Origin: a virus
DNA length: 64,000 bases
Reading direction: 5' to 3' (one strand)
Virus record (IMG/VR): IMGVR_UViG_3300031576_000004
Coordinates: 99,303 to 163,302 of that record
This document shows, piece after piece, positions 1 to 64,000 of the stretch. Below the pieces are notes generated by a model, which was not told the origin of the DNA, made no database searches, and was given only the letters and a program-made list of their open reading frames with translations. Position numbers and translations under genes: made by a program. How positions within the stretch are numbered: the first letter of the stretch is position 1; every line of letters begins with the position of its first letter.

Positions 1-3000
1 TAGCCATGGTATCGCCGTCGAAGTCAGCGTTGAACCCCTTAACAACGAGAGGGTTCAGGCGTATGGCTTTCCCTTCAACAAGCTTTGGCTGGAACGACAT
101 AATGGAGAACTTGTGCAGAGTCGGAGCCCTGTTTGCCATCACCGGTCTATCCCGCATGGCGATCTCAAGAGCCTTTCGTGCAACAGGAGACTTGTCCTCA
201 AGTTCCTTGCGGGCATCAAGCGGCTTGTAGCCCTGCTGGTGTAGTTCTTTAATCGCGAACGGCCTGTAGATCTTCCAGGCCATGTCCTCAGGAATCCCGA
301 TCTCATCCAGCGTCAGCTGTGGCTCAGGGATAATTGTGGACCTGCCTGAAATCTCTTGTCTGCGACTAATGATCCGGTTCTGGAAGAATCCTTCCTTGTT
401 CCTATTGCCTTTAATGGTCTCAATGAGTCCGCGGTATTCTCTATTGGTTAGGGTATCACCTAGACCAGAGACGCCCTTCATCCCCTGGTAGAGATCCTTC
501 CTCAGATTCTTCAACTCAGAATCAGGAATACCTGCGGCCTTTGAGTCCTTGATCGAGTTATTAACTGCGATCAGATCCTTGTAGAGAGCGTTAACGTCAG
601 AGACAACGAGGTTCCCGTCTTCAAGCGGATAGATCGGACGGAACTTCGGCGGGATAACAGGAACGTTCTTTGTTATGTAAACATTCGGATCCTGCTTGTT
701 ATCCTTCAGGGCCTTAAGGTAGCGGATCTTCTTGTTTGCCTTATCGAGCTCGTCACCAGTCAAACCCTTTGCATCACCAACTGCTCCGGCTAGATCCTTT
801 GTGACGTTAACCTTATCAAGCAGCTTTTTAATGGCGACGCCGCCAGTTACAGATCCAGCTTCATGGGTCGCAGTAAATCCATGCTTCTCTGAGTAGTAAA
901 GCTCACCAGAGATTAACGCGTCGTACTGAGACCCAGTCAGGCCTGTAATCGTTTTAATGGCGTTCTCAAACATCGGGTTAGGGAGAGCCTCTGAGAGCTC
1001 GATGTGGGACCACTTAGACCCAGCATGCCCGCCGGTAATATTGGGATCGAACAAGCCATCCTTCTCTGGCTGTAGGTTCTTTCCCTTGATGATCTTTGGC
1101 TCCTTAATTTCGCCAGAGCTCATCGAGCGCACTTCTTTATCGGTCATGGGAACAAGCTGCATGTTGTTCCCGTCTTTCTTGACATCTACGCCGGTGCCCT
1201 TCACCATCGTTATGAACTTCTCGAATGCGAAGGGGACCTTTGGCGCTGGAAGTGACTGGCCTGTCTGAATGGCGCGCCAGAACTCCTCGTTCTTCTCGCT
1301 CTTGTGCGTAGCCATTTCACGAAGGTTATGTTTTGCTCCGTGGGCAAGCATGGCGTAAAGATCTAGGGTTCCGATGGACTGGCCACCTTCTCCGCCACCT
1401 TGTCCAGGCTGCATATCGGCCGTATAGCCGTCACGATCTCTCGCAGAGAACTTCTTCCTTGTCGGATGGTCAAGCTTCAAGATGTACTGCCTGCCAACAA
1501 GAACAGGCGGAAGCTTCCTGTTGAGTTCTGGATCAAATATAGTTTCTTTGTCCGTAAGGCCAGCGTCCTTGAGGTCTTTCTGAACCTTCTCAAGGTAATT
1601 GTCCTCAGAGAAGTTCCTAACTACATATGGCTTGCCAGTCTTATCAGCAATCTTGCCAGCTACGGTCTCGAGAACCTGCCCAACGTTAACGCGGGACGGA
1701 ATCCCGTGAGGGTTCATTAGGATGTCTATCTTCGTTCCGTCGTTAAGAGTTGGGGTCTCAGCGTCAGATAGGATCTTCCCAATAATGCCCTTGTTTCCGT
1801 GCCGACCAACTAGCTTATCCCCTACTTTGGCTGGCTCTTCCGTAGAGATAAGGACCTCGATCTTTCCACCAGTCTTAACAACGTCGGTAACTGTCCCGAC
1901 GTCATCCTCTTCCCATGTGACGGATCGATTCTTATATGGCTTGATAAACGCCTTGTGCAGCTTGGAAAGGAGCACGTCGTCAGTTGTCTTCTCTTCCTTC
2001 CGCATTAGGGCAATAACGATTTCTCCATAAGCGACCTTTTCGCCCTTCTTAATTACTCCATCGGCATCATATTTTCCAGACTGCGCAACGCTGATGTTCT
2101 CTGGGTAATACGCCTTGAATTTGTCCAGGTTTAGAAGGGCATTCTGATCCAGCTGCGCCGACATGCGATGCATGTGCAATGACGTCAGCTTCTTCGCCGC
2201 ACTCTCGGAGACAACAATGGCGTCTTCGAAATTGTAGCCCTTATATGGGACGTATGCCGTTACAAGGTTAGTCCCTAGGGCGATATGCCCGTCCTTCGTG
2301 TAATTAAGTTCATCAAGAAGCTGGCCCTTGGTTACCTTGTCCCCAACCTTAACCTGTGGGGCAGAGTCCAGATAGACCTTAGAGTTAAGTGGGTAGTGAT
2401 CATAAAGCGGATAACGATTTGTCTTCCCTGATTTCCCCTTAACAAAAACAGCGTCCTCGGTGACCTTTGTGACGGTCCCATCCTCATGGGACTTGCTCGT
2501 GTATCCAGCGCCAATCTTGCTCTCATAGGTGCTGCCCTGTTTATCTTCAACCTGAACAAGCGGGCGCTCTCTATGAAGAAGCGGGAGGGCCTGCTCCATC
2601 ATCTTTGAGGCCATCATGGCCCTGTTACCCTGGTCATTCTGCAGAAACGGGACCATATTTGTCGAAACGTCAAACATCGAGCTCGGTGATGGAATTATAT
2701 ATTGAACCTGTTCTGGCTTTACCTTGGCCACCTCGCCCTTATGAATTGCCTTAACTAATGGATATTTCGTGACGAATTTCCCGCCCTTAAGCTCATCCTG
2801 ATATTGATCCCTAAACCCAACAACGACATCAAATACTTGGTTCGGAGACAGTTCTTCTTTAAGTCCAGTCTTGGCATTAAACAGGGCCGTCTTTAGGCTG
2901 TTACCTACCTTTGAAGCATTAAGCGCTAAGTGCAGAGTGGTTCCGATGGCCCCTGATTCTGGCGAATGAAGCGGGTCCAGGAATCCGATTGAAGAAGGGT

Positions 3001-4117
3001 GAACAGCTCGCGCCTCTGCGGTGACGGCATGCTCATTTCCAATGCCGCCCTCGCCCATGATGGTGACCTTGGTTGTCTCTCCTAGCATATGCAGAGGATT
3101 AGTCTGCTCTGGTGTGTTGGATAGCGTCGTAGAGGTAAAGAAATCCTGGATGGGGGCATTGAGGGTATCAATCCCGATGATGTCCCTAATCCTGTCTTTC
3201 TTATCAATTACAAAGCCAATTCTAGCTTTAATCCTATTAGCGCTTTTTGTAATACGCTCAGCCACAAAGTCGTCTGTGGAATGTATTGTCTTGAACTCCA
3301 GTGAGTCCCTGTCATCAGGGGCTCTTTCGTTCCTGGATACGGTCAGGATGCGCGCAGACGTGCTGAGAAGCATATCTGCCGTCACGCTGGCGAACGCCGT
3401 CCCCAGCGTCATTTTTGTCGTCTCTGGGTCGATCTTGGTGTCGTTGAAATAGTTTGATATCGCGGCGATTGAAGTAGCTAGATCTGGGGCTGCCTTATCG
3501 AAAATAGCCCTATAAAGCTTGGCTATTTCCTTGTCGTAATTACCACCTTTGTTCTGTGCGGCTAGATCATTACCCCAAGCGCCAGCGATCTTGGCCTCTG
3601 TAATCCCAAGGGCCATGAGAGCGTGGTATAGCTTTACGTTGGATGTCCCTACATTTAAATAGAATGTTCCGCTTGTAGGATCAAGGATAATCTTGAAATT
3701 CCTGCCCTTAGCAAGGTTGACCTGAGACTCTAACTCTCCATTATCTTTAATTCTTGTGTAAACTCCTGGCTTTAATCTGAGCTGGTTTGTTACCTGATAT
3801 TCATTTCCCTTAACAATGTAAGAGCCCCTAGGCGTTAGCTTCGGAAGATTGGCAACCTTGATCTTCCTGGCGTGATCTATCGTTTTCCCAGTGGCGTTAT
3901 CCTTTAGGGAGAAGTCTCCGTAGACCTGTGCAGCCCACGACTTCCCCCTAAGTTTGGCGTCCTTCTGCCCAGCGAAATCATGCGCGGCCTGGGTATCCTC
4001 AACCCAGACATTATTAAGGACCAGAGTTTGATTGGTGCCCTTATATGGGAAAAGGGCTGCAACTGACTCTAAGAACCTGCGCTTTATGCTCTCGTATTGC
4101 GCCTGGAAATCAAGCAT
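1..4117 (-). CDS. rpoBC: DNA-directed RNA polymerase, fused beta-beta' subunit (3' end outside window)
   Basis: Hand translation from ATG 4117 (RBS GGAGG at 4122-4126). One frame carries beta motifs (GYNFEDAI; GDKLVGRHGNKGII at 1781-1822; LNPHGIPSRVNVGQVLE; GGQSIGTLD) and beta' motifs (GEIKEPK..DGLFDP; NRAPTLH; catalytic NADFDGD at 11-31). The supplied ORF track lists no minus-strand ORF ending in this frame, consistent with no internal stop. Confidence 0.96.
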   Translation of the reverse strand, partial: MLDFQAQYESIKRRFLESVAALFPYKGTNQTLVLNNVWVEDTQAAHDFAGQKDAKLRGKSWAAQVYGDFSLKDNATGKTIDHARKIKVANLPKLTPRGSYIVKGNEYQVTNQLRLKPGVYTRIKDNGELESQVNLAKGRNFKIILDPTSGTFYLNVGTSNVKLYHALMALGITEAKIAGAWGNDLAAQNKGGNYDKEIAKLYRAIFDKAAPDLATSIAAISNYFNDTKIDPETTKMTLGTAFASVTADMLLSTSARILTVSRNERAPDDRDSLEFKTIHSTDDFVAERITKSANRIKARIGFVIDKKDRIRDIIGIDTLNAPIQDFFTSTTLSNTPEQTNPLHMLGETTKVTIMGEGGIGNEHAVTAEARAVHPSSIGFLDPLHSPESGAIGTTLHLALNASKVGNSLKTALFNAKTGLKEELSPNQVFDVVVGFRDQYQDELKGGKFVTKYPLVKAIHKGEVAKVKPEQVQYIIPSPSSMFDVSTNMVPFLQNDQGNRAMMASKMMEQALPLLHRERPLVQVEDKQGSTYESKIGAGYTSKSHEDGTVTKVTEDAVFVKGKSGKTNRYPLYDHYPLNSKVYLDSAPQVKVGDKVTKGQLLDELNYTKDGHIALGTNLVTAYVPYKGYNFEDAIVVSESAAKKLTSLHMHRMSAQLDQNALLNLDKFKAYYPENISVAQSGKYDADGVIKKGEKVAYGEIVIALMRKEEKTTDDVLLSKLHKAFIKPYKNRSVTWEEDDVGTVTDVVKTGGKIEVLISTEEPAKVGDKLVGRHGNKGIIGKILSDAETPTLNDGTKIDILMNPHGIPSRVNVGQVLETVAGKIADKTGKPYVVRNFSEDNYLEKVQKDLKDAGLTDKETIFDPELNRKLPPVLVGRQYILKLDHPTRKKFSARDRDGYTADMQPGQGGGEGGQSIGTLDLYAMLAHGAKHNLREMATHKSEKNEEFWRAIQTGQSLPAPKVPFAFEKFITMVKGTGVDVKKDGNNMQLVPMTDKEVRSMSSGEIKEPKIIKGKNLQPEKDGLFDPNITGGHAGSKWSHIELSEALPNPMFENAIKTITGLTGSQYDALISGELYYSEKHGFTATHEAGSVTGGVAIKKLLDKVNVTKDLAGAVGDAKGLTGDELDKANKKIRYLKALKDNKQDPNVYITKNVPVIPPKFRPIYPLEDGNLVVSDVNALYKDLIAVNNSIKDSKAAGIPDSELKNLRKDLYQGMKGVSGLGDTLTNREYRGLIETIKGNRNKEGFFQNRIISRRQEISGRSTIIPEPQLTLDEIGIPEDMAWKIYRPFAIKELHQQGYKPLDARKELEDKSPVARKALEIAMRDRPVMANRAPTLHKFSIMSFQPKLVEGKAIRLNPLVVKGFNADFDGDTMA

Positions 4118-4126
4118 TAGGCCTCC

Positions 4127-4155
4127 AATATAACAGAGATCTTGGACCCAATCAA
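4127..4155 (-). promoter_or_regulatory. sigma70-like promoter for the RNAP gene (TTGATT-N17-TATATT, extended TGn)
   Basis: -35/-10 with 17-nt spacer; the -10 abuts the RBS, so the transcript would be nearly leaderless. Confidence 0.45.
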
Positions 4156-4206
4156 CGCCATAGATGTTACCGTAAGTAGAGTAAGAAAGGGAAGTGGAAC
4201 CTTTAA

Positions 4207-4222
4207 TTTTGGGTATAAGAAT
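4207..4222 (+). promoter_or_regulatory. phage-specific promoter motif TTTT-G-GGTATAAGAAT (class B)
   Basis: Same motif at 27888 and 36362, each in an intergenic gap heading a plus-strand unit. Confidence 0.7.
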
Positions 4223-4280
4223 ATGGCAAGGAAAGTCTTAGTTCAGCCAGCCTCAAAAACTGGTGGAAAGGAGATACTCC

Positions 4281-4826
4281 ATGTTCCTGTCACTAAAGGT
4301 TCTGGTGGCATACCCAGCCGTAGGAATCGTAGCTGTAGCTTTGGGAATCATCCCAGAGATACAGACAGAGATGCACGCGAGGGCGCTCGGGTTCGACACG
4401 TCTAAGAAGCTCGAGTTTCTGCCCCTAGAAGAGCGGGCAATGCCTGCTGCGAAGCCGGAAGCATTGATCAACAACAAGTTCGTCAACGCCGTCATAAATG
4501 TGGAGAGCGGCTGGGATCCGAACGCTGTGAGCAGGTGCGGTGCCAGGGGCCTCATGCAAATCATGGAACCAACCTGGAAGGACATGACTGATCGCCCGTG
4601 GGAAGAAGCATTTAACCCGACGACCAATAGGGATGTCGGAACTAAATATCTTCACTGGATCGAGAAGTACATTCAGAAGAACGGGGGGATCCCTACGCGG
4701 AATCTGATCGCAGCCGCATACAATGGCGGAGTCGGAAGACTGAAGAAGTTCGGCTGGGACATCAGCAAGATGCCGACCGAAACAAGGCAATACATCCACA
4801 AAGTCAACGCCGCCTACGACAAGTAG
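4281..4826 (+). CDS. SLT-family lytic transglycosylase with N-terminal hydrophobic segment
   Basis: VESG (catalytic E), GARGLMQI and AAYNGG motifs; RBS AAGGAG before ATG 4281. Confidence 0.9.
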   Translation: MFLSLKVLVAYPAVGIVAVALGIIPEIQTEMHARALGFDTSKKLEFLPLEERAMPAAKPEALINNKFVNAVINVESGWDPNAVSRCGARGLMQIMEPTWKDMTDRPWEEAFNPTTNRDVGTKYLHWIEKYIQKNGGIPTRNLIAAAYNGGVGRLKKFGWDISKMPTETRQYIHKVNAAYDK

Positions 4827-4840
4827 GCCGGTGTAGACTA

Positions 4841-4951
4841 TGGGGTGCGATCGCCAGCGACCATGAAAGTGGGCGCGGAATAAGAGAGGCTGTTGTACCA
4901 ACGACGGCAGCTGAAAGGATCGGCCCCACCTTTAATAATGCGGTGTGGGGC
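4841..4951 (+). ncRNA. candidate structured RNA / cis-regulatory leader
   Basis: Closing stem 4841-4852/4918-4928, GAAA-tetraloop hairpin 4857-4876, G-U-containing hairpin 4889-4908, alternative stem 4923-4929/4945-4951. Confidence 0.5.
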
Positions 4952-4978
4952 ATAAACAAAAAGGAGGTGATATACTAG

Positions 4979-5050
4979 ATGGGAGACTGGCTGATCGGAG
5001 TTTGGAAGGTTCTTAAAGAACTTTCTGAGTCGGCAAAATCATGGCGATGA
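4979..5050 (+). CDS. 23-aa amphipathic peptide MGDWLIGVWKVLKELSESAKSWR
   Basis: Full anti-SD match AAGGAGGTGA 8 nt upstream; fills the gap to the next gene. Confidence 0.55.
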   Translation: MGDWLIGVWKVLKELSESAKSWR

Positions 5051-5058
5051 GGTGACAC

Positions 5059-5256
5059 ATGGACCTACTCGCGTACTTGATTCTTCTCTATTGTTGCGTA
5101 GGCGCATACAAAGGGGTCATCGCATCTATTCACGGATTACCAATCCTAAATAGAGATTGCGATGGCAGTCCAGACTTTGAAGACAAAACATGGTTTTTCG
5201 CAACAGTTATGTTTCTAGATATATTTCTTTGGCCACTTCATGAGAGGGGGGGGTAA
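5059..5256 (+). CDS. small protein with two hydrophobic segments
   Basis: RBS GAGGTG; two predicted TM stretches. Confidence 0.65.
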   Translation: MDLLAYLILLYCCVGAYKGVIASIHGLPILNRDCDGSPDFEDKTWFFATVMFLDIFLWPLHERGG

Positions 5257-5680
5257 TGGTGACGTGAGAGTACAACAATCATTTGGGACTGCCTTTGCAA
5301 GCATTCCTGCATTCCAAGAACTGAAAAGGAAGCAGGAAGAGTTCACCAAAGACAGCATCAAAAAGGAACAAGCGGCTGCCCTGGCGCATGTCGAATCCAT
5401 GCGTCAGGAGCGGCTCTCAAAAAAGAACGCAGCTCTTCACAGAGTTCGCGTAGCTTCTATCGACCAGAATATCGAGAACATCAATCCAAACAACTCAACC
5501 GCTCTAGACAACGCGGCAAATCACCTCCTAAGAAGGGGTAGCGTTTGGATCCATGAAGGCTATATCGGCTCCAATCGGGAGCAGATTGCCTTCGAGCTTG
5601 AGATGCAGCTTGTCGGGGTATTGCTCGATGAGCACGAGCTCGAAAACAGAATGAAGCTCCGCTGTGAAGCGGAATTCTAG
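5240..5680 (+). CDS. hypothetical coiled-coil protein
   Basis: ORF in operon; start uncertain. Confidence 0.65.
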   Translation: MRGGGNGDVRVQQSFGTAFASIPAFQELKRKQEEFTKDSIKKEQAAALAHVESMRQERLSKKNAALHRVRVASIDQNIENINPNNSTALDNAANHLLRRGSVWIHEGYIGSNREQIAFELEMQLVGVLLDEHELENRMKLRCEAEF

Positions 5681-5692
5681 TTAGGCGTTGGA

Positions 5693-5732
5693 CAGAGGGA
5701 GTTTTGGCCGGCAACGGCCGAGACTCCCTCTG
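5693..5732 (+). terminator. 18-bp GCAA-loop hairpin between convergent genes
   Basis: CAGAGGGAGTTTTGGCCG-GCAA-CGGCCGAGACTCCCTCTG; no adjacent U-tract. Confidence 0.6.
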
Positions 5733-5756
5733 CGGGCCGAGGCATTTATTTAGCTA

Positions 5757-6119
5757 TTAAAGTATTTGAGTCTTAGCCTTCTCTAGAGATACCCAGGATC
5801 TACGCGCCTCAAAGTGGTTCTTTAGGGTCTCGTAATGCGTCCTGGCTCCAAGTTCAGCCCCAACAGCATCTGCATACACCTTTATATATTCGCCATACTC
5901 TTTAGAGGCTAAAGCCTCTCTCTCTATCCTGGACTCTGTGACCTTCGTCCCAGTGGTCTCGTAGGTGGCCGAAATCGTGTTCATAAGCTTCGCTAGCATG
6001 GTCTTCCGACCTTCCTCTAGCCTGGTAGACAATTGCTTCACCTTGGCCCATTCCTGACCCGCCTTCTCCTGCTCAGCGATGATGTCTTCCAGGAACCTAA
6101 GGTCTATTTCGACTTCCAT
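5757..6119 (-). CDS. helical phage protein, possibly UvsY-like
   Basis: 120-aa all-helical ORF; family resemblance judged by eye only. Confidence 0.55.
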   Translation of the reverse strand: MEVEIDLRFLEDIIAEQEKAGQEWAKVKQLSTRLEEGRKTMLAKLMNTISATYETTGTKVTESRIEREALASKEYGEYIKVYADAVGAELGARTHYETLKNHFEARRSWVSLEKAKTQIL

Positions 6120-6130
6120 GTAGACCCCCT

Positions 6131-6174
6131 AAAACAAAGTGGCGACCGAGAGCATGATAGCCCTCGATCGCCAC
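6131..6174 (-). terminator. intrinsic terminator of the adhesin operon
   Basis: Minus RNA GUGGCGAUCGAGGGC-UAUCAU-GCUCUCGGUCGCCAC followed by UUUGUUUU. Confidence 0.8.
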
Positions 6175-6199
6175 ATTTACAACACTTACTTTACTTATT

Positions 6200-7294
6200 C
6201 TATTCTTCGCGGATATTATGAATGTTGTCTACGTGCATGATCCCGTCCCCAGTACCCTTCATCGTGAACTCCTGCCTGTACCCGAGATCATCCGTGGATT
6301 TGAGAGCAACAACCCTCGTGGCAGTGTAGGTGTTATCAACATACAAATCCTGCACACCGGTTAGAGGATAGTGTTCAACATGGACCTTGTGTTGTCCGGC
6401 TGGCAAGGCAATCGGATCGGGAGTCCAGCCACGGATTCCACGGATGGCCACGACTGGCGGTGCACCAAACAGATTTACCCCAGCCCCACCATTCCAAAGA
6501 TCCGTGATCTCTGTGTTAGACAGAACCCGCTTCCATATGAAGACTTCGTCGATTTTACCTTCGAAAGTAAGCCCGGCTGGACCCACGAGACCATTAAAAT
6601 TGCCGCAGCAGTTGTGGTCGTAATAGTCACCGATGGCGATTTCGCCAAGCTGTTGATAAGATGGGCCATCAAAGCCCTCATCGGAACCAAAGTCCATAAG
6701 AGAATAGACGGTGTGGTTCACATCCCCATCAACAACCAAGTTGCCCTTAATCCCGCTCAGGGGGCCATCCGTGTTGTAATCGTAAGTGACTACGATGTGA
6801 TGATAATTACCGTCCCCAAGGGCGAATGAGCTCACGTCAAAACCGATAAATGTGGCCGGGCCGTTGGTCACCTGCAGCACGAGAGTGCTACCCTGCAAGC
6901 TAATAAGCGCACCACTGCTGCCGGTATTCAAATCGCCGATAGACCACATAACCCCATAACTTTGCGGGGATGGGACTGTTGCTGGATTCACCCAAGCTGA
7001 GATTGACCAAGTCTCCCCGAGATAAGAATTTCCGAACTCAAGATCAGTGCGCTCGATACCGCCCCAATAGAGTCCGTAATGGCCACCCGGAGCTGTGTGG
7101 GTAATGTCACCCGTGACGGCAACAGCACCAGGACCAGTCCCGATCCCAGTGCCGAACTTGCCAACTACTCCATGGGAAGCCCCAACGTTAGTAAGTTCGA
7201 AATCCCCTGAAGTCGGAACCCCTGCAACAGAGGCAAAGTTCCCGGTCAGTTCATTAAACTTCCATCCTGCGATAATATCATCGGTAAGAGCCAT
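6200..7294 (-). CDS. LamG/ConA-like lectin virion protein plus 82-aa C-terminal module
   Basis: WSISAWV, YHHIVVTYD and FEGKIDEVFIWKRVLS LamG motifs; C-terminal 82 aa shared with 7634-9880. Confidence 0.85.
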   Translation of the reverse strand: MALTDDIIAGWKFNELTGNFASVAGVPTSGDFELTNVGASHGVVGKFGTGIGTGPGAVAVTGDITHTAPGGHYGLYWGGIERTDLEFGNSYLGETWSISAWVNPATVPSPQSYGVMWSIGDLNTGSSGALISLQGSTLVLQVTNGPATFIGFDVSSFALGDGNYHHIVVTYDYNTDGPLSGIKGNLVVDGDVNHTVYSLMDFGSDEGFDGPSYQQLGEIAIGDYYDHNCCGNFNGLVGPAGLTFEGKIDEVFIWKRVLSNTEITDLWNGGAGVNLFGAPPVVAIRGIRGWTPDPIALPAGQHKVHVEHYPLTGVQDLYVDNTYTATRVVALKSTDDLGYRQEFTMKGTGDGIMHVDNIHNIREE

Positions 7295-7329
7295 TTATAG
7301 TCCTCCCATGTCTTGTGTATTGATAGGGA

Positions 7330-7608
7330 TTAAGCCGTCTTCTTGAGCCACTTCATGTTCGCGTTAACTGAGCCCGGATGGAACGTGTGGTTACCTTCCG
7401 TGTAAGTCTTCAGCTTGGCTTTAGCCGCGACACCTGTGAGTAGCGTCTTGCTTGCAGCAATCAATGTAGTTATCTGAGTCGCATCGAAATCACCACGGAC
7501 AACTCCAAGAGCGCCAGCAAGATTCTTTCTAACGACGCGATAATTAGGGGCTGTGCTTACATTAACGTCCGGCGTGTCTCCCGAAAATGCAAGTTCTACG
7601 TAGAGCAT
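7330..7608 (-). CDS. small LamG-associated protein (paralog of 11070-11327)
   Basis: GDTPDV.VS.APNY...GDFDA.QI..LIAA.KTLLT shared. Confidence 0.8.
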   Translation of the reverse strand: MLYVELAFSGDTPDVNVSTAPNYRVVRKNLAGALGVVRGDFDATQITTLIAASKTLLTGVAAKAKLKTYTEGNHTFHPGSVNANMKWLKKTA

Positions 7609-7633
7609 TATTTAAACTCCTTTAGTTTTGAGC

Positions 7634-9880
7634 TTACTCTTCTCTAACCATATGGATGTTATCAGTATGCATGACACCGTTACCAGTGCCAGCCCTCGTA
7701 AACTCCTGGCGATAGCTCAGGTCATCCGTGGACTTGAGGACTACGATCCTAGTAGCCACGAACACGTTATCCACGTAGAGATCCTGGATGCCAGTAAGCG
7801 GCTGGTGATCAACATGGACCTTGTGCTGGCCTGTGGAGAGGATGATAGGATCAGGCGACCACCCACGAATACCACGAATAGCCGTTACCACATAGGTGAA
7901 TCCGTTCACCAAAGTACCAAACTGAGTATCCGGATTCGTCACACGCACGTTTACGGGACCAACCCCTTGAGCTGGTGTATCACAGAAAATCGTATTTCCA
8001 TCACCAAAGACGACATTGTCTGCCGGTGTGCTTCCGAAAAGAACTGTGCACCCAGACTGGAAATTACCAGGGTTACCATAGATCGTAACAGAAGTTCCTC
8101 CTGCTGTATCTCCAGTGTTCGGCACAACAAGCTGTGGATTAGGAGCCGGGAATGTATAAGTATAACCGTTAACAAGAGTCCCAGACTGCCCGTCAGAGTT
8201 GGTGACAACTACGTTTACCTGACCAGCCGCATGTAGAGGAGCATCGCAGGTTAGCGACCCCTCATTGAGAACCACCACATTTGTCGCAGGTGTTCCACCA
8301 AAGGAAACAGTTGGGGTCGTAAACGTCTGGAAGAATCCAGTCGGGGAATTGATAATAACCCCGAAGTGGAAGTGAGTACCATTAAGCGTTACAGGAGTAC
8401 CGCCAGAGTTTATACCTGTAGCGGGGAATGCAACCGTGACGGTGGGTGCAGCATGGTAAGCAAACACATTGGACGGAGCATTACTACCCTGACCATCTGG
8501 ATTCTGAACGAACAGGTTTACCAGACCGTCAGAGGTTGTTCCGCCTGGGCTCGGCGGCATAACCCCGGTCAGAGTCGTCGAGCTTTGAAATACTAAGCTC
8601 TGGACGTTAACCCCGTTTACTGTCGCAAAGCAACCAGACTGGAATCCGGTACCAGAAATCGTGACAGCCGTTCCGCCGACAGATGGCCCGTAGGCTGGCG
8701 AAATTGGAGCTGGGGTGTTTACCGTCGGAGCCGCATTATAAGTGTAACCGTTAATAAGCGAACCAAACTGGCTGTCTGGATTTGCTACGTTTATGGTAGC
8801 CAAACCAGATGCGTGAGCTGGCATGTTGCAAGTTATTGTGTTTGCATCCACGACGACCACGTTCGTCGCCTCTGTCCCAGGGGGCGCGAAGAATGGCTCG
8901 TCTGCGCCAATCGCAGGGGAAGACAAGCGAACATCGCCATCCATATCCTCTGTCAAACCAGCAATAGCCACACCAGCACCTATAGCTGGAGATCCTGCCA
9001 TCAAGTGCGGATTAGCAAAGCTAGTCAGCAAAGGATCCGCTGTAAACGAATTAGCTTCCTTACCTACTGCCTGGAAATCTGCAAGTGTCACATAGGCAGT
9101 TGGAGGGTCTACGTTGTGGAAGAGTTTAGCATATTGAAGAACTGGAATATTAAAAGTCAAGTTATTGGAAGCACTAAAGTTATCTGCAAGTCCAGTAGGA
9201 GTATTAGCAGAAAGAACATATATAGCGCGGTGACTAGAGTTAGAAACGATAGTGTGATAGATATTGTCCTTAAACATAGTCTTCCAAGCGTTCTCAACGC
9301 TTGAGCTTAGAACGCCAGCATAGTTCCTGACCGTGTTGCCGAAGGCTTTGAAGTTCAATACCGACACGAACGCAACGTCGCCCTCAGAAACGACCCTAGG
9401 ACGGATATAGCAGTTCCTGACTATGATTGGCTCTGTGTTAAAGTCTACACCTTCCATCGCATAGAACGCATAATGCCCGCCGTTAGTCACTACCTCCATC
9501 TGCTCGAAGATAACGTGTCTTAATAGATTAAACCCGCCCTGGAAGGAAGGAAGGGACGGATTACAGTTCTTAGTATTGAACCACTTAATTGTGACCCTGG
9601 CCGTGGAAGAGCCAATGACTCCTATGCCATTGACATTCTGGCCATCAAGAATAGAACGATTGGCATTGCTTTGCCCTCGAACTGTAAGCCTGAAAGCACC
9701 GGTATTAATTCCACCAAAAAACATAACTTCAACATTAGAGCCTGCCTGAGAAAACGTCTCACCACCGTTACAAACGATTTCCCAGTCCTCAGTGAATGGG
9801 GTGTGGTTCAGAACCAAATCAGCGATAGCTGCCTGAATGGTTGTGAACGGCTTATCTGAACCTACCAGCGACATTCCCAT
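7634..9880 (-). CDS. beta-helix (pectin-lyase-like) + half IPT + three IPT/TIG domains + 82-aa C-terminal module
   Basis: TTIQAAI start, beta-helix ending SPAIGAG..DGD.R...IGADE; IPT repeats P.SG...GGT.VTI.G..F...VTNPDGQ. Confidence 0.88.
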   Translation of the reverse strand: MGMSLVGSDKPFTTIQAAIADLVLNHTPFTEDWEIVCNGGETFSQAGSNVEVMFFGGINTGAFRLTVRGQSNANRSILDGQNVNGIGVIGSSTARVTIKWFNTKNCNPSLPSFQGGFNLLRHVIFEQMEVVTNGGHYAFYAMEGVDFNTEPIIVRNCYIRPRVVSEGDVAFVSVLNFKAFGNTVRNYAGVLSSSVENAWKTMFKDNIYHTIVSNSSHRAIYVLSANTPTGLADNFSASNNLTFNIPVLQYAKLFHNVDPPTAYVTLADFQAVGKEANSFTADPLLTSFANPHLMAGSPAIGAGVAIAGLTEDMDGDVRLSSPAIGADEPFFAPPGTEATNVVVVDANTITCNMPAHASGLATINVANPDSQFGSLINGYTYNAAPTVNTPAPISPAYGPSVGGTAVTISGTGFQSGCFATVNGVNVQSLVFQSSTTLTGVMPPSPGGTTSDGLVNLFVQNPDGQGSNAPSNVFAYHAAPTVTVAFPATGINSGGTPVTLNGTHFHFGVIINSPTGFFQTFTTPTVSFGGTPATNVVVLNEGSLTCDAPLHAAGQVNVVVTNSDGQSGTLVNGYTYTFPAPNPQLVVPNTGDTAGGTSVTIYGNPGNFQSGCTVLFGSTPADNVVFGDGNTIFCDTPAQGVGPVNVRVTNPDTQFGTLVNGFTYVVTAIRGIRGWSPDPIILSTGQHKVHVDHQPLTGIQDLYVDNVFVATRIVVLKSTDDLSYRQEFTRAGTGNGVMHTDNIHMVREE

Positions 9881-9915
9881 TTTCTATTCCTCCGTATTTC
9901 TTACGTTAAATTTAA

Positions 9916-10200
9916 TTAAGGAGCAGGAAGTGGCGCTGGCGGCGGTTGTGGCCGATCCGCAACATTTACGGACAACAGTGCCCCAGTCGTGGCCGCTGAA
10001 TCAATCGCCTTGATAAGCCCCATAAGATCATTAGCATCCTGTGACCCGAGAGTAATGTCTGGACGGTTAATCAAATCAAACAATACCTTCTCATTAACAG
10101 AAAACGATTCCTGAGCCCTCATGGCCACTGTCTTTCTGCAGTTAGCATGGGAGTTAGGAAACCAAGGCCCGGCAATCTTCGCAACCAATAGATAAGCCAT
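9916..10200 (-). CDS. small hypothetical protein preceding the beta-helix gene
   Basis: RBS GGAGAG; in operon. Confidence 0.7.
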   Translation of the reverse strand: MAYLLVAKIAGPWFPNSHANCRKTVAMRAQESFSVNEKVLFDLINRPDITLGSQDANDLMGLIKAIDSAATTGALLSVNVADRPQPPPAPLPAP

Positions 10201-10240
10201 TTACTTCTCTCCTTGTATTATCGTATTATCGTGCTGTCTT

Positions 10241-11053
10241 TTAGGCTACGAAAACCCTAGCCCCAGCAGCGAAGTTAGCTCCAGCAATTGTTACAGGAGT
10301 CCCACCAGCTACAGGGCCGGAAACCGGGACGATAGTGGCCAACGAAGGAGCTGGAGCAAGAGCCCACAGATTCGTCCCGGCCCCACCGTTCCACAGTCCT
10401 GCTCGTTCCGTTGAAGTAATAACTCTATCCCATGTTATCATCTCATCAATAACCCCATTGAAGAATGCCGAAGCCGCGTAGCTTGATCTGCCTACACGGA
10501 ATGGGGTCGTAAGAACAATCTCATCGATAAGCGATGTACTTACTCCGCTTCCAGCATCTTCCACATTGTCTACATACATTCTAAAACCGCCAGCAACACC
10601 AGCGATGAACGTGATAACTCCAAGGTGGAAGACATTGTCATTGACGGTGGCAGTCGATCCATGGATTAATACTTGATTCGCGCCTTTCTGGAAAACTGTC
10701 CGCAGGACGCCAGTATAAACAGACGCCTGGAACATGCTATCAACCGGAACGCCGAGAGGGTTCCTCTTGGAGAATATCATATCCTCAAAGAATGGATTGC
10801 TTGGTGATGCCGTTTTGAACCAAAAAGAAATAGAGAAGTTCTTCCCAATAGGGATATTCAGATTCGGCGAGCTAGCATTATCTATTGCGGCAAAGCTAGT
10901 AGAGCCATTGAATAAAGCCCCATACCCAACTTTCCCTGCCGCCTGATAGCCAACAGAAGTTGGGACAAGCGCGTGTGCTGCTACCTTTGATATAAAGTTG
11001 CCGGAAGCCTCGTCGAGCTTCCAGGCATCTATGATGTTGTCTGTAATCGGCAT
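10241..11053 (-). CDS. LamG-like lectin ending in the first half of an IPT/TIG domain
   Basis: FSISFWFK and FNGVIDEM LamG motifs; ends PVSGPVAGGTPVTIAGANFAAGARVFVA-stop. Confidence 0.87.
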   Translation of the reverse strand: MPITDNIIDAWKLDEASGNFISKVAAHALVPTSVGYQAAGKVGYGALFNGSTSFAAIDNASSPNLNIPIGKNFSISFWFKTASPSNPFFEDMIFSKRNPLGVPVDSMFQASVYTGVLRTVFQKGANQVLIHGSTATVNDNVFHLGVITFIAGVAGGFRMYVDNVEDAGSGVSTSLIDEIVLTTPFRVGRSSYAASAFFNGVIDEMITWDRVITSTERAGLWNGGAGTNLWALAPAPSLATIVPVSGPVAGGTPVTIAGANFAAGARVFVA

Positions 11054-11069
11054 TTTATGCTCCCGTTTA

Positions 11070-11327
11070 TTAGATGCCAGTGATCATAGTCGGGTAGGCG
11101 GCAACCCAAGCATCACCCCAAGCCCTGGCTTGCGCGGTAGCTTGCGCTGCGGTCAGCAGCGTCTTCGGGGCTGCGATTAACGCATTGATCTGAGCAGCGT
11201 CAAAGTCACCGGACACGACCTTCTCTGTCCCGTCAACTTTTGCCGCCCCAACGGTATAATTTGGAGCCGCCGATACATCGACATCCGGCGTATCCCCAGT
11301 AAAGTTTAGCACTGTGAAGATTGACAT
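11070..11327 (-). CDS. small LamG-associated protein
   Basis: Paralog of 7330-7608 and, more distantly, 41894-42148. Confidence 0.8.
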   Translation of the reverse strand: MSIFTVLNFTGDTPDVDVSAAPNYTVGAAKVDGTEKVVSGDFDAAQINALIAAPKTLLTAAQATAQARAWGDAWVAAYPTMITGI

Positions 11328-11338
11328 TGAATTTTCTC

Positions 11339-11962
11339 CTAGGAAGGTGACCCGTCAGAGATGACCAATGCAGCTCCGAATCCGGCAGGAGCGGAGCCGA
11401 CGGAGACCACCAACTCCACACCACTCGGAGCAGCGGGAATGTTGATATTGGTCCCGAACTCCACCCTCTTGATAACGGATTGCTTGATAGCCGTGCACTG
11501 ATGCTCCCAGGAAACCTGAGAGCCAAGGGCAGCGTTGAGAGTAGCCTTGAGAGACTTGGCCCCAATAGCCGTGGTGCCGCCGTCAGAGGCGACGACCAGC
11601 GTCCCGCCCGCAGTGTCCATCGCATTGGCAAACCCGGCCTGGAGAGGAGTCTGACCGACGGTTGCAGTCTCCATATCCACCAGACCAGTTGTCACGTTGT
11701 GCGTTTCGATTGGGTACTGAGGGAACGTCTCGTGACGGGCAACGCCACCGTTGCCATTAATGGCAGCCTGAGCATTCGCAATGCCCTGAGATGTCGTGTT
11801 TGCTGGAAGGTTTACTTCAACAGCGACCAGCTTTCCGTTGACGTCACGGATAATAGTGGAAGCGTTGTTTGGGTGCGCAGCATTAACAGCATTTTGGATC
11901 GCGGTCAGCGTTAAATCGCTTGCCTGAGCCCCAGGATCACAGATTATATTAATCTTCGGCAT
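11339..11962 (-). CDS. anchor domain plus C-terminally truncated beta-sandwich (paralog of 12139-13038)
   Basis: AAHPN..IRDVNGK...VNLP N-domain shared; stops about 90 aa earlier than the paralog. Confidence 0.85.
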   Translation of the reverse strand: MPKINIICDPGAQASDLTLTAIQNAVNAAHPNNASTIIRDVNGKLVAVEVNLPANTTSQGIANAQAAINGNGGVARHETFPQYPIETHNVTTGLVDMETATVGQTPLQAGFANAMDTAGGTLVVASDGGTTAIGAKSLKATLNAALGSQVSWEHQCTAIKQSVIKRVEFGTNINIPAAPSGVELVVSVGSAPAGFGAALVISDGSPS

Positions 11963-11982
11963 TGTCTACTCCCCTTTCTTTT

Positions 11983-12017
11983 AAAGAAAATGTGGGCGAT
12001 GTCAATATCGCCCACAT
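11983..12017 (-). terminator. intrinsic terminator
   Basis: ATGTGGGCGAT-6nt-ATCGCCCACAT hairpin followed on the minus strand by TTTCTTT. Confidence 0.7.
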
Positions 12018-12138
12018 ACTTAACACACTATTTATGTAATGTTGTGTAGTTATTGTTTGTCTTTGCATTTTATAATACGTTTATTACAAGTTCCGGCCGA
12101 GCCATGAACGCGTCTCCTAAATTCTGGCTAACTGCAGC

Positions 12139-13038
12139 CTAAGCAATACGATCCATGATCAGGTTGTCGATGTAGCTCCTCCCAGCCCCAGAAGTTCCGC
12201 TTGGGTAACGCGTGCGAGAGACATACTCCCAGATCGTTCTTGGGCTCAGTGCTCCCATGACAGTTTCCTTCAGAACGCCATCAACCCAGAGAGCGTATGT
12301 TCCAGTCATGAGATCACAATCCATATACGCTGTGTGATGCGCGCCAGCAGACATAGTATATAACGCGGAAGGCGTCCCATCCGGCGTAGTTAGATACACT
12401 CCACGGCCTACTGGAGCAGTCGGCGCGAAACCAACAGGGTAATCATGGAATGTAAGACGCATAGCACCATCCCTATCTCCAACTTCAAGTTCATTTCCGC
12501 TCTCGCTTCCAAGAGCTGGCCAGAAAACACTGTAGCCAATCCTCAGGCGCTTGAATGGCGAAGGTGTCGGAACAAAGGTGCACATCCAGCCATTGCCATC
12601 ATCCGGAGCAGAGACACAGAACTGTTCCAAGCACTTCGTTCCGGTAGCCGGATGATCTAAAGAAACCGTGTTAGAAATCGAAGCTGGGCCACCCTGAGGG
12701 CTAACTACTAGTCCCTGAGTAAGGCCCCAATCGTAAACCTCTTGAGCTAAAGGCGCGCCTTCGAAACCAGTATCTGCGAATAGGGGTACCGGCATGAACG
12801 AGGCCGATGCAGTAGCCACACCAGGATTGGCATTAATCGCAGCGGCAGCAACATCCAGATTCCCCTGTGATACGCCGAACGGAAGATTGACCTTCACCTC
12901 CACAACCTTGCCATTCACGTCACGAATGACTTCGGCGGCAAAGTTAGGATGCGCTGCGGCGGCCGCGGCCCGCACCTCATTGAGTGTCTTCTCGCTAGAC
13001 TGAGAATACGGATCAATCGGGACGTTAATAGATGGCAT
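12139..13038 (-). CDS. anchor domain plus complete ConA/CBM-like beta-sandwich
   Basis: GFE...YALWVDG...YIDNL pattern typical of lectin-like sandwiches. Confidence 0.82.
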   Translation of the reverse strand: MPSINVPIDPYSQSSEKTLNEVRAAAAAAHPNFAAEVIRDVNGKVVEVKVNLPFGVSQGNLDVAAAAINANPGVATASASFMPVPLFADTGFEGAPLAQEVYDWGLTQGLVVSPQGGPASISNTVSLDHPATGTKCLEQFCVSAPDDGNGWMCTFVPTPSPFKRLRIGYSVFWPALGSESGNELEVGDRDGAMRLTFHDYPVGFAPTAPVGRGVYLTTPDGTPSALYTMSAGAHHTAYMDCDLMTGTYALWVDGVLKETVMGALSPRTIWEYVSRTRYPSGTSGAGRSYIDNLIMDRIA

Positions 13039-13053
13039 TCTTTTTCTCCTTTT

Positions 13054-13428
13054 CTACTTTGCTAAGTTGTAATTAACTACTAGCGTATTACCGAGCTGAT
13101 TCGTAAGGATTGTAATGACTTTGCCGCCGGAAACAAAAGAGTAATCCGTGTTCAATGTTAATAGTGCTGTGGCGGCTGGAGCGCCGGTCGCAGTAACGAA
13201 AGCCATTATAGAGTTGATTGACGCCGCATTTGTCTGAAGAGTAAGCGTCCCGCTGACATTGACTCCGGCGAATGTCTCTTGGCAATCTATTAGTAGCGTC
13301 TTCCGATAAGATCTGACGGCAACTGTTTCGACATCTTCTACTACGGCAGCCATTTCATGTCTTCCGACTTTATCGTCAACATCTCTAAGAGCTCCCTTGT
13401 TGTCGAAGTAATATGCTTTGTCTTTCAT
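13054..13428 (-). CDS. putative virion structural protein
   Basis: Beta-rich, LTLNTDY motif; in structural operon. Confidence 0.7.
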   Translation of the reverse strand: MKDKAYYFDNKGALRDVDDKVGRHEMAAVVEDVETVAVRSYRKTLLIDCQETFAGVNVSGTLTLQTNAASINSIMAFVTATGAPAATALLTLNTDYSFVSGGKVITILTNQLGNTLVVNYNLAK

Positions 13429-13448
13429 TTGCCTATATCTCCGTTAAA

Positions 13449-14033
13449 TTAAACAAAGTTTATTTGAGCCGTGTCAACAACAGCAAGGCCAGATGGCGTC
13501 GGGGCGCTAAGTGTTAATGTCACCATCTGCACGACCGAGTCTTTGACTTGAACCGTTGCCTCGCCATTGGTGAATGTTACTGGCTGAGAAGTCACAATCA
13601 CTGCGCTTCCGCTAACAGAGACAGTTACCATGCTTGTATTGTTAAATGGATTTGTCACTCCAAATCCATTCGCAACCCTAACAACGACCGGCGTCAGCGT
13701 GGACCCGTCTGCTGTCCCAGAGAACGGGGAGCCATTCTCGAATAGGACTTGCGCGTCAGTTGATACAATGTAATTCAGAAGCTCGTTAAACTCGGCCTGT
13801 GTTACAGGAGAGTCTGAGTCTTGAGAGAAGCTTATGATCTGGAGTTTGCCAGCTGTAACGAGACGTTGAATTTCTTCGCTGGATGCATATGTATCCGGAA
13901 TTGTTCCGGTGTCTCCCGCAGTCCCAAATGGATTTAATTTTCTCTGAACATCCGGAGTTCCAAGCGGAGCCCCAGCTGCACGTCGTTCGATAAGAACGAT
14001 CTTTCCTGCTGTTAAGTTTTTTACTGTTGCCAT
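13449..14033 (-). CDS. virion decoration protein, shared N-terminal anchor + Ig-like domain
   Basis: VKNLT...SEEIQRLVTAGKL anchor; ADG..TV.V...TF.NG.A Ig-like segment. Confidence 0.75.
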   Translation of the reverse strand: MATVKNLTAGKIVLIERRAAGAPLGTPDVQRKLNPFGTAGDTGTIPDTYASSEEIQRLVTAGKLQIISFSQDSDSPVTQAEFNELLNYIVSTDAQVLFENGSPFSGTADGSTLTPVVVRVANGFGVTNPFNNTSMVTVSVSGSAVIVTSQPVTFTNGEATVQVKDSVVQMVTLTLSAPTPSGLAVVDTAQINFV

Positions 14034-14042
14034 TTTTACTCC

Positions 14043-14537
14043 TTAGGCGATAACGGTATAGCTAAACACTTCAGCGCCAGCCGCCATGCCTGGGGTTGAC
14101 ACAGCAAAGCTAACCCCAGGAACTATGCCGCCAATGCCGGCGAACGCTCCAGGAGGAGTCGAAAGAAGAATGGCCGCAGAAGCGTTCTGCGCAAACAGGA
14201 AGATCTTTGATCCTGCAGCGATGTTAGCCGCTGGGACAACAGACACGGGACCTGGTGTAGCCATAAAAGAACCGCGGATAACAGCCCTGTTAAATTCGTC
14301 CTGGCCGAAATCGCTGTCAGCGGCTGTGCTGTAAGAAAGGATTGCTAGCTTGCCTGCGGTTACAAGATTGGTGATCTCTGTTGAGCGGGCGAAGGAGTCC
14401 GGAATCGTTCCAGTATCTCCTGGCGCTCCAAAAGCAGTAAGCCGAACTTCAACATCAGGAGTTCCAACTGGAGATCCTAGCGGCCTACGCTCGATTAAAG
14501 CCAATGTGCCAGTGGTCAGGTTCTGTACGCTTGCCAT
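14043..14537 (-). CDS. virion decoration protein (paralog of 13449-14033)
   Basis: Shared ~85-aa N-terminus. Confidence 0.75.
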   Translation of the reverse strand: MASVQNLTTGTLALIERRPLGSPVGTPDVEVRLTAFGAPGDTGTIPDSFARSTEITNLVTAGKLAILSYSTAADSDFGQDEFNRAVIRGSFMATPGPVSVVPAANIAAGSKIFLFAQNASAAILLSTPPGAFAGIGGIVPGVSFAVSTPGMAAGAEVFSYTVIA

Positions 14538-14588
14538 TTAAATCCTCCCTTAAGAAAGAAGTTTATTTTCTGGCTTTTGCCAGACAAC

Positions 14589-14617
14589 AATATACCGGAC
14601 GCTTCAGTTTGACGCAA
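14589..14617 (-). promoter_or_regulatory. possible sigma70-like promoter TTGCGT-N17-TATATT
   Basis: Consensus-like elements with 17-nt spacer upstream of 14537. Confidence 0.35.
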
Positions 14618-14822
14618 CACCATTCTCCCTGCTAGGAACATCGTCTTCTATGAAAGCCGTGTCTACATAACGAATAATGACGTTAGCCTCGCCGCGGTTG
14701 GTGTGGAATACCTCTTCTTTAAGTATTTTAATAGATGGGTCGTTTACGAGCTTTTCGTACTCGGCTCTGCCAAGGGATGAATCCAGGGACAGCTTTATGA
14801 TCGACTTTTTCCCAATCATCAT
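14604..14822 (-). CDS. hypothetical protein
   Basis: ATGA-coupled to the glycosyltransferase. Confidence 0.65.
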   Translation of the reverse strand: MMIGKKSIIKLSLDSSLGRAEYEKLVNDPSIKILKEEVFHTNRGEANVIIRYVDTAFIEDDVPSRENGVASN

Positions 14823-17803
14823 GTTGTCGTCTCCAGGAATTCCTTTTGGCCAGAGGTCTCAGCATTATAGATGAGAGTGGGCACCATCGTTAGGGCTACC
14901 TTCTCGTTCTTCCACCTGGAGACCATTTCAAAATCATGCGCGTAGCCAACTTCAGTGCGATTCTTCCACCATCCATATTTCTCTATTAGACTCTTCTTAT
15001 GAAGCACCTCTGATGTATCCACCTGGAACTTCTCTGGGGCAGTACAGAACCTAGGCTTGCCATCTACAAGCATGGATGATAATGCGTAGCTTGCTCCCTC
15101 AAATTTCATCTTATCGTGTAGGCATGATAAATGGTCCGACATAACCGTGTTATCGTCATCTACATACGCTATTAAGTTGGCTGACGACAACATGATCCCG
15201 TAATTCCTAGGAATAGCCCCGCCTGCTCCATGGTTATTGGGCAGGTTAAATATGCGGGCCTTTTCGCAGGCATAATCCTGTAATTCTGGACAATTGTCCC
15301 CAACAATAATTATCTCTTTGGAGAAATAGTCCTGCTCCAAGACGGACGCCACGGCCTTCCCTAGAAGCAGGTTCTTCACCCTCTTGTGAGTCGGGATAAT
15401 CACAGAGATCTTCGGGCCTAAATAGAACTCCTTGATCCGCGGATCTGATGGATGAGCATAATTAAGGATCGGATATTCCTTCAGGGTCTCCTCGAAGAGC
15501 TCGCTGTCCGTATCGAATTCCCCACCCAGCTCTCGGTATTGCGCTATGGATTTAATGCGCCTTGTTGCGTCGTGAAACCCCAGGTGGTGAGTTATTAAGG
15601 AATTCTTAAGTACTACGACTCTATTCGATCCGATAAGCTTCTCATGCACAGGGAAGACCCACCTGATATCAGGCTTGTTCCTGTGCATGAACGGCTTCGC
15701 AATATGCTCCTTGCCGTTTGTGTCCACAAGCTTCGCCAGGAAGATGTCGTATTCATCCTGATCAACGAGCTCCCAAATATTCTCCAGCGTGGACTTGTCG
15801 AGGCGCTCGTCCGGATCAAACATAATGATCCAATCACAGCTGAGCGCAAACTTGCCAATGGCATGATTTCTGGCTCTTGAAAAAGCTGTAAACTCATAGT
15901 CCTCTATGATGGCAACGCCATTATTTTTAGCCCATTCGACGGTGCCGTCTGTGGAGCCAGAATCCAATATCGATATATCATTAGTAATCCCTTTGAACTG
16001 TTCAACAAATCCTGGAAGCGCCTCGATCTCATCCTTTGTGATCGCAATGACCTTAATCTTTGGGTGCTTCCTGTGGAATGGAGCCCTGTTCTCCTCTAGG
16101 ATTTTGTTAATATCGAGATCGTTGGCTTTGAAGGTGGCGTGTCCCTCATGGTGGATCCACGCCCGCTCAACTATCTTGCAGATATACCCAGCCTTGCGAA
16201 CTCGAGCGCAGTAATCTGTGTCTTCAAAGTTAACGAACCTCGTGTCGAATCCTCCGAGCTTCTTGAACATGTCTGTCCTGGTCATCATGCAGACACCCAC
16301 TACAGAATCCACGACAAGGCTTCCATGCCTGAAAGCGTCTTCCTTCTGAACGTATCCCTGAGGGGGACAAGCATAGTTTGAGTACGGGCCAACAACCGCT
16401 GTTGCTTGGGAATCATTTAATCCAATAAGAAGCCTGTCTAGAACTCCAGGCTCTACGACTGTGTCGCTGTTAAGGAAACAGATATATGGCGACGTCACTT
16501 CCATCGCCGCCCTATTGCACCCAGCGGCATAGCCGATATTCGCCTCTAGGTTGATGACCTTGGTTGCCGGCCCTTCAACCGGAACTTTGGATCCGTTGTT
16601 AAGAAGGATAACTGGCAGCGTCGGGTAGTGCTTCTTAACTGATTCAAGGCACCGCTTCGTGAGCTCCGGGGTATTCCAATCAAGGACAACAATGGAGATA
16701 CATCCTTCCCGATGTCTCCTGTTATTGAATTCCTCAAACTCATGGCGGTAATTGTTGCGGCCAATCTCAAGGTTATCCTGAATCGCCTTATTCTTTGTAA
16801 ACGTTGTGTTCTGGAAGGCGTCTAGGAAGCGATAGAGGTATAGACATTTGTCCAGGTGGAAACACTTGGACCTAAGGAAAAAGCGAGCATAGAGGTCCCA
16901 ATCGTCTGCGATCGCTAATTGCGGATTGTACCCACCAAGCTCTCTGAATGTCTTAGCTCGGTAAGCTCTGATGTGGTTCGGCCCAACCGTCAGAAACCAA
17001 CCGAACTGCTTGTAGTACTCTGGGCCAAATCTGTCATAGATATTCGGATTAACAGCCTCCATATACTTCTTCCCGTTGTACTCAAACTCCCTATACCTTC
17101 CATCCTTAACCCACTCTGGGAAGGTGTGCGGGGAACCGTCCTGGAAGAAGCTGGCGCAGTTCGTATAAACCATCCCAGCTTCTGGATGCGATTTAAATGC
17201 CGCGGCGACATCATAGACCGCATCACGAGTAAGCATATCGTCATGATCCAACTCGATCAGGTAAACGCCTGTGCATAGGCGTGTGGCCATGTCCTTTAGT
17301 GCGCCAACCTTGCCTATGTGGTTAACCTTGATCGGCCTGACCCTGTGGTCAATTTTAGCGAACTCTAAGAGGCGCTCGTATGTCCCATCGGTAGATCCAT
17401 CGTCAACGACAACCCATTCCCAGTTCGGATACGTTTGATCTCTGAGAGAGTAGTAGGTGTCCAGGATCATGCCGCCAGTGTTAAATGTCGGCGTATAGAC
17501 CGAAACAAGCGGCTGAACATCATCTTCTTTTGGCGCTGTCCAAATATTGTTTATGTAAACGTTCTGGATCGATTGCGCCACAGCTTCTGGAGTGGCTTTA
17601 GGGTCGCTTACATTCATCCACTTTTTCCGCAGATCGTAGCCCGCTGCGTTGAGCTCACCAGGGAAGAATCCAGTGGTAACAATAACATCTGGCCTGAACC
17701 TGGCTATCGCAGGAAGCAGATCCTTAATGTCTGTTACTGTGCAGGATTCGGCAGGGACATCCCACTGCCGCAAGACAAACAGGACTCTTATTCCACTTAT
17801 CAT
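14819..17803 (-). CDS. multidomain glycosyltransferase with four GT2 (GT-A) domains
   Basis: Four GT-A units: VSVYTPTFN..DDGSTD..ELDHDD; ISIVVL..FLNSD; VIAITKDE..DSGSTD..FDPDE; ISVIIPT..YVDDD. Confidence 0.92.
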   Translation of the reverse strand: MISGIRVLFVLRQWDVPAESCTVTDIKDLLPAIARFRPDVIVTTGFFPGELNAAGYDLRKKWMNVSDPKATPEAVAQSIQNVYINNIWTAPKEDDVQPLVSVYTPTFNTGGMILDTYYSLRDQTYPNWEWVVVDDGSTDGTYERLLEFAKIDHRVRPIKVNHIGKVGALKDMATRLCTGVYLIELDHDDMLTRDAVYDVAAAFKSHPEAGMVYTNCASFFQDGSPHTFPEWVKDGRYREFEYNGKKYMEAVNPNIYDRFGPEYYKQFGWFLTVGPNHIRAYRAKTFRELGGYNPQLAIADDWDLYARFFLRSKCFHLDKCLYLYRFLDAFQNTTFTKNKAIQDNLEIGRNNYRHEFEEFNNRRHREGCISIVVLDWNTPELTKRCLESVKKHYPTLPVILLNNGSKVPVEGPATKVINLEANIGYAAGCNRAAMEVTSPYICFLNSDTVVEPGVLDRLLIGLNDSQATAVVGPYSNYACPPQGYVQKEDAFRHGSLVVDSVVGVCMMTRTDMFKKLGGFDTRFVNFEDTDYCARVRKAGYICKIVERAWIHHEGHATFKANDLDINKILEENRAPFHRKHPKIKVIAITKDEIEALPGFVEQFKGITNDISILDSGSTDGTVEWAKNNGVAIIEDYEFTAFSRARNHAIGKFALSCDWIIMFDPDERLDKSTLENIWELVDQDEYDIFLAKLVDTNGKEHIAKPFMHRNKPDIRWVFPVHEKLIGSNRVVVLKNSLITHHLGFHDATRRIKSIAQYRELGGEFDTDSELFEETLKEYPILNYAHPSDPRIKEFYLGPKISVIIPTHKRVKNLLLGKAVASVLEQDYFSKEIIIVGDNCPELQDYACEKARIFNLPNNHGAGGAIPRNYGIMLSSANLIAYVDDDNTVMSDHLSCLHDKMKFEGASYALSSMLVDGKPRFCTAPEKFQVDTSEVLHKKSLIEKYGWWKNRTEVGYAHDFEMVSRWKNEKVALTMVPTLIYNAETSGQKEFLETTT

Positions 17804-17848
17804 GCTTACACCATAGCATGATCCTGCCTGCGATGGAAGCCTAAAGTC

Positions 17849-18355
17849 CTACCATTCGGCAGCGACTGAAACTCCTGGCGTAGCCAAGAGAAGATCCTCT
17901 CCCTGCCCTGGAGTCATGGTGTCTCTATCGAATCTCTCAATCCCAGGAATGTGGAGGGCGTTCAAAAGCCTCCAAATCAGCTCTGAACAAACAACCCCCT
18001 TTGATATCGGGTTCTTTTTACAAAGCCTAAAAACAAGAACAAACACAAAACCAACTAGCTGAGCGTAGCCATATGGCTCATCCTCAAACTTAAGAACGTA
18101 GGAGAGTGCTTCCTTCTCAGTCTCTGGATTGCAGTCTATTTTGTATATTATTCCGTTTGTTTTTCTGTTTACTAGAGAGCCAAGTTTAGCCCTATGGACT
18201 GTAAACCCAGATGCATGGATGATGGGTACATCTGGGTTGTTGTGTGGATCGCCAAGACACACAAATGTGTGGCTATGCTTTGACTTTGTTATCCGTCTGA
18301 TAAGCCAAGAAAGCAGATTGTATTTCCTGGCTTCAAATCCCACATATGCCGGCAT
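17849..18355 (-). CDS. permuted papain-like NlpC/P60 (YiiX-like) amidase
   Basis: HSH near the N-terminus and CSEL near the C-terminus (His-before-Cys order). Confidence 0.8.
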   Translation of the reverse strand: MPAYVGFEARKYNLLSWLIRRITKSKHSHTFVCLGDPHNNPDVPIIHASGFTVHRAKLGSLVNRKTNGIIYKIDCNPETEKEALSYVLKFEDEPYGYAQLVGFVFVLVFRLCKKNPISKGVVCSELIWRLLNALHIPGIERFDRDTMTPGQGEDLLLATPGVSVAAEW

Positions 18356-18356
18356 G

Positions 18357-19145
18357 TTAGTACAGAACCGCTAGAATTCCCCTTAGGGTTCTAGCTACGC
18401 CAGACACTGGAGTGGCCGTTACCTTTAGAATCATGCCGGCTGGCAGGTAAGACCCGCCAAAGGCTTCTTCGCCTATTTCATAGATTTCAATGGGCTCAAT
18501 AGTGAGGTCGCCCCTAATGAAGTCCACCTGAACCTTCACCGCGTCGCTGGATGCAAAGGCAGCGACAAGCGGGGTATCAAGCGTCACGACTTTCGTTGTT
18601 GTATTTACTGCTTTCACAAGATGCCTGCTTGTGTTTGCAGCAAACGTCAAAAGATACCCAACATCAATATTCGCAACGCTATTAACGGTTACCGTTGTGT
18701 CGTTCTGAGCGGCTGCAGCTGTCAGCACCCCGACTTGGCCAACCATCACCTTTACAGAGAGCTTATCTCCAGATAGAAGATTATTGGCCACGACCTTTCC
18801 AGAAAGCATTTCAACTGGGAACGGGAACGACACATCTAGCGCAACGGGATCTGTGCTATTGGCAGGAAGATCAATATTTATTGGGTAGGTCCAATAATGC
18901 CCCTTAACCGTTTCGGCGGTCTTAAGGAGGGTTACTGGAGTCTCCACAAGCGAGTTCGCAGACGGCTTATAGCTTGCCTCGAACTCAACCTGGTCTGCTC
19001 CGCTGTCCTTAAGAATAGACGTCTCGAATGCTCCGCCTACATCTTGATAGGTGATCACATAAAACGAATCTCGGTCGATATAGCGGACCTTTTTAGCGTT
19101 AGATACTCTCGCCTTAAAGTCAGCCCAAGACAGTGATACGATCAT
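18357..19145 (-). CDS. putative virion structural protein
   Basis: Start reassigned to ATG 19145; beta-rich LTAAAA..T.TV.SV module. Confidence 0.7.
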   Translation of the reverse strand: MIVSLSWADFKARVSNAKKVRYIDRDSFYVITYQDVGGAFETSILKDSGADQVEFEASYKPSANSLVETPVTLLKTAETVKGHYWTYPINIDLPANSTDPVALDVSFPFPVEMLSGKVVANNLLSGDKLSVKVMVGQVGVLTAAAAQNDTTVTVNSVANIDVGYLLTFAANTSRHLVKAVNTTTKVVTLDTPLVAAFASSDAVKVQVDFIRGDLTIEPIEIYEIGEEAFGGSYLPAGMILKVTATPVSGVARTLRGILAVLY

Positions 19146-19155
19146 TTTTTCAACC

Positions 19156-19569
19156 TTAATAAAGTGTGTAGTAGATAATATAGTTCCACAAAGCATTCGT
19201 TCCGGTATTGCTTCTAATTCGAAGCCACAGCTTTTCTACTCCTGTGCTTGCAACGCTAACCGGAGCAAGCCATGTGATGATCCCGCCTAGGTATGTATCA
19301 ACATCTCTCGATTCTCCGCCAGGGACAGAGGTGAACGCCCTAAGCTGCGTATCTGTCGTGTTGCCTGCGCTCTTAGTGGTGAGGTTTGGTCTCAGCTCAA
19401 AAATCAAACTCTTATCTTCTGAAATGAATGTAGAGTACCCAAGCCAAAGATGCTTTCCGCTAGGAATCACTCCGCCTGAGATCTGGGCGGTTACATCATG
19501 CCATGTTTCGCTAGTGACAGACCCGTTCCCAAGCAGCTGCAACTCAAACAGAGGAATAATTACGGCCAT
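19156..19569 (-). CDS. small beta-sandwich structural protein (paralog of 19577-19969)
   Basis: IP.G...W.G.....S.DKS....LR...E..WL shared. Confidence 0.75.
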   Translation of the reverse strand: MAVIIPLFELQLLGNGSVTSETWHDVTAQISGGVIPSGKHLWLGYSTFISEDKSLIFELRPNLTTKSAGNTTDTQLRAFTSVPGGESRDVDTYLGGIITWLAPVSVASTGVEKLWLRIRSNTGTNALWNYIIYYTLY

Positions 19570-19576
19570 TTTTTAC

Positions 19577-19969
19577 CTACTCGTTAGTATAGTTTATTGA
19601 GTAAAGATAAGAACCAGCAGAGCCCTTGGCTTTTAGATATAGCCACCAATGCTCAACCCCTGTCCCGACAACTGTTGCTATATGTAATCTTCCCTTGCGA
19701 TAAAGATCGCGCGTTACCGTCCCACTTCTTGTAGAAACAAAACAGCTATCCAATGACGCCGAAGCGCCAAGTGTCGCAGCGCTTTGCCCAACAAGACTCG
19801 TCCTCAGATTATATGAAATAGACTTGTCTGGAGAGGTATACTGAGCATTCCCAATCCAGATCCTCTGCCCAGTCGGGATAAGCCCGAGATCAACCCACAG
19901 CTCAGTTGCAACCGTGAGGTCCCCTGGAGGTGGCCCGAGTATATTGCTCGTGAACAGATTAACTGCCAT
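19577..19969 (-). CDS. small beta-sandwich structural protein
   Basis: Paralog of 19156-19569. Confidence 0.75.
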   Translation of the reverse strand: MAVNLFTSNILGPPPGDLTVATELWVDLGLIPTGQRIWIGNAQYTSPDKSISYNLRTSLVGQSAATLGASASLDSCFVSTRSGTVTRDLYRKGRLHIATVVGTGVEHWWLYLKAKGSAGSYLYSINYTNE

Positions 19970-20383
19970 TTATGCCTCTATCCCAGCATATGAACCCCAA
20001 ACGGTTCCTTTAATCAACGATGTTTCTGCGGTGAGCTTGAACACGTCTCCAGCGTCACCAATATAAATCCCATTGCCCATCTCTAGCGGGACTGTTGCCT
20101 GCCCTTGCCCGCCAACAGCGAGCAATATCTTCTGGACAAGATTGAAGGCCCCAGCTCCGCCGGTTTGTTTCTTGAGTCTAATGATTACTGTTGAACCAGA
20201 GTCATAGTTAGCAACAAAGGCTGTAACCGCGAATCTCTTCCCAGCAGCAACGGTGTAGGAAGTGTTCGCGATGTCCATCTCCGTCTTTGCTGATATCACA
20301 AGCTCATTCTGCCTGAGGATATTTGCGCTTATAACGCCGATGCCTGAGTCAGCCGGCTGACGCGGGATTACTTCAAGGCTCAT
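19970..20383 (-). CDS. small beta-sandwich structural protein
   Basis: YTV.AGK motif; tightly coupled genes. Confidence 0.7.
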   Translation of the reverse strand: MSLEVIPRQPADSGIGVISANILRQNELVISAKTEMDIANTSYTVAAGKRFAVTAFVANYDSGSTVIIRLKKQTGGAGAFNLVQKILLAVGGQGQATVPLEMGNGIYIGDAGDVFKLTAETSLIKGTVWGSYAGIEA

Positions 20384-20715
20384 TAGACAACCTCCACGCC
20401 TGACGCGGTCACCACAATCTGGCTTGCTACGCTAGCAAATGATCTAAGCGTTTCTGCTGCGCTTAACACTATCGATCCCGTCAGGCTCACAACACCATTG
20501 GCCGGAACCAACGTGCCGGAAAATATCCTTGTTCCAGCTGCATCAGCGCCAATCGATATCGTTATCGTCCTTGCGACGTTTTCGTTATTCGTAACGATTA
20601 TGTGTCTGACGATTGTAGTTGCTGAGGCCGGCACTGTATAGAGCGTCTGGGCGGTCCCAGATGTTGTCGCCGTTATTAGCGCTGGCCCAGCTAGGCGTTT
20701 GGCTGTATCGGCCAT
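20383..20715 (-). CDS. small beta-sandwich structural protein
   Basis: LYTVPA...I.V.N...ASGVE pattern common in phage virion proteins. Confidence 0.75.
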   Translation of the reverse strand: MADTAKRLAGPALITATTSGTAQTLYTVPASATTIVRHIIVTNNENVARTITISIGADAAGTRIFSGTLVPANGVVSLTGSIVLSAAETLRSFASVASQIVVTASGVEVV

Positions 20716-21000
20716 TTAACTTTCTCCCCACTTCCAAATTGAGACAAATCTGTCAGCCACTTGCAGGCCAGATATTAAACCAGGAGGAATATCATTTACT
20801 CCATCGTTAAGCTTCAACGTAGACACCCCAGGACTAACGGCATTATCAGTGCAATAAGCTATTAAATCTGAAGATCCAGCAATTTCCTCTGGTTCAAGAA
20901 AACCTGATAGCGTCTCGCTCCCAGATCCAGGAATGATTATACCAAGATCCCTGATGAGAACGTTAGATGCTGTGTTGTTAAAGCAAATAATCGTTGCCAC
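20716..21000 (-). CDS. small structural protein, anchor-like
   Basis: N.T...I.DLG...EI..S.DL resembles the 13449/14043/21008 N-domain. Confidence 0.65.
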   Translation of the reverse strand: MATIICFNNTASNVLIRDLGIIIPGSGSETLSGFLEPEEIAGSSDLIAYCTDNAVSPGVSTLKLNDGVNDIPPGLISGLQVADRFVSIWKWGES

Positions 21001-21007
21001 AATTCAC

Positions 21008-23326
21008 CTATACAGTCAGTTCTGCCGACACAACTTCGCTATTAAATGTCGAAGGCCCAGACCCGCTCGTTCTAACGATCCTGATACCTATCTCATCCCC
21101 AGCAGCAATAGCTACAGATAGAGAACTACTATAAGCGGATGTCGCTGATACGGCAAGAGCGATAGTCGCCAAGACTGTAGGCGTGCCGGATGAATCCTTT
21201 AATATCTCCATATCGAAAGCTCTCGATGCATCAGCAGCGTTAACTTTAATGCTTCCACCAGTAAGTGTACATGCTCTCGGAATAATTATTCCAGCGGTGG
21301 ACCCAACAACACCATCTTCTGTTGCCATATATAACGTTCCGCCAGCAGGAACACCATTGTTACGACTCATGCCGACAAGGAATCGTCCAGACGTTCCTAT
21401 TATTCCTTGCCAACCCTGATTACCTTGGTTGCCCTGAGGACCCTGAAAACCTTGGACTCCTTGGAATCCCTGATATCCCTGCCAGCCCTGGAAGCCCTGA
21501 TTACCTTGGTTGCCCTGGAATCCAGCATTTCCTTGGTTGCCCTGATTACCTTGGTTCCCCTGGTTTCCTTGAGCTCCCTGAACTCCTTGCCAGCCCTGCC
21601 AACCTTGCCAACCTTGATTACCCTGATTCCCCTGGTTTCCTTGGTTACCCTGGAAGCCCTCGTTGCCTTGGTTACCCTGATTTCCTTGAGCTCCCTGAAC
21701 TCCTTGCCAGCCTTGATTCCCTTGATTGCCCTGGAACCCTTGCCAACCTTGGTTGCCCTGATTTCCCTGATTTCCTTGAGCTCCCTGAACGCCCTGGAAA
21801 CCCTGAGCCCCCTGAACTCCCTGCCAACCTTGGTTGCCTTGCCAACCCTGATTTCCTTGAGCGCCAGTGTCTCCGACATTTCCTTGGTTACCTTGATTTC
21901 CCTGGTTACCTTGCCATCCCTGGTTTCCCTGGAAACCCTGAGGACCCTGGATCCCTTGCCAACCTTGGTTCCCCTGATTTCCCTGCCAGCCCTGGTTTCC
22001 TTGAAAACCATCTGCTCCATCAATGCCGGCATTTCCCTGGTTCCCTTGGTTACCCTGATTTCCTTGGTTGCCTTGGAATCCCTGCCAGCCTTGGTTGCCC
22101 TGGTTGCCTTGATTTCCCTGGTTGCCTTGATTGCCCTGCCATCCCTGGTTCCCCTGGAATCCATCTGTGCCGGCAATTCCTTGGTTTCCTTGATTGCCTT
22201 GGAAACCTTGATTGCCTTGATTGCCCTGATTCCCTTGAGGCCCCTGAATGCCCTGCCAACCTTGATTCCCCTGCCAGCCTTGATTGCCCTGGAAACCCTG
22301 GTTGCCTTGGAAACCCTGATTCCCTTGGTTCCCTTGGTTACCCTGGTTCCCCTGATTGCCCTGTGGGCCTTGTATCCCTTGCCAGCCCTGATTGCCTTGC
22401 CAACCCTGAGGCCCTTGCCATCCCTGATTGCCGTCAATGCCCGCGTTTCCCTGGTTTCCTTGATTGCCTTGATTACCTTGGTTTCCTTGATTGCCTTGAT
22501 TACCCTGAAAGCCCTGAGGTCCAGTAAAACCTTGGTTGCCTTGGTTTCCTTGATTGCCCTGGTTACCTTGATTCCCTTGGTTGCCCTGGCTACCCTGATT
22601 CCCCTGATTACCTTGCGAGCCTTGGAAACCAAGAACAACGTCTGTATCAACCTGGTCGCTATAAGATCTCAGAGGTGCGGGTATAACTGGCTTTGTCGCT
22701 AGGTTGAATACCTGTAGGTATATCCAATCAATATCTACCGTCGCTGGAATCAGTGGGAATGCAAATGTAGTTTCAACTCCTCCGTCAAAAACATAGAAGC
22801 TAAGAGTCCATACGCCAGCTGACTCTGTTAGGCGTCCATAGACCTCGTTACCCATCGAGTCTACGAACGCGTTCTGGTTAAGAGGCTTCCTTAACGGAGC
22901 TCTGTTAAAAGGCAGGGCTGTGACGACGCCCTCTGTTGATACCGTGCCGCCAGGCGTTGCTATTGTGAACTGCGACGAGACGTTAACAGATATTGCGCCG
23001 CCGACGATAGTCGTGGTAAGCGCCTGGACATAGTCGGCTGTCTTAACATCTGTTAAAGGCGTTCCTGGAAATGCCGACAGCTCCGCATGAGTTACGATTG
23101 TGTCAACAAGCGGAGAGAAGCTGACCAGCTCAAGCTTCCCCTGATCGATAAGGTTCCTTATCTCTGACTTATTTATCGGATTCGCTGGGTCGTAACGAGT
23201 CCTGTTCGTCCTCTCCATGAGGATGAAGAAGTCATCGAATTCTTTGCTTATCTCACCAGGGACTAGATGTATCCCAGGCTTGGTGAGATATATGTCTTCA
23301 GTTAATGATATGTTTTTAACTTTCAC
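21008..23326 (-). CDS. collagen-like fibre protein (G-X-Q repeats) with N-terminal anchor and C-terminal globular domain
   Basis: ~137 uninterrupted Gly-X-Y triplets. Confidence 0.92.
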   Translation of the reverse strand: MKVKNISLTEDIYLTKPGIHLVPGEISKEFDDFFILMERTNRTRYDPANPINKSEIRNLIDQGKLELVSFSPLVDTIVTHAELSAFPGTPLTDVKTADYVQALTTTIVGGAISVNVSSQFTIATPGGTVSTEGVVTALPFNRAPLRKPLNQNAFVDSMGNEVYGRLTESAGVWTLSFYVFDGGVETTFAFPLIPATVDIDWIYLQVFNLATKPVIPAPLRSYSDQVDTDVVLGFQGSQGNQGNQGSQGNQGNQGNQGNQGNQGNQGFTGPQGFQGNQGNQGNQGNQGNQGNQGNAGIDGNQGWQGPQGWQGNQGWQGIQGPQGNQGNQGNQGNQGNQGFQGNQGFQGNQGWQGNQGWQGIQGPQGNQGNQGNQGFQGNQGNQGIAGTDGFQGNQGWQGNQGNQGNQGNQGNQGWQGFQGNQGNQGNQGNQGNAGIDGADGFQGNQGWQGNQGNQGWQGIQGPQGFQGNQGWQGNQGNQGNQGNVGDTGAQGNQGWQGNQGWQGVQGAQGFQGVQGAQGNQGNQGNQGWQGFQGNQGNQGWQGVQGAQGNQGNQGNEGFQGNQGNQGNQGNQGWQGWQGWQGVQGAQGNQGNQGNQGNQGNAGFQGNQGNQGFQGWQGYQGFQGVQGFQGPQGNQGNQGWQGIIGTSGRFLVGMSRNNGVPAGGTLYMATEDGVVGSTAGIIIPRACTLTGGSIKVNAADASRAFDMEILKDSSGTPTVLATIALAVSATSAYSSSLSVAIAAGDEIGIRIVRTSGSGPSTFNSEVVSAELTV
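21398..22630 (-). repeat. 9-bp-period coding repeat (GNQ/GWQ/GFQ)
   Basis: Degenerate CC(C/T)TG-NNN-NNN periodicity on the plus strand. Confidence 0.95.
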
Positions 23327-23337
23327 AGCTTATTATC

Positions 23338-25260
23338 CTAAATAGGTGAATTCGTCCTACGAGGTGGCTTCTGTTCAGGAAGCGGCCTCATATCAACTGT
23401 GTCTTTTGACATTCTTGTCATAAGTCTCTTAACGAGCGCCGCAACCTGGGGCGTGCTCTGCGCAATCCTAGCTAGAGCCGCTTCCCTTTGATCCGGAGCA
23501 AGACGCATTAGCTGCTGCGCGTATGCCTGAGCGCCCTGGATTGCCTGCTGGTTAGTTTCCTGTCCCTGAGCTTGGGTTGCGGCCTGTGCCTTTGGATCCT
23601 GCTGCGGCTTCTGGGCTGGCTTGCCCTTACCAGGCTTTCCATTCTGCCCGCCATTTGCCTTGGCCTGCTCAGCCTGCATCTGTTCCTGCTTTTGCTGGGC
23701 ATTCATGTTTTCTTCATGAACCTCTGGAGGAGTTGCCGCCTGCTCTGCTTCTGCGGCCTGCATTTGTGCCTGGGCCTGGTACTTCGCAGTGATAAGGGCG
23801 GCCTCTCCCTGGATGTCAGCGATGAGAAGCTGCTTCTTCCGATCGATCTTCTCGCGATCGTCGATCTCTTTCTCCATCTCAGCAATCTCGTGCTCATAAT
23901 CATAACCAAGCTCATTGATAAGCGTCTTGGTTGACATGTCGCCAGAAGCCTTAAGGTTAATGGCGATCTGCTTCTTCTGGATATCCTCGGCCATCTTGAA
24001 GTCCTGAAGGCGAACATTGACCACAGGAAGCCGGAAATACCTGCGTAGATTAGGGACAAGGAAGTCTGATAGGAACTCCTGGATCATCTCCCTATAGCTC
24101 AAGAAGCCGTTCTCAACTACGCGCAAAGACACGCTAGAGCCGCTATAGGACATTCCTCCGTATAGCAACTCCTGCGGGATCCCAAGACCGCCAGCAATCA
24201 TCTGGCCTGATAGTTTGAACTCCTCAACCATCTGCAGCGCCTTGGCGTCTCCACCGATATTCTCGACGCCCATAGGCACTGGGAACACGCTGATATAGTT
24301 CGGGTCCTGACGCCACTTATTGATCTCTTCCTCAACCTTGCCCTTCCATGTCTGCAGGTTGATGTTCACATACGGAGTGACGTCCGCATTCATAGAAGGG
24401 AACACAATCCTGAGAGGCGTGATGTGGTCCATAGCGATGGCCTCTTGGGCCTTGCGTAGGACCTGGTTGTAGAAGAGATCCTTCATGACGGGCATGATCA
24501 AAGGCATGCCCCAGCCCATGTCGTTATCAGCTATCGACGGGCGCTTGAAGTGATATAGGTTGCCCTTATCGATCTCGACATCCCTATTGGAAATGGCCGC
24601 TTCGATGAAGACTTTTGGTGTGGTCTCCATGATGTTCTTCATTCCGGCCAAAACAGAGCGCCGCATCTTAGGTGGTATGCGGTAGGTATAGAACGACTCG
24701 CCAGTGATATCGTTGTAGTCGATGTCTATGTTGAACGGATTCCACCGGACAACGCTGATCTTGGTCCGGTTCTTAACCTTAACGTCATCGATCTCGTGAA
24801 CCGTCCCAGTCTTGCAGTGCGGGCAGATGGCTTCAAACTTGTTGTTCTGCCACTTCCACTTCATCTTGTTCATGAGAGTGGCGGTCTTGCACTGCAGGCA
24901 CTTCAGGTTGCGAACAAACGGGTAGTTAATCGAGATAAGGCAGTTCCCATATACATGGTAGTCCAGCCCAATCTCAATCAATAGCCGCTTAATATGAAGA
25001 GTGTTCTCTAGGAGCTTCTTATAGGTCTGCTTCGCAGGCTCCTCTGCGTCTTCATAGATGAGGCGAGTAATCGGATACTCCGACATCTTATAGATGATCG
25101 GGGAGACGACGGAGTTAGAGTAGTAGAGGTACTTAACCCACTTGAACATCTCTTTGAGAGATGGCGGCACATAAGTTGACGCGATGTCAAAAAAAGGTGA
25201 AGGATAATTCTTGAATCTCCCTAGCCTGTCTCTGCTCGTGTTAAATGTTGAGCCAGCCAT
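23338..25260 (-). CDS. probable portal protein with zinc-ribbon insertion and Q/A-rich tail
   Basis: 640 aa; DY.VYGN, YHFKRP, WGMP, IAGGLGIPQELLYGG portal-like pattern; CLQC..CPHC insertion. Confidence 0.65.
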   Translation of the reverse strand: MAGSTFNTSRDRLGRFKNYPSPFFDIASTYVPPSLKEMFKWVKYLYYSNSVVSPIIYKMSEYPITRLIYEDAEEPAKQTYKKLLENTLHIKRLLIEIGLDYHVYGNCLISINYPFVRNLKCLQCKTATLMNKMKWKWQNNKFEAICPHCKTGTVHEIDDVKVKNRTKISVVRWNPFNIDIDYNDITGESFYTYRIPPKMRRSVLAGMKNIMETTPKVFIEAAISNRDVEIDKGNLYHFKRPSIADNDMGWGMPLIMPVMKDLFYNQVLRKAQEAIAMDHITPLRIVFPSMNADVTPYVNINLQTWKGKVEEEINKWRQDPNYISVFPVPMGVENIGGDAKALQMVEEFKLSGQMIAGGLGIPQELLYGGMSYSGSSVSLRVVENGFLSYREMIQEFLSDFLVPNLRRYFRLPVVNVRLQDFKMAEDIQKKQIAINLKASGDMSTKTLINELGYDYEHEIAEMEKEIDDREKIDRKKQLLIADIQGEAALITAKYQAQAQMQAAEAEQAATPPEVHEENMNAQQKQEQMQAEQAKANGGQNGKPGKGKPAQKPQQDPKAQAATQAQGQETNQQAIQGAQAYAQQLMRLAPDQREAALARIAQSTPQVAALVKRLMTRMSKDTVDMRPLPEQKPPRRTNSPI

Positions 25261-26165
25261 TACGTGATCTCCTTAGCCAGCCGTGCGTCAACGTACAGCT
25301 GAACCGCGTTTAACCTTGCAAAGAGAACGCCTATAGCGTTTTCTTCAAGGGGATCCATAATGAAATTTGGATTCTCGCGATGCATCTGCTCCCATGCTTC
25401 TTTCATCTGTTTGACTTCTTCGGACTCCACTGGCTGAGCAAATGCAAGCTGGCTAGGATAAACTGTAAACCCATTATCAGACATTACAGCACGAACATAA
25501 CTCTTGATCTCGTCCGAGAATGCATTATCTCTTATTCTCTTGGCCATCTCAATACCAAAGGCCAACTGAGCTGGACTTGCTGGCTGGGTCATAGAGAAAT
25601 CTGGGATTTCTCCATTTAAAGCCTGGATACAGTTCTCGAAAACTGGGTATTCCTTCCAGAAGGCGTCAGTTAATAGGAGAGTCTTGATTGCATTAATCGT
25701 GTTCTTTGTTTGTTCGCCTAATGCGCCGCCAAAGTCTTTCTGTATCATTGTCCAGAGCGTCTCAGGCTCCCACTCCAACCAAGCTTTCTTATAGCGCTCG
25801 ATTAGCATGTTCCCAAGGACATCAGGATTCGTGTCTGTCCGAACAAATGGATTCTCCGAGCTCTGCTTTCCCATTAGCGCCAGAGCTATACTTGCCGGCA
25901 TAGACCTTAAAGAGGCTGCTGGTCTTACTGCTGATAAAGGCCTTACGATTGACGTTATCCCAGATGATATTTGCCTGCCACGCATAATGGCATCTTCCCT
26001 TGGGATCACATCCTCAGGAAGCATTTCAACGACCTGCTCTAGCTCTTTCTTCTTAAGTCTGCGCTGCTTTTCGGCTGCAAACTTAGTTGCCGCAGAAAGA
26101 AAGGCTTCCTCTGGCGTTAGTGGCTCGCCACCTGGATGAAGGGGATCTACGTAGATTTCATTCAT
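25260..26165 (-). CDS. putative head-associated protein
   Basis: WLEWEPETLW motif; coupled to the portal gene. Confidence 0.65.
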   Translation of the reverse strand: MNEIYVDPLHPGGEPLTPEEAFLSAATKFAAEKQRRLKKKELEQVVEMLPEDVIPREDAIMRGRQISSGITSIVRPLSAVRPAASLRSMPASIALALMGKQSSENPFVRTDTNPDVLGNMLIERYKKAWLEWEPETLWTMIQKDFGGALGEQTKNTINAIKTLLLTDAFWKEYPVFENCIQALNGEIPDFSMTQPASPAQLAFGIEMAKRIRDNAFSDEIKSYVRAVMSDNGFTVYPSQLAFAQPVESEEVKQMKEAWEQMHRENPNFIMDPLEENAIGVLFARLNAVQLYVDARLAKEIT

Positions 26166-26725
26166 CCGAGCGTCTCCAGGAAGCCAGCCATCATCTCACT
26201 CTTTATAGGACTTATCTTCTTTAGTGTAAGTGGTCTAAGTATAGCAGAAGTGAGAGCCGTTGCGAAATCTTCTCTTGGATCTGTCTTTGAATATTCATAA
26301 ACAAACCCAGGATTCTTGCTGTGTCCCCACTTGCCGCCGGATCGCTCCCACCCAGAAGCGGCAAGCCACCGACGCCAGAACACTGGATTTGAATGCTCAA
26401 CCGTGTGAGCAATCTCGTGTATTACTGACTCAGGAAGCATGTCGCCTTTTGCCCCCTGGTCGTAAATGGTTATCTTGCTCCCAGTGCGCTTTGCGTCACC
26501 AGGCGCTCCTGGCGGGCTCGCTTGCTTGTGTGCCCTAACAAAAGCCTTTAGCTTCGGATTAAACTTAACCAAGCTATCGGGAAGCTTCGAAAGCGTTCTA
26601 TCTAGCTTCTTTAATTCTGCTGGTGCCCAGCTAGCGTCTTCTTTGGCAAGCTGGATATTATGCTTATTCTCAACCTGGCGCTTGAGGGCCTCAGCCGCCA
26701 TTTTCGATGGCCAGACGCATGGCAT
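26162..26725 (-). CDS. zincin-like (HExxH) metallopeptidase
   Basis: IHEIAH plus downstream YSKT.PREDFA. Confidence 0.8.
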   Translation of the reverse strand: MPCVWPSKMAAEALKRQVENKHNIQLAKEDASWAPAELKKLDRTLSKLPDSLVKFNPKLKAFVRAHKQASPPGAPGDAKRTGSKITIYDQGAKGDMLPESVIHEIAHTVEHSNPVFWRRWLAASGWERSGGKWGHSKNPGFVYEYSKTDPREDFATALTSAILRPLTLKKISPIKSEMMAGFLETLG

Positions 26726-26730
26726 CTAGA

Positions 26731-27786
26731 TTAACCATCGATCAGCGATACTAGCAGCCGCTTGTCTGGATATGGCAGACTAGAGAAAACCGCCATGGCA
26801 TCCTTCTCAAAAGCGCTAATAAAGTTGCTATCGAAATGCTTCTGTAGAACGTCCTTGTTAGACGCTAGGGCAGCCAGCTTCTCTAGGGTGATCGCCTTGC
26901 CGTCAAAATTGACGCTGGTTGCGACCTTTATGTGCTGGAAGGTCACACGGTAGGGATCCGTGATTCCGCGGTCCCAGTAGGCATCTAGGCCGTTCATCTT
27001 ATCGAAGCGCTCTAGAGCTTCGGCAAAGGCGATTGGCTTCAGCGAGGCGCGCTTCTCCATAAGCTGGTCAAGAACCCTATGGGAGTCAGCATCTCCAGGC
27101 AGAGCTTCCTTACGCTGAATAGAAGCGACTTTAATAGCGTTAGAATAAACAGTTGGGTTATATGCGTTAAGATTATGCATCTTAGATACGTCGATATCGA
27201 ACGCGTTCGCCTTAACGCAGATAGCAGATGCCATCTTGGCTCTATAAGCTGGCTCGAAATGCTTGTAATACTCCTCGAAATACTCAGCAGCTTTTTCCGT
27301 ATTCTCTGGTGTATCAATAGGATAGCGACGTTCGTCATTCCTTGTAATTAGAGCGAAGTCAGTATCTGGTTGGATGCCAGCGGTCTTACTGAATACCATG
27401 GGAGCCTCAACCTCATTAATTTCGTTGGACTTTATGCTATTCCTGGCGTTATCCATAACGCAGTCCGGAACGATGAGGTTAAACTTCTGTGACGCCTTCT
27501 TTAGGAAAGTCGCTGCAGTCTGCTTATATACATCTGGCAGCTTAGAAGAGGTCTTTTCGAAATACCACATAGATGCAAGAGTGTCCCCCGCTGTGGTGCA
27601 TGGGAATTTACGGACCAGAGCGCCTGTCTTCGTTAGAACAGACAGGGCGAAATCCGTGTCTTTTGCCTTTTCTAGCTCTTCTCTGCTGGAGACCTTGATG
27701 CTGCCGAGTTTCTGGATATGCCCCTTGATTAGCTCGCCAGACAGATCGTCATAAAGGTCGAGTCTCTTGCCGCCGATGGTCCACAT
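26731..27786 (-). CDS. putative head/core protein with two R[KR][FY]P...A..YF repeats
   Basis: Start reassigned to ATG 27786 (RBS GGAGG); internal repeat RKFPCTT..MWYF / RRYPIDT..AEYF. Confidence 0.7.
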   Translation of the reverse strand: MWTIGGKRLDLYDDLSGELIKGHIQKLGSIKVSSREELEKAKDTDFALSVLTKTGALVRKFPCTTAGDTLASMWYFEKTSSKLPDVYKQTAATFLKKASQKFNLIVPDCVMDNARNSIKSNEINEVEAPMVFSKTAGIQPDTDFALITRNDERRYPIDTPENTEKAAEYFEEYYKHFEPAYRAKMASAICVKANAFDIDVSKMHNLNAYNPTVYSNAIKVASIQRKEALPGDADSHRVLDQLMEKRASLKPIAFAEALERFDKMNGLDAYWDRGITDPYRVTFQHIKVATSVNFDGKAITLEKLAALASNKDVLQKHFDSNFISAFEKDAMAVFSSLPYPDKRLLVSLIDG

Positions 27787-27817
27787 ACGAGGATGCCTCC
27801 TGGTGCTAATTCCACTC

Positions 27818-27846
27818 ATTTTAGTCAGGGACACGCTCCAAGTCAA
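27818..27846 (-). promoter_or_regulatory. class A promoter TTGACT-N17-TAAAAT (head operon)
   Basis: Same -35 and spacing at 47608-47636 and 54688-54716. Confidence 0.75.
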
Positions 27847-27887
27847 CGTGTTTTGGGGCTGTTTCAAAATGGCTCATTTACCTTATA

Positions 27888-27904
27888 TTTTGTGGTATAA
27901 GAAT
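27888..27904 (+). promoter_or_regulatory. class B promoter motif TTTT-GT-GGTATAAGAAT
   Basis: Recurrent motif; divergent from the class A promoter. Confidence 0.7.
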
Positions 27905-27951
27905 TTGTGGTCTAGTGATAACTTCTAATCCTTGAAAGGGGGTGAGTTACA

Positions 27952-28407
27952 GTGACGGAAGAAGAAGAAAACGAGGAAGAGCTTGGTCCAGTCGTGGACG
28001 GAGAGGAGCACAAGGAACCGCCGCCACCGCCAAAGAGACGCGGGCGGCCGCCAGGCAAGACAAAAAAGCCCGTAGTAGAACTGGTTGAAAAACCTGACCG
28101 AGCAACAGAAATGCGCGAAGAAACACCGGAACCAGAGCCAGAGCCAGAGCCAGAGGTGGAAGAGAAGCCAGAAGAAGACGGCGATCTTCGCTTTGAAGAT
28201 CAAACTTTTATGGTGCAGGCTCCGCTCGCGGATCCTGAGGCCGGCGAGATGAACAGCGTTATTTTTACATCAAACTACGACGACCTAATTGAAACAATGA
28301 AAAAGGCCAAGGCCATCGATGGGGTTGATGTCAACGCCGTTCGGATCTTCATTATCGGCCCAGAGGTAAAGGTAAACGGCTACAGGCTGAACCTGGAGTT
28401 GCTGTAG
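27952..28407 (+). CDS. acidic protein with AT-hook (KRRGRPP) and (PE)n tract
   Basis: Motifs visible in translation; RBS GGGGGTG. Confidence 0.75.
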   Translation: MTEEEENEEELGPVVDGEEHKEPPPPPKRRGRPPGKTKKPVVELVEKPDRATEMREETPEPEPEPEPEVEEKPEEDGDLRFEDQTFMVQAPLADPEAGEMNSVIFTSNYDDLIETMKKAKAIDGVDVNAVRIFIIGPEVKVNGYRLNLELL

Positions 28408-28413
28408 AAATTA

Positions 28414-28617
28414 ATGGGAAAACTAATCTGTACCAACTGCCACAACTCAGACCGATTCGTAGCACTTATCCGACCATCATCACTTGAGCTTGTAATCAAC
28501 TCAGACGGAGATCCTGTTTCAGTATCCGACCAGGATATTGGAGACGATTACGAGGTCATCAAGGTAGCACGCTGTGAAGTGTGCCGGTCCACAGCCATTG
28601 AAGAATCTCTCTGTTGA
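28414..28617 (+). CDS. small zinc-ribbon protein
   Basis: CTNC...CEVC. Confidence 0.7.
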   Translation: MGKLICTNCHNSDRFVALIRPSSLELVINSDGDPVSVSDQDIGDDYEVIKVARCEVCRSTAIEESLC

Positions 28618-28679
28618 ATCTAATTTACCTATTTACAGTAGAGTTAATAAAGCAGACGCATTCTGATGGAGTCAACTAG

Positions 28680-29897
28680 ATGCCAGATTTCGAAATAGAT
28701 CTTAATAAAGCCGCAACCGCTGTTAAGGATCCGCCGGTTGAGGCTAAAGAGCCTAAGGGGGTTGTCGCGAAGCTTCGTCTGATCGAGGATGAGCTCAAGG
28801 GGTTCTTCATCGAAAGAAACGAAGTTATCCACGGGGCAATTCTTGCACACGTTGCCAAAGAACACATTCTCATGCTCGGCCCTCCAGGCTGCGCAAAATC
28901 CGATATCGCAGAAAGCCTTTCAGCGGCTTTCAACGGGTCGAAACTTTTCTACTACCTGATGACCAGGTTCACAACGCCAGAGGAAATTTTCGGCCAGCTT
29001 TCTGTTAGGGCTTTGGAACAAGATCGCTTTAACAGAGTGACTGTCGGAAGGCTTCCAGAAGCCAGCGACGTCGTTCTCGATGAGATCTTTAAGTCATCCT
29101 CGTCCATCTTGAACTCGCTCCTAATGGCTATCAACGAGCGTAAGTTCTTCAACGACGGAGTCATGACAAAGCTTCCTTTGCACACTGTCACTGGGACCTC
29201 AAACGAGCTTCCTGAATCGAAGGAGCTCGACGCCCTCTACGACAGGTTTATGCTCAGGTATAATGTCGGCTATATCCGCGAGACATCGGGTCTCAAGCGG
29301 TTGCTGATGGCTCCTGACCATAAATTCAAGACAACTGTCGATTACTCCGAAATCACCAAGGCTCACGAAGAAGCCATGCAGATTCCAGTTCCTGAGGAGT
29401 CTGCAGACATGCTCACAAGGATCGCCTTGAACCTGCGCGAAGAAGGCATCTTCGTATCGGACAGGCGCATCCGTAATTGTCAGCACGTCATTAAGGCTGA
29501 GGCCTTCCTTAGCGGAAAGACAAAGGTTGACGAGGAGTCCATCGAGATCATCCAGCATTGCATGTGGAATGATCCGAAGGAAATTTCAAAGACACGAAGC
29601 GTTATCCTTGGTGTGGCGAACCCTCTTGCTCAACAGGCTCTCGAGAAGTACGAGATGGCCCTTGAGATCAAGAATAACGTCTACGCTATCAAGGAAGATG
29701 ACAAGCGCAAGAAAGCAACCCTTGAGGCCAACGGCAAAATCAAAAAGTTACACGTTGACCTTAAAAAGATTGTCGAGGAAATGAAGGCCAAGGGAAAGCC
29801 GGCTGCTCGGTATGAGGAGATGCAAAACAGGATTACTGTAATGCATAGTGAGATGCTTATGGAATGCCTCGGGATCGATCAGAAGACCTTGGCTTAA
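28680..29897 (+). CDS. MoxR/RavA-family AAA+ ATPase
   Basis: Walker A GPPGCAKS, FTTPEEIFG, Walker B LDEIFK, SNELP, ALYDRF, SDRR. Confidence 0.92.
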   Translation: MPDFEIDLNKAATAVKDPPVEAKEPKGVVAKLRLIEDELKGFFIERNEVIHGAILAHVAKEHILMLGPPGCAKSDIAESLSAAFNGSKLFYYLMTRFTTPEEIFGQLSVRALEQDRFNRVTVGRLPEASDVVLDEIFKSSSSILNSLLMAINERKFFNDGVMTKLPLHTVTGTSNELPESKELDALYDRFMLRYNVGYIRETSGLKRLLMAPDHKFKTTVDYSEITKAHEEAMQIPVPEESADMLTRIALNLREEGIFVSDRRIRNCQHVIKAEAFLSGKTKVDEESIEIIQHCMWNDPKEISKTRSVILGVANPLAQQALEKYEMALEIKNNVYAIKEDDKRKKATLEANGKIKKLHVDLKKIVEEMKAKGKPAARYEEMQNRITVMHSEMLMECLGIDQKTLA

Positions 29898-29951
29898 AAC
29901 CCTATAATCCGTGTGCCAGGCAATCCGGCCTGGCACACGAGGAAAAGGACG

Positions 29952-30275
29952 ATGCCTGAAATAATAAAGGTGCACGTAGAACAAAATTCTATAACTGGTT
30001 GGTATGAGGTTCACAGCCATGGAATGGATAAGCTTGGTCAGCCGGAGATCAGAATAGAGACTCCGGCGTTATTTGTTAAGGCAGCAGCCAACCTTTTAAA
30101 AGACATCGCCATACACTTCAAAGACAACCCAGAGAAGAAGCTCAAGCCAGGGGAGTCTATAGCGCTTGAGATCAATAACAATTGCGAGGTTACTGCCAGG
30201 GTTACCGTAGACCCAGAAAACAAAAACAGGCTTCTAATCTATGGGGAGGATGTTGATTGGGTGAAAATGTGTTAG
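29952..30275 (+). CDS. hypothetical protein (HSHGM..LGQPEI motif)
   Basis: RBS AAGGA before ATG 29952. Confidence 0.65.
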   Translation: MPEIIKVHVEQNSITGWYEVHSHGMDKLGQPEIRIETPALFVKAAANLLKDIAIHFKDNPEKKLKPGESIALEINNNCEVTARVTVDPENKNRLLIYGEDVDWVKMC

Positions 30276-31285
30276 CCGACAACTGGAAAGACTGTGTTAT
30301 TGAGGGCGCGAAGGAAACAATACAAGCGGCCAAAGAAGAGTTTGAAAAATGCGACGCAAAGATAAAAGAGACCGTTAAATCTGAACTAGCCGCCAGCAAC
30401 GAAGAGATCAGCGAGATGAGCGAGGAGATAATCCGCGAACACGGCTGGGCCAAAACTGGTCTTGAGAATGCCATTAATAACCACGAAAAGGTGGATCATC
30501 TAATAAAGAAATTCGATGCTGCCGGAAGGCGATTCGAATTCATTGATGAGCCTCATATGGATGGCTTCTATAACGGGTCTTGGGGAAGGCAATACCCAAG
30601 GATCTCGAGGACGCTTTGCGTCTTTGACAAAAAGGGAACGGCTAAGGCATGGTACAAAGTTCATAGCGCACCAACAGACGGCATTGAAAACGGCTGGCAC
30701 TCGATGAATATCATTAAGAGGAGCAGCTCCTATTGGAGAGTGCCGCCTATTATGCGGAAAGCATTTAGTGCCGCCGCGAAATTACACTTAGCAATGCTTC
30801 CATATGAGGTAAGCCTAAAAACTGCTTACGGGATGATCGGAGAGCACATCGGATATAGGGATAGAATCATGCGCTTCAAAAGAGTTACATATGGCGTTGC
30901 GTATGGTTTCAATCCTGCGTCTGGAGATTCCATCGGCATTGCCTATGGCCTGGCCAACCTAAAGAACAACGCGAGCATAGAAATTACAGGACCTGTCTGG
31001 CACATTGATAATAGACTTTGGGTAAATAATCAAAACGTTGCCGATGGTTCTGGAGAGGAAAAGCGGAAGTGTGGCGGGATCATACAGTTCTATTCATTTC
31101 GCGAGGGGTCGTTGACATCGGCGTATCAAAAGCGTCCGCTGGTCTACACAGACATCGCAAAGAATGAATTGACGAGCAAGATGAAGTCTCCGATCCAGGA
31201 GGCTAGCTATGATTGGCTCAGTCTCCCAAAGGATCAAATCAAAAGGAGAATAAGTGCGATTCGAGAAATACGCAGTAAAAAATGA
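30257..31285 (+). CDS. hypothetical protein, N-terminal coiled coil
   Basis: Long ORF in operon; start uncertain. Confidence 0.7.
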   Translation: MGENVLADNWKDCVIEGAKETIQAAKEEFEKCDAKIKETVKSELAASNEEISEMSEEIIREHGWAKTGLENAINNHEKVDHLIKKFDAAGRRFEFIDEPHMDGFYNGSWGRQYPRISRTLCVFDKKGTAKAWYKVHSAPTDGIENGWHSMNIIKRSSSYWRVPPIMRKAFSAAAKLHLAMLPYEVSLKTAYGMIGEHIGYRDRIMRFKRVTYGVAYGFNPASGDSIGIAYGLANLKNNASIEITGPVWHIDNRLWVNNQNVADGSGEEKRKCGGIIQFYSFREGSLTSAYQKRPLVYTDIAKNELTSKMKSPIQEASYDWLSLPKDQIKRRISAIREIRSKK

Positions 31286-32612
31286 CAGCTTCGACCGGAA
31301 AGCCTTTCAGGACATCCGGAAGAACTCTGAGAGTCTAAAGGGTCAATTTGATAGGAATGCAGAGAAGCTTCCAACGTTTGACACGCTCCAACAGGACGTG
31401 TACTCGGCTCTATACAAATATGAGCCAGAATTAGAAAGCGAACGTCGCTTAGATCCTAAGAATAGGGTCCATCTCGATCTAATTAAAAGCATGATGGAGA
31501 TGAAGGAATATAAGGACCTCAGAGGCCAAACGCTACTGGATGAGTTTGCGTCTGCTCTTGCAACCGATGCTATTGCTGAAAAGATCCTGGAATACCTGCC
31601 TCCGAAGGAGGAAGAGGAACAGGAAGGCGATGGCGATGGAGACGGCAAGGGCAAGAAGAAGAGAAAGAAGCCTAACCCAGACGACATAAAGAACGCCATT
31701 AAAAGTGGCCTTAACGACGCAAAATCATCTGTTAACGAAGCGAATGACTGTCTTGCTGGCTGGGGTCTTGAAAAGGGCCAGCTTCACAAGACAGGCTACA
31801 AAGAGAAGGTCCAGCTCGCCCAAAAGATCATGGGCAGCCACAAGCTGAAGGAGCTCGCGAAGATCGCCGGACGGTTCCGCAGGCTAGCCTTGTCTACGCA
31901 AAAGACAAAGGTTACCCGCGGATGCGATGAGATATTCGAGCTCGAGCGCGGAGATAGCCTTGAGCGCGTGCTGCCTCAAGAACTGGCTAACCTGTGCCAC
32001 CCAGTAAGGAAGTTTGATTTCTACAGACGCTTCACTGAGAAAGATCTGATGCAATATCAGGTTAGAGGCAAGATCAAGGAAGCCAAGGGACCAATCATTA
32101 TCGCAATGGACGAATCTGGCTCTATGAGCGGTGAAAGAGAAATCTGGGCAAAGGCTGTCGGACTAGCCCTAATGGAAATCGCCGTATCACAAAAGAGAAC
32201 CTTCGGATGGGTCCATTTCGGATCCTCAGAAGAGATTAAGACCCACGTCTTCAAACACCAAGACGGGCGTCCAGATATCGAACAGATGATTGAGATGGCA
32301 GAGTTCTTCTTTGGTGGAGGAACCGACTTCGAGTCCCCCCTCACAGAGTGCAGGAAAATCATTGATGGCGATCTGCCAAAAGCAGATGTTGTATTCGTCA
32401 CCGACGGCGAATGCGGCGTTAACGATGAGTTCCTTGAGACATTTAAAAAATGGAAGCAAACAAGCGGGGTTAACGTATACGGAGTCCTTATGGGGACCTA
32501 CGGAGACGAACAGCACCCGACAATGGATCAATTCTGCGACACCGTAATAGACGTGGCTGCATTAGAGGATCGCGGGGGCGATCACGCAGTGAACGTCTTC
32601 CAGCAGATCTAA
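31254..32612 (+). CDS. vWA-domain protein (ViaA-like partner of the MoxR ATPase)
   Basis: MIDAS DESGSM, GGGTDF, TDG. Confidence 0.92.
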   Translation: MRFEKYAVKNDSFDRKAFQDIRKNSESLKGQFDRNAEKLPTFDTLQQDVYSALYKYEPELESERRLDPKNRVHLDLIKSMMEMKEYKDLRGQTLLDEFASALATDAIAEKILEYLPPKEEEEQEGDGDGDGKGKKKRKKPNPDDIKNAIKSGLNDAKSSVNEANDCLAGWGLEKGQLHKTGYKEKVQLAQKIMGSHKLKELAKIAGRFRRLALSTQKTKVTRGCDEIFELERGDSLERVLPQELANLCHPVRKFDFYRRFTEKDLMQYQVRGKIKEAKGPIIIAMDESGSMSGEREIWAKAVGLALMEIAVSQKRTFGWVHFGSSEEIKTHVFKHQDGRPDIEQMIEMAEFFFGGGTDFESPLTECRKIIDGDLPKADVVFVTDGECGVNDEFLETFKKWKQTSGVNVYGVLMGTYGDEQHPTMDQFCDTVIDVAALEDRGGDHAVNVFQQI

Positions 32613-32621
32613 GGAGATAAA

Positions 32622-33155
32622 ATGCCCGAAATGAGCGCGGGAGAAAGGTTAAAGACTATAGTGGATAACCTCACGCCATACGAATTCGAGGTCAAGGATA
32701 CTGAGGCGCTTAACATCGCCAATAAGATCAAGGCTCTCGATACCGAGGCGGAAACATTCAAGAAAACACAGATCGACAAGCTTCTAAAACAGCTTGCGGT
32801 CCACAAGGCCGAGTTCGATGTCCTTTCGGCTCAACGAGAAGCGCTTAAATGTAAGCTCTTCTTCCAGATTGAAAACACACAGACAGAAGACTGGAACAAG
32901 ATCGGGGAAGACAACGACAGTCATTTCGAACTAAGAGATGACAAGGTCTTCATCGTTAAGGGAAAGAAGAGCAAAGACGATGACGAAGATGCAGAGTCTT
33001 CCAGTGCCGTTATCCATGGCGTAAAGATCGAGCTCCCAAAGTTCGTTGCTGAGCTGCCATCAAAGATGAAAGAAGCGCTCATTAACGACATTAAGGAGCA
33101 CATCGGCCCAAAGGCCATCGAGGCCATTAAGGCCATGAGAAAGAATGCCGGATAA
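32622..33155 (+). CDS. hypothetical protein
   Basis: RBS AAGGAG. Confidence 0.75.
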   Translation: MPEMSAGERLKTIVDNLTPYEFEVKDTEALNIANKIKALDTEAETFKKTQIDKLLKQLAVHKAEFDVLSAQREALKCKLFFQIENTQTEDWNKIGEDNDSHFELRDDKVFIVKGKKSKDDDEDAESSSAVIHGVKIELPKFVAELPSKMKEALINDIKEHIGPKAIEAIKAMRKNAG

Positions 33156-33609
33156 CCGACATTCAGATCTTATCCGCGCGACGCTCCTCGGTGACGTTAT
33201 TGCGGACGTCAGAAAGAGATTCGAATGGAAAGACCTGACAGGCCAATGGCGTCGTGTGAGCCTAAACATAAGCCACTTCACAGCGAAGTTCATGGCTACA
33301 TGTGAAGCCACAGAGAATGGGATGGAGATACTCAAAGAGTACCCATTCTTCGCTGTGCAGCTTGTAATTGGTATTAAAGTAGACGGAATCGATCTCGAGT
33401 CGCACAGAGCAGAATTCTCCAAAAAGTGCTTCTCGGATCCGATCGTCCATGAAGAGATCGTAGAGGGAACCGGCGGAAGCCTGTTCTCTGTAATAGAGCC
33501 AGTAGTCCTCAATGGCTGGTGCAAGAGCTGCGACCGCCCGTACAAATGGTCTCTTGATTTCTCGGTTATTGTTTGCCCAAAATGCGGGGCTCAACCACCA
33601 ATCCTATAG
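33145..33609 (+). CDS. hypothetical protein with C-terminal zinc ribbon
   Basis: CKSC...CPKC. Confidence 0.7.
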   Translation: MPDNRHSDLIRATLLGDVIADVRKRFEWKDLTGQWRRVSLNISHFTAKFMATCEATENGMEILKEYPFFAVQLVIGIKVDGIDLESHRAEFSKKCFSDPIVHEEIVEGTGGSLFSVIEPVVLNGWCKSCDRPYKWSLDFSVIVCPKCGAQPPIL

Positions 33610-33617
33610 GAGGAGTT

Positions 33618-33902
33618 ATGGCTCAGAATCAGGATGTTCCGATCGCTTCGGAGGCATCCTCTCGTACACAGTTAATGGCACATCGGACAGCCATGAGGTG
33701 GCTTGACGATGTCGACTCCAGAGCTTCCAAACTAGTCGAAACGCATCCTCTATTCACAGAGGACAGCATATTCGCCCAGGACTACGTCATCCATGTCAGG
33801 TATTCCACCTCTCAGATGCGATCCAGGGTTGCTTCAAAGATCCAGAGGATTATAGAAGGGGCAAAAATCTCAGAGGATTTAGATGAAACAAATGCCGAAT
33901 AA
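33618..33902 (+). CDS. hypothetical protein
   Basis: RBS AGGAGG before ATG 33618. Confidence 0.7.
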   Translation: MAQNQDVPIASEASSRTQLMAHRTAMRWLDDVDSRASKLVETHPLFTEDSIFAQDYVIHVRYSTSQMRSRVASKIQRIIEGAKISEDLDETNAE

Positions 33903-34455
33903 CCCAAAGATCGCCATCGGGCCAAAGCTTCTGGAGCATTATTCTCACATTATCCAGTCAAAGTTCTCTGAGTTCTCTGAAAGACTTAGCGTTGTCACAG
34001 CAAAGCATCGGCTAGTTATCGAGGACGAATTAAAGAAGAAACTTGGTTTTGATAAGGTTAAGGATGCGGCTTCAGCCCTTAACCTTGAAGTCGCAAAGAT
34101 AAACGACAAGATCGTTGCTCTTGAATCTGAAAGGAACGCTAAGGTAAGAAAGTTCCTGTCCGAGCCGAGAGGAAACGATTACGTCGCAATCAAACGGGAA
34201 GATCGAGATTCATACCTAGTCGACGTCGAAACAACGTCTTCATTTGAAGAACTTGTTAATAAGCGCGTTGAGACTGAGGGACCAACAATCAGCGCATCTG
34301 TGCTTAAAAAGCTACAAAAAGACGCCGATGTATGTGTAGCACTCTCCCTGAGTCAGACTGAAGCCGTTGAAACAATTAACAAATTTGACGCAGAGTGCAA
34401 TGAGATTGTTCAATCTGCAAATAAGGAAATCCTTAATGCAAACAGCTCAAGCTAA
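33883..34455 (+). CDS. hypothetical coiled-coil protein
   Basis: ORF in operon. Confidence 0.7.
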   Translation: MKQMPNNPKIAIGPKLLEHYSHIIQSKFSEFSERLSVVTAKHRLVIEDELKKKLGFDKVKDAASALNLEVAKINDKIVALESERNAKVRKFLSEPRGNDYVAIKREDRDSYLVDVETTSSFEELVNKRVETEGPTISASVLKKLQKDADVCVALSLSQTEAVETINKFDAECNEIVQSANKEILNANSSS

Positions 34456-35530
34456 GGCACCTAATCCTTTAGCATCTGTAACCCTTGGAAGCGGGGTTGT
34501 TCCTGTAGTTGAGTTCAATAGGCTCATGGCAGATAGGGCAAAACACTTCGCCGACAAGACTGTGAAGGCCGGAAACCTAATGATGGATAATCAGGGCAAT
34601 ATTGTTCAGGATACTGGCAACGCCCAGGATAGGCCAACGTACCCACTCCAGAAGCACGCTTTAATGCTTCTCGGCGCAAGGCTTGGCATCGGATCCTATA
34701 TTTCAAAATGCCCAGCTGAACCAGAAGAGATTGTCACATCAGACGCCAAAATCACCGCATCGCTCAGAGCGATTAACGTGAATTACTGGCTAAAGAAAAG
34801 GAGCCACAAAGAGCTCCTTATGCGTCTCGACGCTATCTCAGGACAACCAGAAATCAGAGCTGTTCTGTCAAAGCAATATTCCCCAATTGGGAATGACGAG
34901 GTATCCAGAGAACTAACAACTGTTCCTGGAGCGTCCGATCTCTCAGTTCGGTTTGAGTGGACACCTATGTACCTATACGCACATATCATCAGTGATAAGT
35001 GCAAGATGACAACTCCAAATGGAGAGGTTATTCAAGGAGCAATCCACCTTCGCAATAGCGAGGTTGGTCTTTCCAAGATCGTTTTGGAGAGCATGGTCAT
35101 GAAGGAAGCGGCTCCAACTGGGGCCATTCTTCGTGAGTGGAGCGGATTTAATAAGGTCCACAAAATGGATCGCGGAGACCTGTTCAGGGCTTTCAGGGAA
35201 AGTGTCCCTCAGATATTCTCGAATATGAGCGGGGCTCTCCAGAAATACGCCGATCTACAGAAGATCGGTGTTAATGATCCTAATGGCCTTCTTGAGACCA
35301 TTGGGAATGAGCGGGCAAATATGTTCAACGAGGACCAAAAGGAGGCTATTAAAACAGCCTGCAGTCAAGAAGGGGAATTAAAGACGATGTGGAATATCGT
35401 CAATGTTCTCACTCGGGCGGCTGGAGATCAGACACTTCCCCCAATGGACAGGGAGAAGCTGATGAAGTCCGGCGGAAAGATAGTCTACGACATCCGCAAT
35501 TATGGCGTGTGGACTAGACAACAGATTTAA
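34436..35530 (+). CDS. DUF932-like phage/plasmid protein
   Basis: RAVLS..Y, LRNSEVG.S and TMW.IVN.LT patterns; start at ATG 34436. Confidence 0.7.
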   Translation: MQTAQAKAPNPLASVTLGSGVVPVVEFNRLMADRAKHFADKTVKAGNLMMDNQGNIVQDTGNAQDRPTYPLQKHALMLLGARLGIGSYISKCPAEPEEIVTSDAKITASLRAINVNYWLKKRSHKELLMRLDAISGQPEIRAVLSKQYSPIGNDEVSRELTTVPGASDLSVRFEWTPMYLYAHIISDKCKMTTPNGEVIQGAIHLRNSEVGLSKIVLESMVMKEAAPTGAILREWSGFNKVHKMDRGDLFRAFRESVPQIFSNMSGALQKYADLQKIGVNDPNGLLETIGNERANMFNEDQKEAIKTACSQEGELKTMWNIVNVLTRAAGDQTLPPMDREKLMKSGGKIVYDIRNYGVWTRQQI

Positions 35531-35566
35531 ATAGAGTGATTAAATTCAAGTCCGAAAGGAGCCATT

Positions 35567-36355
35567 ATGGGATCCATAAGATTCCAAGTTAGACTATTGG
35601 CCGAAGACGGAGCGGTGCTAAAGGAATTTGAGCGCGTCTTTGCTCCAAAGGCAATCGACAAAAGGTTCAGTGTAGAAGGCAATAGCCCGATGGACCTTTT
35701 CGAAAAGGTTAAAGAAGCCCTGGCCGCCGCAAGAGAAAAGCAGAACGGACTTAATCTTGCGTGCGCTGTTGCAGATAGGCTTGCAGCATCAGCAATTGAG
35801 GGCGAGCGCTACAAGATCTGGTGTGCCCTTGGAAAGAACCCAGATGAATATGCTGCGTGGACAAAGGAAAACCCAATCCCCATCATCGATGAGGCTTCTC
35901 TTGAAAAGACAGATCTTCCTGTTCTCCAGAGGGTCGGCCCTCCAATCGCTGGGGTTGAACTCGTAGACCCACCAAAGAAGCGCAGAGGACGTCCGGCAAA
36001 GATCAAGACAGAAGAGACGCCTTCAGAAGATCCGGTTCCTGCAGAGGCGACACCACAGGCAGAACCAATCAAGAAGCGCAGAGGTAGACCGCCTAAGAAT
36101 CCAGTTCCTCAGACTGAGCCGGCAGCGGAGCCGGTTAAGAAGCGCCGTGGACGCCCACCGAAGAATCCAGTTCCTGAGGCCGCTGCCGAAGAGCCGGTTA
36201 AGAAGAAGAGGGGTCGCCCACGCAAAAACCCGCTTCCAGAAGGTCAGGCAGAGCCCGCAAAGCGTGGCCCTGGAAGACCGAGGAAGAACCCACTTCCTGC
36301 CACGGAAGAGCCTGTAAAGCGCAAAAGGGGAAGGCCTCGCAAGAACCCAGTATAG
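35567..36355 (+). CDS. multi-AT-hook (HMGA-like) DNA-binding protein
   Basis: Six GRP[APR]K AT-hooks in ~20-aa tandem units. Confidence 0.85.
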   Translation: MGSIRFQVRLLAEDGAVLKEFERVFAPKAIDKRFSVEGNSPMDLFEKVKEALAAAREKQNGLNLACAVADRLAASAIEGERYKIWCALGKNPDEYAAWTKENPIPIIDEASLEKTDLPVLQRVGPPIAGVELVDPPKKRRGRPAKIKTEETPSEDPVPAEATPQAEPIKKRRGRPPKNPVPQTEPAAEPVKKRRGRPPKNPVPEAAAEEPVKKKRGRPRKNPLPEGQAEPAKRGPGRPRKNPLPATEEPVKRKRGRPRKNPV

Positions 36356-36361
36356 GCCTTA

Positions 36362-36378
36362 TTTTCCGGTATAAGAGT
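36362..36378 (+). promoter_or_regulatory. class B promoter motif TTTT-CC-GGTATAAGAGT
   Basis: Third copy of the motif. Confidence 0.68.
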
Positions 36379-36454
36379 ATAGAGGCAAGTGAATAATCTT
36401 ACCTCTCCGGTTTGCCGACCGGCTCTTAACCCTTTTTCAAAAGGAGATGCCACA

Positions 36455-37021
36455 ATGAAAAACTACATGATCGCATTGCTTGCCGCCCTCGCTCTGGTTG
36501 GCTGCGGGACGAAGGCTCAGCCTGTGCCGCCTTCTCCCCTCGAGCAGTTCAACTCTGATCTGATCAAGCGAAACGACGAGTTGGTAAGGCAAATCACCAA
36601 GGCTCAAACGGAAGAGCGTGAAGGGAAAATCACTCCCGCCGTTTACGCTTCCACGGTCGTCCGGCTTGCCGAGACGATGAAGGAAACGAACGCTTCCAAC
36701 GCGATCGCGAAGACCGCTCTGGAGCATGCCGATGAGGATGCTATCCAGAAAGGACTGAAGCCAAGGCCTGCGCCTGAGATGACTCAGGAGCAAAAGGAAC
36801 TGATGCTCGCAAAGCTTCAGCTCAAAATCGCCGAGGTCAAGGCAAGGGAAGCTCAGGCCGAGCGTCCCACGATCATCGAAAGGGTGATCGAAAAGGTTCT
36901 CGTTGTTCCTGCCCCGAAGACCGAAGTCAGGGTCCTCACCGCTGATGCCGGAAGGCCGCAGTGGGAGAGGGTCACCTTGGACGAGTGCAACTGGACTGTG
37001 TATCACGAGCGCACGAAGTGA
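36455..37021 (+). CDS. lipoprotein, coiled-coil
   Basis: MKNYMIALLAALALVGC signal with lipobox; RBS AAGGAG. Confidence 0.8.
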   Translation: MKNYMIALLAALALVGCGTKAQPVPPSPLEQFNSDLIKRNDELVRQITKAQTEEREGKITPAVYASTVVRLAETMKETNASNAIAKTALEHADEDAIQKGLKPRPAPEMTQEQKELMLAKLQLKIAEVKAREAQAERPTIIERVIEKVLVVPAPKTEVRVLTADAGRPQWERVTLDECNWTVYHERTK

Positions 37022-37042
37022 GATCGATTCTTCGGTTTCACA

Positions 37043-37080
37043 GGGAGGATGGGGCGGCAACCCCATCCTCCCGTTCTTTT
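37043..37080 (+). terminator. intrinsic terminator
   Basis: GGGAGGATGGGG-CGGCAA-CCCCATCCTCCC-GTTCTTTT. Confidence 0.85.
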
Positions 37081-37089
37081 AGGATACAA

Positions 37090-37344
37090 ATGAACACAGT
37101 TGATTTAACATCACAACTTAAGAACGCAAGAGCCTCGGTGGACGAGGCCAAGAGAAAACTAGCAGATATTGCCATGAATGGCGCTAGTGATGAAGACATC
37201 TTCATCCAGAAATGCGCCTATGAAAACTCGGTAGAGCTTGTGAACACTCTTACAGAACGGATTGTAGCAATCCTAAATAACAGGAGTAATAGTGACTCAA
37301 CCGTATTACCTGACAATCCAGGGAAAGAAGAAAACGAAGGCTGA
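37090..37344 (+). CDS. 84-aa helical protein upstream of and overlapping the RT
   Basis: RBS AGGA, ATG 37090. Confidence 0.65.
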   Translation: MNTVDLTSQLKNARASVDEAKRKLADIAMNGASDEDIFIQKCAYENSVELVNTLTERIVAILNNRSNSDSTVLPDNPGKEENEG

Positions 37345-38677
37345 ATTTTTTATCTCGAAGGGTAAGCCATCCTGGCTTAACTTCAAACTCCCCGTTGTGA
37401 TCGATGGGGTCACCTATCCTGTGATCTGTTTGGCTTGCAGCAATAGATTTTCCTGCTCTGCTTTGCCGCAGAACTGGAGATCGAGAATGAGCATCGGGAA
37501 GCCTATCCATAAGGATTCCGAGTGCTTCCATTTCAACGTTGCTGATATCTGCAGAAGCTGTTCTTTCACATCCAGCTGCTACAAGCCAACCAGGTCAAAG
37601 TGCATCGCTAGCGGAGGCCCACAGCTAGATGCTCTTCCTAATAGCACTCCAAGAGATGCCACATCCATTAAGGATGGTCGGGAACTCGCCTACAGTATCA
37701 AGACGAAATACAGGGTTATCACGTGGCTCTTAAAGCGCGTGTGCGATCGTGATTCTTCTCTTTATCACACATTCGCGATTAAGAAGCGCGGTCGCAGTGG
37801 CAAGATGAGAACCATTACGGCTCCAGATAAGTATCTCAAGGAAATTCAAAAGAAGATCCTTAAAAATGTTCTCTACCAGTTCCAACCGTTGGACTGTGTG
37901 ACGGCGTTTGTGCCTGGGAAGAATGTCATCAAAAATGCAGCCCAGCACATGGCCGCCACTCCAGGAAGCGTTGATATTAAGGACTTCTTCGATACGATAT
38001 CGTCTCAGCGGGTATATGGACTATTCCGATCGATCGGGTTTAATAAGCGCGTATCTGGAATTATGACTGCGCTTATGACATGGGATGGGAAGGTTCCTCA
38101 GGGAGCTCCAACCAGCCCGTGGATTGCAAACGCCATATTCCACAGAGGGGACAAGAAGATCCTGTCTGCTGCTGGTAAGCTTGGCTTCTCATATACACGA
38201 TACGCCGATGACATTACCTATTCACAGCTTAGCGGATTCTCTAAGGGGAAGAATATCGCCTTCACAGAAATCGTGAAGCGAATCGTAGAGGAAGAGGGTT
38301 TCAAGCCTAACGACGACAAGACAAAGGTTGCCACCAATTACGTTACCGGTCTTAGCGTTTCGGGTGACAAGCCAAACATCCCATACGACAAATTCCACGA
38401 AGTCAGGCAGAGCATTCATAAGGCGTATTGGAACGGGATCGCCTCAGAGGCTTCCTACAACAATGCTCCGGTTGGCTTGTTCACGCAGAGAATCAATGGG
38501 GTACTCCAGTGGTTCACGCAGGTAAACCCTAGCCGTCCTGGGTTATCCAAGATGGTTGAAAAGTGGGAGCTCGCAAAGAAAGGTATAAGACCAAGTGCGA
38601 ACCAATCTAACCAAAGTGGCGCTGGATGCGCACCTCAAGTCGTTGGCGCTGGCACAGGCAACGCTCAAACGAATTGA
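37292..38677 (+). CDS. retron-type reverse transcriptase with Cys-rich N-terminal extension
   Basis: RTITAP, NAAQH (NAxxH), DIKDFFDTI, PQGAPTSP, YTRYADD (YADD at 38201-38212), VTG. Confidence 0.93.
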   Translation: MTQPYYLTIQGKKKTKAEFFISKGKPSWLNFKLPVVIDGVTYPVICLACSNRFSCSALPQNWRSRMSIGKPIHKDSECFHFNVADICRSCSFTSSCYKPTRSKCIASGGPQLDALPNSTPRDATSIKDGRELAYSIKTKYRVITWLLKRVCDRDSSLYHTFAIKKRGRSGKMRTITAPDKYLKEIQKKILKNVLYQFQPLDCVTAFVPGKNVIKNAAQHMAATPGSVDIKDFFDTISSQRVYGLFRSIGFNKRVSGIMTALMTWDGKVPQGAPTSPWIANAIFHRGDKKILSAAGKLGFSYTRYADDITYSQLSGFSKGKNIAFTEIVKRIVEEEGFKPNDDKTKVATNYVTGLSVSGDKPNIPYDKFHEVRQSIHKAYWNGIASEASYNNAPVGLFTQRINGVLQWFTQVNPSRPGLSKMVEKWELAKKGIRPSANQSNQSGAGCAPQVVGAGTGNAQTN

Positions 38678-38876
38678 TGAATCCATCAAGAATGGCAACA
38701 GCGAGGAAACCATTCTTATGTCTAGAGAGGGAACTCTCAAACACATCGCATCAGCTACAGATAAAATCCAACAGCTGGGATCTCACCGCCGAAGCGACTT
38801 TGTAGTTAAGTCGTGCAAGGTGGCACATATGAAACCGGCCATGCACCAGTCGCTTCTGAAGAGAAGCGCAAAATAA
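38595..38876 (+). CDS. 93-aa helical protein overlapping the RT 3' end
   Basis: ORF with 83-nt overlap; start uncertain. Confidence 0.55.
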   Translation: MRTNLTKVALDAHLKSLALAQATLKRIDESIKNGNSEETILMSREGTLKHIASATDKIQQLGSHRRSDFVVKSCKVAHMKPAMHQSLLKRSAK

Positions 38877-38957
38877 AAAGGAGGTGACTATGTACGACTA
38901 TGGTTGATCTTCAGGGACTTAACAGGATAAAACCAGTTAACCCTGAAAGGATAAAAA

Positions 38958-39110
38958 ATGGAAGACAAAGCTACTTCCATATTTCTCGAAGAGACAGCGA
39001 AAATAAACGTGGCAAGATCCATTGAAAATGGACTGCCTATGGCCGCTGCCTGTGTCGCAATTTTTCTTCTTGTAGATCTTGCGGCAAATATTTGCACAGA
39101 TAACAATTAA
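38958..39110 (+). CDS. 50-aa protein with hydrophobic C-terminal helix
   Basis: Hand-translated MEDKATSIF...ACVAIFLLVDLAANICTDNN; RBS AAAGGA. Confidence 0.5.
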   Translation: MEDKATSIFLEETAKINVARSIENGLPMAAACVAIFLLVDLAANICTDNN

Positions 39111-39120
39111 CTACATCTGT

Positions 39121-39165
39121 GAGGGGAAACAGTCACCAGCAAGGTGATTGTTTCCCTTCTTTTTT
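39121..39165 (+). terminator. intrinsic terminator closing the RT module
   Basis: 17-bp stem, AGCAA loop, T6. Confidence 0.88.
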
Positions 39166-39167
39166 AG

Positions 39168-40412
39168 CTATGAAAGAAGCAGGTAGTCTAGAGACGTTGT
39201 TGCAGGAACTGTACCGTGAATGACCTGACCCGCGCCTTTAATCTCTATGGTGACTTCAAGTCCATGCTTGATATCTATCGAGAACTCTCCAAATGCATTC
39301 GTTTGGGCTCTGGCGATTTCAGTGATGGTCTTATTGGTGTATGTTCTCGTGCTGTCTGTATGAAGCACTATAACGGACATTCCAACCGCGGGCTTCCCGC
39401 TCTTCTCTAGGATTCGCCCAAACACACGACACGTGCTGGCAACGTCTGGGGCTTCAGAAGATACAACCTTATCTATTACAAGGAACTCAAATGTATCTGT
39501 CGTTATGTCTAGCCCAACGGTTGACTCGTAGACATATTCCCATGTGCCAAGAACATCAACCTCAGCTATTGGAAACGAGTATGTGAACACGCCAGCAGAA
39601 GCAGGAAGAACAGTCGCTGGAGATCCTAGTTTTTCGAACCCATTAGTATCTAAGACAGACAGCAGTTTGACTGTGGTTGGATTAAACAGAACCCCTGATT
39701 GATTCCTGTACGTAACCGTCAGATCTACCGATTCACCCCTGACAGCCCTAAGCGATGGGTCTGCGCTGGCACTGGAAAGCGTGTTCAAATTGAAATGCGG
39801 AGATTCGGCCTTCTGGAATTCAGAATCCAAGAACTGTGGGCTCATCCTTACACGGGCTGAATACGTCAATGCCTGCGAATCGTCTGCAGCAGCATCCCAC
39901 ACAAAATTAGCTGTCTGCCCCGTCGGACTAGAAGAAATCGCAGACATTGAATCATGCGCAGGATCGCTTGTCCTGAATGCCATCGGTCTTGCGTCCTCAA
40001 ATGTGCCGCTAAGTGAATATTCAGCGCCAACGACGCTTACGATATCGCTCTCATCGTCGTAGATGATGATCGGGATGTCTACAAGTCTAGACCCGTCTAT
40101 CCTCTGGATCGGCTGATTCACTCTTATCCTTGGTGGCCTTGTATAGAACACAGTCCCAAGGACAGCTATTTCTGACTCATTATCGTATTTGTCTTTAAAC
40201 TGTGTATATATCGTCTTCAGTCCGGTAGTGTTGTTCCCACCGAACAAGAACAGATCCCAGTCATATCTCCTGAACTCAAGCGACTCGTAAGGAGAAAATG
40301 TGAGCCCATCGTTTGAAAAGTGCATCTTAGCCGTTGGCTCAAAATCAGCCACAACGGTCAAGTCGACTAGGTGGCTCCTGGTCGCCTTTACTGGGAACGT
40401 TACGCTAGACAT
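39168..40412 (-). CDS. multi-Ig-like virion protein (paralog of 45030-46352)
   Basis: FSNDG.TFSPYE, WDL..FGG, SG.LFNPT.V shared. Confidence 0.8.
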   Translation of the reverse strand: MSSVTFPVKATRSHLVDLTVVADFEPTAKMHFSNDGLTFSPYESLEFRRYDWDLFLFGGNNTTGLKTIYTQFKDKYDNESEIAVLGTVFYTRPPRIRVNQPIQRIDGSRLVDIPIIIYDDESDIVSVVGAEYSLSGTFEDARPMAFRTSDPAHDSMSAISSSPTGQTANFVWDAAADDSQALTYSARVRMSPQFLDSEFQKAESPHFNLNTLSSASADPSLRAVRGESVDLTVTYRNQSGVLFNPTTVKLLSVLDTNGFEKLGSPATVLPASAGVFTYSFPIAEVDVLGTWEYVYESTVGLDITTDTFEFLVIDKVVSSEAPDVASTCRVFGRILEKSGKPAVGMSVIVLHTDSTRTYTNKTITEIARAQTNAFGEFSIDIKHGLEVTIEIKGAGQVIHGTVPATTSLDYLLLS

Positions 40413-41121
40413 CTAGCTCACCAAATGTGTTCTTATTGCCATCTCCGAAGTTAACTCCACCAAACCTTAGTCTTGGCGGCTTAAGGTCTATAGTCTCTCT
40501 GCCGATTATAATGTTAGTGTCGTCTGTCCCGTCATTGGCCATTAGCCTGAAATAGATGTCTGTGGGCTCTGTTGGGTTGAAGTCTTCCTGGATGTCCCAC
40601 ATGAACTTGAACGTCGCTCCTGTGGGCGTAAAATCAAGGCCTACGACCCCGCTGTGATCTGGTGACAGGACAAGAGGGGTCATTGTCTCCTGCTCTCCAG
40701 CAAAAGCCCCTGTAAGGCTCCATTCATATATAGTTAAATCATTTAGGTCCCCAACTCCTTCAAAGCCCTTATAAATTATCTTTAGGGACTTCTTGCTTAC
40801 GCTTACGACCTGCTGAGCGCTGAGCAATAACATCCCGTTTGTAATCGTCGTGAAAGTTGCAATTCCGTTGAAGAGCGGCTCAACACTGCCTATAGCCGAA
40901 ATCCCGCTTATAATTGGCGCTGCAGATCCGACAGATGAAATGCCGTCTATTAGTGGGACAGCTGATCCAACTGCAGATATACCAAGGACTGTGGGGACGT
41001 CAGACCCGACTGCAGATATCCCCAAAACCTTTGGGGTGTCTATTGGCGTTAGCAGAAGCAGACCATCAACCTTCGGGGCGTCTGGCGGCGTTAAAAGAGC
41101 GATCCCTCCGCCGGTCGTCAT
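40405..41121 (-). CDS. virion protein with 13-aa P..GIS.VGS repeats and Ig-like domain
   Basis: Repeats visible; SLTGAFAGE shared with 45030-46352. Confidence 0.75.
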   Translation of the reverse strand: MTTGGGIALLTPPDAPKVDGLLLLTPIDTPKVLGISAVGSDVPTVLGISAVGSAVPLIDGISSVGSAAPIISGISAIGSVEPLFNGIATFTTITNGMLLLSAQQVVSVSKKSLKIIYKGFEGVGDLNDLTIYEWSLTGAFAGEQETMTPLVLSPDHSGVVGLDFTPTGATFKFMWDIQEDFNPTEPTDIYFRLMANDGTDDTNIIIGRETIDLKPPRLRFGGVNFGDGNKNTFGELDV

Positions 41122-41894
41122 ATCTTTGGCCCGTCCCCGTCTCTAGACATTATTAATGATATGCCAGAAACAGACGGTGTTGTCTGCAACTCACTAAACG
41201 CCAACCCAGCTCCGCCATTGTAGAGTTGCGTCACCTCTACACTACTCAATGCGCGTTGTGGCCACAAGCGAATACGATCAAGTTTTCCTGTTGTTCCAGC
41301 AGGCCATGGAGCCCCAGGCCCCGCGCCATCCCAGCGAGACCCTATGATAAAAGGTTCTGCATTCGTTAGGCTTCCAATTGCTGCCGTGCTCATCCCCAAT
41401 CCCTGCTCTACAGCATCTTGATACAGATGAACGAGTTGAGCTGCACGATCTACGACAGCCACGATTTGGTGAAGAGCATTGTCAAAGCAAACATCTACGC
41501 CCTGCTTCTGCAGAGAGTTTCCAGGATCGTCTTGCATATAAAAGTGGGTTCTGTTTCCACTACCGAAATCAAAGGTGAAAAAGGACCACCCAGCTAGAGA
41601 GCCCCCATTACGGTGAGCAACAGGAGCGCTCTGAGCAGATGGTGGGCCACATTTCATCCAGAACTCAACTGTCAAGGAACCTGTTCCTACACTTATTCCA
41701 GTTGGAAAATCCTTCTTCGCATAGTCATTTATACCGTCATATTGGCCGCAATTTCCAAATCCTGGGCCAATATTTGCCCCCTGCAGCACTCCAGAGGGAA
41801 TAAGATCATTAATCCCAAGGTCGTCTAGAAAGTTACCACTCGTAGCCTCACATTCGTGAGAGAGGCGCAAATTATTACCGAGGTTATTGGGCAT
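41118..41894 (-). CDS. LamG-like lectin virion protein
   Basis: LTVEFWMK, HQIVAV, LYNGGAG; start reassigned to 41894 (TAATG coupling). Confidence 0.85.
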   Translation of the reverse strand: MPNNLGNNLRLSHECEATSGNFLDDLGINDLIPSGVLQGANIGPGFGNCGQYDGINDYAKKDFPTGISVGTGSLTVEFWMKCGPPSAQSAPVAHRNGGSLAGWSFFTFDFGSGNRTHFYMQDDPGNSLQKQGVDVCFDNALHQIVAVVDRAAQLVHLYQDAVEQGLGMSTAAIGSLTNAEPFIIGSRWDGAGPGAPWPAGTTGKLDRIRLWPQRALSSVEVTQLYNGGAGLAFSELQTTPSVSGISLIMSRDGDGPKI

Positions 41895-42148
41895 TAGCCA
41901 CCCGCCCCAGGAAGCGGGTAGGTGATACTCCACGCTACCCTCTGTGCATGGGCCTCAGCAAGCGTCTCAAATACATAGCCGACTGGAGGAGCATCCAAGA
42001 CACTCTGTTGAAAGTCGGCTTGACAGAGGCACTGCGTCCCGTCAGGGCTGGCAGAGCAGTGCGGGATAGATGGCGGAGTCACCCCAGGAGTCGCAAGAGC
42101 GGTCAAAGCCGCGCATGGATGAGGACCGAGGAAATAGGCGTTAGGCAT
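41894..42148 (-). CDS. small LamG-associated protein
   Basis: DGT....ADF...A.A.A...AW resembles 11070-11327. Confidence 0.65.
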   Translation of the reverse strand: MPNAYFLGPHPCAALTALATPGVTPPSIPHCSASPDGTQCLCQADFQQSVLDAPPVGYVFETLAEAHAQRVAWSITYPLPGAGG

Positions 42149-42172
42149 GGCTACGGTCCAATCGTCCGGCCG

Positions 42173-43468
42173 CTACGCCTCAACCCCGTCTTGCCTTAAC
42201 GTTAGCCTTACCTGGAAATATCTGCCTCTACCTGTCGGCAAGAATGATACGTTAGAACCTATTTCCATAGAAACCCACGCCGGAGTCAAATCTGTCTGCA
42301 GGAATGTGGTCATTGACGCCCTAATCTCTATTTTCTTCGCGTTTGGTGCGGTGTCTGTATTGTCCGTATCGATAACGTCAGTTGGTTCAGCTTCAAGGGC
42401 GGATAGATCTACATATCCAACTCTGTAAACCTGTCCGGCCCCAAGATCCTTAACGACAGACGCGTATGTCCCTGTCGTTGCTGGCGGGATAAGCTCTATT
42501 CTTCCAGACCCAGATAGTTGCGTATCAACGAATGTGCCGCCAGCCCAATCAACCGGACTAAACGTGTTAGATAGAGCGAACCCTGCAAACGTTCTTCCGC
42601 CTATGTCAGAGCTATTTATTCCAGCGCCAAACAATGGGGACGCTGCCTGAAGCCCAAACAGATTCGCTGTTACATCTATGACTAGCGGGTCAGAATCCAA
42701 AGAACCTGCGTCAGCGCTTGTAGCTGTCTGCCATGCGACAAGTGTCGTGTAATCTGTCCCGCCTCTGTGACCAACATTGGTGTTCCCGAAGAACGAGTTA
42801 TTGGATGCGGTGGAGCCAAGATTGTTATCGATATGCACGCCTGTTGTATTTGAGAGGAATAGCGTGTTGAAAACGTTTGCAGCAGTTCCGCTTGTTCCTC
42901 TTAACCTAACGCCCTTGCCGCAGCCATAGATCGTCACGTTCTTCGTTCTAACAGCAGAGAATCCAGTGCTTCCGCCCCCTGCATATACTCCAGTATCGGA
43001 ACAAGAGTAGATAACAGAATCAAATACCTGGTATGCAGCCCCACCGTCAACGCCGTCTCCGGTATCAACTCCGCGGAACGAGTCGTGAAGGACGCAATTT
43101 CTAACGGTGTGGTTGGTTGTTGTTGTTGGTTGGTTGTTATTTGAGCCTATCCTAATACAAGAAGTTAGGTGGTTCCTCATAACGAAGCCATCAATAATCC
43201 TGTCCATATTCGGTTGGTTTATGGCCTGGAATATAAATCCGAAGCCCCTGGTGTTCTCACCATCAATAACAACATGACCAAATGCCTTGGCAGTTGCTAC
43301 CAGGGCGTTCGGAAATGTAACGGTTTCTTTATATGTTCCCCTGTAAACCTGAACCGTGTCTGCGCCTGTCATAAGCGTTGCGGCTGCCTGGATGGTCTTC
43401 TTTGCAAGCGCCAGCGACAGCCCTGAGTTAGTATCTAGCCCAGACTTTGTTACGAAGTAGGTAGTCAT
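42173..43468 (-). CDS. right-handed beta-helix tailspike/depolymerase-like protein
   Basis: YFVTKSG.D.NSG..KTIQAA start, Asn ladders; paralog of the next gene. Confidence 0.85.
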   Translation of the reverse strand: MTTYFVTKSGLDTNSGLSLALAKKTIQAAATLMTGADTVQVYRGTYKETVTFPNALVATAKAFGHVVIDGENTRGFGFIFQAINQPNMDRIIDGFVMRNHLTSCIRIGSNNNQPTTTTNHTVRNCVLHDSFRGVDTGDGVDGGAAYQVFDSVIYSCSDTGVYAGGGSTGFSAVRTKNVTIYGCGKGVRLRGTSGTAANVFNTLFLSNTTGVHIDNNLGSTASNNSFFGNTNVGHRGGTDYTTLVAWQTATSADAGSLDSDPLVIDVTANLFGLQAASPLFGAGINSSDIGGRTFAGFALSNTFSPVDWAGGTFVDTQLSGSGRIELIPPATTGTYASVVKDLGAGQVYRVGYVDLSALEAEPTDVIDTDNTDTAPNAKKIEIRASMTTFLQTDLTPAWVSMEIGSNVSFLPTGRGRYFQVRLTLRQDGVEA

Positions 43469-44784
43469 TAGGCTTCAACTCCATCGTTCCTAAGCGTCAG
43501 CCTGAACTGGATGTACCTTCCCTTAACGGTGGGCAACGTGGTGTTAGAGCCAACCTCAAGAGCTACCCACGCAGGAGATCCAGCCGTTGGAGAGAACGAG
43601 CTTGCGCTCATCCTGACTTCTATCTTCTGCGAGTTTGGAGCCGTGTCTGTGTTGTCTGTATCGACAACGTCTAAAGGATTCAGTTCCGATGCCGCCAACT
43701 CAATCCCAGTGATCTTCTGGAACTGTATGTTCCCGATATCCTTAACAACCGAAGCATATGTCCCTACTGTAGCTGGCGGAACGATTTCGATTTTGCCAAG
43801 CCCACCAATCTGAGTGTCCGTGAATATCCCAGCTGCAAAGTCTGCTGGGGAGAATAGATTGGATAGAGAGAACATGGACTTCCCATGCCCGCCGATATTC
43901 TCTCCGTTCATTCCAGTCCCAACGCACGGAGATGTGCTCTGAAGAGCAAACAGCCTTACTGAAGAGTCTACATGTAGCGGATCAGTACCGATGGATGAGG
44001 CGTCTTTCCCAGTGGCGGTCTTCCACGCGGCGAACGTCGCGTAAAGAGTGCTGCTCATCTTACCAGCGCTCGTATTTCCAAAGTAGTCATTGAAGTCAAG
44101 AGTCCCGCCAATAGAAGAATTGGCATTGAAATTAAGTCCGATTCCGCAACTGGCAAGTATGTTGCTAAATATTGTTCCGCCGGCGTTATTGTTGCGTTCG
44201 TCCCTTAACCCAGCACCACAATTAAATATTGTGTTGCTCTTCATTCTGAGCTGTGGACTAAATCCTCCACCGAGAGAGCTCATGTGTATACCAGCTGCGG
44301 AACAGTCGTAAATTGTGTTAAATTGAGAATCTACAGAGTAGCCAGAGGAAATAAGATCGTTCGATCCGCCGCGGATCCCTATCACGTTATTACGTATAAT
44401 GCAATTTCTTGTAAGAGCCTCCACAAGCGATCCGCTTCCGAAGTTGTTTCCTGTATGCAGGACACCAGCAAATGTGTGATTTATGATCGTGAATCCATCA
44501 ACAGTGGATACATTTGTTCCTGTATTATTGAAAGAGTGTGTAATACCAACACCCCTTAGGTTCTCTCCGTCAATGATTACATTCCCAATCGCTTTTAGAA
44601 TGAACCCAGATGCGCTATTAAACGCTGGCATGCTAACTGACTCTTTGTAAACGCCACGATACACATGCACTTCGTCCCCTGCAGATGAAGCAGACACAGC
44701 GCCTCCGATTGTCTTTTTTGCAAGGGCTAGCGTGAGCCCGCTGTTTGAATCGTTACCTGATTTCGTTACATGCCGTATCGACAT
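43468..44784 (-). CDS. right-handed beta-helix tailspike/depolymerase-like protein
   Basis: As above; highly similar C-terminal ~120 aa. Confidence 0.85.
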   Translation of the reverse strand: MSIRHVTKSGNDSNSGLTLALAKKTIGGAVSASSAGDEVHVYRGVYKESVSMPAFNSASGFILKAIGNVIIDGENLRGVGITHSFNNTGTNVSTVDGFTIINHTFAGVLHTGNNFGSGSLVEALTRNCIIRNNVIGIRGGSNDLISSGYSVDSQFNTIYDCSAAGIHMSSLGGGFSPQLRMKSNTIFNCGAGLRDERNNNAGGTIFSNILASCGIGLNFNANSSIGGTLDFNDYFGNTSAGKMSSTLYATFAAWKTATGKDASSIGTDPLHVDSSVRLFALQSTSPCVGTGMNGENIGGHGKSMFSLSNLFSPADFAAGIFTDTQIGGLGKIEIVPPATVGTYASVVKDIGNIQFQKITGIELAASELNPLDVVDTDNTDTAPNSQKIEVRMSASSFSPTAGSPAWVALEVGSNTTLPTVKGRYIQFRLTLRNDGVEA

Positions 44785-45020
44785 TACAGCGCCTCCACCG
44801 ACTCAAGAGCGTCCGATTGCGCGCCCCAGGAGTCGCTAGTCACCGGATTAATAAATACTTTCTGTGAAACGTACTTGTATCCAACCTGTACGCTCTGCCA
44901 CGTTTCAGAGAGCGCCCTCTTGAGGGAGCTGTTTGGGATGTCTTCCTCAACCTTTGAATAAGCTACGTCAGAAGCAGATAAAATCTGCCGCATTAAAGTG
45001 AAGCCTTCTGGTGTTAGCAT
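44784..45020 (-). CDS. small hypothetical protein
   Basis: TAATG-coupled to the beta-helix gene. Confidence 0.65.
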   Translation of the reverse strand: MLTPEGFTLMRQILSASDVAYSKVEEDIPNSSLKRALSETWQSVQVGYKYVSQKVFINPVTSDSWGAQSDALESVEAL

Positions 45021-45029
45021 GTTTTATTC

Positions 45030-46352
45030 CTAAGAGTTCCCAAATGGGTCATGGGTTCTTGTGGGCAACGCAACTTCCAATAGTGTATCAAATTGTGCGG
45101 TCGGTGTATTGGGGATTTTGACGGTGCGCCTGTAATTAACGAGAGGAATAAATACTGTAAATTCTCCACCCTGAATAAGCTCGACTTTGAAATGCCCATT
45201 GGCGTCAGCCTGGGTTGATACCATTGCCGTGGCCGTAATAACAGCGCCTGTTCCGCGACGGCCAGCGCTGTGGAATTCTATGACGACTCCTTTTGGCTCG
45301 CCATTAGGGCCGGTTGTGTCTAGCAGCGGCTGCCCATTTGGGCCAACGATATCGCCTTCTATAACGCACGCTCCAGACACAGACGGGACGCTTACGTTGG
45401 CCACAGGGGCCACAACCTTAAAGAAGAACTCGTGAAGCTTAACTATCGTTCCAACTGTTGATCTGTAGACATAACGCCATTGCCCCAAAGGATCTGTCGC
45501 CAGGACAGAGAATAGATAATCAAATATACCAACAGATGTCGGGACAACCGTTACTGGAGATCCGAGATGGTTTACGCTTACTGGGTCCGTTATTGAGATT
45601 ATCTCGACTAGGGTTGGGTTGAAAAGTGCTCCGGAATCGCTCCGCATTGTTGCGCTTAGCGTTATAGGGTTTCCCCTAATAACTGACTTTCCAGAGACCG
45701 TGGGGATGGTCCTGGTGTCGACGGTAAATGCTGAGCTCTTGTTAAGTGTTCCTGATACGTTAAAGAACTCAGCATTGGCTCTTAACCTTGCTGCAGAACT
45801 GAAGATGCCAGAGCCCAAATCGGATACGGCATCCCAGACTATAACGTGTTCCTTGCCAGCTCTAGTGGCCTTCAGGCTCGCTATATCCGTCTCAATGGAC
45901 GCTGGGAGCTCTTCTCCAGCAAACGCGCCTGTGAGCGAATATTCGATGGTTGGGACAGAAACTGCCACAGTGAAGTCATAGTGCGCCTTCAGGGTAACAT
46001 CTACTGCCGTATTGTCAGCTCGCTGCGCAACGTCAGTGAACTCTATAAACGGCTGGGTTCCAAGGAATATCCTTGATGTCGCAATGACGCTCGCGATAAG
46101 GGCCAGATTCCTTACCTGAACATAGACAGTTTTAAAACCCTGAGCGGAGCTCCCGCCGAATGTTGACAGATCCCAATTGAACTTCTTCTGGGCTATTGGC
46201 TCGTATGGCGAGAACGTTGTCCCGTCATTCGAGAACCTTATTTCCGTTGCGTCCGGAGACGCGTACGTTTCGATGTTTACTATAAGCCCTATGGTCGATA
46301 TAGGGTTACGTTCGCTCGCTGTGAAGATGTGAACATTGAGTATCTGTGGCAT
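45030..46352 (-). CDS. multi-Ig-like virion protein
   Basis: Paralog of 39168-40412. Confidence 0.8.
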   Translation of the reverse strand: MPQILNVHIFTASERNPISTIGLIVNIETYASPDATEIRFSNDGTTFSPYEPIAQKKFNWDLSTFGGSSAQGFKTVYVQVRNLALIASVIATSRIFLGTQPFIEFTDVAQRADNTAVDVTLKAHYDFTVAVSVPTIEYSLTGAFAGEELPASIETDIASLKATRAGKEHVIVWDAVSDLGSGIFSSAARLRANAEFFNVSGTLNKSSAFTVDTRTIPTVSGKSVIRGNPITLSATMRSDSGALFNPTLVEIISITDPVSVNHLGSPVTVVPTSVGIFDYLFSVLATDPLGQWRYVYRSTVGTIVKLHEFFFKVVAPVANVSVPSVSGACVIEGDIVGPNGQPLLDTTGPNGEPKGVVIEFHSAGRRGTGAVITATAMVSTQADANGHFKVELIQGGEFTVFIPLVNYRRTVKIPNTPTAQFDTLLEVALPTRTHDPFGNS

Positions 46353-46356
46353 GTCA

Positions 46357-46896
46357 TTAGAAAGGGTTGAAGATAGGCTTCCTTACCCCTACCACTCCAA
46401 CAATATCCTTTATATTCAGCGTGGCTTGGTTCGGCACAGCGAACTGAAGCTCAACGCCCATCTTTTGGATCCTGAGTCTAACCAGAGCGCCAATCGGGGT
46501 ATAGATCTCAAACTTCCCAAGATTACTTGTGTTCATAATAAGGTCGTCTTCTGTTAGCCCTGAGCCCTGGACAAATTGGAACGTGTCTGATGGGTCTACA
46601 AAGACCTCCACCAGAGCGTTCTCTTCTGGATTGCCATTAGAGTCGATCACAGTCCCGAACACCTTGCAGGTGTTTGCCGGCGGGGCGAATTGCTGCAGCG
46701 TTCCAGATCTAGGCCCCTCAGTCCCATACTGGTCTACCGCGGCAACCTGATAGAAGTTCGTGATCAGCCCAACGCCGTCTTGATATGACGTGCCTGGGAC
46801 GTTCGTCAGCAAGACAAACGGGCCTACAGACGTCGCAGCTTTATAGACGTTGTAACTGAAAGCGCCTGGAACATCTGCCCATTCAATAACGATCAT
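46357..46896 (-). CDS. FN3-like + transthyretin-like domain virion protein
   Basis: W..V.GA.SYNVY...Y.V.AVD..G.EG..S. Confidence 0.75.
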   Translation of the reverse strand: MIVIEWADVPGAFSYNVYKAATSVGPFVLLTNVPGTSYQDGVGLITNFYQVAAVDQYGTEGPRSGTLQQFAPPANTCKVFGTVIDSNGNPEENALVEVFVDPSDTFQFVQGSGLTEDDLIMNTSNLGKFEIYTPIGALVRLRIQKMGVELQFAVPNQATLNIKDIVGVVGVRKPIFNPF

Positions 46897-47252
46897 TGGT
46901 TCTTAACCTTTGTTATTGATGGAGCCTTAAGCCTTACTGGCTCATACGGCTTTATGCTCTGCCATTCATCAGGGGTTGCCCCAACATAACGAACCGAGTA
47001 GACGGTGTCGATATCTGAATCGTCGTCTATGAAGTAGTTAGAGGTAAGCAGACCGCTGCTGCTTACCCCTAGTTTGATGTGAAGAGGCTCGGCATTCTGA
47101 TGCCACCTCAGGTTTTTCCCCAAAGCGAATGTGTCTGCTTTGCAGTACTTTCTTAGCTCGGCCCAGTCGTAAGCGTATTCGCCATCGTTCTTTAAAACGA
47201 TAAGCGTTACGTTACCACTCAGCCTTACAAGAAAATGCTGATGACACCGCAT
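46893..47252 (-). CDS. hypothetical protein
   Basis: Coupled ORF. Confidence 0.55.
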   Translation of the reverse strand: MRCHQHFLVRLSGNVTLIVLKNDGEYAYDWAELRKYCKADTFALGKNLRWHQNAEPLHIKLGVSSSGLLTSNYFIDDDSDIDTVYSVRYVGATPDEWQSIKPYEPVRLKAPSITKVKNQ

Positions 47253-47262
47253 GCCACTTGGA

Positions 47263-47568
47263 CTACTTCCCCTTCGGGAACCGGCTCTTCACCCAGGCCC
47301 ACATTGGGGATAGGATAGGATCAAGAACCTTGTCGTAGGACAACCCTGCGACAGCGGTTCCAACCACAGCGCTAGAAAGCTGTGTCTGCAGAGATGTTCC
47401 GGCCACAACATGGCCCGTAAAGGCTGCCGCAATGGTCGTGAGAGCACCACCAATGCAAGCAACGGCCTTAGGATCCATCTTCGTGAGAACCCAGTTCTTC
47501 AAAACGAAGGTTAGGACCAGAGCACCTGTTCCAACCGTTGTAGCAAGACCAGCGTTAACATCTACCAT
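47263..47568 (-). CDS. holin-like multi-TM membrane protein
   Basis: Three hydrophobic segments, basic C-terminus; function inferred. Confidence 0.55.
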   Translation of the reverse strand: MVDVNAGLATTVGTGALVLTFVLKNWVLTKMDPKAVACIGGALTTIAAAFTGHVVAGTSLQTQLSSAVVGTAVAGLSYDKVLDPILSPMWAWVKSRFPKGK

Positions 47569-47607
47569 TTCGGGAACCTCCTTAAATTGGGACTAAATAC
47601 GCCTAAT

Positions 47608-47636
47608 ATTCTATCAAGGACCGACTTCGTAGTCAA
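47608..47636 (-). promoter_or_regulatory. class A promoter TTGACT-N17-TAGAAT (extended TGn)
   Basis: Matches the 27818 and 54688 copies. Confidence 0.68.
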
Positions 47637-48567
47637 TCTCAAGGTAGTCCTGAACTGACGAGTCTGGGAACTGTTCCGACTCGACAAGCAGCGTAAATGT
47701 GGTCGTGCTTGTCTTGTCCACCAACGAGTCCCTTAGTTTAATGCCGTTCAAGTAAACCTTTAGACTTCCGGTTACGTATGAGTCTCCGCCAGGAAGCGTG
47801 AACAGCGCATTTAGGCCGTTTTGAGCCCCCACTGGCGTGGCGTTGTATTCGTGGTCATGGGCGAGACCTTCGAGCGTTGAAACCCTGTTATCGAGGCCCA
47901 CAAGGTCCCTGGTGTTCGGAACGGCAACGTCAAAGGCTGTGCCTTTAATATCAGCCAGGATGGCGGCAACGTCGGCTTCAATTTCTCCGACGGCGATTCC
48001 TTCAGAAAGAAGCGTCTTAATGGGCAGCTCGCCTAGAGTGCTCTGCAGGCCGTACTTCACCTTTATCTGGACGCCTGGCGGCGCACTAAACTGTATGTAC
48101 GGGTTAAGCGCCCAGGTATTCCCAACAACGGTCGTCGTGCCCGCAGAGTCTGATGTCACGTCGGTAACGATCTCGAGCTCAAAATCATCCGATGCCCTGA
48201 ATATCCCTATAAATGTTTCTACAGCTTCCAGCGGCACTATCCCGACGTAAATTGGCGTCAGAGACGTTACCTGATAATAAGACGTCGCCACAACACCAGC
48301 AGATGTCTCCTGCGCTGGAATCGCCATCGGCTTAAGGTTGAACTCGTCTAGGGCGTCCTGAACAGTGGTCGTCGACAGGGCTGATGCCGTTGGGTCAAAA
48401 AGGATATCAACAGCCGGATGCGCCTTGGCTGGATACGCCGAGTTAACTATGTGAGCTTCTAGCTCTGCCGTTGTGAACGATATCCCGATAAGCGCTTGGA
48501 TATCATCCGTAACATAGAAGATGTTCGGATCGAGCTGTTTCCTAGGTATTCTGTGAAAATCAACCAT
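47614..48567 (-). CDS. virion fibre-like protein
   Basis: VQDALDE linker; C-terminal FTL...SLKVYLNG module. Confidence 0.75.
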   Translation of the reverse strand: MVDFHRIPRKQLDPNIFYVTDDIQALIGISFTTAELEAHIVNSAYPAKAHPAVDILFDPTASALSTTTVQDALDEFNLKPMAIPAQETSAGVVATSYYQVTSLTPIYVGIVPLEAVETFIGIFRASDDFELEIVTDVTSDSAGTTTVVGNTWALNPYIQFSAPPGVQIKVKYGLQSTLGELPIKTLLSEGIAVGEIEADVAAILADIKGTAFDVAVPNTRDLVGLDNRVSTLEGLAHDHEYNATPVGAQNGLNALFTLPGGDSYVTGSLKVYLNGIKLRDSLVDKTSTTTFTLLVESEQFPDSSVQDYLEIDYEVGP

Positions 48568-48593
48568 GTCTATTTATTCCTAGCGCCTTTGCG

Positions 48594-49088
48594 TCACTGC
48601 GCGCAAAACCCACCATTTTGATTGTCAGTCGAGAACGCCTTCTTAACAGCATCGATTACGGTAGCCATTCTAAATGGCTTCCGTATAAATTCCACCCCAT
48701 ATTTAAGTGAGATGTCGTGCAATTCGCTATCTGGCTGTGCAGAGATTACTATCGTCTTGAATTTGGCTTTCTGGATTAGCTCTAGGACTTGCTTCCCGTT
48801 CAGCTTCGGCATCCCGATATCAAGAAGAACAAGTCCTATATCGTTCTCAGCTATCTTCCGAACGCAGTCATCTCCGTTAGAAGCTTCTGTAACTTCGTAT
48901 CCAAGCCCCTCGAGAGAATGCCTTATTATATAGCGTATATTTTCGTCGTCATCACAGACCATAACTCTGGCCCCGCGCTTACTAAGCTTTGATCTGAGTA
49001 AGCCGTCAAGATCGGCTATGCTTGCCAAGACCTCTGCGCAATCGTCTTGGACATCAGAGAACGCCTTTTGAACTTCTTGAGTTCTCAT
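48594..49088 (-). CDS. response-regulator receiver (CheY-like) protein
   Basis: VCDDD, LLDIGMP (phospho-Asp), ISA, KPF. Confidence 0.92.
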   Translation of the reverse strand: MRTQEVQKAFSDVQDDCAEVLASIADLDGLLRSKLSKRGARVMVCDDDENIRYIIRHSLEGLGYEVTEASNGDDCVRKIAENDIGLVLLDIGMPKLNGKQVLELIQKAKFKTIVISAQPDSELHDISLKYGVEFIRKPFRMATVIDAVKKAFSTDNQNGGFCAQ

Positions 49089-49098
49089 TGCTGTTCTC

Positions 49099-49461
49099 CT
49101 AGAGAAACTTCAGAAGCGTTAAAGCCAAAGCAACCACCGCCTGTATTCCAATCCCAATTCCTGTCCAAAGGGCAATCTTTCCCCTGATCTCTTTCAATTC
49201 CTCTGTATTGTCTTTTGCGTTGTCTTTAATGTCTTCGACCTTCGGTTTATAGATCTCGTCTTTGAATGTCTTAAAGTCGTCCTTGCTGAGCCTAGATTTG
49301 AACAGATCTGTTATGTTTACCTTTATCTCATCAATGTCCTTTGCGCACCTTTTCCCAGTCTCTGCGAGAGTCGCTACTGATCCTCCAAGTTTTACAACAG
49401 ACTCGCTGACCTTGCCAAGCCTGGCGAGAATTTCCTTAATATCGTTATCATCAAATGGCAT
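49099..49461 (-). CDS. coiled-coil protein with C-terminal TM (XhlA/holin-like)
   Basis: Architecture only. Confidence 0.6.
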   Translation of the reverse strand: MPFDDNDIKEILARLGKVSESVVKLGGSVATLAETGKRCAKDIDEIKVNITDLFKSRLSKDDFKTFKDEIYKPKVEDIKDNAKDNTEELKEIRGKIALWTGIGIGIQAVVALALTLLKFL

Positions 49462-49501
49462 ACAGAATTCCTTATATTACGTAGACCAGCCATTGTTTAA
49501 C

Positions 49502-49771
49502 CTACGGCAGGTCGCCCTTTGCTTTAAAGTATCGCACGAGTTCTACCAACGTGATCGTCTCGTTTTCTATTTTCGCCTTTAGAGGATCCATAACGGAGCT
49601 AGAAGCTGTTGCCCTAGATCCGGCAGCGACAGCACACTCCGCAACACAATCGGGATCGACATCATCATACTCCTCTATAGACTGCCCTATAGTGGGAGTA
49701 AAGTTAGTGAATCCACTAGAAACAATCTTCCCGTCTGCTCCGCGAAGAACTCTCCATTTTGGATTAGCCAT
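49502..49771 (-). CDS. putative tail-fibre chaperone
   Basis: Small gene coupled downstream of a fibre gene. Confidence 0.55.
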   Translation of the reverse strand: MANPKWRVLRGADGKIVSSGFTNFTPTIGQSIEEYDDVDPDCVAECAVAAGSRATASSSVMDPLKAKIENETITLVELVRYFKAKGDLP

Positions 49772-50622
49772 TAGTCTAGATCCTCCATGAACCCGCCAAC
49801 GTCGATGTACATGTTTCCGCTCTGAACCTTATAATCTATAGATTGTGCTGAATCTGTCGGCACCCAGCGCCAAGCGCTTCTTCCAGAATCTGATGCGCCA
49901 ATATTTCGCAGTCCATCTCCTGGCCCGCCTGTCGGACGAACAAAGTGGTCGGATGGGTCCGCGCTCGCGCTTATGCGCACGGCGACATACCCCATTCGGC
50001 TTGTTGGCGCTACTCTTGTAGCAAGAGAGATTGGAGAGAAAGTTGTAGATGTGCCGCTGGTAAGCACATTCAAATGGTCTCCATAAATAAGCATCTTCTG
50101 CCACAAGAAGAACGGAAGCAGGTTCCCAGCACCATCCGTTCTCCGCATTCCAAGATAACGCCAGTAATCACCCGCAATGAACTTATATTGCTTTCTTCCG
50201 TCTGTGAACCCATTAACATCCGCATCTGTCGGATTTGCTGTTGTAAGCTTTATCGTCCCGTCTGCCTTAGTTAGTGCAGCAACATATTGGTTCGCGGCAG
50301 GAGATCCAGACACATAGTTCGCACCCATCGTTACGTCAATGGTGCTGTTTGCTGTCTTGGTAACCGTGAACGCGCCTAGGTTTGTCCGTCCAGCTGTTAT
50401 CAATAGGCTTGATGCTGAGCTGTATTCAGCTTGCATTCCGCTCCTGGCGTGTTCTGACCCAGACCCAGTTGCTCCGCTAATAGACACGAAAGACACGCCG
50501 TTATAGAAGTACAGGATGTTCTGGTCCGTTCTTAGGAACAACAACCCATTAAACAACCCTGTTACAGGGAATGCAGTTCCTGAGAAATTCGCGCGCTGGG
50601 ATAAGACTTTTGTTTCAGCCAT
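49771..50622 (-). CDS. receptor-binding/tail-fibre protein with shared N-terminal docking motif
   Basis: SGTAFP..GLF.G.LF.RTD...Y.YNG. Confidence 0.8.
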   Translation of the reverse strand: MAETKVLSQRANFSGTAFPVTGLFNGLLFLRTDQNILYFYNGVSFVSISGATGSGSEHARSGMQAEYSSASSLLITAGRTNLGAFTVTKTANSTIDVTMGANYVSGSPAANQYVAALTKADGTIKLTTANPTDADVNGFTDGRKQYKFIAGDYWRYLGMRRTDGAGNLLPFFLWQKMLIYGDHLNVLTSGTSTTFSPISLATRVAPTSRMGYVAVRISASADPSDHFVRPTGGPGDGLRNIGASDSGRSAWRWVPTDSAQSIDYKVQSGNMYIDVGGFMEDLD

Positions 50623-50633
50623 TTAGATCTCCA

Positions 50634-51644
50634 TTAGACAAGCCTTCTGGCAGGCGTGGAATTGAAGCCTTTATCTGTAGCAAAAAATGCTTGCCCTGAA
50701 TTCGCACCTCTAACTGCTCTGTATAGAGCAGAAACAGTTGTTGGATTTGCCGTGAGCGTTGTGACGTTTTCGCCAACACCTTGGAAAGTATCAAACCCAG
50801 ACGAATCAACAAGAACTGCCGGAGCAACTGAGAACGCTCCGTTCCATGTAATCGTTCCAGTGGTCGCAGTGCTGTAGAAAAACCCTGCCTCAAATTTGTG
50901 ACCGGCTTTAAACGACCCAGAGCCAGTTGAGGTTGGGTTATTGCTGTTCTGGCCAGCGCCTGTTGATTCAATTGCCATAACTGTAATTCCGTACCCAGAC
51001 GCGTTATTTGAATGCCAGGCAATCGCGTGAGTCCCGTGCCTATCGACATCAGACGTCGACGGAGTCCCAGAGAAGTTTAGCCCAGGCTTTTGACCTCCTG
51101 GATCAGCTGTCGCAACCTGGGAATTCCCGAACATTGCGGGGGTTCTTAGGAATGTCCGAGGGAATTGAATCCCGTCTGAGTTGTGTGAGTTCATTGTGGT
51201 TATTTCCTGGAACGTGTGCAGCAATACGCTGCTGTTTATCATCCAGCTTCCAGGGGTACATGAAAAATAATGAATTGCGTGCGATGATCCGGAGCTCGAC
51301 CGAACTTCGAACGCTGTTTTCGTGACGTTCCTAAACCTAAGAACAGCAGATGCGTCCCCCTCTTCAAGGCTAACGGCAACAAACGGATATTCAGTAAACG
51401 TTCCGCCGAACGGGATTGATGTCCAACCCGCGTTGCTCACGCCAGTAGTTCTGTTGGCATCCCACTGGAATGTCGCGATTGTTCCGCCAGTTCCTCCGGC
51501 AAGCTCCGCGAAAGACGCTCCATTGTAGTAATACAAAATCCCAAGGTCTGTTCTAAAAAACATCAGGCCAGCAAACAGTCCTACAGTAGGGAATGCGGTT
51601 CCTGACCAGTTAGATCTCTGTGGCGAGGTAAATGTTTCGACCAT
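50634..51644 (-). CDS. receptor-binding protein, H-type-lectin-like repeats
   Basis: I.F...F...P repeats; start reassigned to 51644 (TAATG). Confidence 0.8.
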   Translation of the reverse strand: MVETFTSPQRSNWSGTAFPTVGLFAGLMFFRTDLGILYYYNGASFAELAGGTGGTIATFQWDANRTTGVSNAGWTSIPFGGTFTEYPFVAVSLEEGDASAVLRFRNVTKTAFEVRSSSGSSHAIHYFSCTPGSWMINSSVLLHTFQEITTMNSHNSDGIQFPRTFLRTPAMFGNSQVATADPGGQKPGLNFSGTPSTSDVDRHGTHAIAWHSNNASGYGITVMAIESTGAGQNSNNPTSTGSGSFKAGHKFEAGFFYSTATTGTITWNGAFSVAPAVLVDSSGFDTFQGVGENVTTLTANPTTVSALYRAVRGANSGQAFFATDKGFNSTPARRLV

Positions 51645-52630
51645 TAGATCAGCCTCCTGGCAGTCACAGAGTTGTGCCCAGATGTCATTGCCATCCACGT
51701 AATAAAGTTTGAAGTTCCGCCAGCGGTAATCTCAATTGTCATGCTGCCAACAAGAGGGTTGGCTGTTATATTCCTGTGCATAACTGCGCCGCCAGTCACG
51801 TTTCCGGCTCCAAGCATTCCAACTGGCGCGGCTCCAAATGGCGTGTTGAAGGTTATTGTGGATGCATTCGCAGCACCATTCCGGAAGAAACCACACTCAA
51901 TTTGATGGCCAGCCTTCCAAGATCCCATTCCTGCAGAGGTGATGCTATTGCCACTTTGGGCTGCTCCAGTCGGCTCTATTAGAATCGCATGGAATGGTGT
52001 TTGCCCAGCATTCGGCTCGAACTCTGTATGTTGTCCAGCATCAAGGTCCGCGAGATCGTCCTGGAGGCCAGCGTGAAGCGTAACGCTTCCGTCGCCGAGG
52101 TCTGCCTCGGATGTCTTTTTGTTGGATGCAAATACTGCTGGAGTCCTGCTAAACGGACGTGGCCATGGGGCCATCCAGCCAGTTGCCGCGTCTGTCATTT
52201 GTGCAGAGAACGCCCATACCAGAAAGTCATTTACGATCCACACGCCAGGGGTGCAGGCAAAATAAGAAATGGCAGCAGTTGTTCCGCCCGCAGTCGTAAG
52301 TCTAAACCCAGTCTTTGAAACCCTGCGAACGCTCCCGCCTGATCCGGCAGTAGCAGCGTTGATCTGTGATGTGTGTGTAAGAATCGGATAACTTGTGAAC
52401 GAAGATATGAATGGAACCGCGGTCTCTGTTGTGAAATCTCCAGCAACTCGTTGAGTTTCCCACTCAAACGTTGCTAAGGATCCAGCGCTCTCGATTTCAG
52501 CAAATGTTGCACCAGTGTAGTAATATAGCTTTGCTAGATCAGTCCTGAAAAAAAGCATCCCAGTGAACAGCCCATCAAATGGGAAGGCTGTTCCAGACTG
52601 ATTAACCTGATGTGGCCCAAGTCTTTTCAT
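51644..52630 (-). CDS. receptor-binding protein, H-type-lectin-like repeats (paralog)
   Basis: Collinear with 50634-51644. Confidence 0.8.
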   Translation of the reverse strand: MKRLGPHQVNQSGTAFPFDGLFTGMLFFRTDLAKLYYYTGATFAEIESAGSLATFEWETQRVAGDFTTETAVPFISSFTSYPILTHTSQINAATAGSGGSVRRVSKTGFRLTTAGGTTAAISYFACTPGVWIVNDFLVWAFSAQMTDAATGWMAPWPRPFSRTPAVFASNKKTSEADLGDGSVTLHAGLQDDLADLDAGQHTEFEPNAGQTPFHAILIEPTGAAQSGNSITSAGMGSWKAGHQIECGFFRNGAANASTITFNTPFGAAPVGMLGAGNVTGGAVMHRNITANPLVGSMTIEITAGGTSNFITWMAMTSGHNSVTARRLI

Positions 52631-52644
52631 AGTCTATAACTCCG

Positions 52645-54201
52645 TTAATCAGTTGGGTGCTTGACAACTTTGATTGAATCGCCAAGTGCTGCGCCCACAG
52701 TTAGCGTGATCGAGGACGTGCTCGTCTCTGTGTAGTCCACAGTAATATCCTGAAGAAGCCCGTTCTGGAATACCATGATCTGCTTTGCGCCGGTGGTGTA
52801 TGTGAAAAGCGTGAGCGTAAATAACAGCTGCCCTGCTGTCGCAGAGAATATCTGCTCGTTTGCAGCATTCATCGCCCCAGTAGAATCTCCGACTTTCCAG
52901 ATGGTTACTTTCTCGCCCAATGGTCTTCCAACACCGAATGTAATTGATGTAGAAGACGTCTCTGTGTAATCGTCTCCTGACGTCATGTAGACGCCGCCAG
53001 AGAACACAAGGATCTCGTCTTGGCCAGTTGTGTATGAGAATGTCGTCGGATAAACCGTCTGTCCAGACGTTGAAGTTATCGTTGTGCGGAGAGGCTGGAT
53101 CCCCCCAATGATCGGTGTGACCGTGGGTCCAACCTTCCAAATTGTTACAGATTCACCAACGACGCGTCCGGATAGGAACGTAATTGACGTTGTGGTTGTT
53201 TCTGTATAGTCGGATCCAAGCGTCATGAAGACGCCGCTAGCGAACACTAGAAGTTCATTCTCTCCAATGTCATAAGAGAACGGAGTTGTAAATACAGTCT
53301 GCCCACCAGATGCCGTCTGAACGCTTAGCTGAGGCTGAGTTGTTGATCCAGACCCACCACCAAGGTTCAGGAAGAATCTGACGTCTGTAATGTCAGAATC
53401 AGCGATAAGAACCGCGCCTGTCTCGTCGATCAGAACTTCCGCGATTACCTGTTTGTCGCTTGGGTACGTTGGAACGGTTGGAACCAGAGCCTGGACTCCA
53501 ACCTGAACCCCAAGAACGGCTAGATCATCAATAGTTAGAAGGTCAATCCGGCTTTCGCCAACGATAGTTACTGGGGCAAAAGCTGGGCTTGATCCGCCAG
53601 CAAACAAAACGCTTCCAGTTCCGTCAGACTTAACGAACCTTCCTGTTTCAACGAAGACCGTGTTGGCGATTACAGTCTCTTCGTGTGGGCGCAGCATATC
53701 CAGGCCAGCCTGCGTTATGAACGACCCGAATGGGTTACCCAGAGATATCGCGCTAACGTTCGTTATGTTTGCATTAACGATGAACGTTACGGCGGCCCCA
53801 ACAAACACAGTCGCAAGCAGGATCTGGTTTGCTGCTGGAGTTGGGGCTATTGGGGATGCCGCTGGGGTTCCTGCAACAGCGATATAAACAGCTGGGTTAT
53901 TCAGGTTTGAGAACGTGTGCTGCGCAACAATGATGTCTTTTCGAGGGAGCGTAGCATGTGCCGCCGCCAATGTAACAGCGGACGATAGAGTTAAGCTTTC
54001 AGCAATCCTGACGTTTTCGTTTGTTAGAAGTACGCTCTCCGTGGCTCCATTGAGCTCGATATTGAGACTCATGCTCGGAACAAATGTCTGCTGGACGAAG
54101 AAGCCCTTGTAAACACCGGCGGGCAGGATGCCCTTGTAATGTGTATTTAAAAGGCTACTGCGCCTTGGAGCTCCGAAGTCTAAAATTCTGCTCTGGGTCA
54201 T
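52645..54201 (-). CDS. tail fibre with baseplate-binding N-domain and three GQT.F..DYTET modules
   Basis: LPRKDII..Y.AV.GTPA motif; three ~70-aa repeats. Confidence 0.82.
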   Translation of the reverse strand: MTQSRILDFGAPRRSSLLNTHYKGILPAGVYKGFFVQQTFVPSMSLNIELNGATESVLLTNENVRIAESLTLSSAVTLAAAHATLPRKDIIVAQHTFSNLNNPAVYIAVAGTPAASPIAPTPAANQILLATVFVGAAVTFIVNANITNVSAISLGNPFGSFITQAGLDMLRPHEETVIANTVFVETGRFVKSDGTGSVLFAGGSSPAFAPVTIVGESRIDLLTIDDLAVLGVQVGVQALVPTVPTYPSDKQVIAEVLIDETGAVLIADSDITDVRFFLNLGGGSGSTTQPQLSVQTASGGQTVFTTPFSYDIGENELLVFASGVFMTLGSDYTETTTTSITFLSGRVVGESVTIWKVGPTVTPIIGGIQPLRTTITSTSGQTVYPTTFSYTTGQDEILVFSGGVYMTSGDDYTETSSTSITFGVGRPLGEKVTIWKVGDSTGAMNAANEQIFSATAGQLLFTLTLFTYTTGAKQIMVFQNGLLQDITVDYTETSTSSITLTVGAALGDSIKVVKHPTD

Positions 54202-54210
54202 CAGTTACTC

Positions 54211-54675
54211 CTAGAAGAACACTTCCCAGTCGACGATCAGGCTGTTCGCTGCAGTCTTGATTACTTTACTAAATGTCACACGGGCAACCATTATATCGCT
54301 AGTAGAGAATAACCCAGCCTCTGTTAAATCGCCATTAGATTCAATTGGCAGAAACGTCGCTGTGAACTTAACCTTCTTGGCAATCGGGAATGTAATGGCA
54401 TCGATGTTTTTTGCTAGTCCAAGCTGGGCCTCTAAAGCCACGTCAGCAGGCAGAGGAACCACTGGGGTGAACGGATCTCCCACGACATGGCCTCCGGTCC
54501 CAACCGCGATCTTTGAGATGATGTCGGTGAAATCCTGGCCGGCAAGCTTGATAGAGACGTCCTGATAACCGTTGACAGCCAAATTGCTGGCGCGGAACTC
54601 AGAAACGATGTTGCCATCGCTCACAAGTGCTATCCGCACATTGCCTTTCGGCATTGGTAGTTTGTCGCTATACAT
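54211..54675 (-). CDS. tail-collar/fibre attachment protein
   Basis: IAVGTG, D.ALE, LTEAGLF, ARVTF..V.K. Confidence 0.8.
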   Translation of the reverse strand: MYSDKLPMPKGNVRIALVSDGNIVSEFRASNLAVNGYQDVSIKLAGQDFTDIISKIAVGTGGHVVGDPFTPVVPLPADVALEAQLGLAKNIDAITFPIAKKVKFTATFLPIESNGDLTEAGLFSTSDIMVARVTFSKVIKTAANSLIVDWEVFF

Positions 54676-54687
54676 TGCCGTTTCCAG

Positions 54688-54716
54688 ATTTTACCAGTTC
54701 CATTTCACCCAGTCAA
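54688..54716 (-). promoter_or_regulatory. class A promoter TTGACT-N17-TAAAAT (extended TGn)
   Basis: Identical hexamers to the 27818-27846 copy. Confidence 0.75.
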
Positions 54717-54728
54717 TCTATGAGAAAT

Positions 54729-56615
54729 CTAGACGAGAGTCAGAGTCACTGAATCCCCTGGCATCGGAAGCACATCGGACGGCACCATGAACCCAACAAG
54801 CATATAGTCAGTATAGGCTGGTTTAATAGCGTCGAGGAAGCTTGTTATGTCGCTAATTACGGATTCTGAATTAAGAAGATCCATTGCCACCTTAACCAGA
54901 AACACGTGGTGCTTTAAGTACCTATAGAACAAGATGTTAATCTCGTCTGCCTCGCCAGACGTTAGGAACAGAAAGTCATCGAATATCCCGCCGTCATCAA
55001 GGAACCCGCCGTCATCGAAATATCCTGAATATTGGAAGTCTGGATCAACGGCAAATTGGGCGACCAGGCGGAATAGGGACGGGAACTGCTTGTACCAGTC
55101 AGGCGTGTTTACATCGTCAATTACATCAACGCCATCGCTTATTGCTGCAAATCTTGATAGCTGGTCCCCAGCAGAAACTATTGGGCTTCTTGGTTGATTT
55201 ACTACAAAGACCTGGCCATCAGATAGTGTTATCTCATAAGAGGCCGGAACCAATCCATCGTTCGTGATGGATGCTACAGACGTTGGCGTAAGAGCGAATG
55301 GAAGCCCAAGAAGGATCTTTAGGCCTGTCTCTATGTTTGATACTGTTGGCCCGTTCCATAGGACGTACCACAGCCCCTGAACCTGTCTCCTATACAAGTC
55401 GCTATTGGGCCTAACAAGCCCAACGATCTCTCCGAAATTCCTTTGGACCGTACGCTCGTTCACAAATAGGTCTGGGAACCAAGCGTCCTCAAATTGGACA
55501 TTCGTGAATAGGAACCCAGACCTAATGGTGAATTCCGCTGGGTTTGTGAGTTTAATCCCAGGAATCTCGACGTAGTCCTGCATTACTGGGGCATCGATAA
55601 TGTCCGGATCCAGCTCGTGTCTGTAGAGGTATTCGAAGTAGTGGTATTCAACCTCTACGATATCCTGCTGCACAAGCGTCTGGTTAAACAGAATGATGTC
55701 GCTGTTAATCCCGACTACCTTATAGTCGATGTCTCGTGTCAGAAGGACCCCGTTCAGGAACACGGACTCCGCGTATTTAAGAGTGTCGAATCCAAGGCTG
55801 TCTCCAGTGACAGTGGCAACTGTGACCTTAACCGCCGTGCTAACCTCATTCATTATCTTTGTAAATCTGAAATGCTTGTGGACCTCGTTCTCATTATCCC
55901 TTGTCCACCTTAGCTCTATTTTGTCTCCAACAAGCAGGCCGACACCAAGAATTAACGTTACGCTGTTAAACTCCGTGTAGAACGATTGGTCCTGCTTTGC
56001 ACCGTTTACAAACACCTCAATTGGGTTGTCGGCGTCTCCGAATTGATACGGCCCTTGCCCCAGTGGATCAAAGGCATCTCCAGCAGCTCCGGTCCATGTT
56101 GCCTTCGGCGCTGTTAAGAGTTCGGCGAACCTAAGATGCCTGTGCTCTTCGGGGATCTCGTATCTGTACCAGACAACATAAACAACGTCTCCGGACGCTA
56201 GAGGCTGAACGAAATAAACCTTTGTCGCGTCAGCTATGTTGTATGTGTAATCAGTATCTCTAGTCATGTAAACGCCGTTCAGGAATACTGCGAGATTAAC
56301 CTCTTCCTCTGGTGGAGATGCAGCAGGAACTAGCGTAACAAAGGTTTCTCCGCCAGTTGCCGTAAACTCGAACGCAAAGTGGTCATGAGGAACCTTGTTA
56401 TCTATGTAAGCGTCGAACTGAATATTCACCCACTGCTTGTGCCATCTAACAGGAACAGTCAGAACTGATTTCGACAGGTCAGCCTGATAAACCTGAAGGT
56501 ACTCGTTATCCCAAACGGTTGTCAGCCCCTGCCAAAACTTGGAGAGCTGGCTACGCTGTTGATAGCTCTTCCAGAAGTCTGAAAGGACTGAGTAGAACAG
56601 ATCTGATTCGGGCAT
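54729..56615 (-). CDS. baseplate wedge protein with inserted VFLNG modules
   Basis: Follows baseplate J; ends IKPAYT; NGPT..NI..G..I.LG. Confidence 0.7.
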   Translation of the reverse strand: MPESDLFYSVLSDFWKSYQQRSQLSKFWQGLTTVWDNEYLQVYQADLSKSVLTVPVRWHKQWVNIQFDAYIDNKVPHDHFAFEFTATGGETFVTLVPAASPPEEEVNLAVFLNGVYMTRDTDYTYNIADATKVYFVQPLASGDVVYVVWYRYEIPEEHRHLRFAELLTAPKATWTGAAGDAFDPLGQGPYQFGDADNPIEVFVNGAKQDQSFYTEFNSVTLILGVGLLVGDKIELRWTRDNENEVHKHFRFTKIMNEVSTAVKVTVATVTGDSLGFDTLKYAESVFLNGVLLTRDIDYKVVGINSDIILFNQTLVQQDIVEVEYHYFEYLYRHELDPDIIDAPVMQDYVEIPGIKLTNPAEFTIRSGFLFTNVQFEDAWFPDLFVNERTVQRNFGEIVGLVRPNSDLYRRQVQGLWYVLWNGPTVSNIETGLKILLGLPFALTPTSVASITNDGLVPASYEITLSDGQVFVVNQPRSPIVSAGDQLSRFAAISDGVDVIDDVNTPDWYKQFPSLFRLVAQFAVDPDFQYSGYFDDGGFLDDGGIFDDFLFLTSGEADEINILFYRYLKHHVFLVKVAMDLLNSESVISDITSFLDAIKPAYTDYMLVGFMVPSDVLPMPGDSVTLTLV

Positions 56616-58342
56616 TAGAGTTTCGTCACGTTAATCGTCTTTGGGATAAACCTCGAGTTCCTTGGGATCGTTATTGTGTCGCTTGTCGTGACAACAACTG
56701 AAGATCCATCTGCATTTCTGGTTGTCGCTGTCGCTGATAGAAGCGATAGAGGAATGCTCGTTACTCCAAGGAAATACAGCGATGCAACAAAGTCGGATAT
56801 CTCAAACATGTCGCCGGCCCTCAAGTCGTCAATGTACTGGCGTATCGATTCTTCCAGGGCATCCGCGGTTGCGTCTCCGCCGTAGGTCATCGTAATATCG
56901 AGGAAGGTAGGGACGTCGCTCTTAACAAGCAGATTTGCGGTCACAACCCTGTCTAGGTCGGACTCAACAAATTCCTGAACTGATCCGACTGTGGAATCAG
57001 TGTAATACTCAACCTTTATTGTGGCTCCTATGAAGTACCTTGGTGCTATTGGGTTTGTCTCAAGAAGCCTTATCAAAACTGTTTCTTTTGACGAATACCT
57101 CGTGGTCACGTCTGTTGAAATAAGAGCATAATCGCTTCCCTCAACAAAGTCTGATGCGACCTGCTCGCCAGTTACAGGATCTATCTGGTAGATTCTAGAC
57201 ACCCCAATGAACGGAAGGACAAAAGCCCCGCCGTTGCTGTAATATGGCTGCGTTTCATCCTTGACCTCTATATCCTCTGGGGCCGGAGCTATGATGAGAG
57301 AGTCTATCACGAGCGTTGTTGTGTTCAGGTGGATATCGACCTTACCACCAATATGGAAGTCTGCCTTCTCATATATCCCGAATATATGATATTGAACGCC
57401 AGCCTGAGTCACTGGGAATACGGGGCTAACGGTTAGCACAGTAGGCGTTACCGCCGTGATCACGTAATTGCTTTCGTTTGGACCGACTTCAACAATAACC
57501 CTTGCCCCTGGCAGGACGCCAGCAAGGATGAAGTTTGTGGTCGTGTCTGTGAACTGAGGAAGTCCTCCAGTGACAGACCCAGTTAGCGCCGTAGGGATTA
57601 GCTCCAGATAATTCAAGGCTATCCCGACAATATCCCTATTCATCTCCGGATCGCCAAACCCAACCGTGATGATGTCTTCAACCTGTTGGAATTTCTCCAA
57701 GATCACGGTATTAATGGATCTGCGCGTTACTAGGTCTCTAGTCCCGATTGATTCTTTTGTTCTTGAGAACAGCCGAGTGTTTGTCTCTCCGCTAGATCCG
57801 CCAGTGAAATCTTCTGCGTTGTTAACTCTGATGACTCCGCTAGGCGCTCCGGTTGTGAACACGATCCTTCCGGCGTCGACGTTTCCTGTTTCTCCAGAGT
57901 TGACGGCAATGCAATTAACATCGATGAAAAACATCACGCCGTCAGTGTTTAGGCGCATTGCTTCGCTTGTGGTCGTTGTCTGATTGATCGGACGAAATTG
58001 AATCTGGTCATCAGTAAGGAATAGAACGTCCTGGTCTATCGTGACGTCCCTAGGGCTTGAGAAAAACACTCTTACCGAGCCAACCGAAGGAGTCCCGCCC
58101 TTCCTATCAACGAACACATTTGCTACCAGGGAGTCAAGCTCCTCATCGAACATTGTGTCGAAGTTCAGAAGAGACATATTTCTCTTAATGATGTTCGCCT
58201 GATCTCGATACGGCTGAAGGATCAGGGCTGTCGGCTTGATAAGCATATCTCTGTAGGCCGTTCCCTCACGGAGATCAAAGTCTGGGAAATTCTCCTTCAG
58301 GAGAGTTTCTATGAATTTAATCGCTGGAAGATCGAATGCCAT
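56615..58342 (-). CDS. baseplate J-like protein
   Basis: DLREGT..RD.LI, G.TGNV, V.N...F.GG...ET. Confidence 0.88.
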   Translation of the reverse strand: MAFDLPAIKFIETLLKENFPDFDLREGTAYRDMLIKPTALILQPYRDQANIIKRNMSLLNFDTMFDEELDSLVANVFVDRKGGTPSVGSVRVFFSSPRDVTIDQDVLFLTDDQIQFRPINQTTTTSEAMRLNTDGVMFFIDVNCIAVNSGETGNVDAGRIVFTTGAPSGVIRVNNAEDFTGGSSGETNTRLFSRTKESIGTRDLVTRRSINTVILEKFQQVEDIITVGFGDPEMNRDIVGIALNYLELIPTALTGSVTGGLPQFTDTTTNFILAGVLPGARVIVEVGPNESNYVITAVTPTVLTVSPVFPVTQAGVQYHIFGIYEKADFHIGGKVDIHLNTTTLVIDSLIIAPAPEDIEVKDETQPYYSNGGAFVLPFIGVSRIYQIDPVTGEQVASDFVEGSDYALISTDVTTRYSSKETVLIRLLETNPIAPRYFIGATIKVEYYTDSTVGSVQEFVESDLDRVVTANLLVKSDVPTFLDITMTYGGDATADALEESIRQYIDDLRAGDMFEISDFVASLYFLGVTSIPLSLLSATATTRNADGSSVVVTTSDTITIPRNSRFIPKTINVTKL

Positions 58343-58351
58343 TTAAGCCTC

Positions 58352-58801
58352 CTAACCAGTGATAGCCAAGCCATTAATATCAAGACCGACAATCGCAGTA
58401 ATCCCAGCTCTAGAAGTAACAGACAACTCAAGACTCCACAGCGCTTGCTCTATATCAAATTCAAGCGATACCACGCCAAGGGAATCAAGGGCTTCGTCAG
58501 CAGTTAGCTGATCCTTGCTTACAGATTGAAGCCTCTTGATGTCTTCCTCTGCCTTCATAATAGCGATAGACACGTCAGAGCGAACAGATTGCTCGCTTTT
58601 CCTGTTGGCAGCAGATGGGAGTATCGCGGCAATGCCTGCGCCATACTGAGGATTAAAGATGTCGTTTCCAGGTGTAGTGAGAAGGCTCTTGTAAATAATC
58701 TGAATAAGCTCACCAAGTCCACCGATCGCCAATGGGAAATTGGTGCTGGTTGGAATGATGAAGTTGTGCCTGTTTGGTACTGTTACTCTAATATCTGGCA
58801 T
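58352..58801 (-). CDS. gp25-like baseplate wedge/sheath-initiator protein
   Basis: L.Q.I.K.LLTTPG.D.F.PQYG. Confidence 0.8.
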   Translation of the reverse strand: MPDIRVTVPNRHNFIIPTSTNFPLAIGGLGELIQIIYKSLLTTPGNDIFNPQYGAGIAAILPSAANRKSEQSVRSDVSIAIMKAEEDIKRLQSVSKDQLTADEALDSLGVVSLEFDIEQALWSLELSVTSRAGITAIVGLDINGLAITG

Positions 58802-58805
58802 TTTG

Positions 58806-60767
58806 TCACGCTGTTAATTCCAGAGACTCTGCAGATTCTAATATATTCTGGATTTCAATCAACTTAGGTTTAAATGCAAGCTGGATAGCCGACCTATCAA
58901 ATCCGGAGTTCACAGCAGCAGAAAGCTGTTCCGACCTCTGCCTATTCTTGATAACCCTCAATATTGCGTCCTGAGCCTTTAGCTTTGACGCTCCGCCACC
59001 TTGGCGAACGAGCGCCATTGCGCTTGTTAGTGTGCTCGCGAATGATCCGGTTGAGGTGGCCGTGTCTGCCGTCGTTTTCCAGAACTCGTTCCAGTCTCCG
59101 TTCCTTGCTATCTTTGCAAGCCTGTCTAGCCCAAGGTCCTCTATAACCGCGAGAGCTCCAGCGACCATAGAGACTGCCGGACCAGCAAACCCAGAGAACG
59201 CGTTTGTAAGACTATCGTTGTTTGCGCGTTCCGCGGCAGTCAAAGAGTGGATCTGCGATACAAGGTTTGCGATATTAGGAAGACTTGTATCATTAACAAG
59301 CTTCTCCTCAGCCGCCTGCTTGAAAGCTTTTAGCGTATGTATAAGCTGAGTGAAGTCTGGAAACGATATCAGCTTGCTCGTGTCGGCTCTAAACTGGAAG
59401 TCTGTTTTGTACCCGTCTGGGTCGTTAGATAGGTAATCATCCACCACGCCACCAGTGAATCTTGTTGTCTCTAGGACGATCCCAAGCTGAATACACCAAA
59501 TCTTGGTATCAATTATGAATCGAATCTCGCTATTCTTTTCGATGTCTGCATCCATTGACGCAATGATGCTGCGGATCTCTTCCTGAAGCATCTCAAGCAT
59601 CCCAGCACCAACGTTATTCAGCCTTTTCGCAACTGTTCCGCCAAGCGGCTCTCCTCCGGCAAACTGGAAGTTCGGGATGAACTCTTCCATCGCTTTCTTG
59701 GCATTGTCGATGAACCGCTGCTTCTTCTCTAGAAGAAGTATCTTGGTGTTTAGATATTCTAGGAGGGCCAGTATCTCTACCGCCTGGACGATTTGAGCTC
59801 CAGGGAATATGCGCTCGTAGATAGCCTTGAAGTTGCAGACTATATCCTTTGCGTCATGTATGTCTGTCTTCGCGGCGTCGAATGTTTCTTCCTGGAAAGA
59901 CCCCGTGTTTATGACGGCGCTCTTAACAGTCGTGAGCCTTACGTCGGCGTCGTGTAGCTTGTTTCTCGCATCAACGATCTCTTGCCTTCTGCTGAATCCA
60001 TACCAATCTGGCCCAATAACGGCCAGCCGGCTGTAGATGTCATCAACTATCTGATCAATGTCGTCCAGGATCTTATTCTTGTCTGCGAGAAGCGCGATAA
60101 GATTAACTATCCCGCTTTTCCCTATATGAAATACACCGGCTGGGTCGGCATTTATGGCGTACCCCATAAGACCAAAAGCCTTACTAAGCTTGGCTTCGGC
60201 AACAGATACGAACGTAGCTGGGATAGACTTGATACCAGAGAAGTCTCCACGCAAAACATCTGTAACCCTGACGTTTCCTACGTTCTCTTTCCCAAGACCG
60301 ATCAAAATAGACCCACCAGCCTTTTGGCTCGTAAGGTCCCCTATTAGGTCCTTTGAGCCTCTTGTGATGAGATCTGAATATCCAGTTATATTTATCGTCC
60401 CAACAATTTTTGCAATCGAGTTTTTAACGAGCTCTGGAATGCTTTCTGTTTCCCCTGTTAAAGACGTGATCGCACTTAGTTCAGGATCAATCCCAGAGAT
60501 TACCTTTGTTTTGAGCCCGTCTGTTAATGCCGACTCAGAACTCGCAAATGAATCAAGAAACTTCGCGTTCTCAACGACGTCAGAGGCCACCCTTGAAGCC
60601 AGATCAACGGCGTGGTCTCTAACCTCATTTTTAGTCACGGTTGCGTTCGGGTTTGTAAGCAAAGGAACCATGTCCCTGGATGCTTCTGCAGGAACGCTGG
60701 CCGATGCGGAACCTATAAGGGTTCCGAGGCTTGCCTTCTTTATTGGGAAGCCAGTCTCGTTAGCCAC
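58806..60767 (-). CDS. large helical hypothetical protein
   Basis: 653-aa ORF in tail operon. Confidence 0.75.
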   Translation of the reverse strand: MANETGFPIKKASLGTLIGSASASVPAEASRDMVPLLTNPNATVTKNEVRDHAVDLASRVASDVVENAKFLDSFASSESALTDGLKTKVISGIDPELSAITSLTGETESIPELVKNSIAKIVGTINITGYSDLITRGSKDLIGDLTSQKAGGSILIGLGKENVGNVRVTDVLRGDFSGIKSIPATFVSVAEAKLSKAFGLMGYAINADPAGVFHIGKSGIVNLIALLADKNKILDDIDQIVDDIYSRLAVIGPDWYGFSRRQEIVDARNKLHDADVRLTTVKSAVINTGSFQEETFDAAKTDIHDAKDIVCNFKAIYERIFPGAQIVQAVEILALLEYLNTKILLLEKKQRFIDNAKKAMEEFIPNFQFAGGEPLGGTVAKRLNNVGAGMLEMLQEEIRSIIASMDADIEKNSEIRFIIDTKIWCIQLGIVLETTRFTGGVVDDYLSNDPDGYKTDFQFRADTSKLISFPDFTQLIHTLKAFKQAAEEKLVNDTSLPNIANLVSQIHSLTAAERANNDSLTNAFSGFAGPAVSMVAGALAVIEDLGLDRLAKIARNGDWNEFWKTTADTATSTGSFASTLTSAMALVRQGGGASKLKAQDAILRVIKNRQRSEQLSAAVNSGFDRSAIQLAFKPKLIEIQNILESAESLELTA

Positions 60768-60768
60768 G

Positions 60769-61467
60769 CTACATGCGTTCCTTGATTCTATTTGTTATCT
60801 CTGATCTAGCCTTAATAACGTCCTCTTCAGTCATCTTTAGGCGAGTGGCGATCTGAGAGATAGAAAGCTTTTCCTTGCCGTTAGCACCAACGCCGTAATC
60901 AAATATAAGTTTCTGCTTCGGTGTGAGCTCATAGTACGCGAAGTTAATCGTTTCGTTTGTCCTATCGAAGTCTACAAATCTGGTGTCTCCAAATGACCCA
61001 AAATGTGATAGGTCTTTTCTGAGTTCTGTTTGTATGCGCGAAACTTCATTAGGGCTCCACCCAAGCTCGTCTGAAAGCTCATCTATGGTGGGCTCGCGGC
61101 CCTTCGACGATTCCATGCTTGCCTTAACATTCTTGAATGTCTGAATCTTCATGGTCCGATGCTCTGGGATCCTTGCGACGTTCTGAAGGCCAGAGACATA
61201 ACGATAGACCTTCTGGAGGTAGTTCCCGACGTGCGTATTCAGCTGTGTCCCTCTATTCGGGTCATACGTTTGAAATGCTTTAAGAGCAAGCTTCTTCGCT
61301 TCGGCCTCGATTGCTGACCTTGGAACCGGCGCTGCCTCAAAGGCGTTAACGCGCTTTTGAATCATGGGGTTCATCGACTTTAGAAGATCACTGAGAGCGC
61401 CGTGGTCCTTGGTTTTGTTCCACTGCTTCCAAAGATCCTGGTCCTGCTTTTTAATATCTTCTGCCAC
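60769..61467 (-). CDS. sigma70-family RNA polymerase sigma factor
   Basis: Region 2 KAFQTYDPNRGTQLNTHV, RIP, region 3 GREPTIDELSDELG, region 4 LTPKQK..LSISQIA..L. Confidence 0.9.
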   Translation of the reverse strand: MAEDIKKQDQDLWKQWNKTKDHGALSDLLKSMNPMIQKRVNAFEAAPVPRSAIEAEAKKLALKAFQTYDPNRGTQLNTHVGNYLQKVYRYVSGLQNVARIPEHRTMKIQTFKNVKASMESSKGREPTIDELSDELGWSPNEVSRIQTELRKDLSHFGSFGDTRFVDFDRTNETINFAYYELTPKQKLIFDYGVGANGKEKLSISQIATRLKMTEEDVIKARSEITNRIKERM

Positions 61468-61468
61468 G

Positions 61469-63682
61469 CTACCCTCTCAAAGCTAATTGCTTTATTTCTT
61501 CAACATACGCCTTCACAACAACCTGTTTATGCCTATCGCTAGTAATGATTTTTCTATTGCCGCTTCTTAGAGTAGACTGCCCCTCTATCTGCTTTTTAAG
61601 GCTATAGTCAAACGGGCCGCCTCCACCTTCCTTGGTCCACTCAGAAGCCGATCTATCTCTAGTATTCACGTCTCCACCTGGAGACAGACCATAGTGATCC
61701 ACAAAAACCTGGTTCATGGTCGCGATTCCTTCTCTACGCCTATACTTATCAGCATACTGATACTTATCCTCTGCCTGGTCCCATTCTGACGTGCCTGTAT
61801 CCTTGCTCTTGTCTAACGCGTAAATCCTATTCGCCAATTTTGCAAAGTTGTAGACCTTGTTATTCCTTACTGCAGCCTTCTTTGCAGCGCTTGTCTCTGG
61901 GGGCTTTTCAACGCCTGAAAGATTTGATGTCGCATTTGGAATGTCAACAATGTCGGCCGTAAGCATTAATGGCTTGTCTTCCTTTTCCTTCTGCGTTATT
62001 AAAGCAATCCCAACGTCTTTATTCGTTTTCCCGTCTGCAGCGCTTTCGCTGGTCTGAAGAGACCCACAGCCGAGTAGCTTCCTATAGGTTAGCTCCGCTG
62101 TGTCCGGAAGGTAGCTTTCGCTAATCCATGCAGGAAGAACAGGAAGATCCTCTGTGTTGTCCGCGTCCAGCTCGCGTGTGTGTGTTCCGGATATCTGTGT
62201 CTGACTTCCTCCAGATCCACTTATGGTGTGCATAATGCTAGATACGTTGAACAGATAGCTCCTTGGGGCAGAGAATGCTATGGCGGGGAAATCTGCCACG
62301 ACATGCGGATTGAACTCACCAACAATGTTTATCGACCGGCTTTCGTACTTCATAAGCAAGTATGAATACTCAGCCACTCTAGCAAGATTCCTGTGCGGCT
62401 CGCCCTCCGCGGCGCTTGTTGCGTTGTATCTTCCATACGCGAGTGGAGCATCTATAGAAAGGACTCCCTTTTCTAGCTCTTCCTCGGTAATCATAAAGAA
62501 CCTTGGCTTTACACTGTCAGCGCTAGAACTCGTTGTGTCCACATCATCTCTTCTTAAGCCAATAACCTCAGAACTCTTGATCGTTGAAACGCCCAATGTG
62601 TCTAGTACGGCCCCGAGTTCCGCTGGAGCGAAATAAAGTGGCTGAAGGTTTTCTGATTGGCCCTCTGGAGTATTGACCGCGTACGGATGCGCTTTTAGTT
62701 TAAGTCTTGTTGGTTCGCTAATATACGAGCGAGAATAGTTTATCCCGCTGATGACGTCTGGGAACATGACATTGCACATCGGCGGAATTGTAAAGTGCGT
62801 TGTTGGCTTAAATATAAAGCTCCTATAATAGTTTGAACGAGTAAACTTTCTAGGAGTCCCAGTCTCAACGCGCTGTGGCTCCTCTTGCTTTATATCGTCT
62901 TTTCTTGTGCCGTCTGTTGGAGCTTCTGCAAATGTCTTTATCGCGACCTCTTCAGGCTTGCTCTCAAATACTGGCGGTCCGACATTTACGTGGGAGTAGT
63001 AAATAACCCCCTTGATCGAATTAACAATATCTAGAATCGTTGCGTTTCCGCCCAAGTGCCCCATGCTCTGGTCAACAAGGTCTTCTATTGTCCTTGCTTC
63101 AATAAGCTTCGCGACTGCTTCGTCTGGAGCCGCGTCAATCTTAGCATTAAGATTTACACGAGAATTAACATCGCTGTAGAAGACAAGCCTGTCAGTGAAG
63201 TCCCTAAGCATCGTTAGGACTGAGTCTAGAATAGACACCCCTGGCCCGAAATACCTTGAGTAGAATGTGGATAGCTTGCCGTCCACGGTGACCTCGACTT
63301 GTTTCAGGCCAAGAAAGGCTACTATCTTCCCACCCTCTCCAAAATCTTCCGCATTCATGAAGTACTGCTTCGTGTGCGCCCAATATCCAGACAAATCGAT
63401 ACACTGAGCGATAGCGCTCCTGCTTCCTCCGGCCTGTTGGGAGTAACCTATCCCTATAATTTCACCTTCCCAAAGAAGCCGCCACTCTATCTTGTTATCA
63501 AAATCATCCATGTAAAAAACGTGCACAAGCGATCTCGGCCTTAGTTTGAATGCTCCGTTTGACGGGATAAGAGATATGTTTGCTGACGTTGGAGCGTTTG
63601 GGAAAATCGAAATTGTGCACTCACTAAACGGGACCTCGATCCCCTCGATGTAAACCTTAAATGAAAGATTCTTAGATGGCAT
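61469..63682 (-). CDS. probable baseplate hub / tail-associated protein
   Basis: VYIEGIEVP, WEGEI; start reassigned to ATG 63682. Confidence 0.65.
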   Translation of the reverse strand: MPSKNLSFKVYIEGIEVPFSECTISIFPNAPTSANISLIPSNGAFKLRPRSLVHVFYMDDFDNKIEWRLLWEGEIIGIGYSQQAGGSRSAIAQCIDLSGYWAHTKQYFMNAEDFGEGGKIVAFLGLKQVEVTVDGKLSTFYSRYFGPGVSILDSVLTMLRDFTDRLVFYSDVNSRVNLNAKIDAAPDEAVAKLIEARTIEDLVDQSMGHLGGNATILDIVNSIKGVIYYSHVNVGPPVFESKPEEVAIKTFAEAPTDGTRKDDIKQEEPQRVETGTPRKFTRSNYYRSFIFKPTTHFTIPPMCNVMFPDVISGINYSRSYISEPTRLKLKAHPYAVNTPEGQSENLQPLYFAPAELGAVLDTLGVSTIKSSEVIGLRRDDVDTTSSSADSVKPRFFMITEEELEKGVLSIDAPLAYGRYNATSAAEGEPHRNLARVAEYSYLLMKYESRSINIVGEFNPHVVADFPAIAFSAPRSYLFNVSSIMHTISGSGGSQTQISGTHTRELDADNTEDLPVLPAWISESYLPDTAELTYRKLLGCGSLQTSESAADGKTNKDVGIALITQKEKEDKPLMLTADIVDIPNATSNLSGVEKPPETSAAKKAAVRNNKVYNFAKLANRIYALDKSKDTGTSEWDQAEDKYQYADKYRRREGIATMNQVFVDHYGLSPGGDVNTRDRSASEWTKEGGGGPFDYSLKKQIEGQSTLRSGNRKIITSDRHKQVVVKAYVEEIKQLALRG

Positions 63683-63683
63683 A

Positions 63684-64000
63684 TTAAATCGAGTCGATCT
63701 TTTCTTGTGCGCGAGCCTCGAGGTCAGCCGGAAGCGCGTTTGCGTTCTCAAGAAGAGTTTTTGCGTCTTTCAATAGCGCCTCTCTACCTTGCACATTCAC
63801 CTCTCTAGTGACATACATCTGGAATGACAGCGACACCATGTTGATCGGATTCTGCGTCTGGCTCATGGCCATATTAGTAATGAATCCTTCTTTTATCGTG
63901 AAGTCGTAGGACAGGTATGCCCGTGCTCTTGTCTCTACACACTTTGTTCCGCGCAAGAAGTTTTCGTATGCCGTCTTCCAGCTGTCTCTCCACAGATAGT
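63684..64000 (-). CDS. tail/baseplate-region protein (5' end outside window)
   Basis: Frame open to the window edge (..WKTAYENFLRGTKCVE..). Confidence 0.65.
   Translation of the reverse strand, partial: YLWRDSWKTAYENFLRGTKCVETRARAYLSYDFTIKEGFITNMAMSQTQNPINMVSLSFQMYVTREVNVQGREALLKDAKTLLENANALPADLEARAQEKIDSI

Follow-up and report, generated by a model that had tools for sequence, protein, structure and literature searches.

The window analyzed here, a stretch of 64,000 nucleotides, comes from the record of an uncultured 163-kb phage, and the gene cluster of interest lies within positions 6200-13038, with all genes on the minus strand (Table 1). The four open reading frames around which a preliminary description of this DNA had been built (P0001 to P0004) were all found in place and on that strand. 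We refer to P0003 as the socket and to the C-terminal tails of the two cargo proteins, P0001 and P0002, as plugs. Exactly two genes in the genome bear the putative anchor, and three segments resemble the tail. Two strong hairpin terminators bracket the socket gene together with both cargo genes; the socket-cargo transcription unit is delimited upstream by the hairpin that separates P0004 from the socket gene, and downstream by the one directly after P0001. The socket gene ends in a TAG stop codon that shares bases with the ribosome-binding site (AGGAG) of the gene that follows. For the socket, P0004, S1, S2, the 94-residue protein and a 124-residue protein, no family was found in PHROGs or Pfam. 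The N-terminal region of P0002 had been read as a beta-helix in the preliminary description; Pfam yielded no family for it.

Table 1 Features of the socket-cargo cluster, in the order of the minus strand. Positions are those of the window.
Feature	Position	Strand	Description
P0004	12139..13038	-	299 aa, unsplit reference paralog; N-domain aa 1-75 (nt 12814-13038) and complete ConA-like jellyroll
Terminator-like hairpin	11990..12017	-	11-bp stem and T run; separates P0004 from the socket gene
P0003 (socket)	11339..11962	-	207 aa; N-domain aa 1-75 and first two thirds of jellyroll, aa 76-207
S1	11070..11327	-	85-aa small protein, paralog of S2 (48% identity); upstream of LamG cargo gene
LamG270	10241..11053	-	Laminin_G_3 domain, then N-terminal half of IPT/TIG (nt about 10244-10348), then stop
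94-aa small protein	9916..10200	-	Upstream of beta-helix/IPT cargo gene
P0002	7634..9880	-	748 aa; N-terminal region, IPT C-terminal half, three full IPT domains, plug 2
IPT C-half of P0002	8738-8878	-	aa 335-381
Plug 2 of P0002	7637-7888	-	aa 665-748
S2	7330..7608	-	92-aa paralog of S1; upstream of second LamG cargo gene
P0001	6200..7294	-	364 aa; complete Laminin_G_3 domain and plug 1 (aa 281-364; nt 6203-6454)
Strong terminator-like hairpin	6139..6174	-	15-bp stem and T run; directly after P0001

That P0003 is a paralog of P0004 which ends two thirds of the way through its sandwich, as had been proposed, is borne out by alignment. From its first residue onward, P0003 aligns with residues 1-224 of P0004 (82/239 identical, E 9e-19), and the alignment stops at DGSPS in the former and DGTPS in the latter, the C-terminus of P0003 being ...ISDGSPS, followed by TAG. 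The region past the shared N-domain is significant when considered alone, with E-values of 2e-4, 4e-5 and 1e-4 for the three socket orthologs against P0004. The N-domain shared by the two proteins is ferredoxin-like. From about residue 76 to residue 299, P0004 was assigned as one ConA-like jellyroll, with moderate model confidence. Over residues 78-299, the ESM Atlas model of P0004 gave a TM by row of 0.66-0.72 to LamG-like and glucanase-like/DUF1080-like models of 215-242 residues, and the AF2 model of P0004 (pLDDT 63), when compared with the PDB using Foldseek, matched GH131, legume lectins and laminarinase with E-values of 4e-7 to 7e-6. Matches of P0004 in BFVD were phage LamG-type and virion proteins. 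As Pfam, at E-values of up to 10, yielded no family for residues 76-299 of P0004, for the middle parts of the socket or for the tails, these should be considered relatives at the level of fold and not members of a curated family, such as Laminin_G_3.

The LamG protein P0001 and the beta-helix/IPT protein P0002 do share a C-terminal tail, although its length is 84 residues and not 82, as first described. Identical residues number 63 of the 84 (E 1e-42), and the DNA similarity between the two genes starts sharply at the codons for AIRGIRGW and runs to the stop. DNA identity across the tails is 68%, and the saturated pS of 0.79, as compared with a pN of 0.18, points to conservation at the protein level; the purifying selection on the tails that had been suspected, with a dN/dS comparison proposed as a check, is thus confirmed. 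Each tail is colinear, end to end, with about residues 205-299 of P0004 (28% identity, E 2e-4 and 4e-6), and hhalign aligned tail and P0004 with an E-value of 9e-4 over 78 columns. Between the tails and the socket, hhalign found no alignment. A combined MAFFT alignment, in which the tails were misplaced under P0004, gave an apparent match of tail to socket, which in hhalign came down to a single column with an E-value of 0.54. The possibility that the tail is a diverged IPT/Ig domain found no support, as neither a Pfam match nor a fold match was obtained.

When these alignments are combined, the socket corresponds to P0004 up to residue 224 and the plug to residues 212-297, with an overlap of about one strand (residues 211-224). 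Two gene products hence carry complementary incomplete parts of one beta domain, without large overlap. As the end of the socket and the start of the plug align to the same strand of P0004, this strand is present twice, and the two pieces do not meet at a clean cut.

Two socket orthologs, P0024 (208 aa) and P0025 (200 aa), were found on two diverged phage contigs, with 36-48% identity to P0003, and both end at the same ISDG(S/A)PS stop. Invariant residues among the sockets make up 40 of the 132 positions of the partial jellyroll and 11 of the 75 positions of the N-domain. Judged from these sequences, the truncation of the socket is old and conserved. This matters for the concern that the stop at 11339 was introduced during sequencing or, as considered in the preliminary description, during assembly. 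A point in favor of such an error is that the record consists of one metagenomic contig, but the identical 207-residue protein is present on three contigs and orthologs from other contigs and runs (P0025 was found in two runs) stop at the same residue, such that the concern is refuted and an artefact is of negligible probability.

Co-occurrence of truncated socket and tail in related phages had also been proposed as a check. P0005, a tail-bearing ortholog of the IPT protein P0002, has kept the tail at 54% identity, and on contig L004 this gene is followed, after 27 nt, by a socket ortholog. The two are thus adjacent genes in the sole relative with visible context, and it should be considered that the co-occurrence is that of one relative, as the L005 contig ends before the C-terminus of the gene that follows the socket. 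Four distant relatives identified through their RNA polymerase (39-53% identity; L012-L015) are without socket, plug and every other gene of the cluster, an absence that is uninformative on the split. The known family comprises three sockets, three plugs and one intact paralog. No further relatives were revealed by scans of viral contigs in which P0004 and the alignments of socket and tail served as queries, by two scans of metagenome contigs or by blastn against a phage collection, and word-index searches found P0025 alone. When the tail profile was run exhaustively against 1.84 billion representatives, one true relative, P0005, was obtained. Weaker matches to this profile, with E-values of 2e-14 or more, are located in giant multidomain proteins, with a Sialidase-like CBM in three of the eight that were scanned, and, as read by the motif HxVxV...LYVDG...IDN, are putative C-terminal halves of LamG-type domains.

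Structure prediction of the 207-residue protein together with a tail, a further check proposed at the outset, gave a confident joint fold for the socket and plug 1, the tail of the LamG protein. The ipSAE was 0.78 (0.77, 0.81 and 0.78 in the runs), with the best of three controls at 0.00. This prediction covered plug 1 only and was based on alignments three rows deep. Of 80 solved complexes, 58 came up to this mark, as did 2 of 110 mismatched pairs, counts that should be taken as rough given our own three-row alignments. Contacts agreed between runs at a level of at least 85%. Both chains gained confidence upon pairing, with the pLDDT of the plug being 75-78, as compared to 54 with an unrelated chain, and that of the socket being 70-72, as compared to 58 in the control. 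The predicted interface spans most of both chains, and the contacts of lowest error were those of socket residues 139-141 with plug residues 75-77 and of socket residues 147-152 and 182-186 with plug residues 64-68, segments that correspond, by alignment, to predicted strands of P0004. One should still take into consideration that the complex model may in part be recalling the ConA fold, in which case the result would show fold likeness rather than binding in vivo.

In isolation, the tail was modeled by AF2 as an open five-strand beta structure, with a pLDDT of 67 in the best model and a range of 36-67 across the five. Comparison of this model with solved structures gave no autonomous domain match (best Z of 4.2 by VIA), and the best Foldseek match, at an E-value of 0.31, was to part of a ConA-like glucanase. 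These observations bear on an alternative in which the fragments stem from nested insertion or duplication and never reassemble. The socket would then act through its N-domain and a self-sufficient partial sheet, and the tail would be an autonomous C-terminal module, either a half-sandwich that pairs with another tail to give a cargo dimer or a part that binds another virion protein. The five-strand model of the isolated tail, of moderate confidence at best, agrees with such a view, as two tails, each a single sheet, could pack against each other through their faces, and so do the presence of two plugs for one socket, the strand duplicated at the junction and the example of LamG270, which shows that truncated fragments can persist in the operon. 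However, the partial jellyroll is the most conserved part of the socket and ends at the same residue in three orthologs, the co-fold stands well apart from its controls, with confidence gained on both sides, the isolated tail resembles no autonomous domain and its five models disagree with one another. We thus regard the absence of reassembly as unlikely, albeit far from negligible.

The best reading, which we hold to be fairly probable, is trans-complementation, namely that separate genes encode the two parts of a ConA-like jellyroll, with the polypeptides coming together again without a covalent bond. The earlier claim that the socket is completed in trans by the tails is in this sense supported in part, with the split homology, the conserved stop, the purifying selection on the tails, the adjacency of socket and tail-bearing genes in L004, the location of socket and cargo genes between two terminators, the co-fold of plug 1, the lack of an autonomous match for the tail and a second split in the operon (described below) all arguing for it. 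In such a mechanism, the socket would supply the ferredoxin-like N-domain and the first seven or so strands of the sandwich, and the 84-residue plug, fused to the C-terminus of the LamG and beta-helix/IPT cargos, would supply the last six or so. The predicted complex has the strands of the plug paired with those of the socket, by which the single-chain fold of P0004 is rebuilt, and the cargo would thereby be tethered to whatever the shared N-domain binds. We infer that the chains would bind each other in the cell, that the N-domain would dock on the virion and that the two cargos would compete for, or share, the socket.

A full-length protein could in principle also be produced by joining at the level of DNA, RNA or translation, be it by recombination or deletion, a phase-variable switch, splicing, bypassing or read-through, and the split would then only be apparent. 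All of the pieces do lie on one strand and in one transcription unit, and in phages DNA rearrangement is a known means of switching tail-fibre genes (Gin in Mu, Cin in P1). Yet no repeats were found between the 3' end of the socket gene and the starts of the tails, no inverted repeats flank the region and the unit contains no recombinase gene. Read-through of the TAG would add only 10 codons before a TAA, and known cases of bypassing span far less than the 3.4 and 4.9 kb that separate the socket from the tails. The stop is, moreover, conserved in three phages, and the gene order in L004 is the opposite one, with the tail-bearing gene upstream of the socket, which rules out a simple downstream join. 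Joining is accordingly considered very unlikely.

It can also be asked whether a diversity-generating retroelement has the tails as its variable regions, with the similarity of the tails arising from template-driven mutagenesis, as a reverse transcriptase gene is found in the window at 37292-38677 and as targets of such elements typically vary at the C-terminus of a lectin fold. Nonetheless, when 36000-40000, the region of the reverse transcriptase, was compared by blastn with the remainder of the window, all matches were chance ones of 14-16 nt, none of them in 6200-13038, and no template or variable repeat connects this region with the tails or with any other part of the window. Differences between the tails are spread over third codon positions with no adenine-specific pattern, and the tails are ConA-like and not of the C-type lectin fold. 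This explanation is considered extremely improbable.

The jellyroll is not the only domain divided in this operon. The C-terminus of LamG270 matches positions 1-35 of the 84 in the IPT/TIG model (PF01833) with 27.1 bits (gathering cut-off 20.9), and residues 335-381 of P0002 match positions 38-84 with 25.9 bits, making for a second, exact split of one domain, each half of which is assigned by Pfam. P0005 matches positions 38-78 of the model with 33.2 bits, and the C-terminal IPT half is 73% conserved in this ortholog, equal to the full IPT domains. With both a ConA-like jellyroll and an IPT domain split between genes, the operon may tentatively be read as encoding a hierarchical, self-wiring appendage. 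Either adhesin bearing a plug would be taken up by a single anchored socket, with the split IPT domain allowing the larger of the two to recruit a third lectin protein. Cassettes consisting of a small S gene and a new cargo, inserted in-frame in mid-domain, would add adhesins and keep the old attachment, and the 84-residue plug, which greatly exceeds a donor strand in size, would amount to a naturally occurring, portable tag for protein ligation. The likely origin of the splits is repeated cassette insertion into an older adhesin gene; cargo cassettes would have entered its mid-beta-sandwich domains in-frame, and fold complementation would have kept the split pieces attached thereafter.

If the halves assemble, unrelated adhesin-like proteins could be mounted on one site by means of a tag comprising a third of a lectin fold. 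This would explain both the branched, exchangeable structures for host recognition or decoration of large uncultured phages and the gain of modules by insertion without breaking attachment. It would also extend fold complementation from a single strand or hairpin, as in pili and Tuc2009, to a six-strand piece of a jellyroll, with unsplit P0004 serving as a built-in control in the same genome. A socket-plug pair of such size could serve as a protein-coupling tool. For annotation, phage structural genes that appear truncated may be functional halves and not pseudogenes.

A system similar in mode of action to the proposed one is that of chaperone-usher pili (Fim, Pap), where an incomplete beta-sandwich is completed in trans by another subunit, giving very stable non-covalent joints. 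Pilins, however, are without a single strand of an Ig-like fold, receive an N-terminal donor extension and rely on a dedicated chaperone and usher, whereas here some six jellyroll strands would be donated from the C-terminus. No chaperone or usher families were found among the operon proteins, and the ConA-like fold and the C-terminal 84-residue donor place the pair outside donor-strand systems of this type. That the sandwich itself can be stable as two polypeptides is known from two-chain legume lectins (pea, lentil) and circularly permuted ConA-like proteins, which tolerate new chain ends in the C-terminal third; pea lectin (2bqp) and a permuted glucanase (1ajk) were among the fold matches. 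The chains of such proteins come from one folded precursor, by proteolysis or transpeptidation, and carry no cargo, unlike the separate, cargo-bearing genes seen here. Several receptor-binding proteins are held on one attachment point in CBA120 (TSP1-4) and G7C (gp66/gp63.1) by small conserved modules. Those adaptor modules are, however, complete folded N-terminal domains that bind surface to surface, in contrast to the incomplete, C-terminal plug.

Split-fold joining of phage structural proteins is rare but has precedent, and the preliminary statement that nothing of this kind had been described for phage appendages was too strong, as two solved phage cases exist. In the nozzle of the Pseudomonas podophage A1002, resolved by cryo-EM, one ancestral protein is encoded by two genes, gp39 and gp42, and truncated domains of one chain are completed, by added beta-strands, with the C-terminal parts of domains of the other; the authors proposed that an acquired module became complementary to a truncated ancestral gene (PMC13730344). 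The A1002 split rebuilds a core tail component with fixed stoichiometry and not a docking site for different adhesin-like cargos, and its folds, a platform and a beta-propeller, differ from the jellyroll considered here. In the crystal structure of the baseplate tripod of the Lactococcus phage Tuc2009, the C-terminal beta-hairpin of BppU completes a sheet of BppA domain 2, and the composite resembles a whole titin-like Ig domain (PMC4742702). No sequence relationship was seen between BppU/BppA and the socket and plug. The donated piece in Tuc2009 is a hairpin of 25 residues in an Ig-like fold and is found on the scaffold, whereas here it is 84 residues, or about six strands and one third of a ConA-like jellyroll, and is found on the cargo. 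Unlike in Tuc2009, moreover, two unrelated cargos carry the plug, and the genome also encodes an unsplit paralog.

The socket, P0003, and its unsplit paralog, P0004, have in common an N-terminal domain of about 75 residues, which is modelled as a ferredoxin-like beta-alpha-beta-beta-alpha-beta fold (AF2 pLDDT 80-91) and is matched in the ESM Atlas by HMA-like proteins. P0003 can be aligned with P0004 as far as residue 224 of the latter (34% identity, E 9e-19), and the socket region beyond the N-domain is significant against P0004 on its own in each of the three socket orthologs (E 4e-5 to 2e-4). Judging by the models, residues 78-299 of P0004 are one ConA-like jellyroll: taken whole in the ESM Atlas model, they align with models 215-242 residues long that are LamG-like, polysaccharide-lyase-like or DUF1080-like (TM by row 0.66-0.72). 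In the PDB the AF2 model matched GH131 glucanases, legume lectins and laminarinase (E 4e-7 to 7e-6), and in BFVD phage LamG-type and virion proteins. Every element of the preliminary description was recovered, namely the open reading frames, the truncated paralog and the tails that match its missing third. Genome-wide, there are exactly two N-domain proteins and three tail-like segments.

The tails, or plugs, are the last 84 residues of P0001 (plug 1) and P0002 (plug 2), and are 75% identical as protein. Their DNA likeness begins abruptly at the AIRGIRGW codons and ends at the stop codon, with 68% identity; as pS is saturated at 0.79 while the non-synonymous proportion is 0.18, the segment is kept by selection at the protein level, as had been proposed. 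Both tails match the last third of P0004 over their full length (BLASTP E 2e-4 and 4e-6; hhalign E 9e-4 over 78 columns); no alignment was found with the socket, and none of significance with LamG domains elsewhere in the operon. When modelled alone by AF2, the tail forms a five-strand beta structure of moderate and inconsistent confidence (67, 60, 57, 40 and 36 across five models). Foldseek found no solved autonomous domain for this model (best E 0.31, 58 columns of a ConA-like glucanase), and VIA found none at Z >= 5 among 48,161 representative chains (best 4.2). These modelling results fit an incomplete fold, although they are also compatible with self-association. The pieces might be relics, with a tail that folds by itself or pairs with another copy, a reading that we consider rather unlikely given the conserved end of the socket, the strong conservation of its partial fold and the co-folding result, all described below.

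An exhaustive profile search with the tail over 1.84 billion representative proteins brought up a single additional protein with the tail, P0005 (739 aa, E 2.8e-23), a 50%-identical ortholog of P0002. Its contig (L004, 3.2 kb), which comes from the same sample, holds P0005 and, after a gap of 27 nt, the socket ortholog P0024 (208 aa) at positions 111-2984, and then a homolog of the 124-aa protein; truncated socket and tail therefore do co-occur in a related phage. Contigs of two runs carry a third socket, P0025 (200 aa). Identity of the orthologs to P0003 is 36-48%, yet all three sockets stop at the same residue, ...ISDG(S/A)PS. Among them, 40 of 132 positions of the partial jellyroll are invariant, compared with 11 of 75 in the N-domain. 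As the end is conserved and the identical P0003 sequence is present on three contigs, the stop is neither an assembly error, which the preliminary description had named as a possible refutation, nor a recent pseudogene; the orthologs leave an artefact with next to no likelihood. The plug gene is upstream of the socket in L004 and 1.5-5 kb downstream of it in the window, and this difference in order speaks against read-through, bypass or a fixed deletion as the means of joining. Indeed, with no linking repeats found and with read-through adding only 10 codons, joining at the DNA, RNA or translation level is highly improbable. The two plugs of the window phage are 75% identical, more than the 53-57% that each has with the plug of the ortholog, and identity between the sockets of both phages is 36-39%. 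Plugs that track their own socket would be expected to give such a pattern, although late duplication would produce it as well.

Socket and plug 1, co-folded from a 3-row alignment per chain, gave an ipSAE of 0.78 (0.77, 0.81 and 0.78 across runs), while the best of three controls gave 0.00. Of 80 solved complexes, 58 attained the mark applied to this score, as did 2 of 110 mismatched pairs; these counts should be considered a rough guide only, as our own alignments were used. The runs share at least 85% of contacts, and pLDDT rises for both partners relative to pairing with an unrelated chain (plug, 75-78 vs 54; socket, 70-72 vs 58). The predicted interface is very large (328-382 residue pairs), with the lowest-error contacts between socket 139-141 and plug 75-77, and between socket 147-152 and 182-186 and plug 64-68. 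By alignment, these segments correspond to the predicted P0004 strands 136-143, 149-155, 270-277 and 284-290, and the pattern would fit a plug strand placed between two strands of the socket. It should be noted that halves of a known fold tend to pass co-folding from the model's memory of that fold. The predicted joint fold thus shows that the pieces resemble complementary halves of a ConA-like domain, which is a likeness and not binding in the cell. Of the earlier proposal that the 207-aa protein is completed in trans by either tail, the core gains in silico support from the conserved truncation and from the confident joint fold with plug 1, and the interpretation as a whole is partly supported, with anchoring to the virion and interchange of cargo standing as proposals.

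The source virus is uncultured, with a 163-kb record of an estimated 88% completeness in which the window occupies bases 99303-163302, and its gene content includes a four-domain glycosyltransferase and Ig-like proteins. The gene run that holds the split-domain system is entirely on the minus strand. The region's two strongest terminator-like hairpins directly follow P0004 and P0001 and thus bracket the genes from the socket to P0001 as one unit. The TAG stop of the socket (11339-11341) overlaps an AGGAG ribosome-binding site 8 nt ahead of the S1 start (11327), and this arrangement of the sequence suggests translational coupling. S1 and S2 are 48% identical and each stands directly ahead of a LamG cargo gene, while the 94-aa protein is located ahead of P0002. 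No family was found for any of these three, which could be assembly helpers or part of inserted cassettes. The 194-aa and 164-aa paralogs, with an N-terminal region in common, are probably further surface or decoration proteins; the former has a weak, sub-threshold match to Big_1 (bacterial Ig-like; 23.8 bits, cut-off 34.9). The 994-aa protein adjoins the surface-protein cluster. Elsewhere, the collagen-like fibre matches many phage tail-fibre families, and the RNA polymerase has relatives on four IMG/VR contigs (39-53% identity). That the tails belong to a diversity-generating retroelement (DGR) served by the reverse transcriptase has a negligible probability, as no template/variable repeat was found to connect the surroundings of that gene with the rest of the window.

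Features of the gene run and of other parts of the window, from high to low coordinates
Feature	Position	Strand	Length	Description
Reverse transcriptase	37292-38677	+		
Collagen-like fibre	21008-23326	-	772 aa	Long collagen-like repeats, strong internal DNA repeats
GT2 protein	14819-17803	-	994 aa	Several GT2 glycosyltransferase domains
164-aa protein	14043-14537	-	164 aa	Start of gene run
194-aa protein	13449-14033	-	194 aa	Paralog of 164-aa protein
124-aa protein		-	124 aa	Between paralogs and P0004
P0004	12139-13038	-	299 aa	Unsplit paralog
Hairpin	12017-11990			Terminator-like
P0003	11339-11962	-	207 aa	Socket
S1	11070-11327	-	85 aa	Small protein
LamG270	10241-11053	-		Laminin_G_3 and half IPT/TIG
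IPT/TIG positions 1-35	10244-10348	-		C-terminal end of LamG270
94-aa protein	9916-10200	-	94 aa	
P0002	7634-9880	-	748 aa	Beta-helix/IPT, plug 2
IPT/TIG positions 38-84	8738-8878	-		In P0002
S2	7330-7608	-	92 aa	Paralog of S1
P0001	6200-7294	-	364 aa	LamG, plug 1
Hairpin	6174-6139			Terminator-like
Fused beta-beta' RNA polymerase	1-4117	-	2119 aa	Single ORF past window; Rpb2-type (beta) and Rpb1-type (beta') domains

The same operon contains a second split. LamG270 ends in positions 1-35 of the 84-position IPT/TIG model, and P0002 carries positions 38-84 directly ahead of three full IPT domains. The half-domain recurs in P0005, 73% identical to that of P0002 and so on par with the full IPT domains, while the N-terminal 330 residues are only 33% identical. 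That one operon holds two such exact splits within domains suggests a process that recurs. At both cut sites the pieces overlap by one strand: at one, P0004 residues 211-224 are matched by the end of the socket as well as by the start of the plug, and at the other ...RVFVA overlaps ...PFFAP; this fits duplication followed by complementary loss. It is likely that a P0004-like gene was duplicated and that one copy was split by the in-frame insertion of cargo cassettes, with a small S-type gene at the head of each; the LamG-IPT gene so acquired would have been interrupted in turn by the same route.

Fold complementation is, in our view, the best reading of socket and plug, and a reasonably probable one. 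The socket would supply about seven jellyroll strands and the plug the last six or so, and through the plug the N-domain in common with P0004 would hold either the LamG lectin or the beta-helix/IPT protein. Two-chain legume lectins and circularly permuted ConA-like proteins indicate that the fold tolerates a chain break, which in those proteins arises after a single precursor has folded. The mechanism of chaperone-usher pili is similar, but the window system lacks the features that define them. The preliminary description knew of no such arrangement in phage appendages, and this novelty is not established, as two solved phage structures show the principle that is predicted here. In Tuc2009, a 25-residue BppU hairpin completes the sheet of BppA domain 2, and the composite resembles a titin Ig domain (PMC4742702). 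In podophage A1002, two genes encode the nozzle, and the truncated platform and propeller domains of their products complete one another through additional strands (PMC13730344). Our case is clear and testable, with a built-in control; it is one of prediction and of a very small family, and its principle has these precedents. The window system differs in its ConA-like jellyroll fold, in a donated piece that is a third of a domain and stands at the C-terminus of two unrelated cargos, in the unsplit paralog next door and in the second split nested in the same operon.

Follow-up and report, generated by a model that had tools for sequence, protein, structure and literature searches.

An IPT/TIG domain divided between two neighbouring genes of an uncultured phage and its possible re-association in trans

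What becomes of a small folded domain when the gene that encodes it is broken within the domain, and can the two halves, made as separate chains, still form one fold? This question is raised by the 163-kb genome of an uncultured phage (IMG/VR record IMGVR_UViG_3300031576_000004), in which one IPT/TIG domain, of Ig-like type, is divided between two neighbouring genes of the same strand, p270 and p748. The window analysed here spans 64,000 nucleotides (positions 99,303 to 163,302 of the record); coordinates are those of the window, and all the features described lie on its minus strand. The explanation towards which the balance of probability tips, if slightly, is that a cassette inserted itself into an ancestral gene and left a gene in pieces, whose half-domains would re-associate non-covalently and thereby dock a LamG head on a stalk of IPT domains. 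This reading is built on sequence comparison, and it is weighed below against an insertion scar, restoration of the contiguous gene and an artefact of assembly.

One IPT domain in two genes

In p270 (270 aa; 10241–11053), a LamG/ConA-like lectin domain comes first, and the chain then breaks off halfway through an IPT domain, at a TAA stop codon. The lectin domain is recognised by the Laminin_G_3 profile (PF13385; 54.5 bits for a cut-off of 27.6) and has LamG relatives at 36–39% identity. In the AF2 model (pTM 0.70), it adopts a ConA-like lectin jelly roll, a similarity that holds at fold level only (Foldseek E about 1e-10, 10–17% identity). The model, obtained from a shallow alignment, is of moderate quality, and the IPT-half tail has a pLDDT of 40–60 in the monomer. 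p748 (748 aa; 7634–9880) comprises a β-rich N-terminal domain, the second half of the split domain (IPT1), three intact IPT/TIG domains (IPT2–4; 7886–8734), recognised both by Pfam (40.9, 44.8 and 42.1 bits) and by the genome search described below, and a C-terminal plug. According to the textbook Ig-like topology, the first half (38 aa; 10244–10357) would contain strands A–C and the second half (48 aa; 8735–8878) strands C'–G.

An earlier note on this DNA had proposed, from reading of the sequence, that the LamG protein stops halfway through an IPT domain and that p748 carries the matching second half between its N-terminal domain and three whole IPTs. Searches with the Pfam TIG profile (PF01833; 84 positions, curated cut-off 20.9 bits) bear this out: residues 236–267 of p270 correspond to profile positions 1–35, and p748 contains four TIG stretches, the first of which is partial. 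When each half was scanned alone, both scored above the cut-off, the first (positions 1–36) with 27.7 bits, versus 24.4, 15.8 and 19.0 bits for the corresponding halves of IPT2–4, and the second (positions 38–84) with 27.5 bits, versus 16.3, 25.8 and 18.1 bits. A six-frame search of the whole 163 kb returned five TIG matches only, three whole and two partial (1–38 and 39–84), the p270 tail being the sole TIG first half in the genome. Decay is thus absent, both orphan halves being the best-scoring TIG halves of the genome.

The position of the cut was defined with a family profile built from seven intact IPTs. Taken separately, the halves scored 36.5 bits (first half, positions 1–36) and 62.8 bits; joined in silico, they covered profile positions 1–84 with zero gaps and 105.5 bits. 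The split is therefore seamless, and the alignment of the joined sequence places it exact to the residue (...ARVFVA / GTEATNVVVV...), at what should be the C–C' turn by textbook Ig-like strand order. Neither chain holds a continuous sandwich of about 84 residues and seven strands, since the division falls at TIG profile position 36–39.

In the Ig-like topology, the strand pairings B–E, C–F, A'–G and C–C' would all cross this cut, so that neither half should fold alone. This bears on the main rival explanation, which we consider rather unlikely: a cassette, or recombination, would have broken the gene and left a tolerated insertion scar, the halves never being one domain. p270 would then work alone, with a floppy tail of 38 aa, or not at all, and the 48-aa half-IPT would be a linker or have the N-terminal domain or IPT2 as its packing partner. 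The low confidence of the p270 tail in the model fits such a scar, but a split that is exact to the residue and leaves the two most canonical TIG halves of the genome does not. Moreover, by the same topology, half a sandwich would expose its hydrophobic core, and selection would be expected to have favoured an earlier stop codon.

The inserted cassette

The gapless alignment of the joined halves to the profile also sets the boundaries of the inserted cassette (8879–10243; 1,365 bp). It contains, in this order, a stop codon, a spacer bearing a ribosome-binding site (RBS), a gene for a 94-aa protein (p94; 9916–10200), an RBS and the N-terminal domain of p748 (about 334 aa; 8879–9880), whose reading frame continues into the second half of the IPT. 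Several further in-frame stops follow the TAA of p270, RBS–ATG signals flank the cassette, and Shine–Dalgarno sites are present at all three genes (p270, p94 and p748). We infer that the split arose through a single insertion, which is the economical origin because two independent truncations at one position are unlikely.

The placement of a 94-aa gene and a further domain between the halves, as given in the earlier note, holds, but the label of β-helix that it gave to this domain did not gain a database match: residues 1–334 of p748 match no Pfam family and no PDB sequence. The AF2 model of p748 is unusable (pLDDT 33). The domain does have weak matches (E 2e-4 and 5e-4) to two Beta_helix (PF13229) proteins, the basis of which is a common C-terminal motif (...GSPAIGAG...DGD...IGADE), and it is a putative right-handed β-helix. 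As for p94, whose C-terminus reads as Pro-rich, it has no Pfam or PHROG match, no homologue among 5.8 billion protein clusters searched by word index, no usable Atlas neighbour and no relation to p85/p92 or p124. Its orphan status is compatible with a scar; it also led us to reject a homing endonuclease inside the interruption. We also rejected the N-terminus of p748 and p94 as sources of the missing strands, since neither is TIG-like.

Could the contiguous LamG–IPTx4 gene be restored in part of the genomes or transcripts, the assembled sequence representing one state only? Whether the cassette were removed by programmed excision from the DNA, by splicing of the RNA, by bypass at the ribosome or by trans-splicing of the protein, the join would be seamless; the cassette length is a multiple of 3, and p270 and p748 share a reading frame. 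We nevertheless give this explanation very little credence. The earlier note had seen no direct repeats at the junctions, and we too found neither direct nor inverted repeats at the cassette ends, apart from a 5-nt coincidence (GACAG); with no recombinase in the operon either, a shufflon-like excision or inversion cassette was rejected. An intron was rejected since an Rfam scan of 5500–15000 at E≤1 detected no intron of group I or II and no further Rfam family in the cassette, its two matches being sub-threshold, unrelated and outside it. A split intein was also rejected: there is no intein or Hint match in Pfam, the end of p270 falls within the IPT, and the N-terminal domain precedes the second half. 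More generally, neither p94 nor the ends of the proteins contain an intein, Hint or recombinase domain. The 1.36 kb to be skipped far exceeds known bypassing, and excision would destroy the in-frame fusion of the cassette domain to the downstream IPT half, a fusion that is kept in the diverged relative described below. As a side observation, the longest repeats in the region stem from IPT paralogy.

The junction in relatives

A diverged relative of p748, P0002 (739 aa; ENA), has the same architecture, starts at the same N-terminus and has kept the junction. Over the half-IPT, it shares 34 of 48 residues with p748 (71%, no gaps), a conservation on a par with that of the intact IPT2 (73%) and IPT3 (74%) and far above that of the N-terminal domain (30% in the core; 36% over the whole domain, with 43 gap columns), while IPT4 and the plug are 53% and 54% identical, respectively. 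These segment identities and the shared junction argue that the split is old and that the half-domain evolves as a folded domain, not as a linker. Decay of the halves in relatives, which according to the earlier note would indicate a non-functional relic, is thus not what the second half displays. A mere linker, as the scar explanation would have it, would not keep such gap-free identity beside so divergent a domain. On the other hand, mosaicism is pronounced among phage adhesin genes, and the jump in identity between P0002 and p748 near the junction, from about 30–36% to about 70%, is recombination-like. Mosaic recombination, and not stronger constraint, could be part of the reason why the IPT segment is so much more alike than the N-terminal domain. 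Searching for a LamG fragment of the P0002 contig returned the query alone.

P0002 also bears on the possibility of an assembly chimera or a sequencing error. The record is indeed a metagenome-assembled viral contig; however, P0002, with the same junction between N-terminal domain and half-IPT, comes from a separate source, which makes a chimera very unlikely indeed, and several in-frame stops after the TAA and proper RBS–ATG signals around the cassette speak against it as well.

The earlier note had suggested looking for relatives with an uninterrupted LamG–IPTx4 gene; the uninterrupted IPTs that we found are in other arrangements. In L007, an intact IPT is directly followed by the plug, and this IPT is the nearest intact one to both halves (20 of 38 and 28 of 48 residues identical). 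In P0016 (LamG–LamG–IPT), the IPT is uninterrupted too. Note that an HNH gene adjoins the plug-bearing gene in L007 only.

The split layout itself was seen in two lineages only, those of p748 and P0002, and no further relative with it was found in IMG/VR, the JGI metagenomes, the GTDB genomes or cultured phages. More specifically, IMG/VR yielded nothing relevant with p270, p748, the p748–P0002 alignment, the p299–p207 alignment or three degenerate DNA motifs. Matches to the IPT motif (L016–L021), and also L005, were rejected as unrelated proteins with intact IPTs. In the JGI metagenomes, one protein scan was empty and the plug motif gave L007, besides a match rejected as chance (L008); both GTDB matches, out of frame, were likewise rejected as chance.

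A proposed joint in trans and its genetic setting

According to the explanation that we favour, the ancestor would have been a virion adhesin gene encoding a LamG domain, four IPTs and a C-terminal plug. The cassette would have entered the first IPT at the presumed C–C' turn, bringing the stop codon, the orphan 94-aa gene and the β-rich domain in frame with what remained of the gene. Two polypeptides would then be made from one probable operon: p270, consisting of LamG and the first three strands, and p748, consisting of a new head, the last four strands, IPT2–4 and the plug. The half-domains would rejoin in trans, non-covalently, as a single Ig-like sandwich, so that the LamG head would be docked on the IPT stalk beside the β-rich head, giving a branched, two-headed receptor-binding appendage. 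Such a completion in trans, of the donor-strand type, is indirectly supported by the complementarity of the halves, conservation of the second one and the strand pairing expected across the cut.

Branched assemblies occur in phages CBA120 and G7C. To our knowledge, the branches described so far are attached through complete adaptor domains dedicated to docking, whereas the joint proposed here would be one ordinary domain shared out between the partners. The branched tail-fibre or tailspike assemblies of DT57C, with LtfA and LtfB (PMC4728585, PMC10713586), and of phiKp24 (PMC9700779) resemble the present case in their side-by-side receptor-binding protein genes, and in that the proteins hang on one another as a multi-headed adsorption device, an arrangement which here is our proposal.

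A precedent for a gene in pieces is nrdA of Aeromonas phage Aeh1, which is split by mobE into NrdA-a and NrdA-b, the products assembling without splicing (Crona et al. 2010, PMC3045599). In both cases, inserted DNA cuts a phage gene into two separately translated polypeptides; Aeh1 nrdA recovers its function by non-covalent assembly, without RNA or protein splicing or DNA rearrangement, whereas assembly is what we propose for p270 and p748. In Aeh1, the interrupting DNA can be identified as a homing endonuclease gene and brings no cargo, as opposed to an orphan ORF and a whole new domain in frame with the downstream piece, with no detectable endonuclease. Furthermore, the Aeh1 protein is an enzyme, and its element-derived tails are essential for activity and oligomer assembly (PMC3045599), unlike the present seamless cut in a small Ig-like domain of a putative structural adhesin.

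In chaperone–usher pili (e.g. FimA), donor-strand complementation also completes an Ig-like fold in trans (PMC6615685). The likeness would lie in an incomplete Ig-like fold that is completed by another chain within an extracellular adhesive fibre, through a link that in pilins is very stable and non-covalent. However, in pilins one donor strand completes the fold, which a neighbouring subunit lends through its N-terminal extension, and a chaperone and an usher are required, whereas here the cut is roughly 3 + 4 strands, both halves seem unable to fold by themselves, and chaperone or usher homologues are absent. Finally, fractured genes with split inteins (PMC2677866) similarly have an intervening ORF that interrupts the coding sequence, and their halves are made separately; unlike in those genes, there is neither an intein nor a Hint motif around the break in our case, and no covalent ligation is therefore expected.

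If the halves re-associate, they would form a split-Ig joint of natural origin; a limited literature search on split-domain joints in phage fibres returned no description of adhesins assembled in this way. By one insertion, the phage would have gained a second receptor-binding head while keeping the old one, and genes in pieces, exemplified by an enzyme in Aeh1 (NrdA), would come to include a structural component of the virion; with their 38 and 48 aa, the halves would also make a compact pair of evolved peptide tags that assemble by themselves. If, on the contrary, they stay apart, the locus would still represent a clean, datable case, within a host-range module, of a gene split in two by an inserted cassette.

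The earlier note had further placed the IPT-split block inside a second, outer split, and the alignments agree. p299 (12139–13038) is an unsplit paralogue with an N-terminal anchor and a whole C-terminal region; p207 (11339–11962), the "socket" side of the outer split, aligns over residues 1–207 with residues 1–224 of p299 (E 8e-24) and ends at about that position, and residues 203–297 of p299 align with the C-termini of p748 and p364. Correspondingly, the plug of p748 (about 84 aa; 7634–7885), delimited by BLASTP and alignment, is 75% identical to that of p364 and resembles the last third of p299. The outer junction has about 12 extra residues and is hence not seamless. p364 (6200–7294) contains a LamG domain (Pfam Laminin_G_3) and a plug, without IPT. 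Tentatively, and as a generalisation that we hold to be possible rather than probable, natural fragment complementation of small β-sandwich domains could serve as a modular joint in branched phage adhesins, much as the earlier note saw in the splits a repeatable way of adding a branch. A cassette made of a small ORF and a new head domain would land in a surface loop of a domain, the halves would re-form that domain in trans, and a branch would thereby be added to the appendage. At least two such events, one nested in the other, would have taken place here, the split of the IPT lying inside that between p207 and the plug; p364 would be a second head whose plug fits the shared socket.

The genes from p207 to p364 probably form one operon, bracketed by two strong terminator-like hairpins, one of 11 bp with a T-run between p299 and p207 (11990–12017) and one of 15 bp with a T-run after p364 (6139–6174). 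A tail-fibre gene of collagen-like type lies in the vicinity, as does a weak portal-like match, and from this context we infer that the putative adhesin would be located in the virion. Within the probable operon, the small proteins p85 (11070–11327), encoded ahead of p270, and p92 (7330–7608), encoded ahead of p364, are paralogues, with 53% identity over 68 aa (E 5e-21).

Division of an IPT domain between two neighboring genes

The LamG protein p270 (10241–11053, minus strand) and the IPT-array protein p748 (7634–9880, minus strand) each carry part of one IPT/TIG domain, referred to as IPT1. By Pfam, p270 displays a LamG match (54.5 bits) and, at its extreme C-terminus, a TIG (PF01833) match limited to profile positions 1–35, while p748 displays four TIG stretches. 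When each segment was scanned separately, the C-terminal 38 residues of p270 (first half; 10244–10357, minus strand) match TIG positions 1–36 with 27.7 bits, and residues 335–382 of p748 (second half; 8735–8878, minus strand) match positions 38–84 with 27.5 bits. When the whole genome was searched for TIG in six frames, there were five matches only, namely three whole domains and the partials at profile positions 1–38 and 39–84. Using seven intact IPTs (IPT2–4 of p748, IPT2–4 of its relative P0002 and the IPT of the related contig L007), we built a family profile, whose positions 1–84 are covered with zero gaps by the halves joined in silico (105.5 bits, versus 36.5 and 62.8 bits for the halves taken singly). 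The domain is thus divided between p270 and p748, as claimed in the earlier note, the cut lying between ...ARVFVA and GTEATNVVVV..., which by textbook Ig-like strand order should be the C–C' turn. The truncations are complementary, exact to the residue and located in adjacent same-strand genes; neither chance nor two separate events would be expected to produce them.

The halves are separated by a cassette of 1,365 bp (8879–10243, minus strand) comprising, in order, TAA, a spacer of 40 nt containing the Shine–Dalgarno motif AAGGAG, the 94-aa gene p94 (9916–10200, minus strand), a second spacer with GGAGG, and 334 codons that continue in frame into the second half. Its length is divisible by three; p270 and p748 share a frame, and p94 lies in another. 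No family was found for p94 in Pfam or PHROG, a word-index search covering 5.8 billion protein clusters detected no homologue, and p94 is unrelated to p85 (11070–11327, minus strand) and p92 (7330–7608, minus strand). The 334-residue N-terminal domain of p748 is beta-rich and shares its terminal motif, GSPAIGAG...DGD...IGADE, with proteins carrying Pfam Beta_helix; since this likeness is at motif level, with no match of the domain itself in Pfam or in a PDB sequence search, the beta-helix proposed earlier is kept here as probable. Its AF2 model was uninformative. Rfam gave no intron at the cassette, and domain searches gave no intein, endonuclease or recombinase. The reported absence of junction direct repeats holds: only a 5-nt coincidence, GACAG, was found at the cassette ends, its left copy lying immediately within the junction and its right copy immediately beyond it, probably by chance. 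The split very likely arose by cassette insertion, and the economical history would be one insertion event in an ancestral gene of the form LamG-IPTx4-plug, the plug being the C-terminal ~84 aa of p748 (7634–7885, minus strand).

Conservation of the split and its relatives

Two results argue against the halves being a decaying, non-functional remnant of the insertion. First, against Pfam TIG, both halves outscore the equivalent halves of IPT2–4 (27.7 versus 24.4, 15.8 and 19.0 bits for the first; 27.5 versus 16.3, 25.8 and 18.1 bits for the second). Second, P0002 (739 aa, ENA, 3.2-kb contig), the sole p748 relative that the word-index search recovered from the 5.8 billion protein clusters, retains p748's junction and a well-conserved half-IPT. 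Both proteins have the same N-terminal start and the same junction, GAD(E/Q)PFFxPxGxEATNVV, and their identity is 30% in the N-terminal core, 36% over the whole N-terminal domain (43 gap columns), 71% without gaps in the half-IPT, 73%, 74% and 53% in IPT2, IPT3 and IPT4, and 54% in the plug. The half-IPT substitutions are conservative without exception. The shared junction and these per-segment identities therefore indicate that the split predates the divergence of the two lineages. The decay in relatives that the earlier note had considered is not seen in the second half, the one compared in P0002: by identity it appears constrained as strongly as the best-kept whole domains, and an unstructured linker would not behave so. 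Module exchange could be the source of part of the contrast between the half-IPT and the N-terminal domain. Both halves are likely kept under selection.

Uninterrupted relatives, which the earlier note had suggested looking for, exist. The 1.7-kb JGI contig L007 contains a partial ORF in which an intact IPT (57.9 bits) is directly followed by the plug, and P0016, 36% identical to the LamG domain of p270, has a LamG-LamG-IPT architecture. Of the intact IPTs, that of L007 is the closest to both halves, with 20/38 identical residues in the first and 28/48 in the second, and in many larger proteins LamG passes straight into IPT arrays. No LamG fragment from P0002's contig was found on searching, and there were no further relatives in IMG/VR, JGI metagenomes, GTDB genomes or cultured phages.

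An HNH endonuclease gene (L007:704–1087, minus strand; Pfam, 24.1 bits) lies immediately 3' of the IPT-plug gene of L007 and could hint at a cassette mover in the module; no HNH gene was found in the window's operon. A C-terminal tail of ~30 aa (LRPPKY..NG.L.FAQR...Y) is conserved between P0016 and P0087, two LamG relatives of p270 that come from other sources; it may be another short docking peptide common to different heads. The best structural neighbors of the p270 LamG model are ConA-like lectin jelly rolls (10–17% identity), including clostridial neurotoxin receptor-binding domains and a trypanosomal sialidase lectin domain; this resemblance is generic, at fold level only, and would fit a carbohydrate- or receptor-binding head.

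Proposed assembly and known systems

Textbook Ig-like topology assigns strands A, B and C to the first half and C', E, F and G to the second, so that the pairings B–E, C–F, A'–G and C–C' would all cross the cut. Neither half should fold by itself, and the p270 tail has a pLDDT of 40–60 in a monomer model (shallow alignment). In the genome-wide TIG search, this tail is the only first half and the p748 segment the only second half. Because neither half should fold alone and each is unique in the genome, we infer that re-formation of one IPT in trans is the best reading, with a probability slightly better than even. LamG would then occupy the distal end of IPT1, with the beta-rich head placed at the C–C' turn, close to the IPT1–IPT2 junction, resulting in a two-headed stalk.

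The closest precedent for the split is nrdA of Aeh1, which mobE divides in two; the resulting pair of polypeptides assembles with no splicing (PMC3045599). For the proposed joining, the nearest parallel in mechanism is the donor-strand complementation by which incomplete Ig-like pilin folds are completed (PMC6615685). Branched phage fibers (PMC4728585, PMC10713586, PMC9700779), as far as is known, use complete adaptor domains. In contrast to these systems, the cut here is seamless and inside a small structural domain, the insert adds a new head to the downstream piece as a fusion, and no endonuclease could be detected. A limited literature search found no description of a split-domain joint in phage fibers.

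The outer split and gene order

The earlier note placed this block inside a second split. p207 (11339–11962, minus strand) aligns to residues 1–224 of p299 (12139–13038, minus strand; E 8e-24), and the final ~95 residues of p299 show similarity to the C-terminus of p748 (E 1e-3) and to that of p364 (6200–7294, minus strand; E 5e-3). These two C-termini share 75% identity. In a three-way alignment, the end of p207 meets the start of the plugs, with ~12 additional residues (VTAIRGIRGWSPDP) that unsplit p299 lacks (junction sites 7846–7888 and 11339–11345). The nesting thus stands at sequence level, but the outer split is less clean than the IPT cut because of these extra residues, which recall the element-derived tails of split Aeh1 NrdA and have no counterpart at the IPT cut.

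The window covers the final 64 kb of an IMG/VR phage record of 163 kb, whose completeness is estimated at 88%. Since the neighbors of these genes include genes for a collagen-like tail-fiber protein, a transglycosylase and a weak portal-like match, the p299–p364 region looks like a virion-structure region. Two strong terminator-like hairpins with T-runs on the minus strand (11990–12017, 11 bp stem; 6139–6174, 15 bp stem) enclose exactly seven genes, p207 to p364, and the whole nested set is probably a single transcription unit. Just upstream, p164 (14043–14537, minus strand) and p194 (13449–14033, minus strand) are 60% identical over their first 83 residues and then diverge, the C-terminal end of p194 matching the Ig-like Big_1 profile below threshold (23.8 bits; cut-off 34.9); they form another pair in which a common N-terminus precedes different heads.

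What the first reader, a model, noticed from the sequence alone, without database searches (positions are those of the whole stretch)
37090..39165. Phage retron-type RT module with Cys-rich N-domain and no canonical msr-msd or effector
Seen: an intact RT (YADD, plus NAxxH and VTG, the retron region X/Y signatures) lies between two strong terminators (37043, 39121) with three small ORFs, two overlapping it by 53 and 83 nt. There is no non-coding gap upstream where retron msr-msd normally sits, no recognisable toxic effector, no DGR template/variable repeat pair and no group II intron ends. Established: retrons are RT+ncRNA+effector anti-phage systems. Inference: an unclassified phage-borne RT system, possibly anti-defence, superinfection competition or cDNA-mediated editing, using an overlapping, downstream or trans-encoded template.
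Basis: partly seen in the sequence, partly recalled or inferred. Interest (0 to 1): 0.8.

Follow-up and report, generated by a model that had tools for sequence, protein, structure and literature searches.

The report
Phage retron enzyme with remote template array
A large uncultured phage carries an intact retron-type reverse transcriptase with a novel cysteine-rich front domain and no template RNA beside it, but the same genome holds a tandem array of eleven retron-like template RNAs about 128 kb away, which would be an unusual one-enzyme, many-templates retron if confirmed.

Summary
Window 37292-38677 encodes an intact retron-family RT (YADD, NAxxH and VTG present). It lies between two strong terminators, alongside three small ORFs that all look coding. 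No msr-msd RNA lies in the module.

The RT belongs to a small clade of about 10 members. All members with a complete N-terminus share an N-terminal 8-Cys domain found nowhere else among 1.84 billion proteins. The nearest defence model is retron type XIII, but the type XIII partner genes are absent.

Two IMG/VR phages keep the same order: RT, a helical ORF, then a small membrane ORF whose ribosome site is buried in a hairpin. In those two phages, retron-like RNA units (a1-G...G-a2) lie directly upstream of the RT.

In this phage such units lie elsewhere, outside the window. There are ten back-to-back units at genome 8385-9901 and one at 11929-12053, behind a phage promoter motif. Their stems covary, and a covariance model finds exactly these 11 units in 163 kb.

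Best reading (about 0.5): a phage retron whose templates are encoded in trans as an array. The link between the RT and the array, cDNA synthesis and the biological role are all inferred. Another first-stage note (e1-5742560) had seen the hairpin region without linking it to the RT.

The parts
37043..37072 (+). intrinsic terminator-like hairpin closing the upstream lipoprotein gene; 5' border of the module
   Evidence: 12 pairs, 9 G-C, T-rich tail
37090..37344 (+). ORF1, 84-aa helical protein; overlaps the RT start by 53 nt
   Evidence: Codon-usage score is 0.22 in frame against -0.03 and -0.20 out of frame. It shows weak similarity to ORF2 and to the N-terminus of the 244-aa protein upstream of the RT in L001.
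37292..38677 (+). Retron-family reverse transcriptase, 461 aa; the last ~30 aa are a read-through tail that overlaps ORF2. NOTE: its candidate templates lie OUTSIDE the window and cannot be listed as parts. They are ten back-to-back units at genome G000:C1:8385-9901 (locus L247:1386-2902) and an eleventh at 11929-12053 (L247:4930-5054), + strand. The window is genome 99303-163302.
   Evidence: RT: RVT_1 1.5e-17. PADLOC RT_III-A 219 bits, RT_XIII 218 bits. NCBIfam retron_St85_RT 189 bits against group II 41 and Drt2 34. The closest solved structure by sequence is the retron Ec86 RT, 193 bits. Motifs are invariant in the clade. Array. 94% of cells are paired against 66% in shuffles; 11 of 13 pairs show compensatory changes; model R1 scores 43-99 bits; there are no other hits in the genome; GGTATAAG lies 111 nt upstream.
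37427..37603 (+). N-terminal 8-Cys domain: two Cx2Cx5C motifs plus two further Cys (C46, C49, C55, C78, C87, C90, C96, C104)
   Evidence: All eight Cys are invariant in window/L001/L002. There is no Pfam hit at E<=10. Among 1.84 billion representatives it is found only in this RT clade. The AlphaFold model of this part is unusable, pLDDT about 30.
38582..38589 (+). GGTATAAG, the phage's strand-specific promoter-like motif; lies inside the RT 3' end just before ORF2
   Evidence: 15 copies on the + strand and 0 on the - strand of the 163-kb genome (about 2.5 expected per strand)
38595..38876 (+). ORF2, 93-aa helical hairpin with a basic tail; conserved position after the RT
   Evidence: Syntenic ORFs occur in L001 (7173-7529) and L002 (7152-7436). 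L001 against L002 gives E 1e-4. The Atlas model is a helical hairpin.
38880..38978 (+). 99-nt imperfect hairpin. It pairs a perfect SD (with a 5-codon leader ORF at 38891-38908) and also the SD and AUG of ORF3
   Evidence: the region folds with z -6.5; pairing was read from the MFE structure. Analogous SD-occluding hairpins occur in L001 and L002.
38958..39110 (+). ORF3, 50-aa protein with one hydrophobic helix; candidate membrane effector
   Evidence: Codon-usage score 0.25. Small single-helix ORFs occupy the same place in L001 (7578-7766) and L002 (about 7490-7696).
39121..39159 (+). intrinsic terminator-like hairpin; 3' border of the module, facing the convergent fibre gene
   Evidence: 17 pairs, T6 tail

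Best explanation
This is a retron-family system carried as a stable part of a lineage of large phages.

The enzyme is a catalytically intact retron-type RT. It is fused to a clade-specific 8-Cys N-terminal domain that probably binds metal. It is followed by a helical ORF and a small membrane ORF whose translation start is locked in a hairpin.

In this phage the template RNAs are not next to the RT. Eleven msr-msd-like units form an array about 128 kb away (genome 8385-9901 and 11929-12053) and are transcribed from a phage promoter motif.

Inferred mechanism:
- The RT recognises the conserved NAG-triloop hairpin and the a1/a2 duplex of each unit.
- It primes from the 2'-OH of the G that follows a1.
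- It copies the long variable hairpin, giving up to eleven different msDNA species.
- The RT-msDNA complexes then control ORF2 and/or the membrane protein ORF3, or act directly as nucleic-acid decoys. The purpose would be conflict with host defences or with rival phages.

Shown: the family of the RT, its conservation and synteny, and the existence, structure and uniqueness of the array.

Inferred: that the array is the RT's template set, that cDNA is made, and the role.
For: RT family:
- Retron models outscore group II and DRT models by more than 140 bits.
- NAxxH, VTG and YADD are invariant.

Clade and inheritance:
- The clade of 10 is monophyletic.
- RT identity to L001/L002 is 35-37%. That is higher than for the flanking DUF932-like protein (24-32%) and the fibre protein (26-28%), so the RT has been inherited with the phage backbone.

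Units in the relatives:
- L001 has a 292-nt unit with a perfect 12-bp a1/a2 stem and opposed Gs in the gap before its RT (z -4.1).
- L002 has two units with the same a1/a2 sequence. The a2 of the second overlaps the RT start codon.

Control: in 111 other retron RT loci, a1-G...G-a2 pairs of 11 bp or more occur upstream on the RT strand in 29 loci. They occur downstream in 5 and on the opposite strand in 8. Planctomycetota loci L100, L102 and L114 share one such unit next to the RT.

Own genome:
- 11 units, with covariation in the a1/a2 stem and in the independent P1 hairpin.
- An invariant U follows the 5' G.
- Model R1 hits only these 11 units.
- The ORF lying inside the array has no coding signal.
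- The genome has only one RT.
- There is no R1-like unit near the RT.

ORF3: its SD is occluded by a hairpin in all three phages.
Against: - The link between the RT and the array rests on architecture and on the relatives, not on co-occurrence statistics.
- The units were found by requiring a1/a2 complementarity, so that helix's inner 7 pairs are partly circular evidence.
- Model R1 does not hit the L001/L002 units, so homology between them is structural only.
- The generic a1/a2 scan has a high background at 9 bp.
- The array sits 128 kb from the RT, or at least 34 kb if the genome is circularly permuted.
- ORF3 of the window is not detectably homologous to the ORF3 of L001/L002.
- A terminator separates the RT from the nearest upstream promoter motif.
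Confidence: 0.5

Rival explanations
1. The RT uses a template inside its own module, and the distant array is an unrelated family of phage small RNAs. The cis candidates are the 99-nt hairpin between ORF2 and ORF3 (38880-38978) and a structure embedded in coding sequence, such as the 180-nt fold at 37422-37598.
For: Region 38820-39090 is strongly structured (z -4.6 to -4.9 without the terminator). The fold at 37422-37598 has z -3.3, with 0 of 200 shuffles as stable. Four of the five TTGGCTTG copies in the window lie in the RT gene as mutually complementary elements.
Against: The 99-nt hairpin is explained more simply as translational occlusion of ORF3, and the same design occurs in L001 and L002, where there is no intergenic gap. 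The embedded fold is not conserved in L001 or L002. None of these candidates has the a1-G...G-a2 plus triloop architecture.
Confidence: 0.2
2. The RT works without a dedicated structured template, for instance by protein-primed or untemplated synthesis as in AbiK, DRT4 or DRT9. In that case the Cys-rich domain would serve as primer or sensor.
For: There is no cis ncRNA in the window. The RT has a novel N-terminal domain of unknown role.
Against: The RT keeps the retron-specific NAxxH and VTG motifs. It scores far below every DRT/UG cut-off; for example Drt2 scores 34 bits against a cut-off of 390. The relatives have retron-like units abutting the RT.
Confidence: 0.1
3. The module is an ordinary accessory gene cassette ('moron'): a defence retron picked up from the host. 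Its ncRNA has been lost, so the RT is an orphan on the way to decay.
For: It is bracketed by terminators between convergent operons. The window RT sits on the longest branch of its clade (1.11) and scores lowest against retron models.
Against: The ORF is intact and every catalytic motif is present. The same position and the same neighbours occur in phages whose backbone proteins are only 24-32% identical. No close relative was found among 185,579 prokaryote species genomes.
Confidence: 0.08
4. It is a diversity-generating retroelement or a group II intron RT.
For: It is phage-borne and lies next to fibre genes.
Against: There is no template/variable repeat pair anywhere in the genome. No intron RNA was found by Rfam. 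The group II RT model scores 41 bits against a cut-off of 300.
Confidence: 0.02

Closest known systems
Bacterial retrons in general (e.g. Ec86/Eco1: RT + msr-msd + effector)
   Same: RT family and its hallmark motifs. The candidate RNA units have the canonical layout: terminal inverted repeats with two opposed Gs, a short hairpin, then a long hairpin. An accessory gene or genes follow the RT.
   Different: The host is a large phage with no integrase found. The RT carries a novel 8-Cys N-domain. There are eleven templates in a tandem array far from the RT rather than one template next to it. The accessory genes are small and unlike known effectors.
Retron type XIII (RT clade 10 of Mestre et al. 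2020, PMC7736814)
   Same: RT_XIII is the best PADLOC model for the other clade members (312-326 bits; next best about 280). The clade groups with XIII-like RTs from Planctomycetota.
   Different: Scores are well below those of true members of other types against their own models (400-420 bits). The defining WH-SWIM and HEAT/ARM partner genes are absent. The N-terminal region does not match the XIII model.
Retrons with membrane or small-protein effectors (type IV Ec48 with a 2TM protein; type VI with a small toxin, bioRxiv 10.64898/2026.04.27.721009)
   Same: A small hydrophobic protein is encoded next to the RT as a plausible toxic output.
   Different: There is no sequence match to those accessory proteins. 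ORF3 has a single helix, an occluded ribosome site and a 5-codon leader ORF. Toxicity is untested.
Retrons in P2-like prophages and P4-like satellites (PMC9122126)
   Same: Retron RTs carried by phage genomes.
   Different: Those sit in variable hotspots of temperate elements, carry standard effectors and have a cis ncRNA. Here the RT is inherited with the backbone of a large phage lineage.
Engineered multiplexed retron arrays for genome editing (PMC10450171)
   Same: One RT serves several msd templates.
   Different: Those are synthetic. No natural array was found in the literature searches.

Membership tests
Retron (broad sense) | RT of the retron clade with the NAxxH and VTG regions and YxDD | tested here: met
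Retron (broad sense) | msr-msd ncRNA with a1/a2 repeats and a priming G, encoded next to the RT | tested here: not met
   None is found in window 35000-40500, and ORF1 fills the upstream space. Units with this architecture exist in trans at genome 8385-12053 and in cis in L001 and L002.
Retron (broad sense) | production of branched msDNA | not testable with these tools
   needs expression and nucleic-acid analysis
Retron (broad sense) | co-encoded effector controlled by RT-msDNA | tested here: inconclusive
   ORF2 and ORF3 are syntenic in three phages, but they match no known effector.
Retron type XIII | RT falls in clade 10 / matches the RT_XIII model as a member | tested here: inconclusive
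   For the window RT, RT_XIII (218 bits) is not even the top model. Clade mates score 312-326 bits with RT_XIII as the best model. The clade is separate in the tree.
Retron type XIII | WH-SWIM (DEDE) protein and HEAT/ARM partner | tested here: not met
   The neighbouring genes give no PADLOC hit. No SWIM domain scores above cut-off in the 163-kb genome.
Diversity-generating retroelement | template/variable repeat pair with adenine-specific differences | tested here: not met
Group II intron | intron RNA domains and a maturase-type RT | tested here: not met
DRT/UG and Abi reverse transcriptases | membership of those RT clades | tested here: not met
   Drt2 34 bits, Drt3a 25 bits, far below their cut-offs

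The most novel reading that the evidence does not exclude
A large, apparently non-integrating phage lineage runs a one-enzyme, many-template retron. A single Cys-domain RT would convert an array of eleven different msr-msd RNAs into a set of msDNAs. These would serve as decoys against host nucleic-acid-sensing defences or as sensors and weapons against rival phages. The small occluded membrane protein would be the output.
Probability: 0.4. Interest if true: 0.9.

Novelty: new variant of a known kind. Interest (0 to 1): 0.78.

Why it matters
Retrons are known as single-template bacterial defence systems.

A retron RT that is a stable backbone gene of a large phage lineage would extend that picture in three ways. 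It has a new metal-binding-type domain. Its templates can be separated from the enzyme. The templates are multiplied into an array.

This would show that phages use retron chemistry for their own ends. It would also give a natural precedent for multiplexed retron templates, which is of direct interest for retron-based genome editing. Finally, it would mean that retron searches which require a template next to the RT miss real systems.

Tried and rejected
The contigs of the seven database clade members (P0002-P0007, P0121; one cluster includes KKN17331.1 from a marine sediment metagenome) could not be read.
- Scans of genome contigs and metagenome contigs gave no further Cys-domain RT. A scan with the N-domain alone found only L001 and L002.
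- The AlphaFold model from the 7-sequence alignment was too poor to use (pLDDT 51 overall, about 30 in the N-domain), so no fold search was run.
- The ESM Atlas gave nothing for the N-domain and only generic helical hairpins for ORF2.
- No conserved sequence block was found between the upstream or downstream regions of the three loci, apart from a small GC hairpin shared by L001 and L002.
- L003 turned out to be an ordinary P2/P4-type retron, not a clade member.
- Model R1 found nothing in about 280 other loci.
- A motif scan of IMG/VR for unit junctions returned only single chance matches.
- The interiors of the units match nothing else in the genome or in GenBank phages, so a guide or donor role is not indicated.
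- Counting generic a1/a2 pairs per 2 kb does not discriminate at 9 bp, because the background is high.
It is described under the RT part instead.

Full report
**What is in the window**

The + strand ORF 37292-38677 starts at a GTG behind AGGAG and encodes 461 aa.
- Pfam finds only RVT_1.
- Retron RT models score 150-219 bits in PADLOC.
- NCBIfam gives retron_St85_RT 189 bits, against group II RT 41 and Drt2 34.
- A profile of the clade matches the solved retron Ec86, Ec67 and Kva2 RTs best.
- YADD (304-307), NAxxH (215-219) and VTG (351-353) are present and invariant in the clade.

Terminator-like hairpins lie at 37043-37072 and 39121-39159.

A codon-usage test trained on 59 long ORFs of the same genome gives:
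- ORF1 0.22, ORF3 0.25, ORF2 0.08-0.13;
- real genes 0.25 on average (sd 0.09);
- out-of-frame 95th percentile 0.005.

All three small ORFs therefore look translated, and there is no free space for an ncRNA upstream of the RT. Rfam finds nothing.

**The RT clade**

Database searches find a tight group at 36-40% identity. The members with a complete N-terminus share the N-terminal extension (P0002-P0007, P0121). Two IMG/VR phage contigs, L001 and L002, belong to it as well.

The extension holds eight invariant cysteines: two Cx2Cx5C motifs plus two more.
- It has no Pfam match even at E 10.
- In a profile search of 1.84 billion representatives it recurs only in this clade.
- The structure model was unusable.

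A tree of 73 retron RTs makes the ten Cys-domain RTs one group (SH-aLRT 92). The window's RT is the earliest and longest branch. The group sits among RTs whose best PADLOC model is RT_XIII. Clade mates score 312-326 bits on RT_XIII, whereas true type III-A or II-A members score 400-420 bits on their own models.

The defining type XIII partners (WH-SWIM, ARM) are absent (PMC7736814). No close relative exists in one genome for each of 185,579 prokaryote species. Clade members sit on contigs of up to 188 kb, and one comes from a marine sediment metagenome.

**Synteny**

The window, L001 and L002 share this gene order:
1. a DUF932-like gene;
2. a variable stretch;
3. the RT;
4. an overlapping helical ORF of about 95-118 aa;
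5. a small single-helix membrane ORF;
6. a convergent fibre-like gene.

The RT is 35-37% identical between the window and the two relatives. The flanking backbone proteins are only 24-32% identical. The RT has therefore travelled with this phage lineage under selection.

The 163-kb record (88% complete) shows no integrase or resolvase.

In all three phages the ribosome-binding site of the membrane ORF is paired into a hairpin. In the window this is a 99-nt hairpin (38880-38978). It also pairs a perfect SD that serves a 5-codon leader ORF. This design is typical of tightly held, possibly toxic, small proteins; that reading is my inference.

**Where the template is**

L001 and L002 have ORF-free gaps of 0.7 and 1.5 kb before the RT. 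I scanned for the retron signature, meaning an inverted repeat whose inner ends each abut a G.
- L001 has a 292-nt unit with a perfect 12-bp closing stem (5138-5429, z -4.1).
- L002 has two units with the same closing sequence (5376-5520, z -6.2; 5712-5879).
- The a2 of the second L002 unit overlaps the RT start codon.
- Each unit has a short GC triloop hairpin and a long hairpin.

As a control, in 111 other retron RT loci such pairs of 11 bp or more lie upstream on the RT strand in 29 loci. They lie downstream in 5 and on the opposite strand in 8. Three Planctomycetota loci share one clear unit next to the RT.

The same scan over the window's whole genome gave a cluster on the + strand. There are ten units back to back at genome 8385-9901 and one at 11929-12053. 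The window is genome 99303-163302.

Each unit is built in this order:
1. a1, 7-13 nt, variable in sequence;
2. a G, then an invariant U;
3. a 5-8 bp hairpin with an NAG triloop and a G-C closing pair;
4. a long hairpin whose sequence is unique to the unit;
5. a G, then a2.

On an alignment anchored at the two Gs:
- 94% of cells pair, against 66% in shuffles and 20-44% with partners slid;
- 11 of 13 pairs show compensatory changes;
- the a1/a2 inner pairs were a search criterion, but the triloop hairpin and the invariant U were not.

A covariance model (R1) scores the units at 43-99 bits. It finds nothing else in the 163 kb and nothing near the RT with filters off (best 7 bits). The one ORF lying in the array has no coding signal.

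The motif GGTATAAG occurs 15 times on the + strand and never on the - strand. One copy lies 111 nt before the first unit. Others lie before the operons of the window and inside the RT 3' end just before ORF2. The genome has a single RT.

**Reading**

The simplest account is that the clade's ancestral layout was template(s) followed by the RT, as in L001 and L002. In this phage the templates would then have been multiplied and now sit elsewhere. One RT would serve eleven templates in trans.

This is an inference from architecture and from two relatives. R1 does not recognise the L001/L002 units, and only three loci could be read. Nothing here shows cDNA synthesis.

The unit interiors match nothing else in the genome or in GenBank phages, so there is no sign of a guide or donor function.

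The role is open. It could be defence against rival phages, decoys against host sensors, or control of ORF2/ORF3. That fits a phage which invests in conflict systems.

**Literature**

Searches found no paper on natural retron template arrays or on this RT clade. Only engineered arrays turned up (PMC10450171).

**Verdict**

- It is a new variant of a known kind.
- Interest is high and hinges on one clean experiment.

Noticed in passing
G000:C1:8385-9901 and 11929-12053 (locus L247:1386-2902 and 4930-5054), outside the window: The eleven-unit array of a1-G...G-a2 RNAs that this report proposes as the RT's templates. It is listed here because parts must lie inside the window. Unit boundaries in L247 coordinates are 1386-1531, 1540-1683, 1682-1837, 1840-1979, 1986-2103, 2107-2259, 2260-2434, 2444-2633, 2641-2781, 2782-2902 and 4930-5054.
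   Followed up: yes
window 37430, 37582, 38368, 38472: TTGGCTTG occurs five times in 64 kb, and four of the copies lie inside the RT gene in the orientation +, -, -, +. The first and third copies, and the second and fourth, are perfect 11-nt complements. The first pair closes a 180-nt fold (z -3.3). That fold lies where this RT has a 12-aa insertion relative to its clade. The arrangement is not conserved in L001 or L002.
   Followed up: partly
L002:4858-5380: Nine copies of GGAAAGGTAGGC, each followed by a different hairpin. They run directly into the two a1-G...G-a2 units before the RT. They could be promoters, processing sites or further template units.
   Followed up: partly
whole genome G000; window copies at 27894, 36368, 38582: GGTATAAG is strictly strand-specific (15 on +, 0 on -) and sits before transcription units. 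It is probably this phage's promoter element.
   Followed up: partly
L247:2913-3293 (genome 9912-10292): A MazG-like NTP pyrophosphohydrolase gene (PRA-PH, 4e-12) directly follows the RNA array.
   Followed up: no
L100:5376-5527, L102:5305-5463, L114:5347-5496: Three Planctomycetota MAG loci share a clear retron ncRNA just before their RT. Its a1 is GTGGGAGAGATTT followed by G, and the closing stem is 13-18 bp.
   Followed up: no
window 28680-32612: The operon that ends with the RT module begins with a MoxR-type AAA+ ATPase and a VWA protein. It also contains a DUF932-like protein (34367-35530) and a six-AT-hook protein.
   Followed up: no
window 37090-37344; L001:4391-5125; L002:3654-4418: ORF1 resembles ORF2, and also the N-termini of the roughly 250-aa proteins that precede the RT gap in L001 and L002. 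All have a helix, a Gly/Asn-x-Ser/Asp-Glu turn, then a second helix. The similarity is weak (E about 0.01).
   Followed up: partly
array units u1, u2, u3, u9 (genome 8385-8836, 9640-9780): Four of the eleven long hairpins carry GAGUAC in their apical loop, although their stems are unrelated.
   Followed up: no
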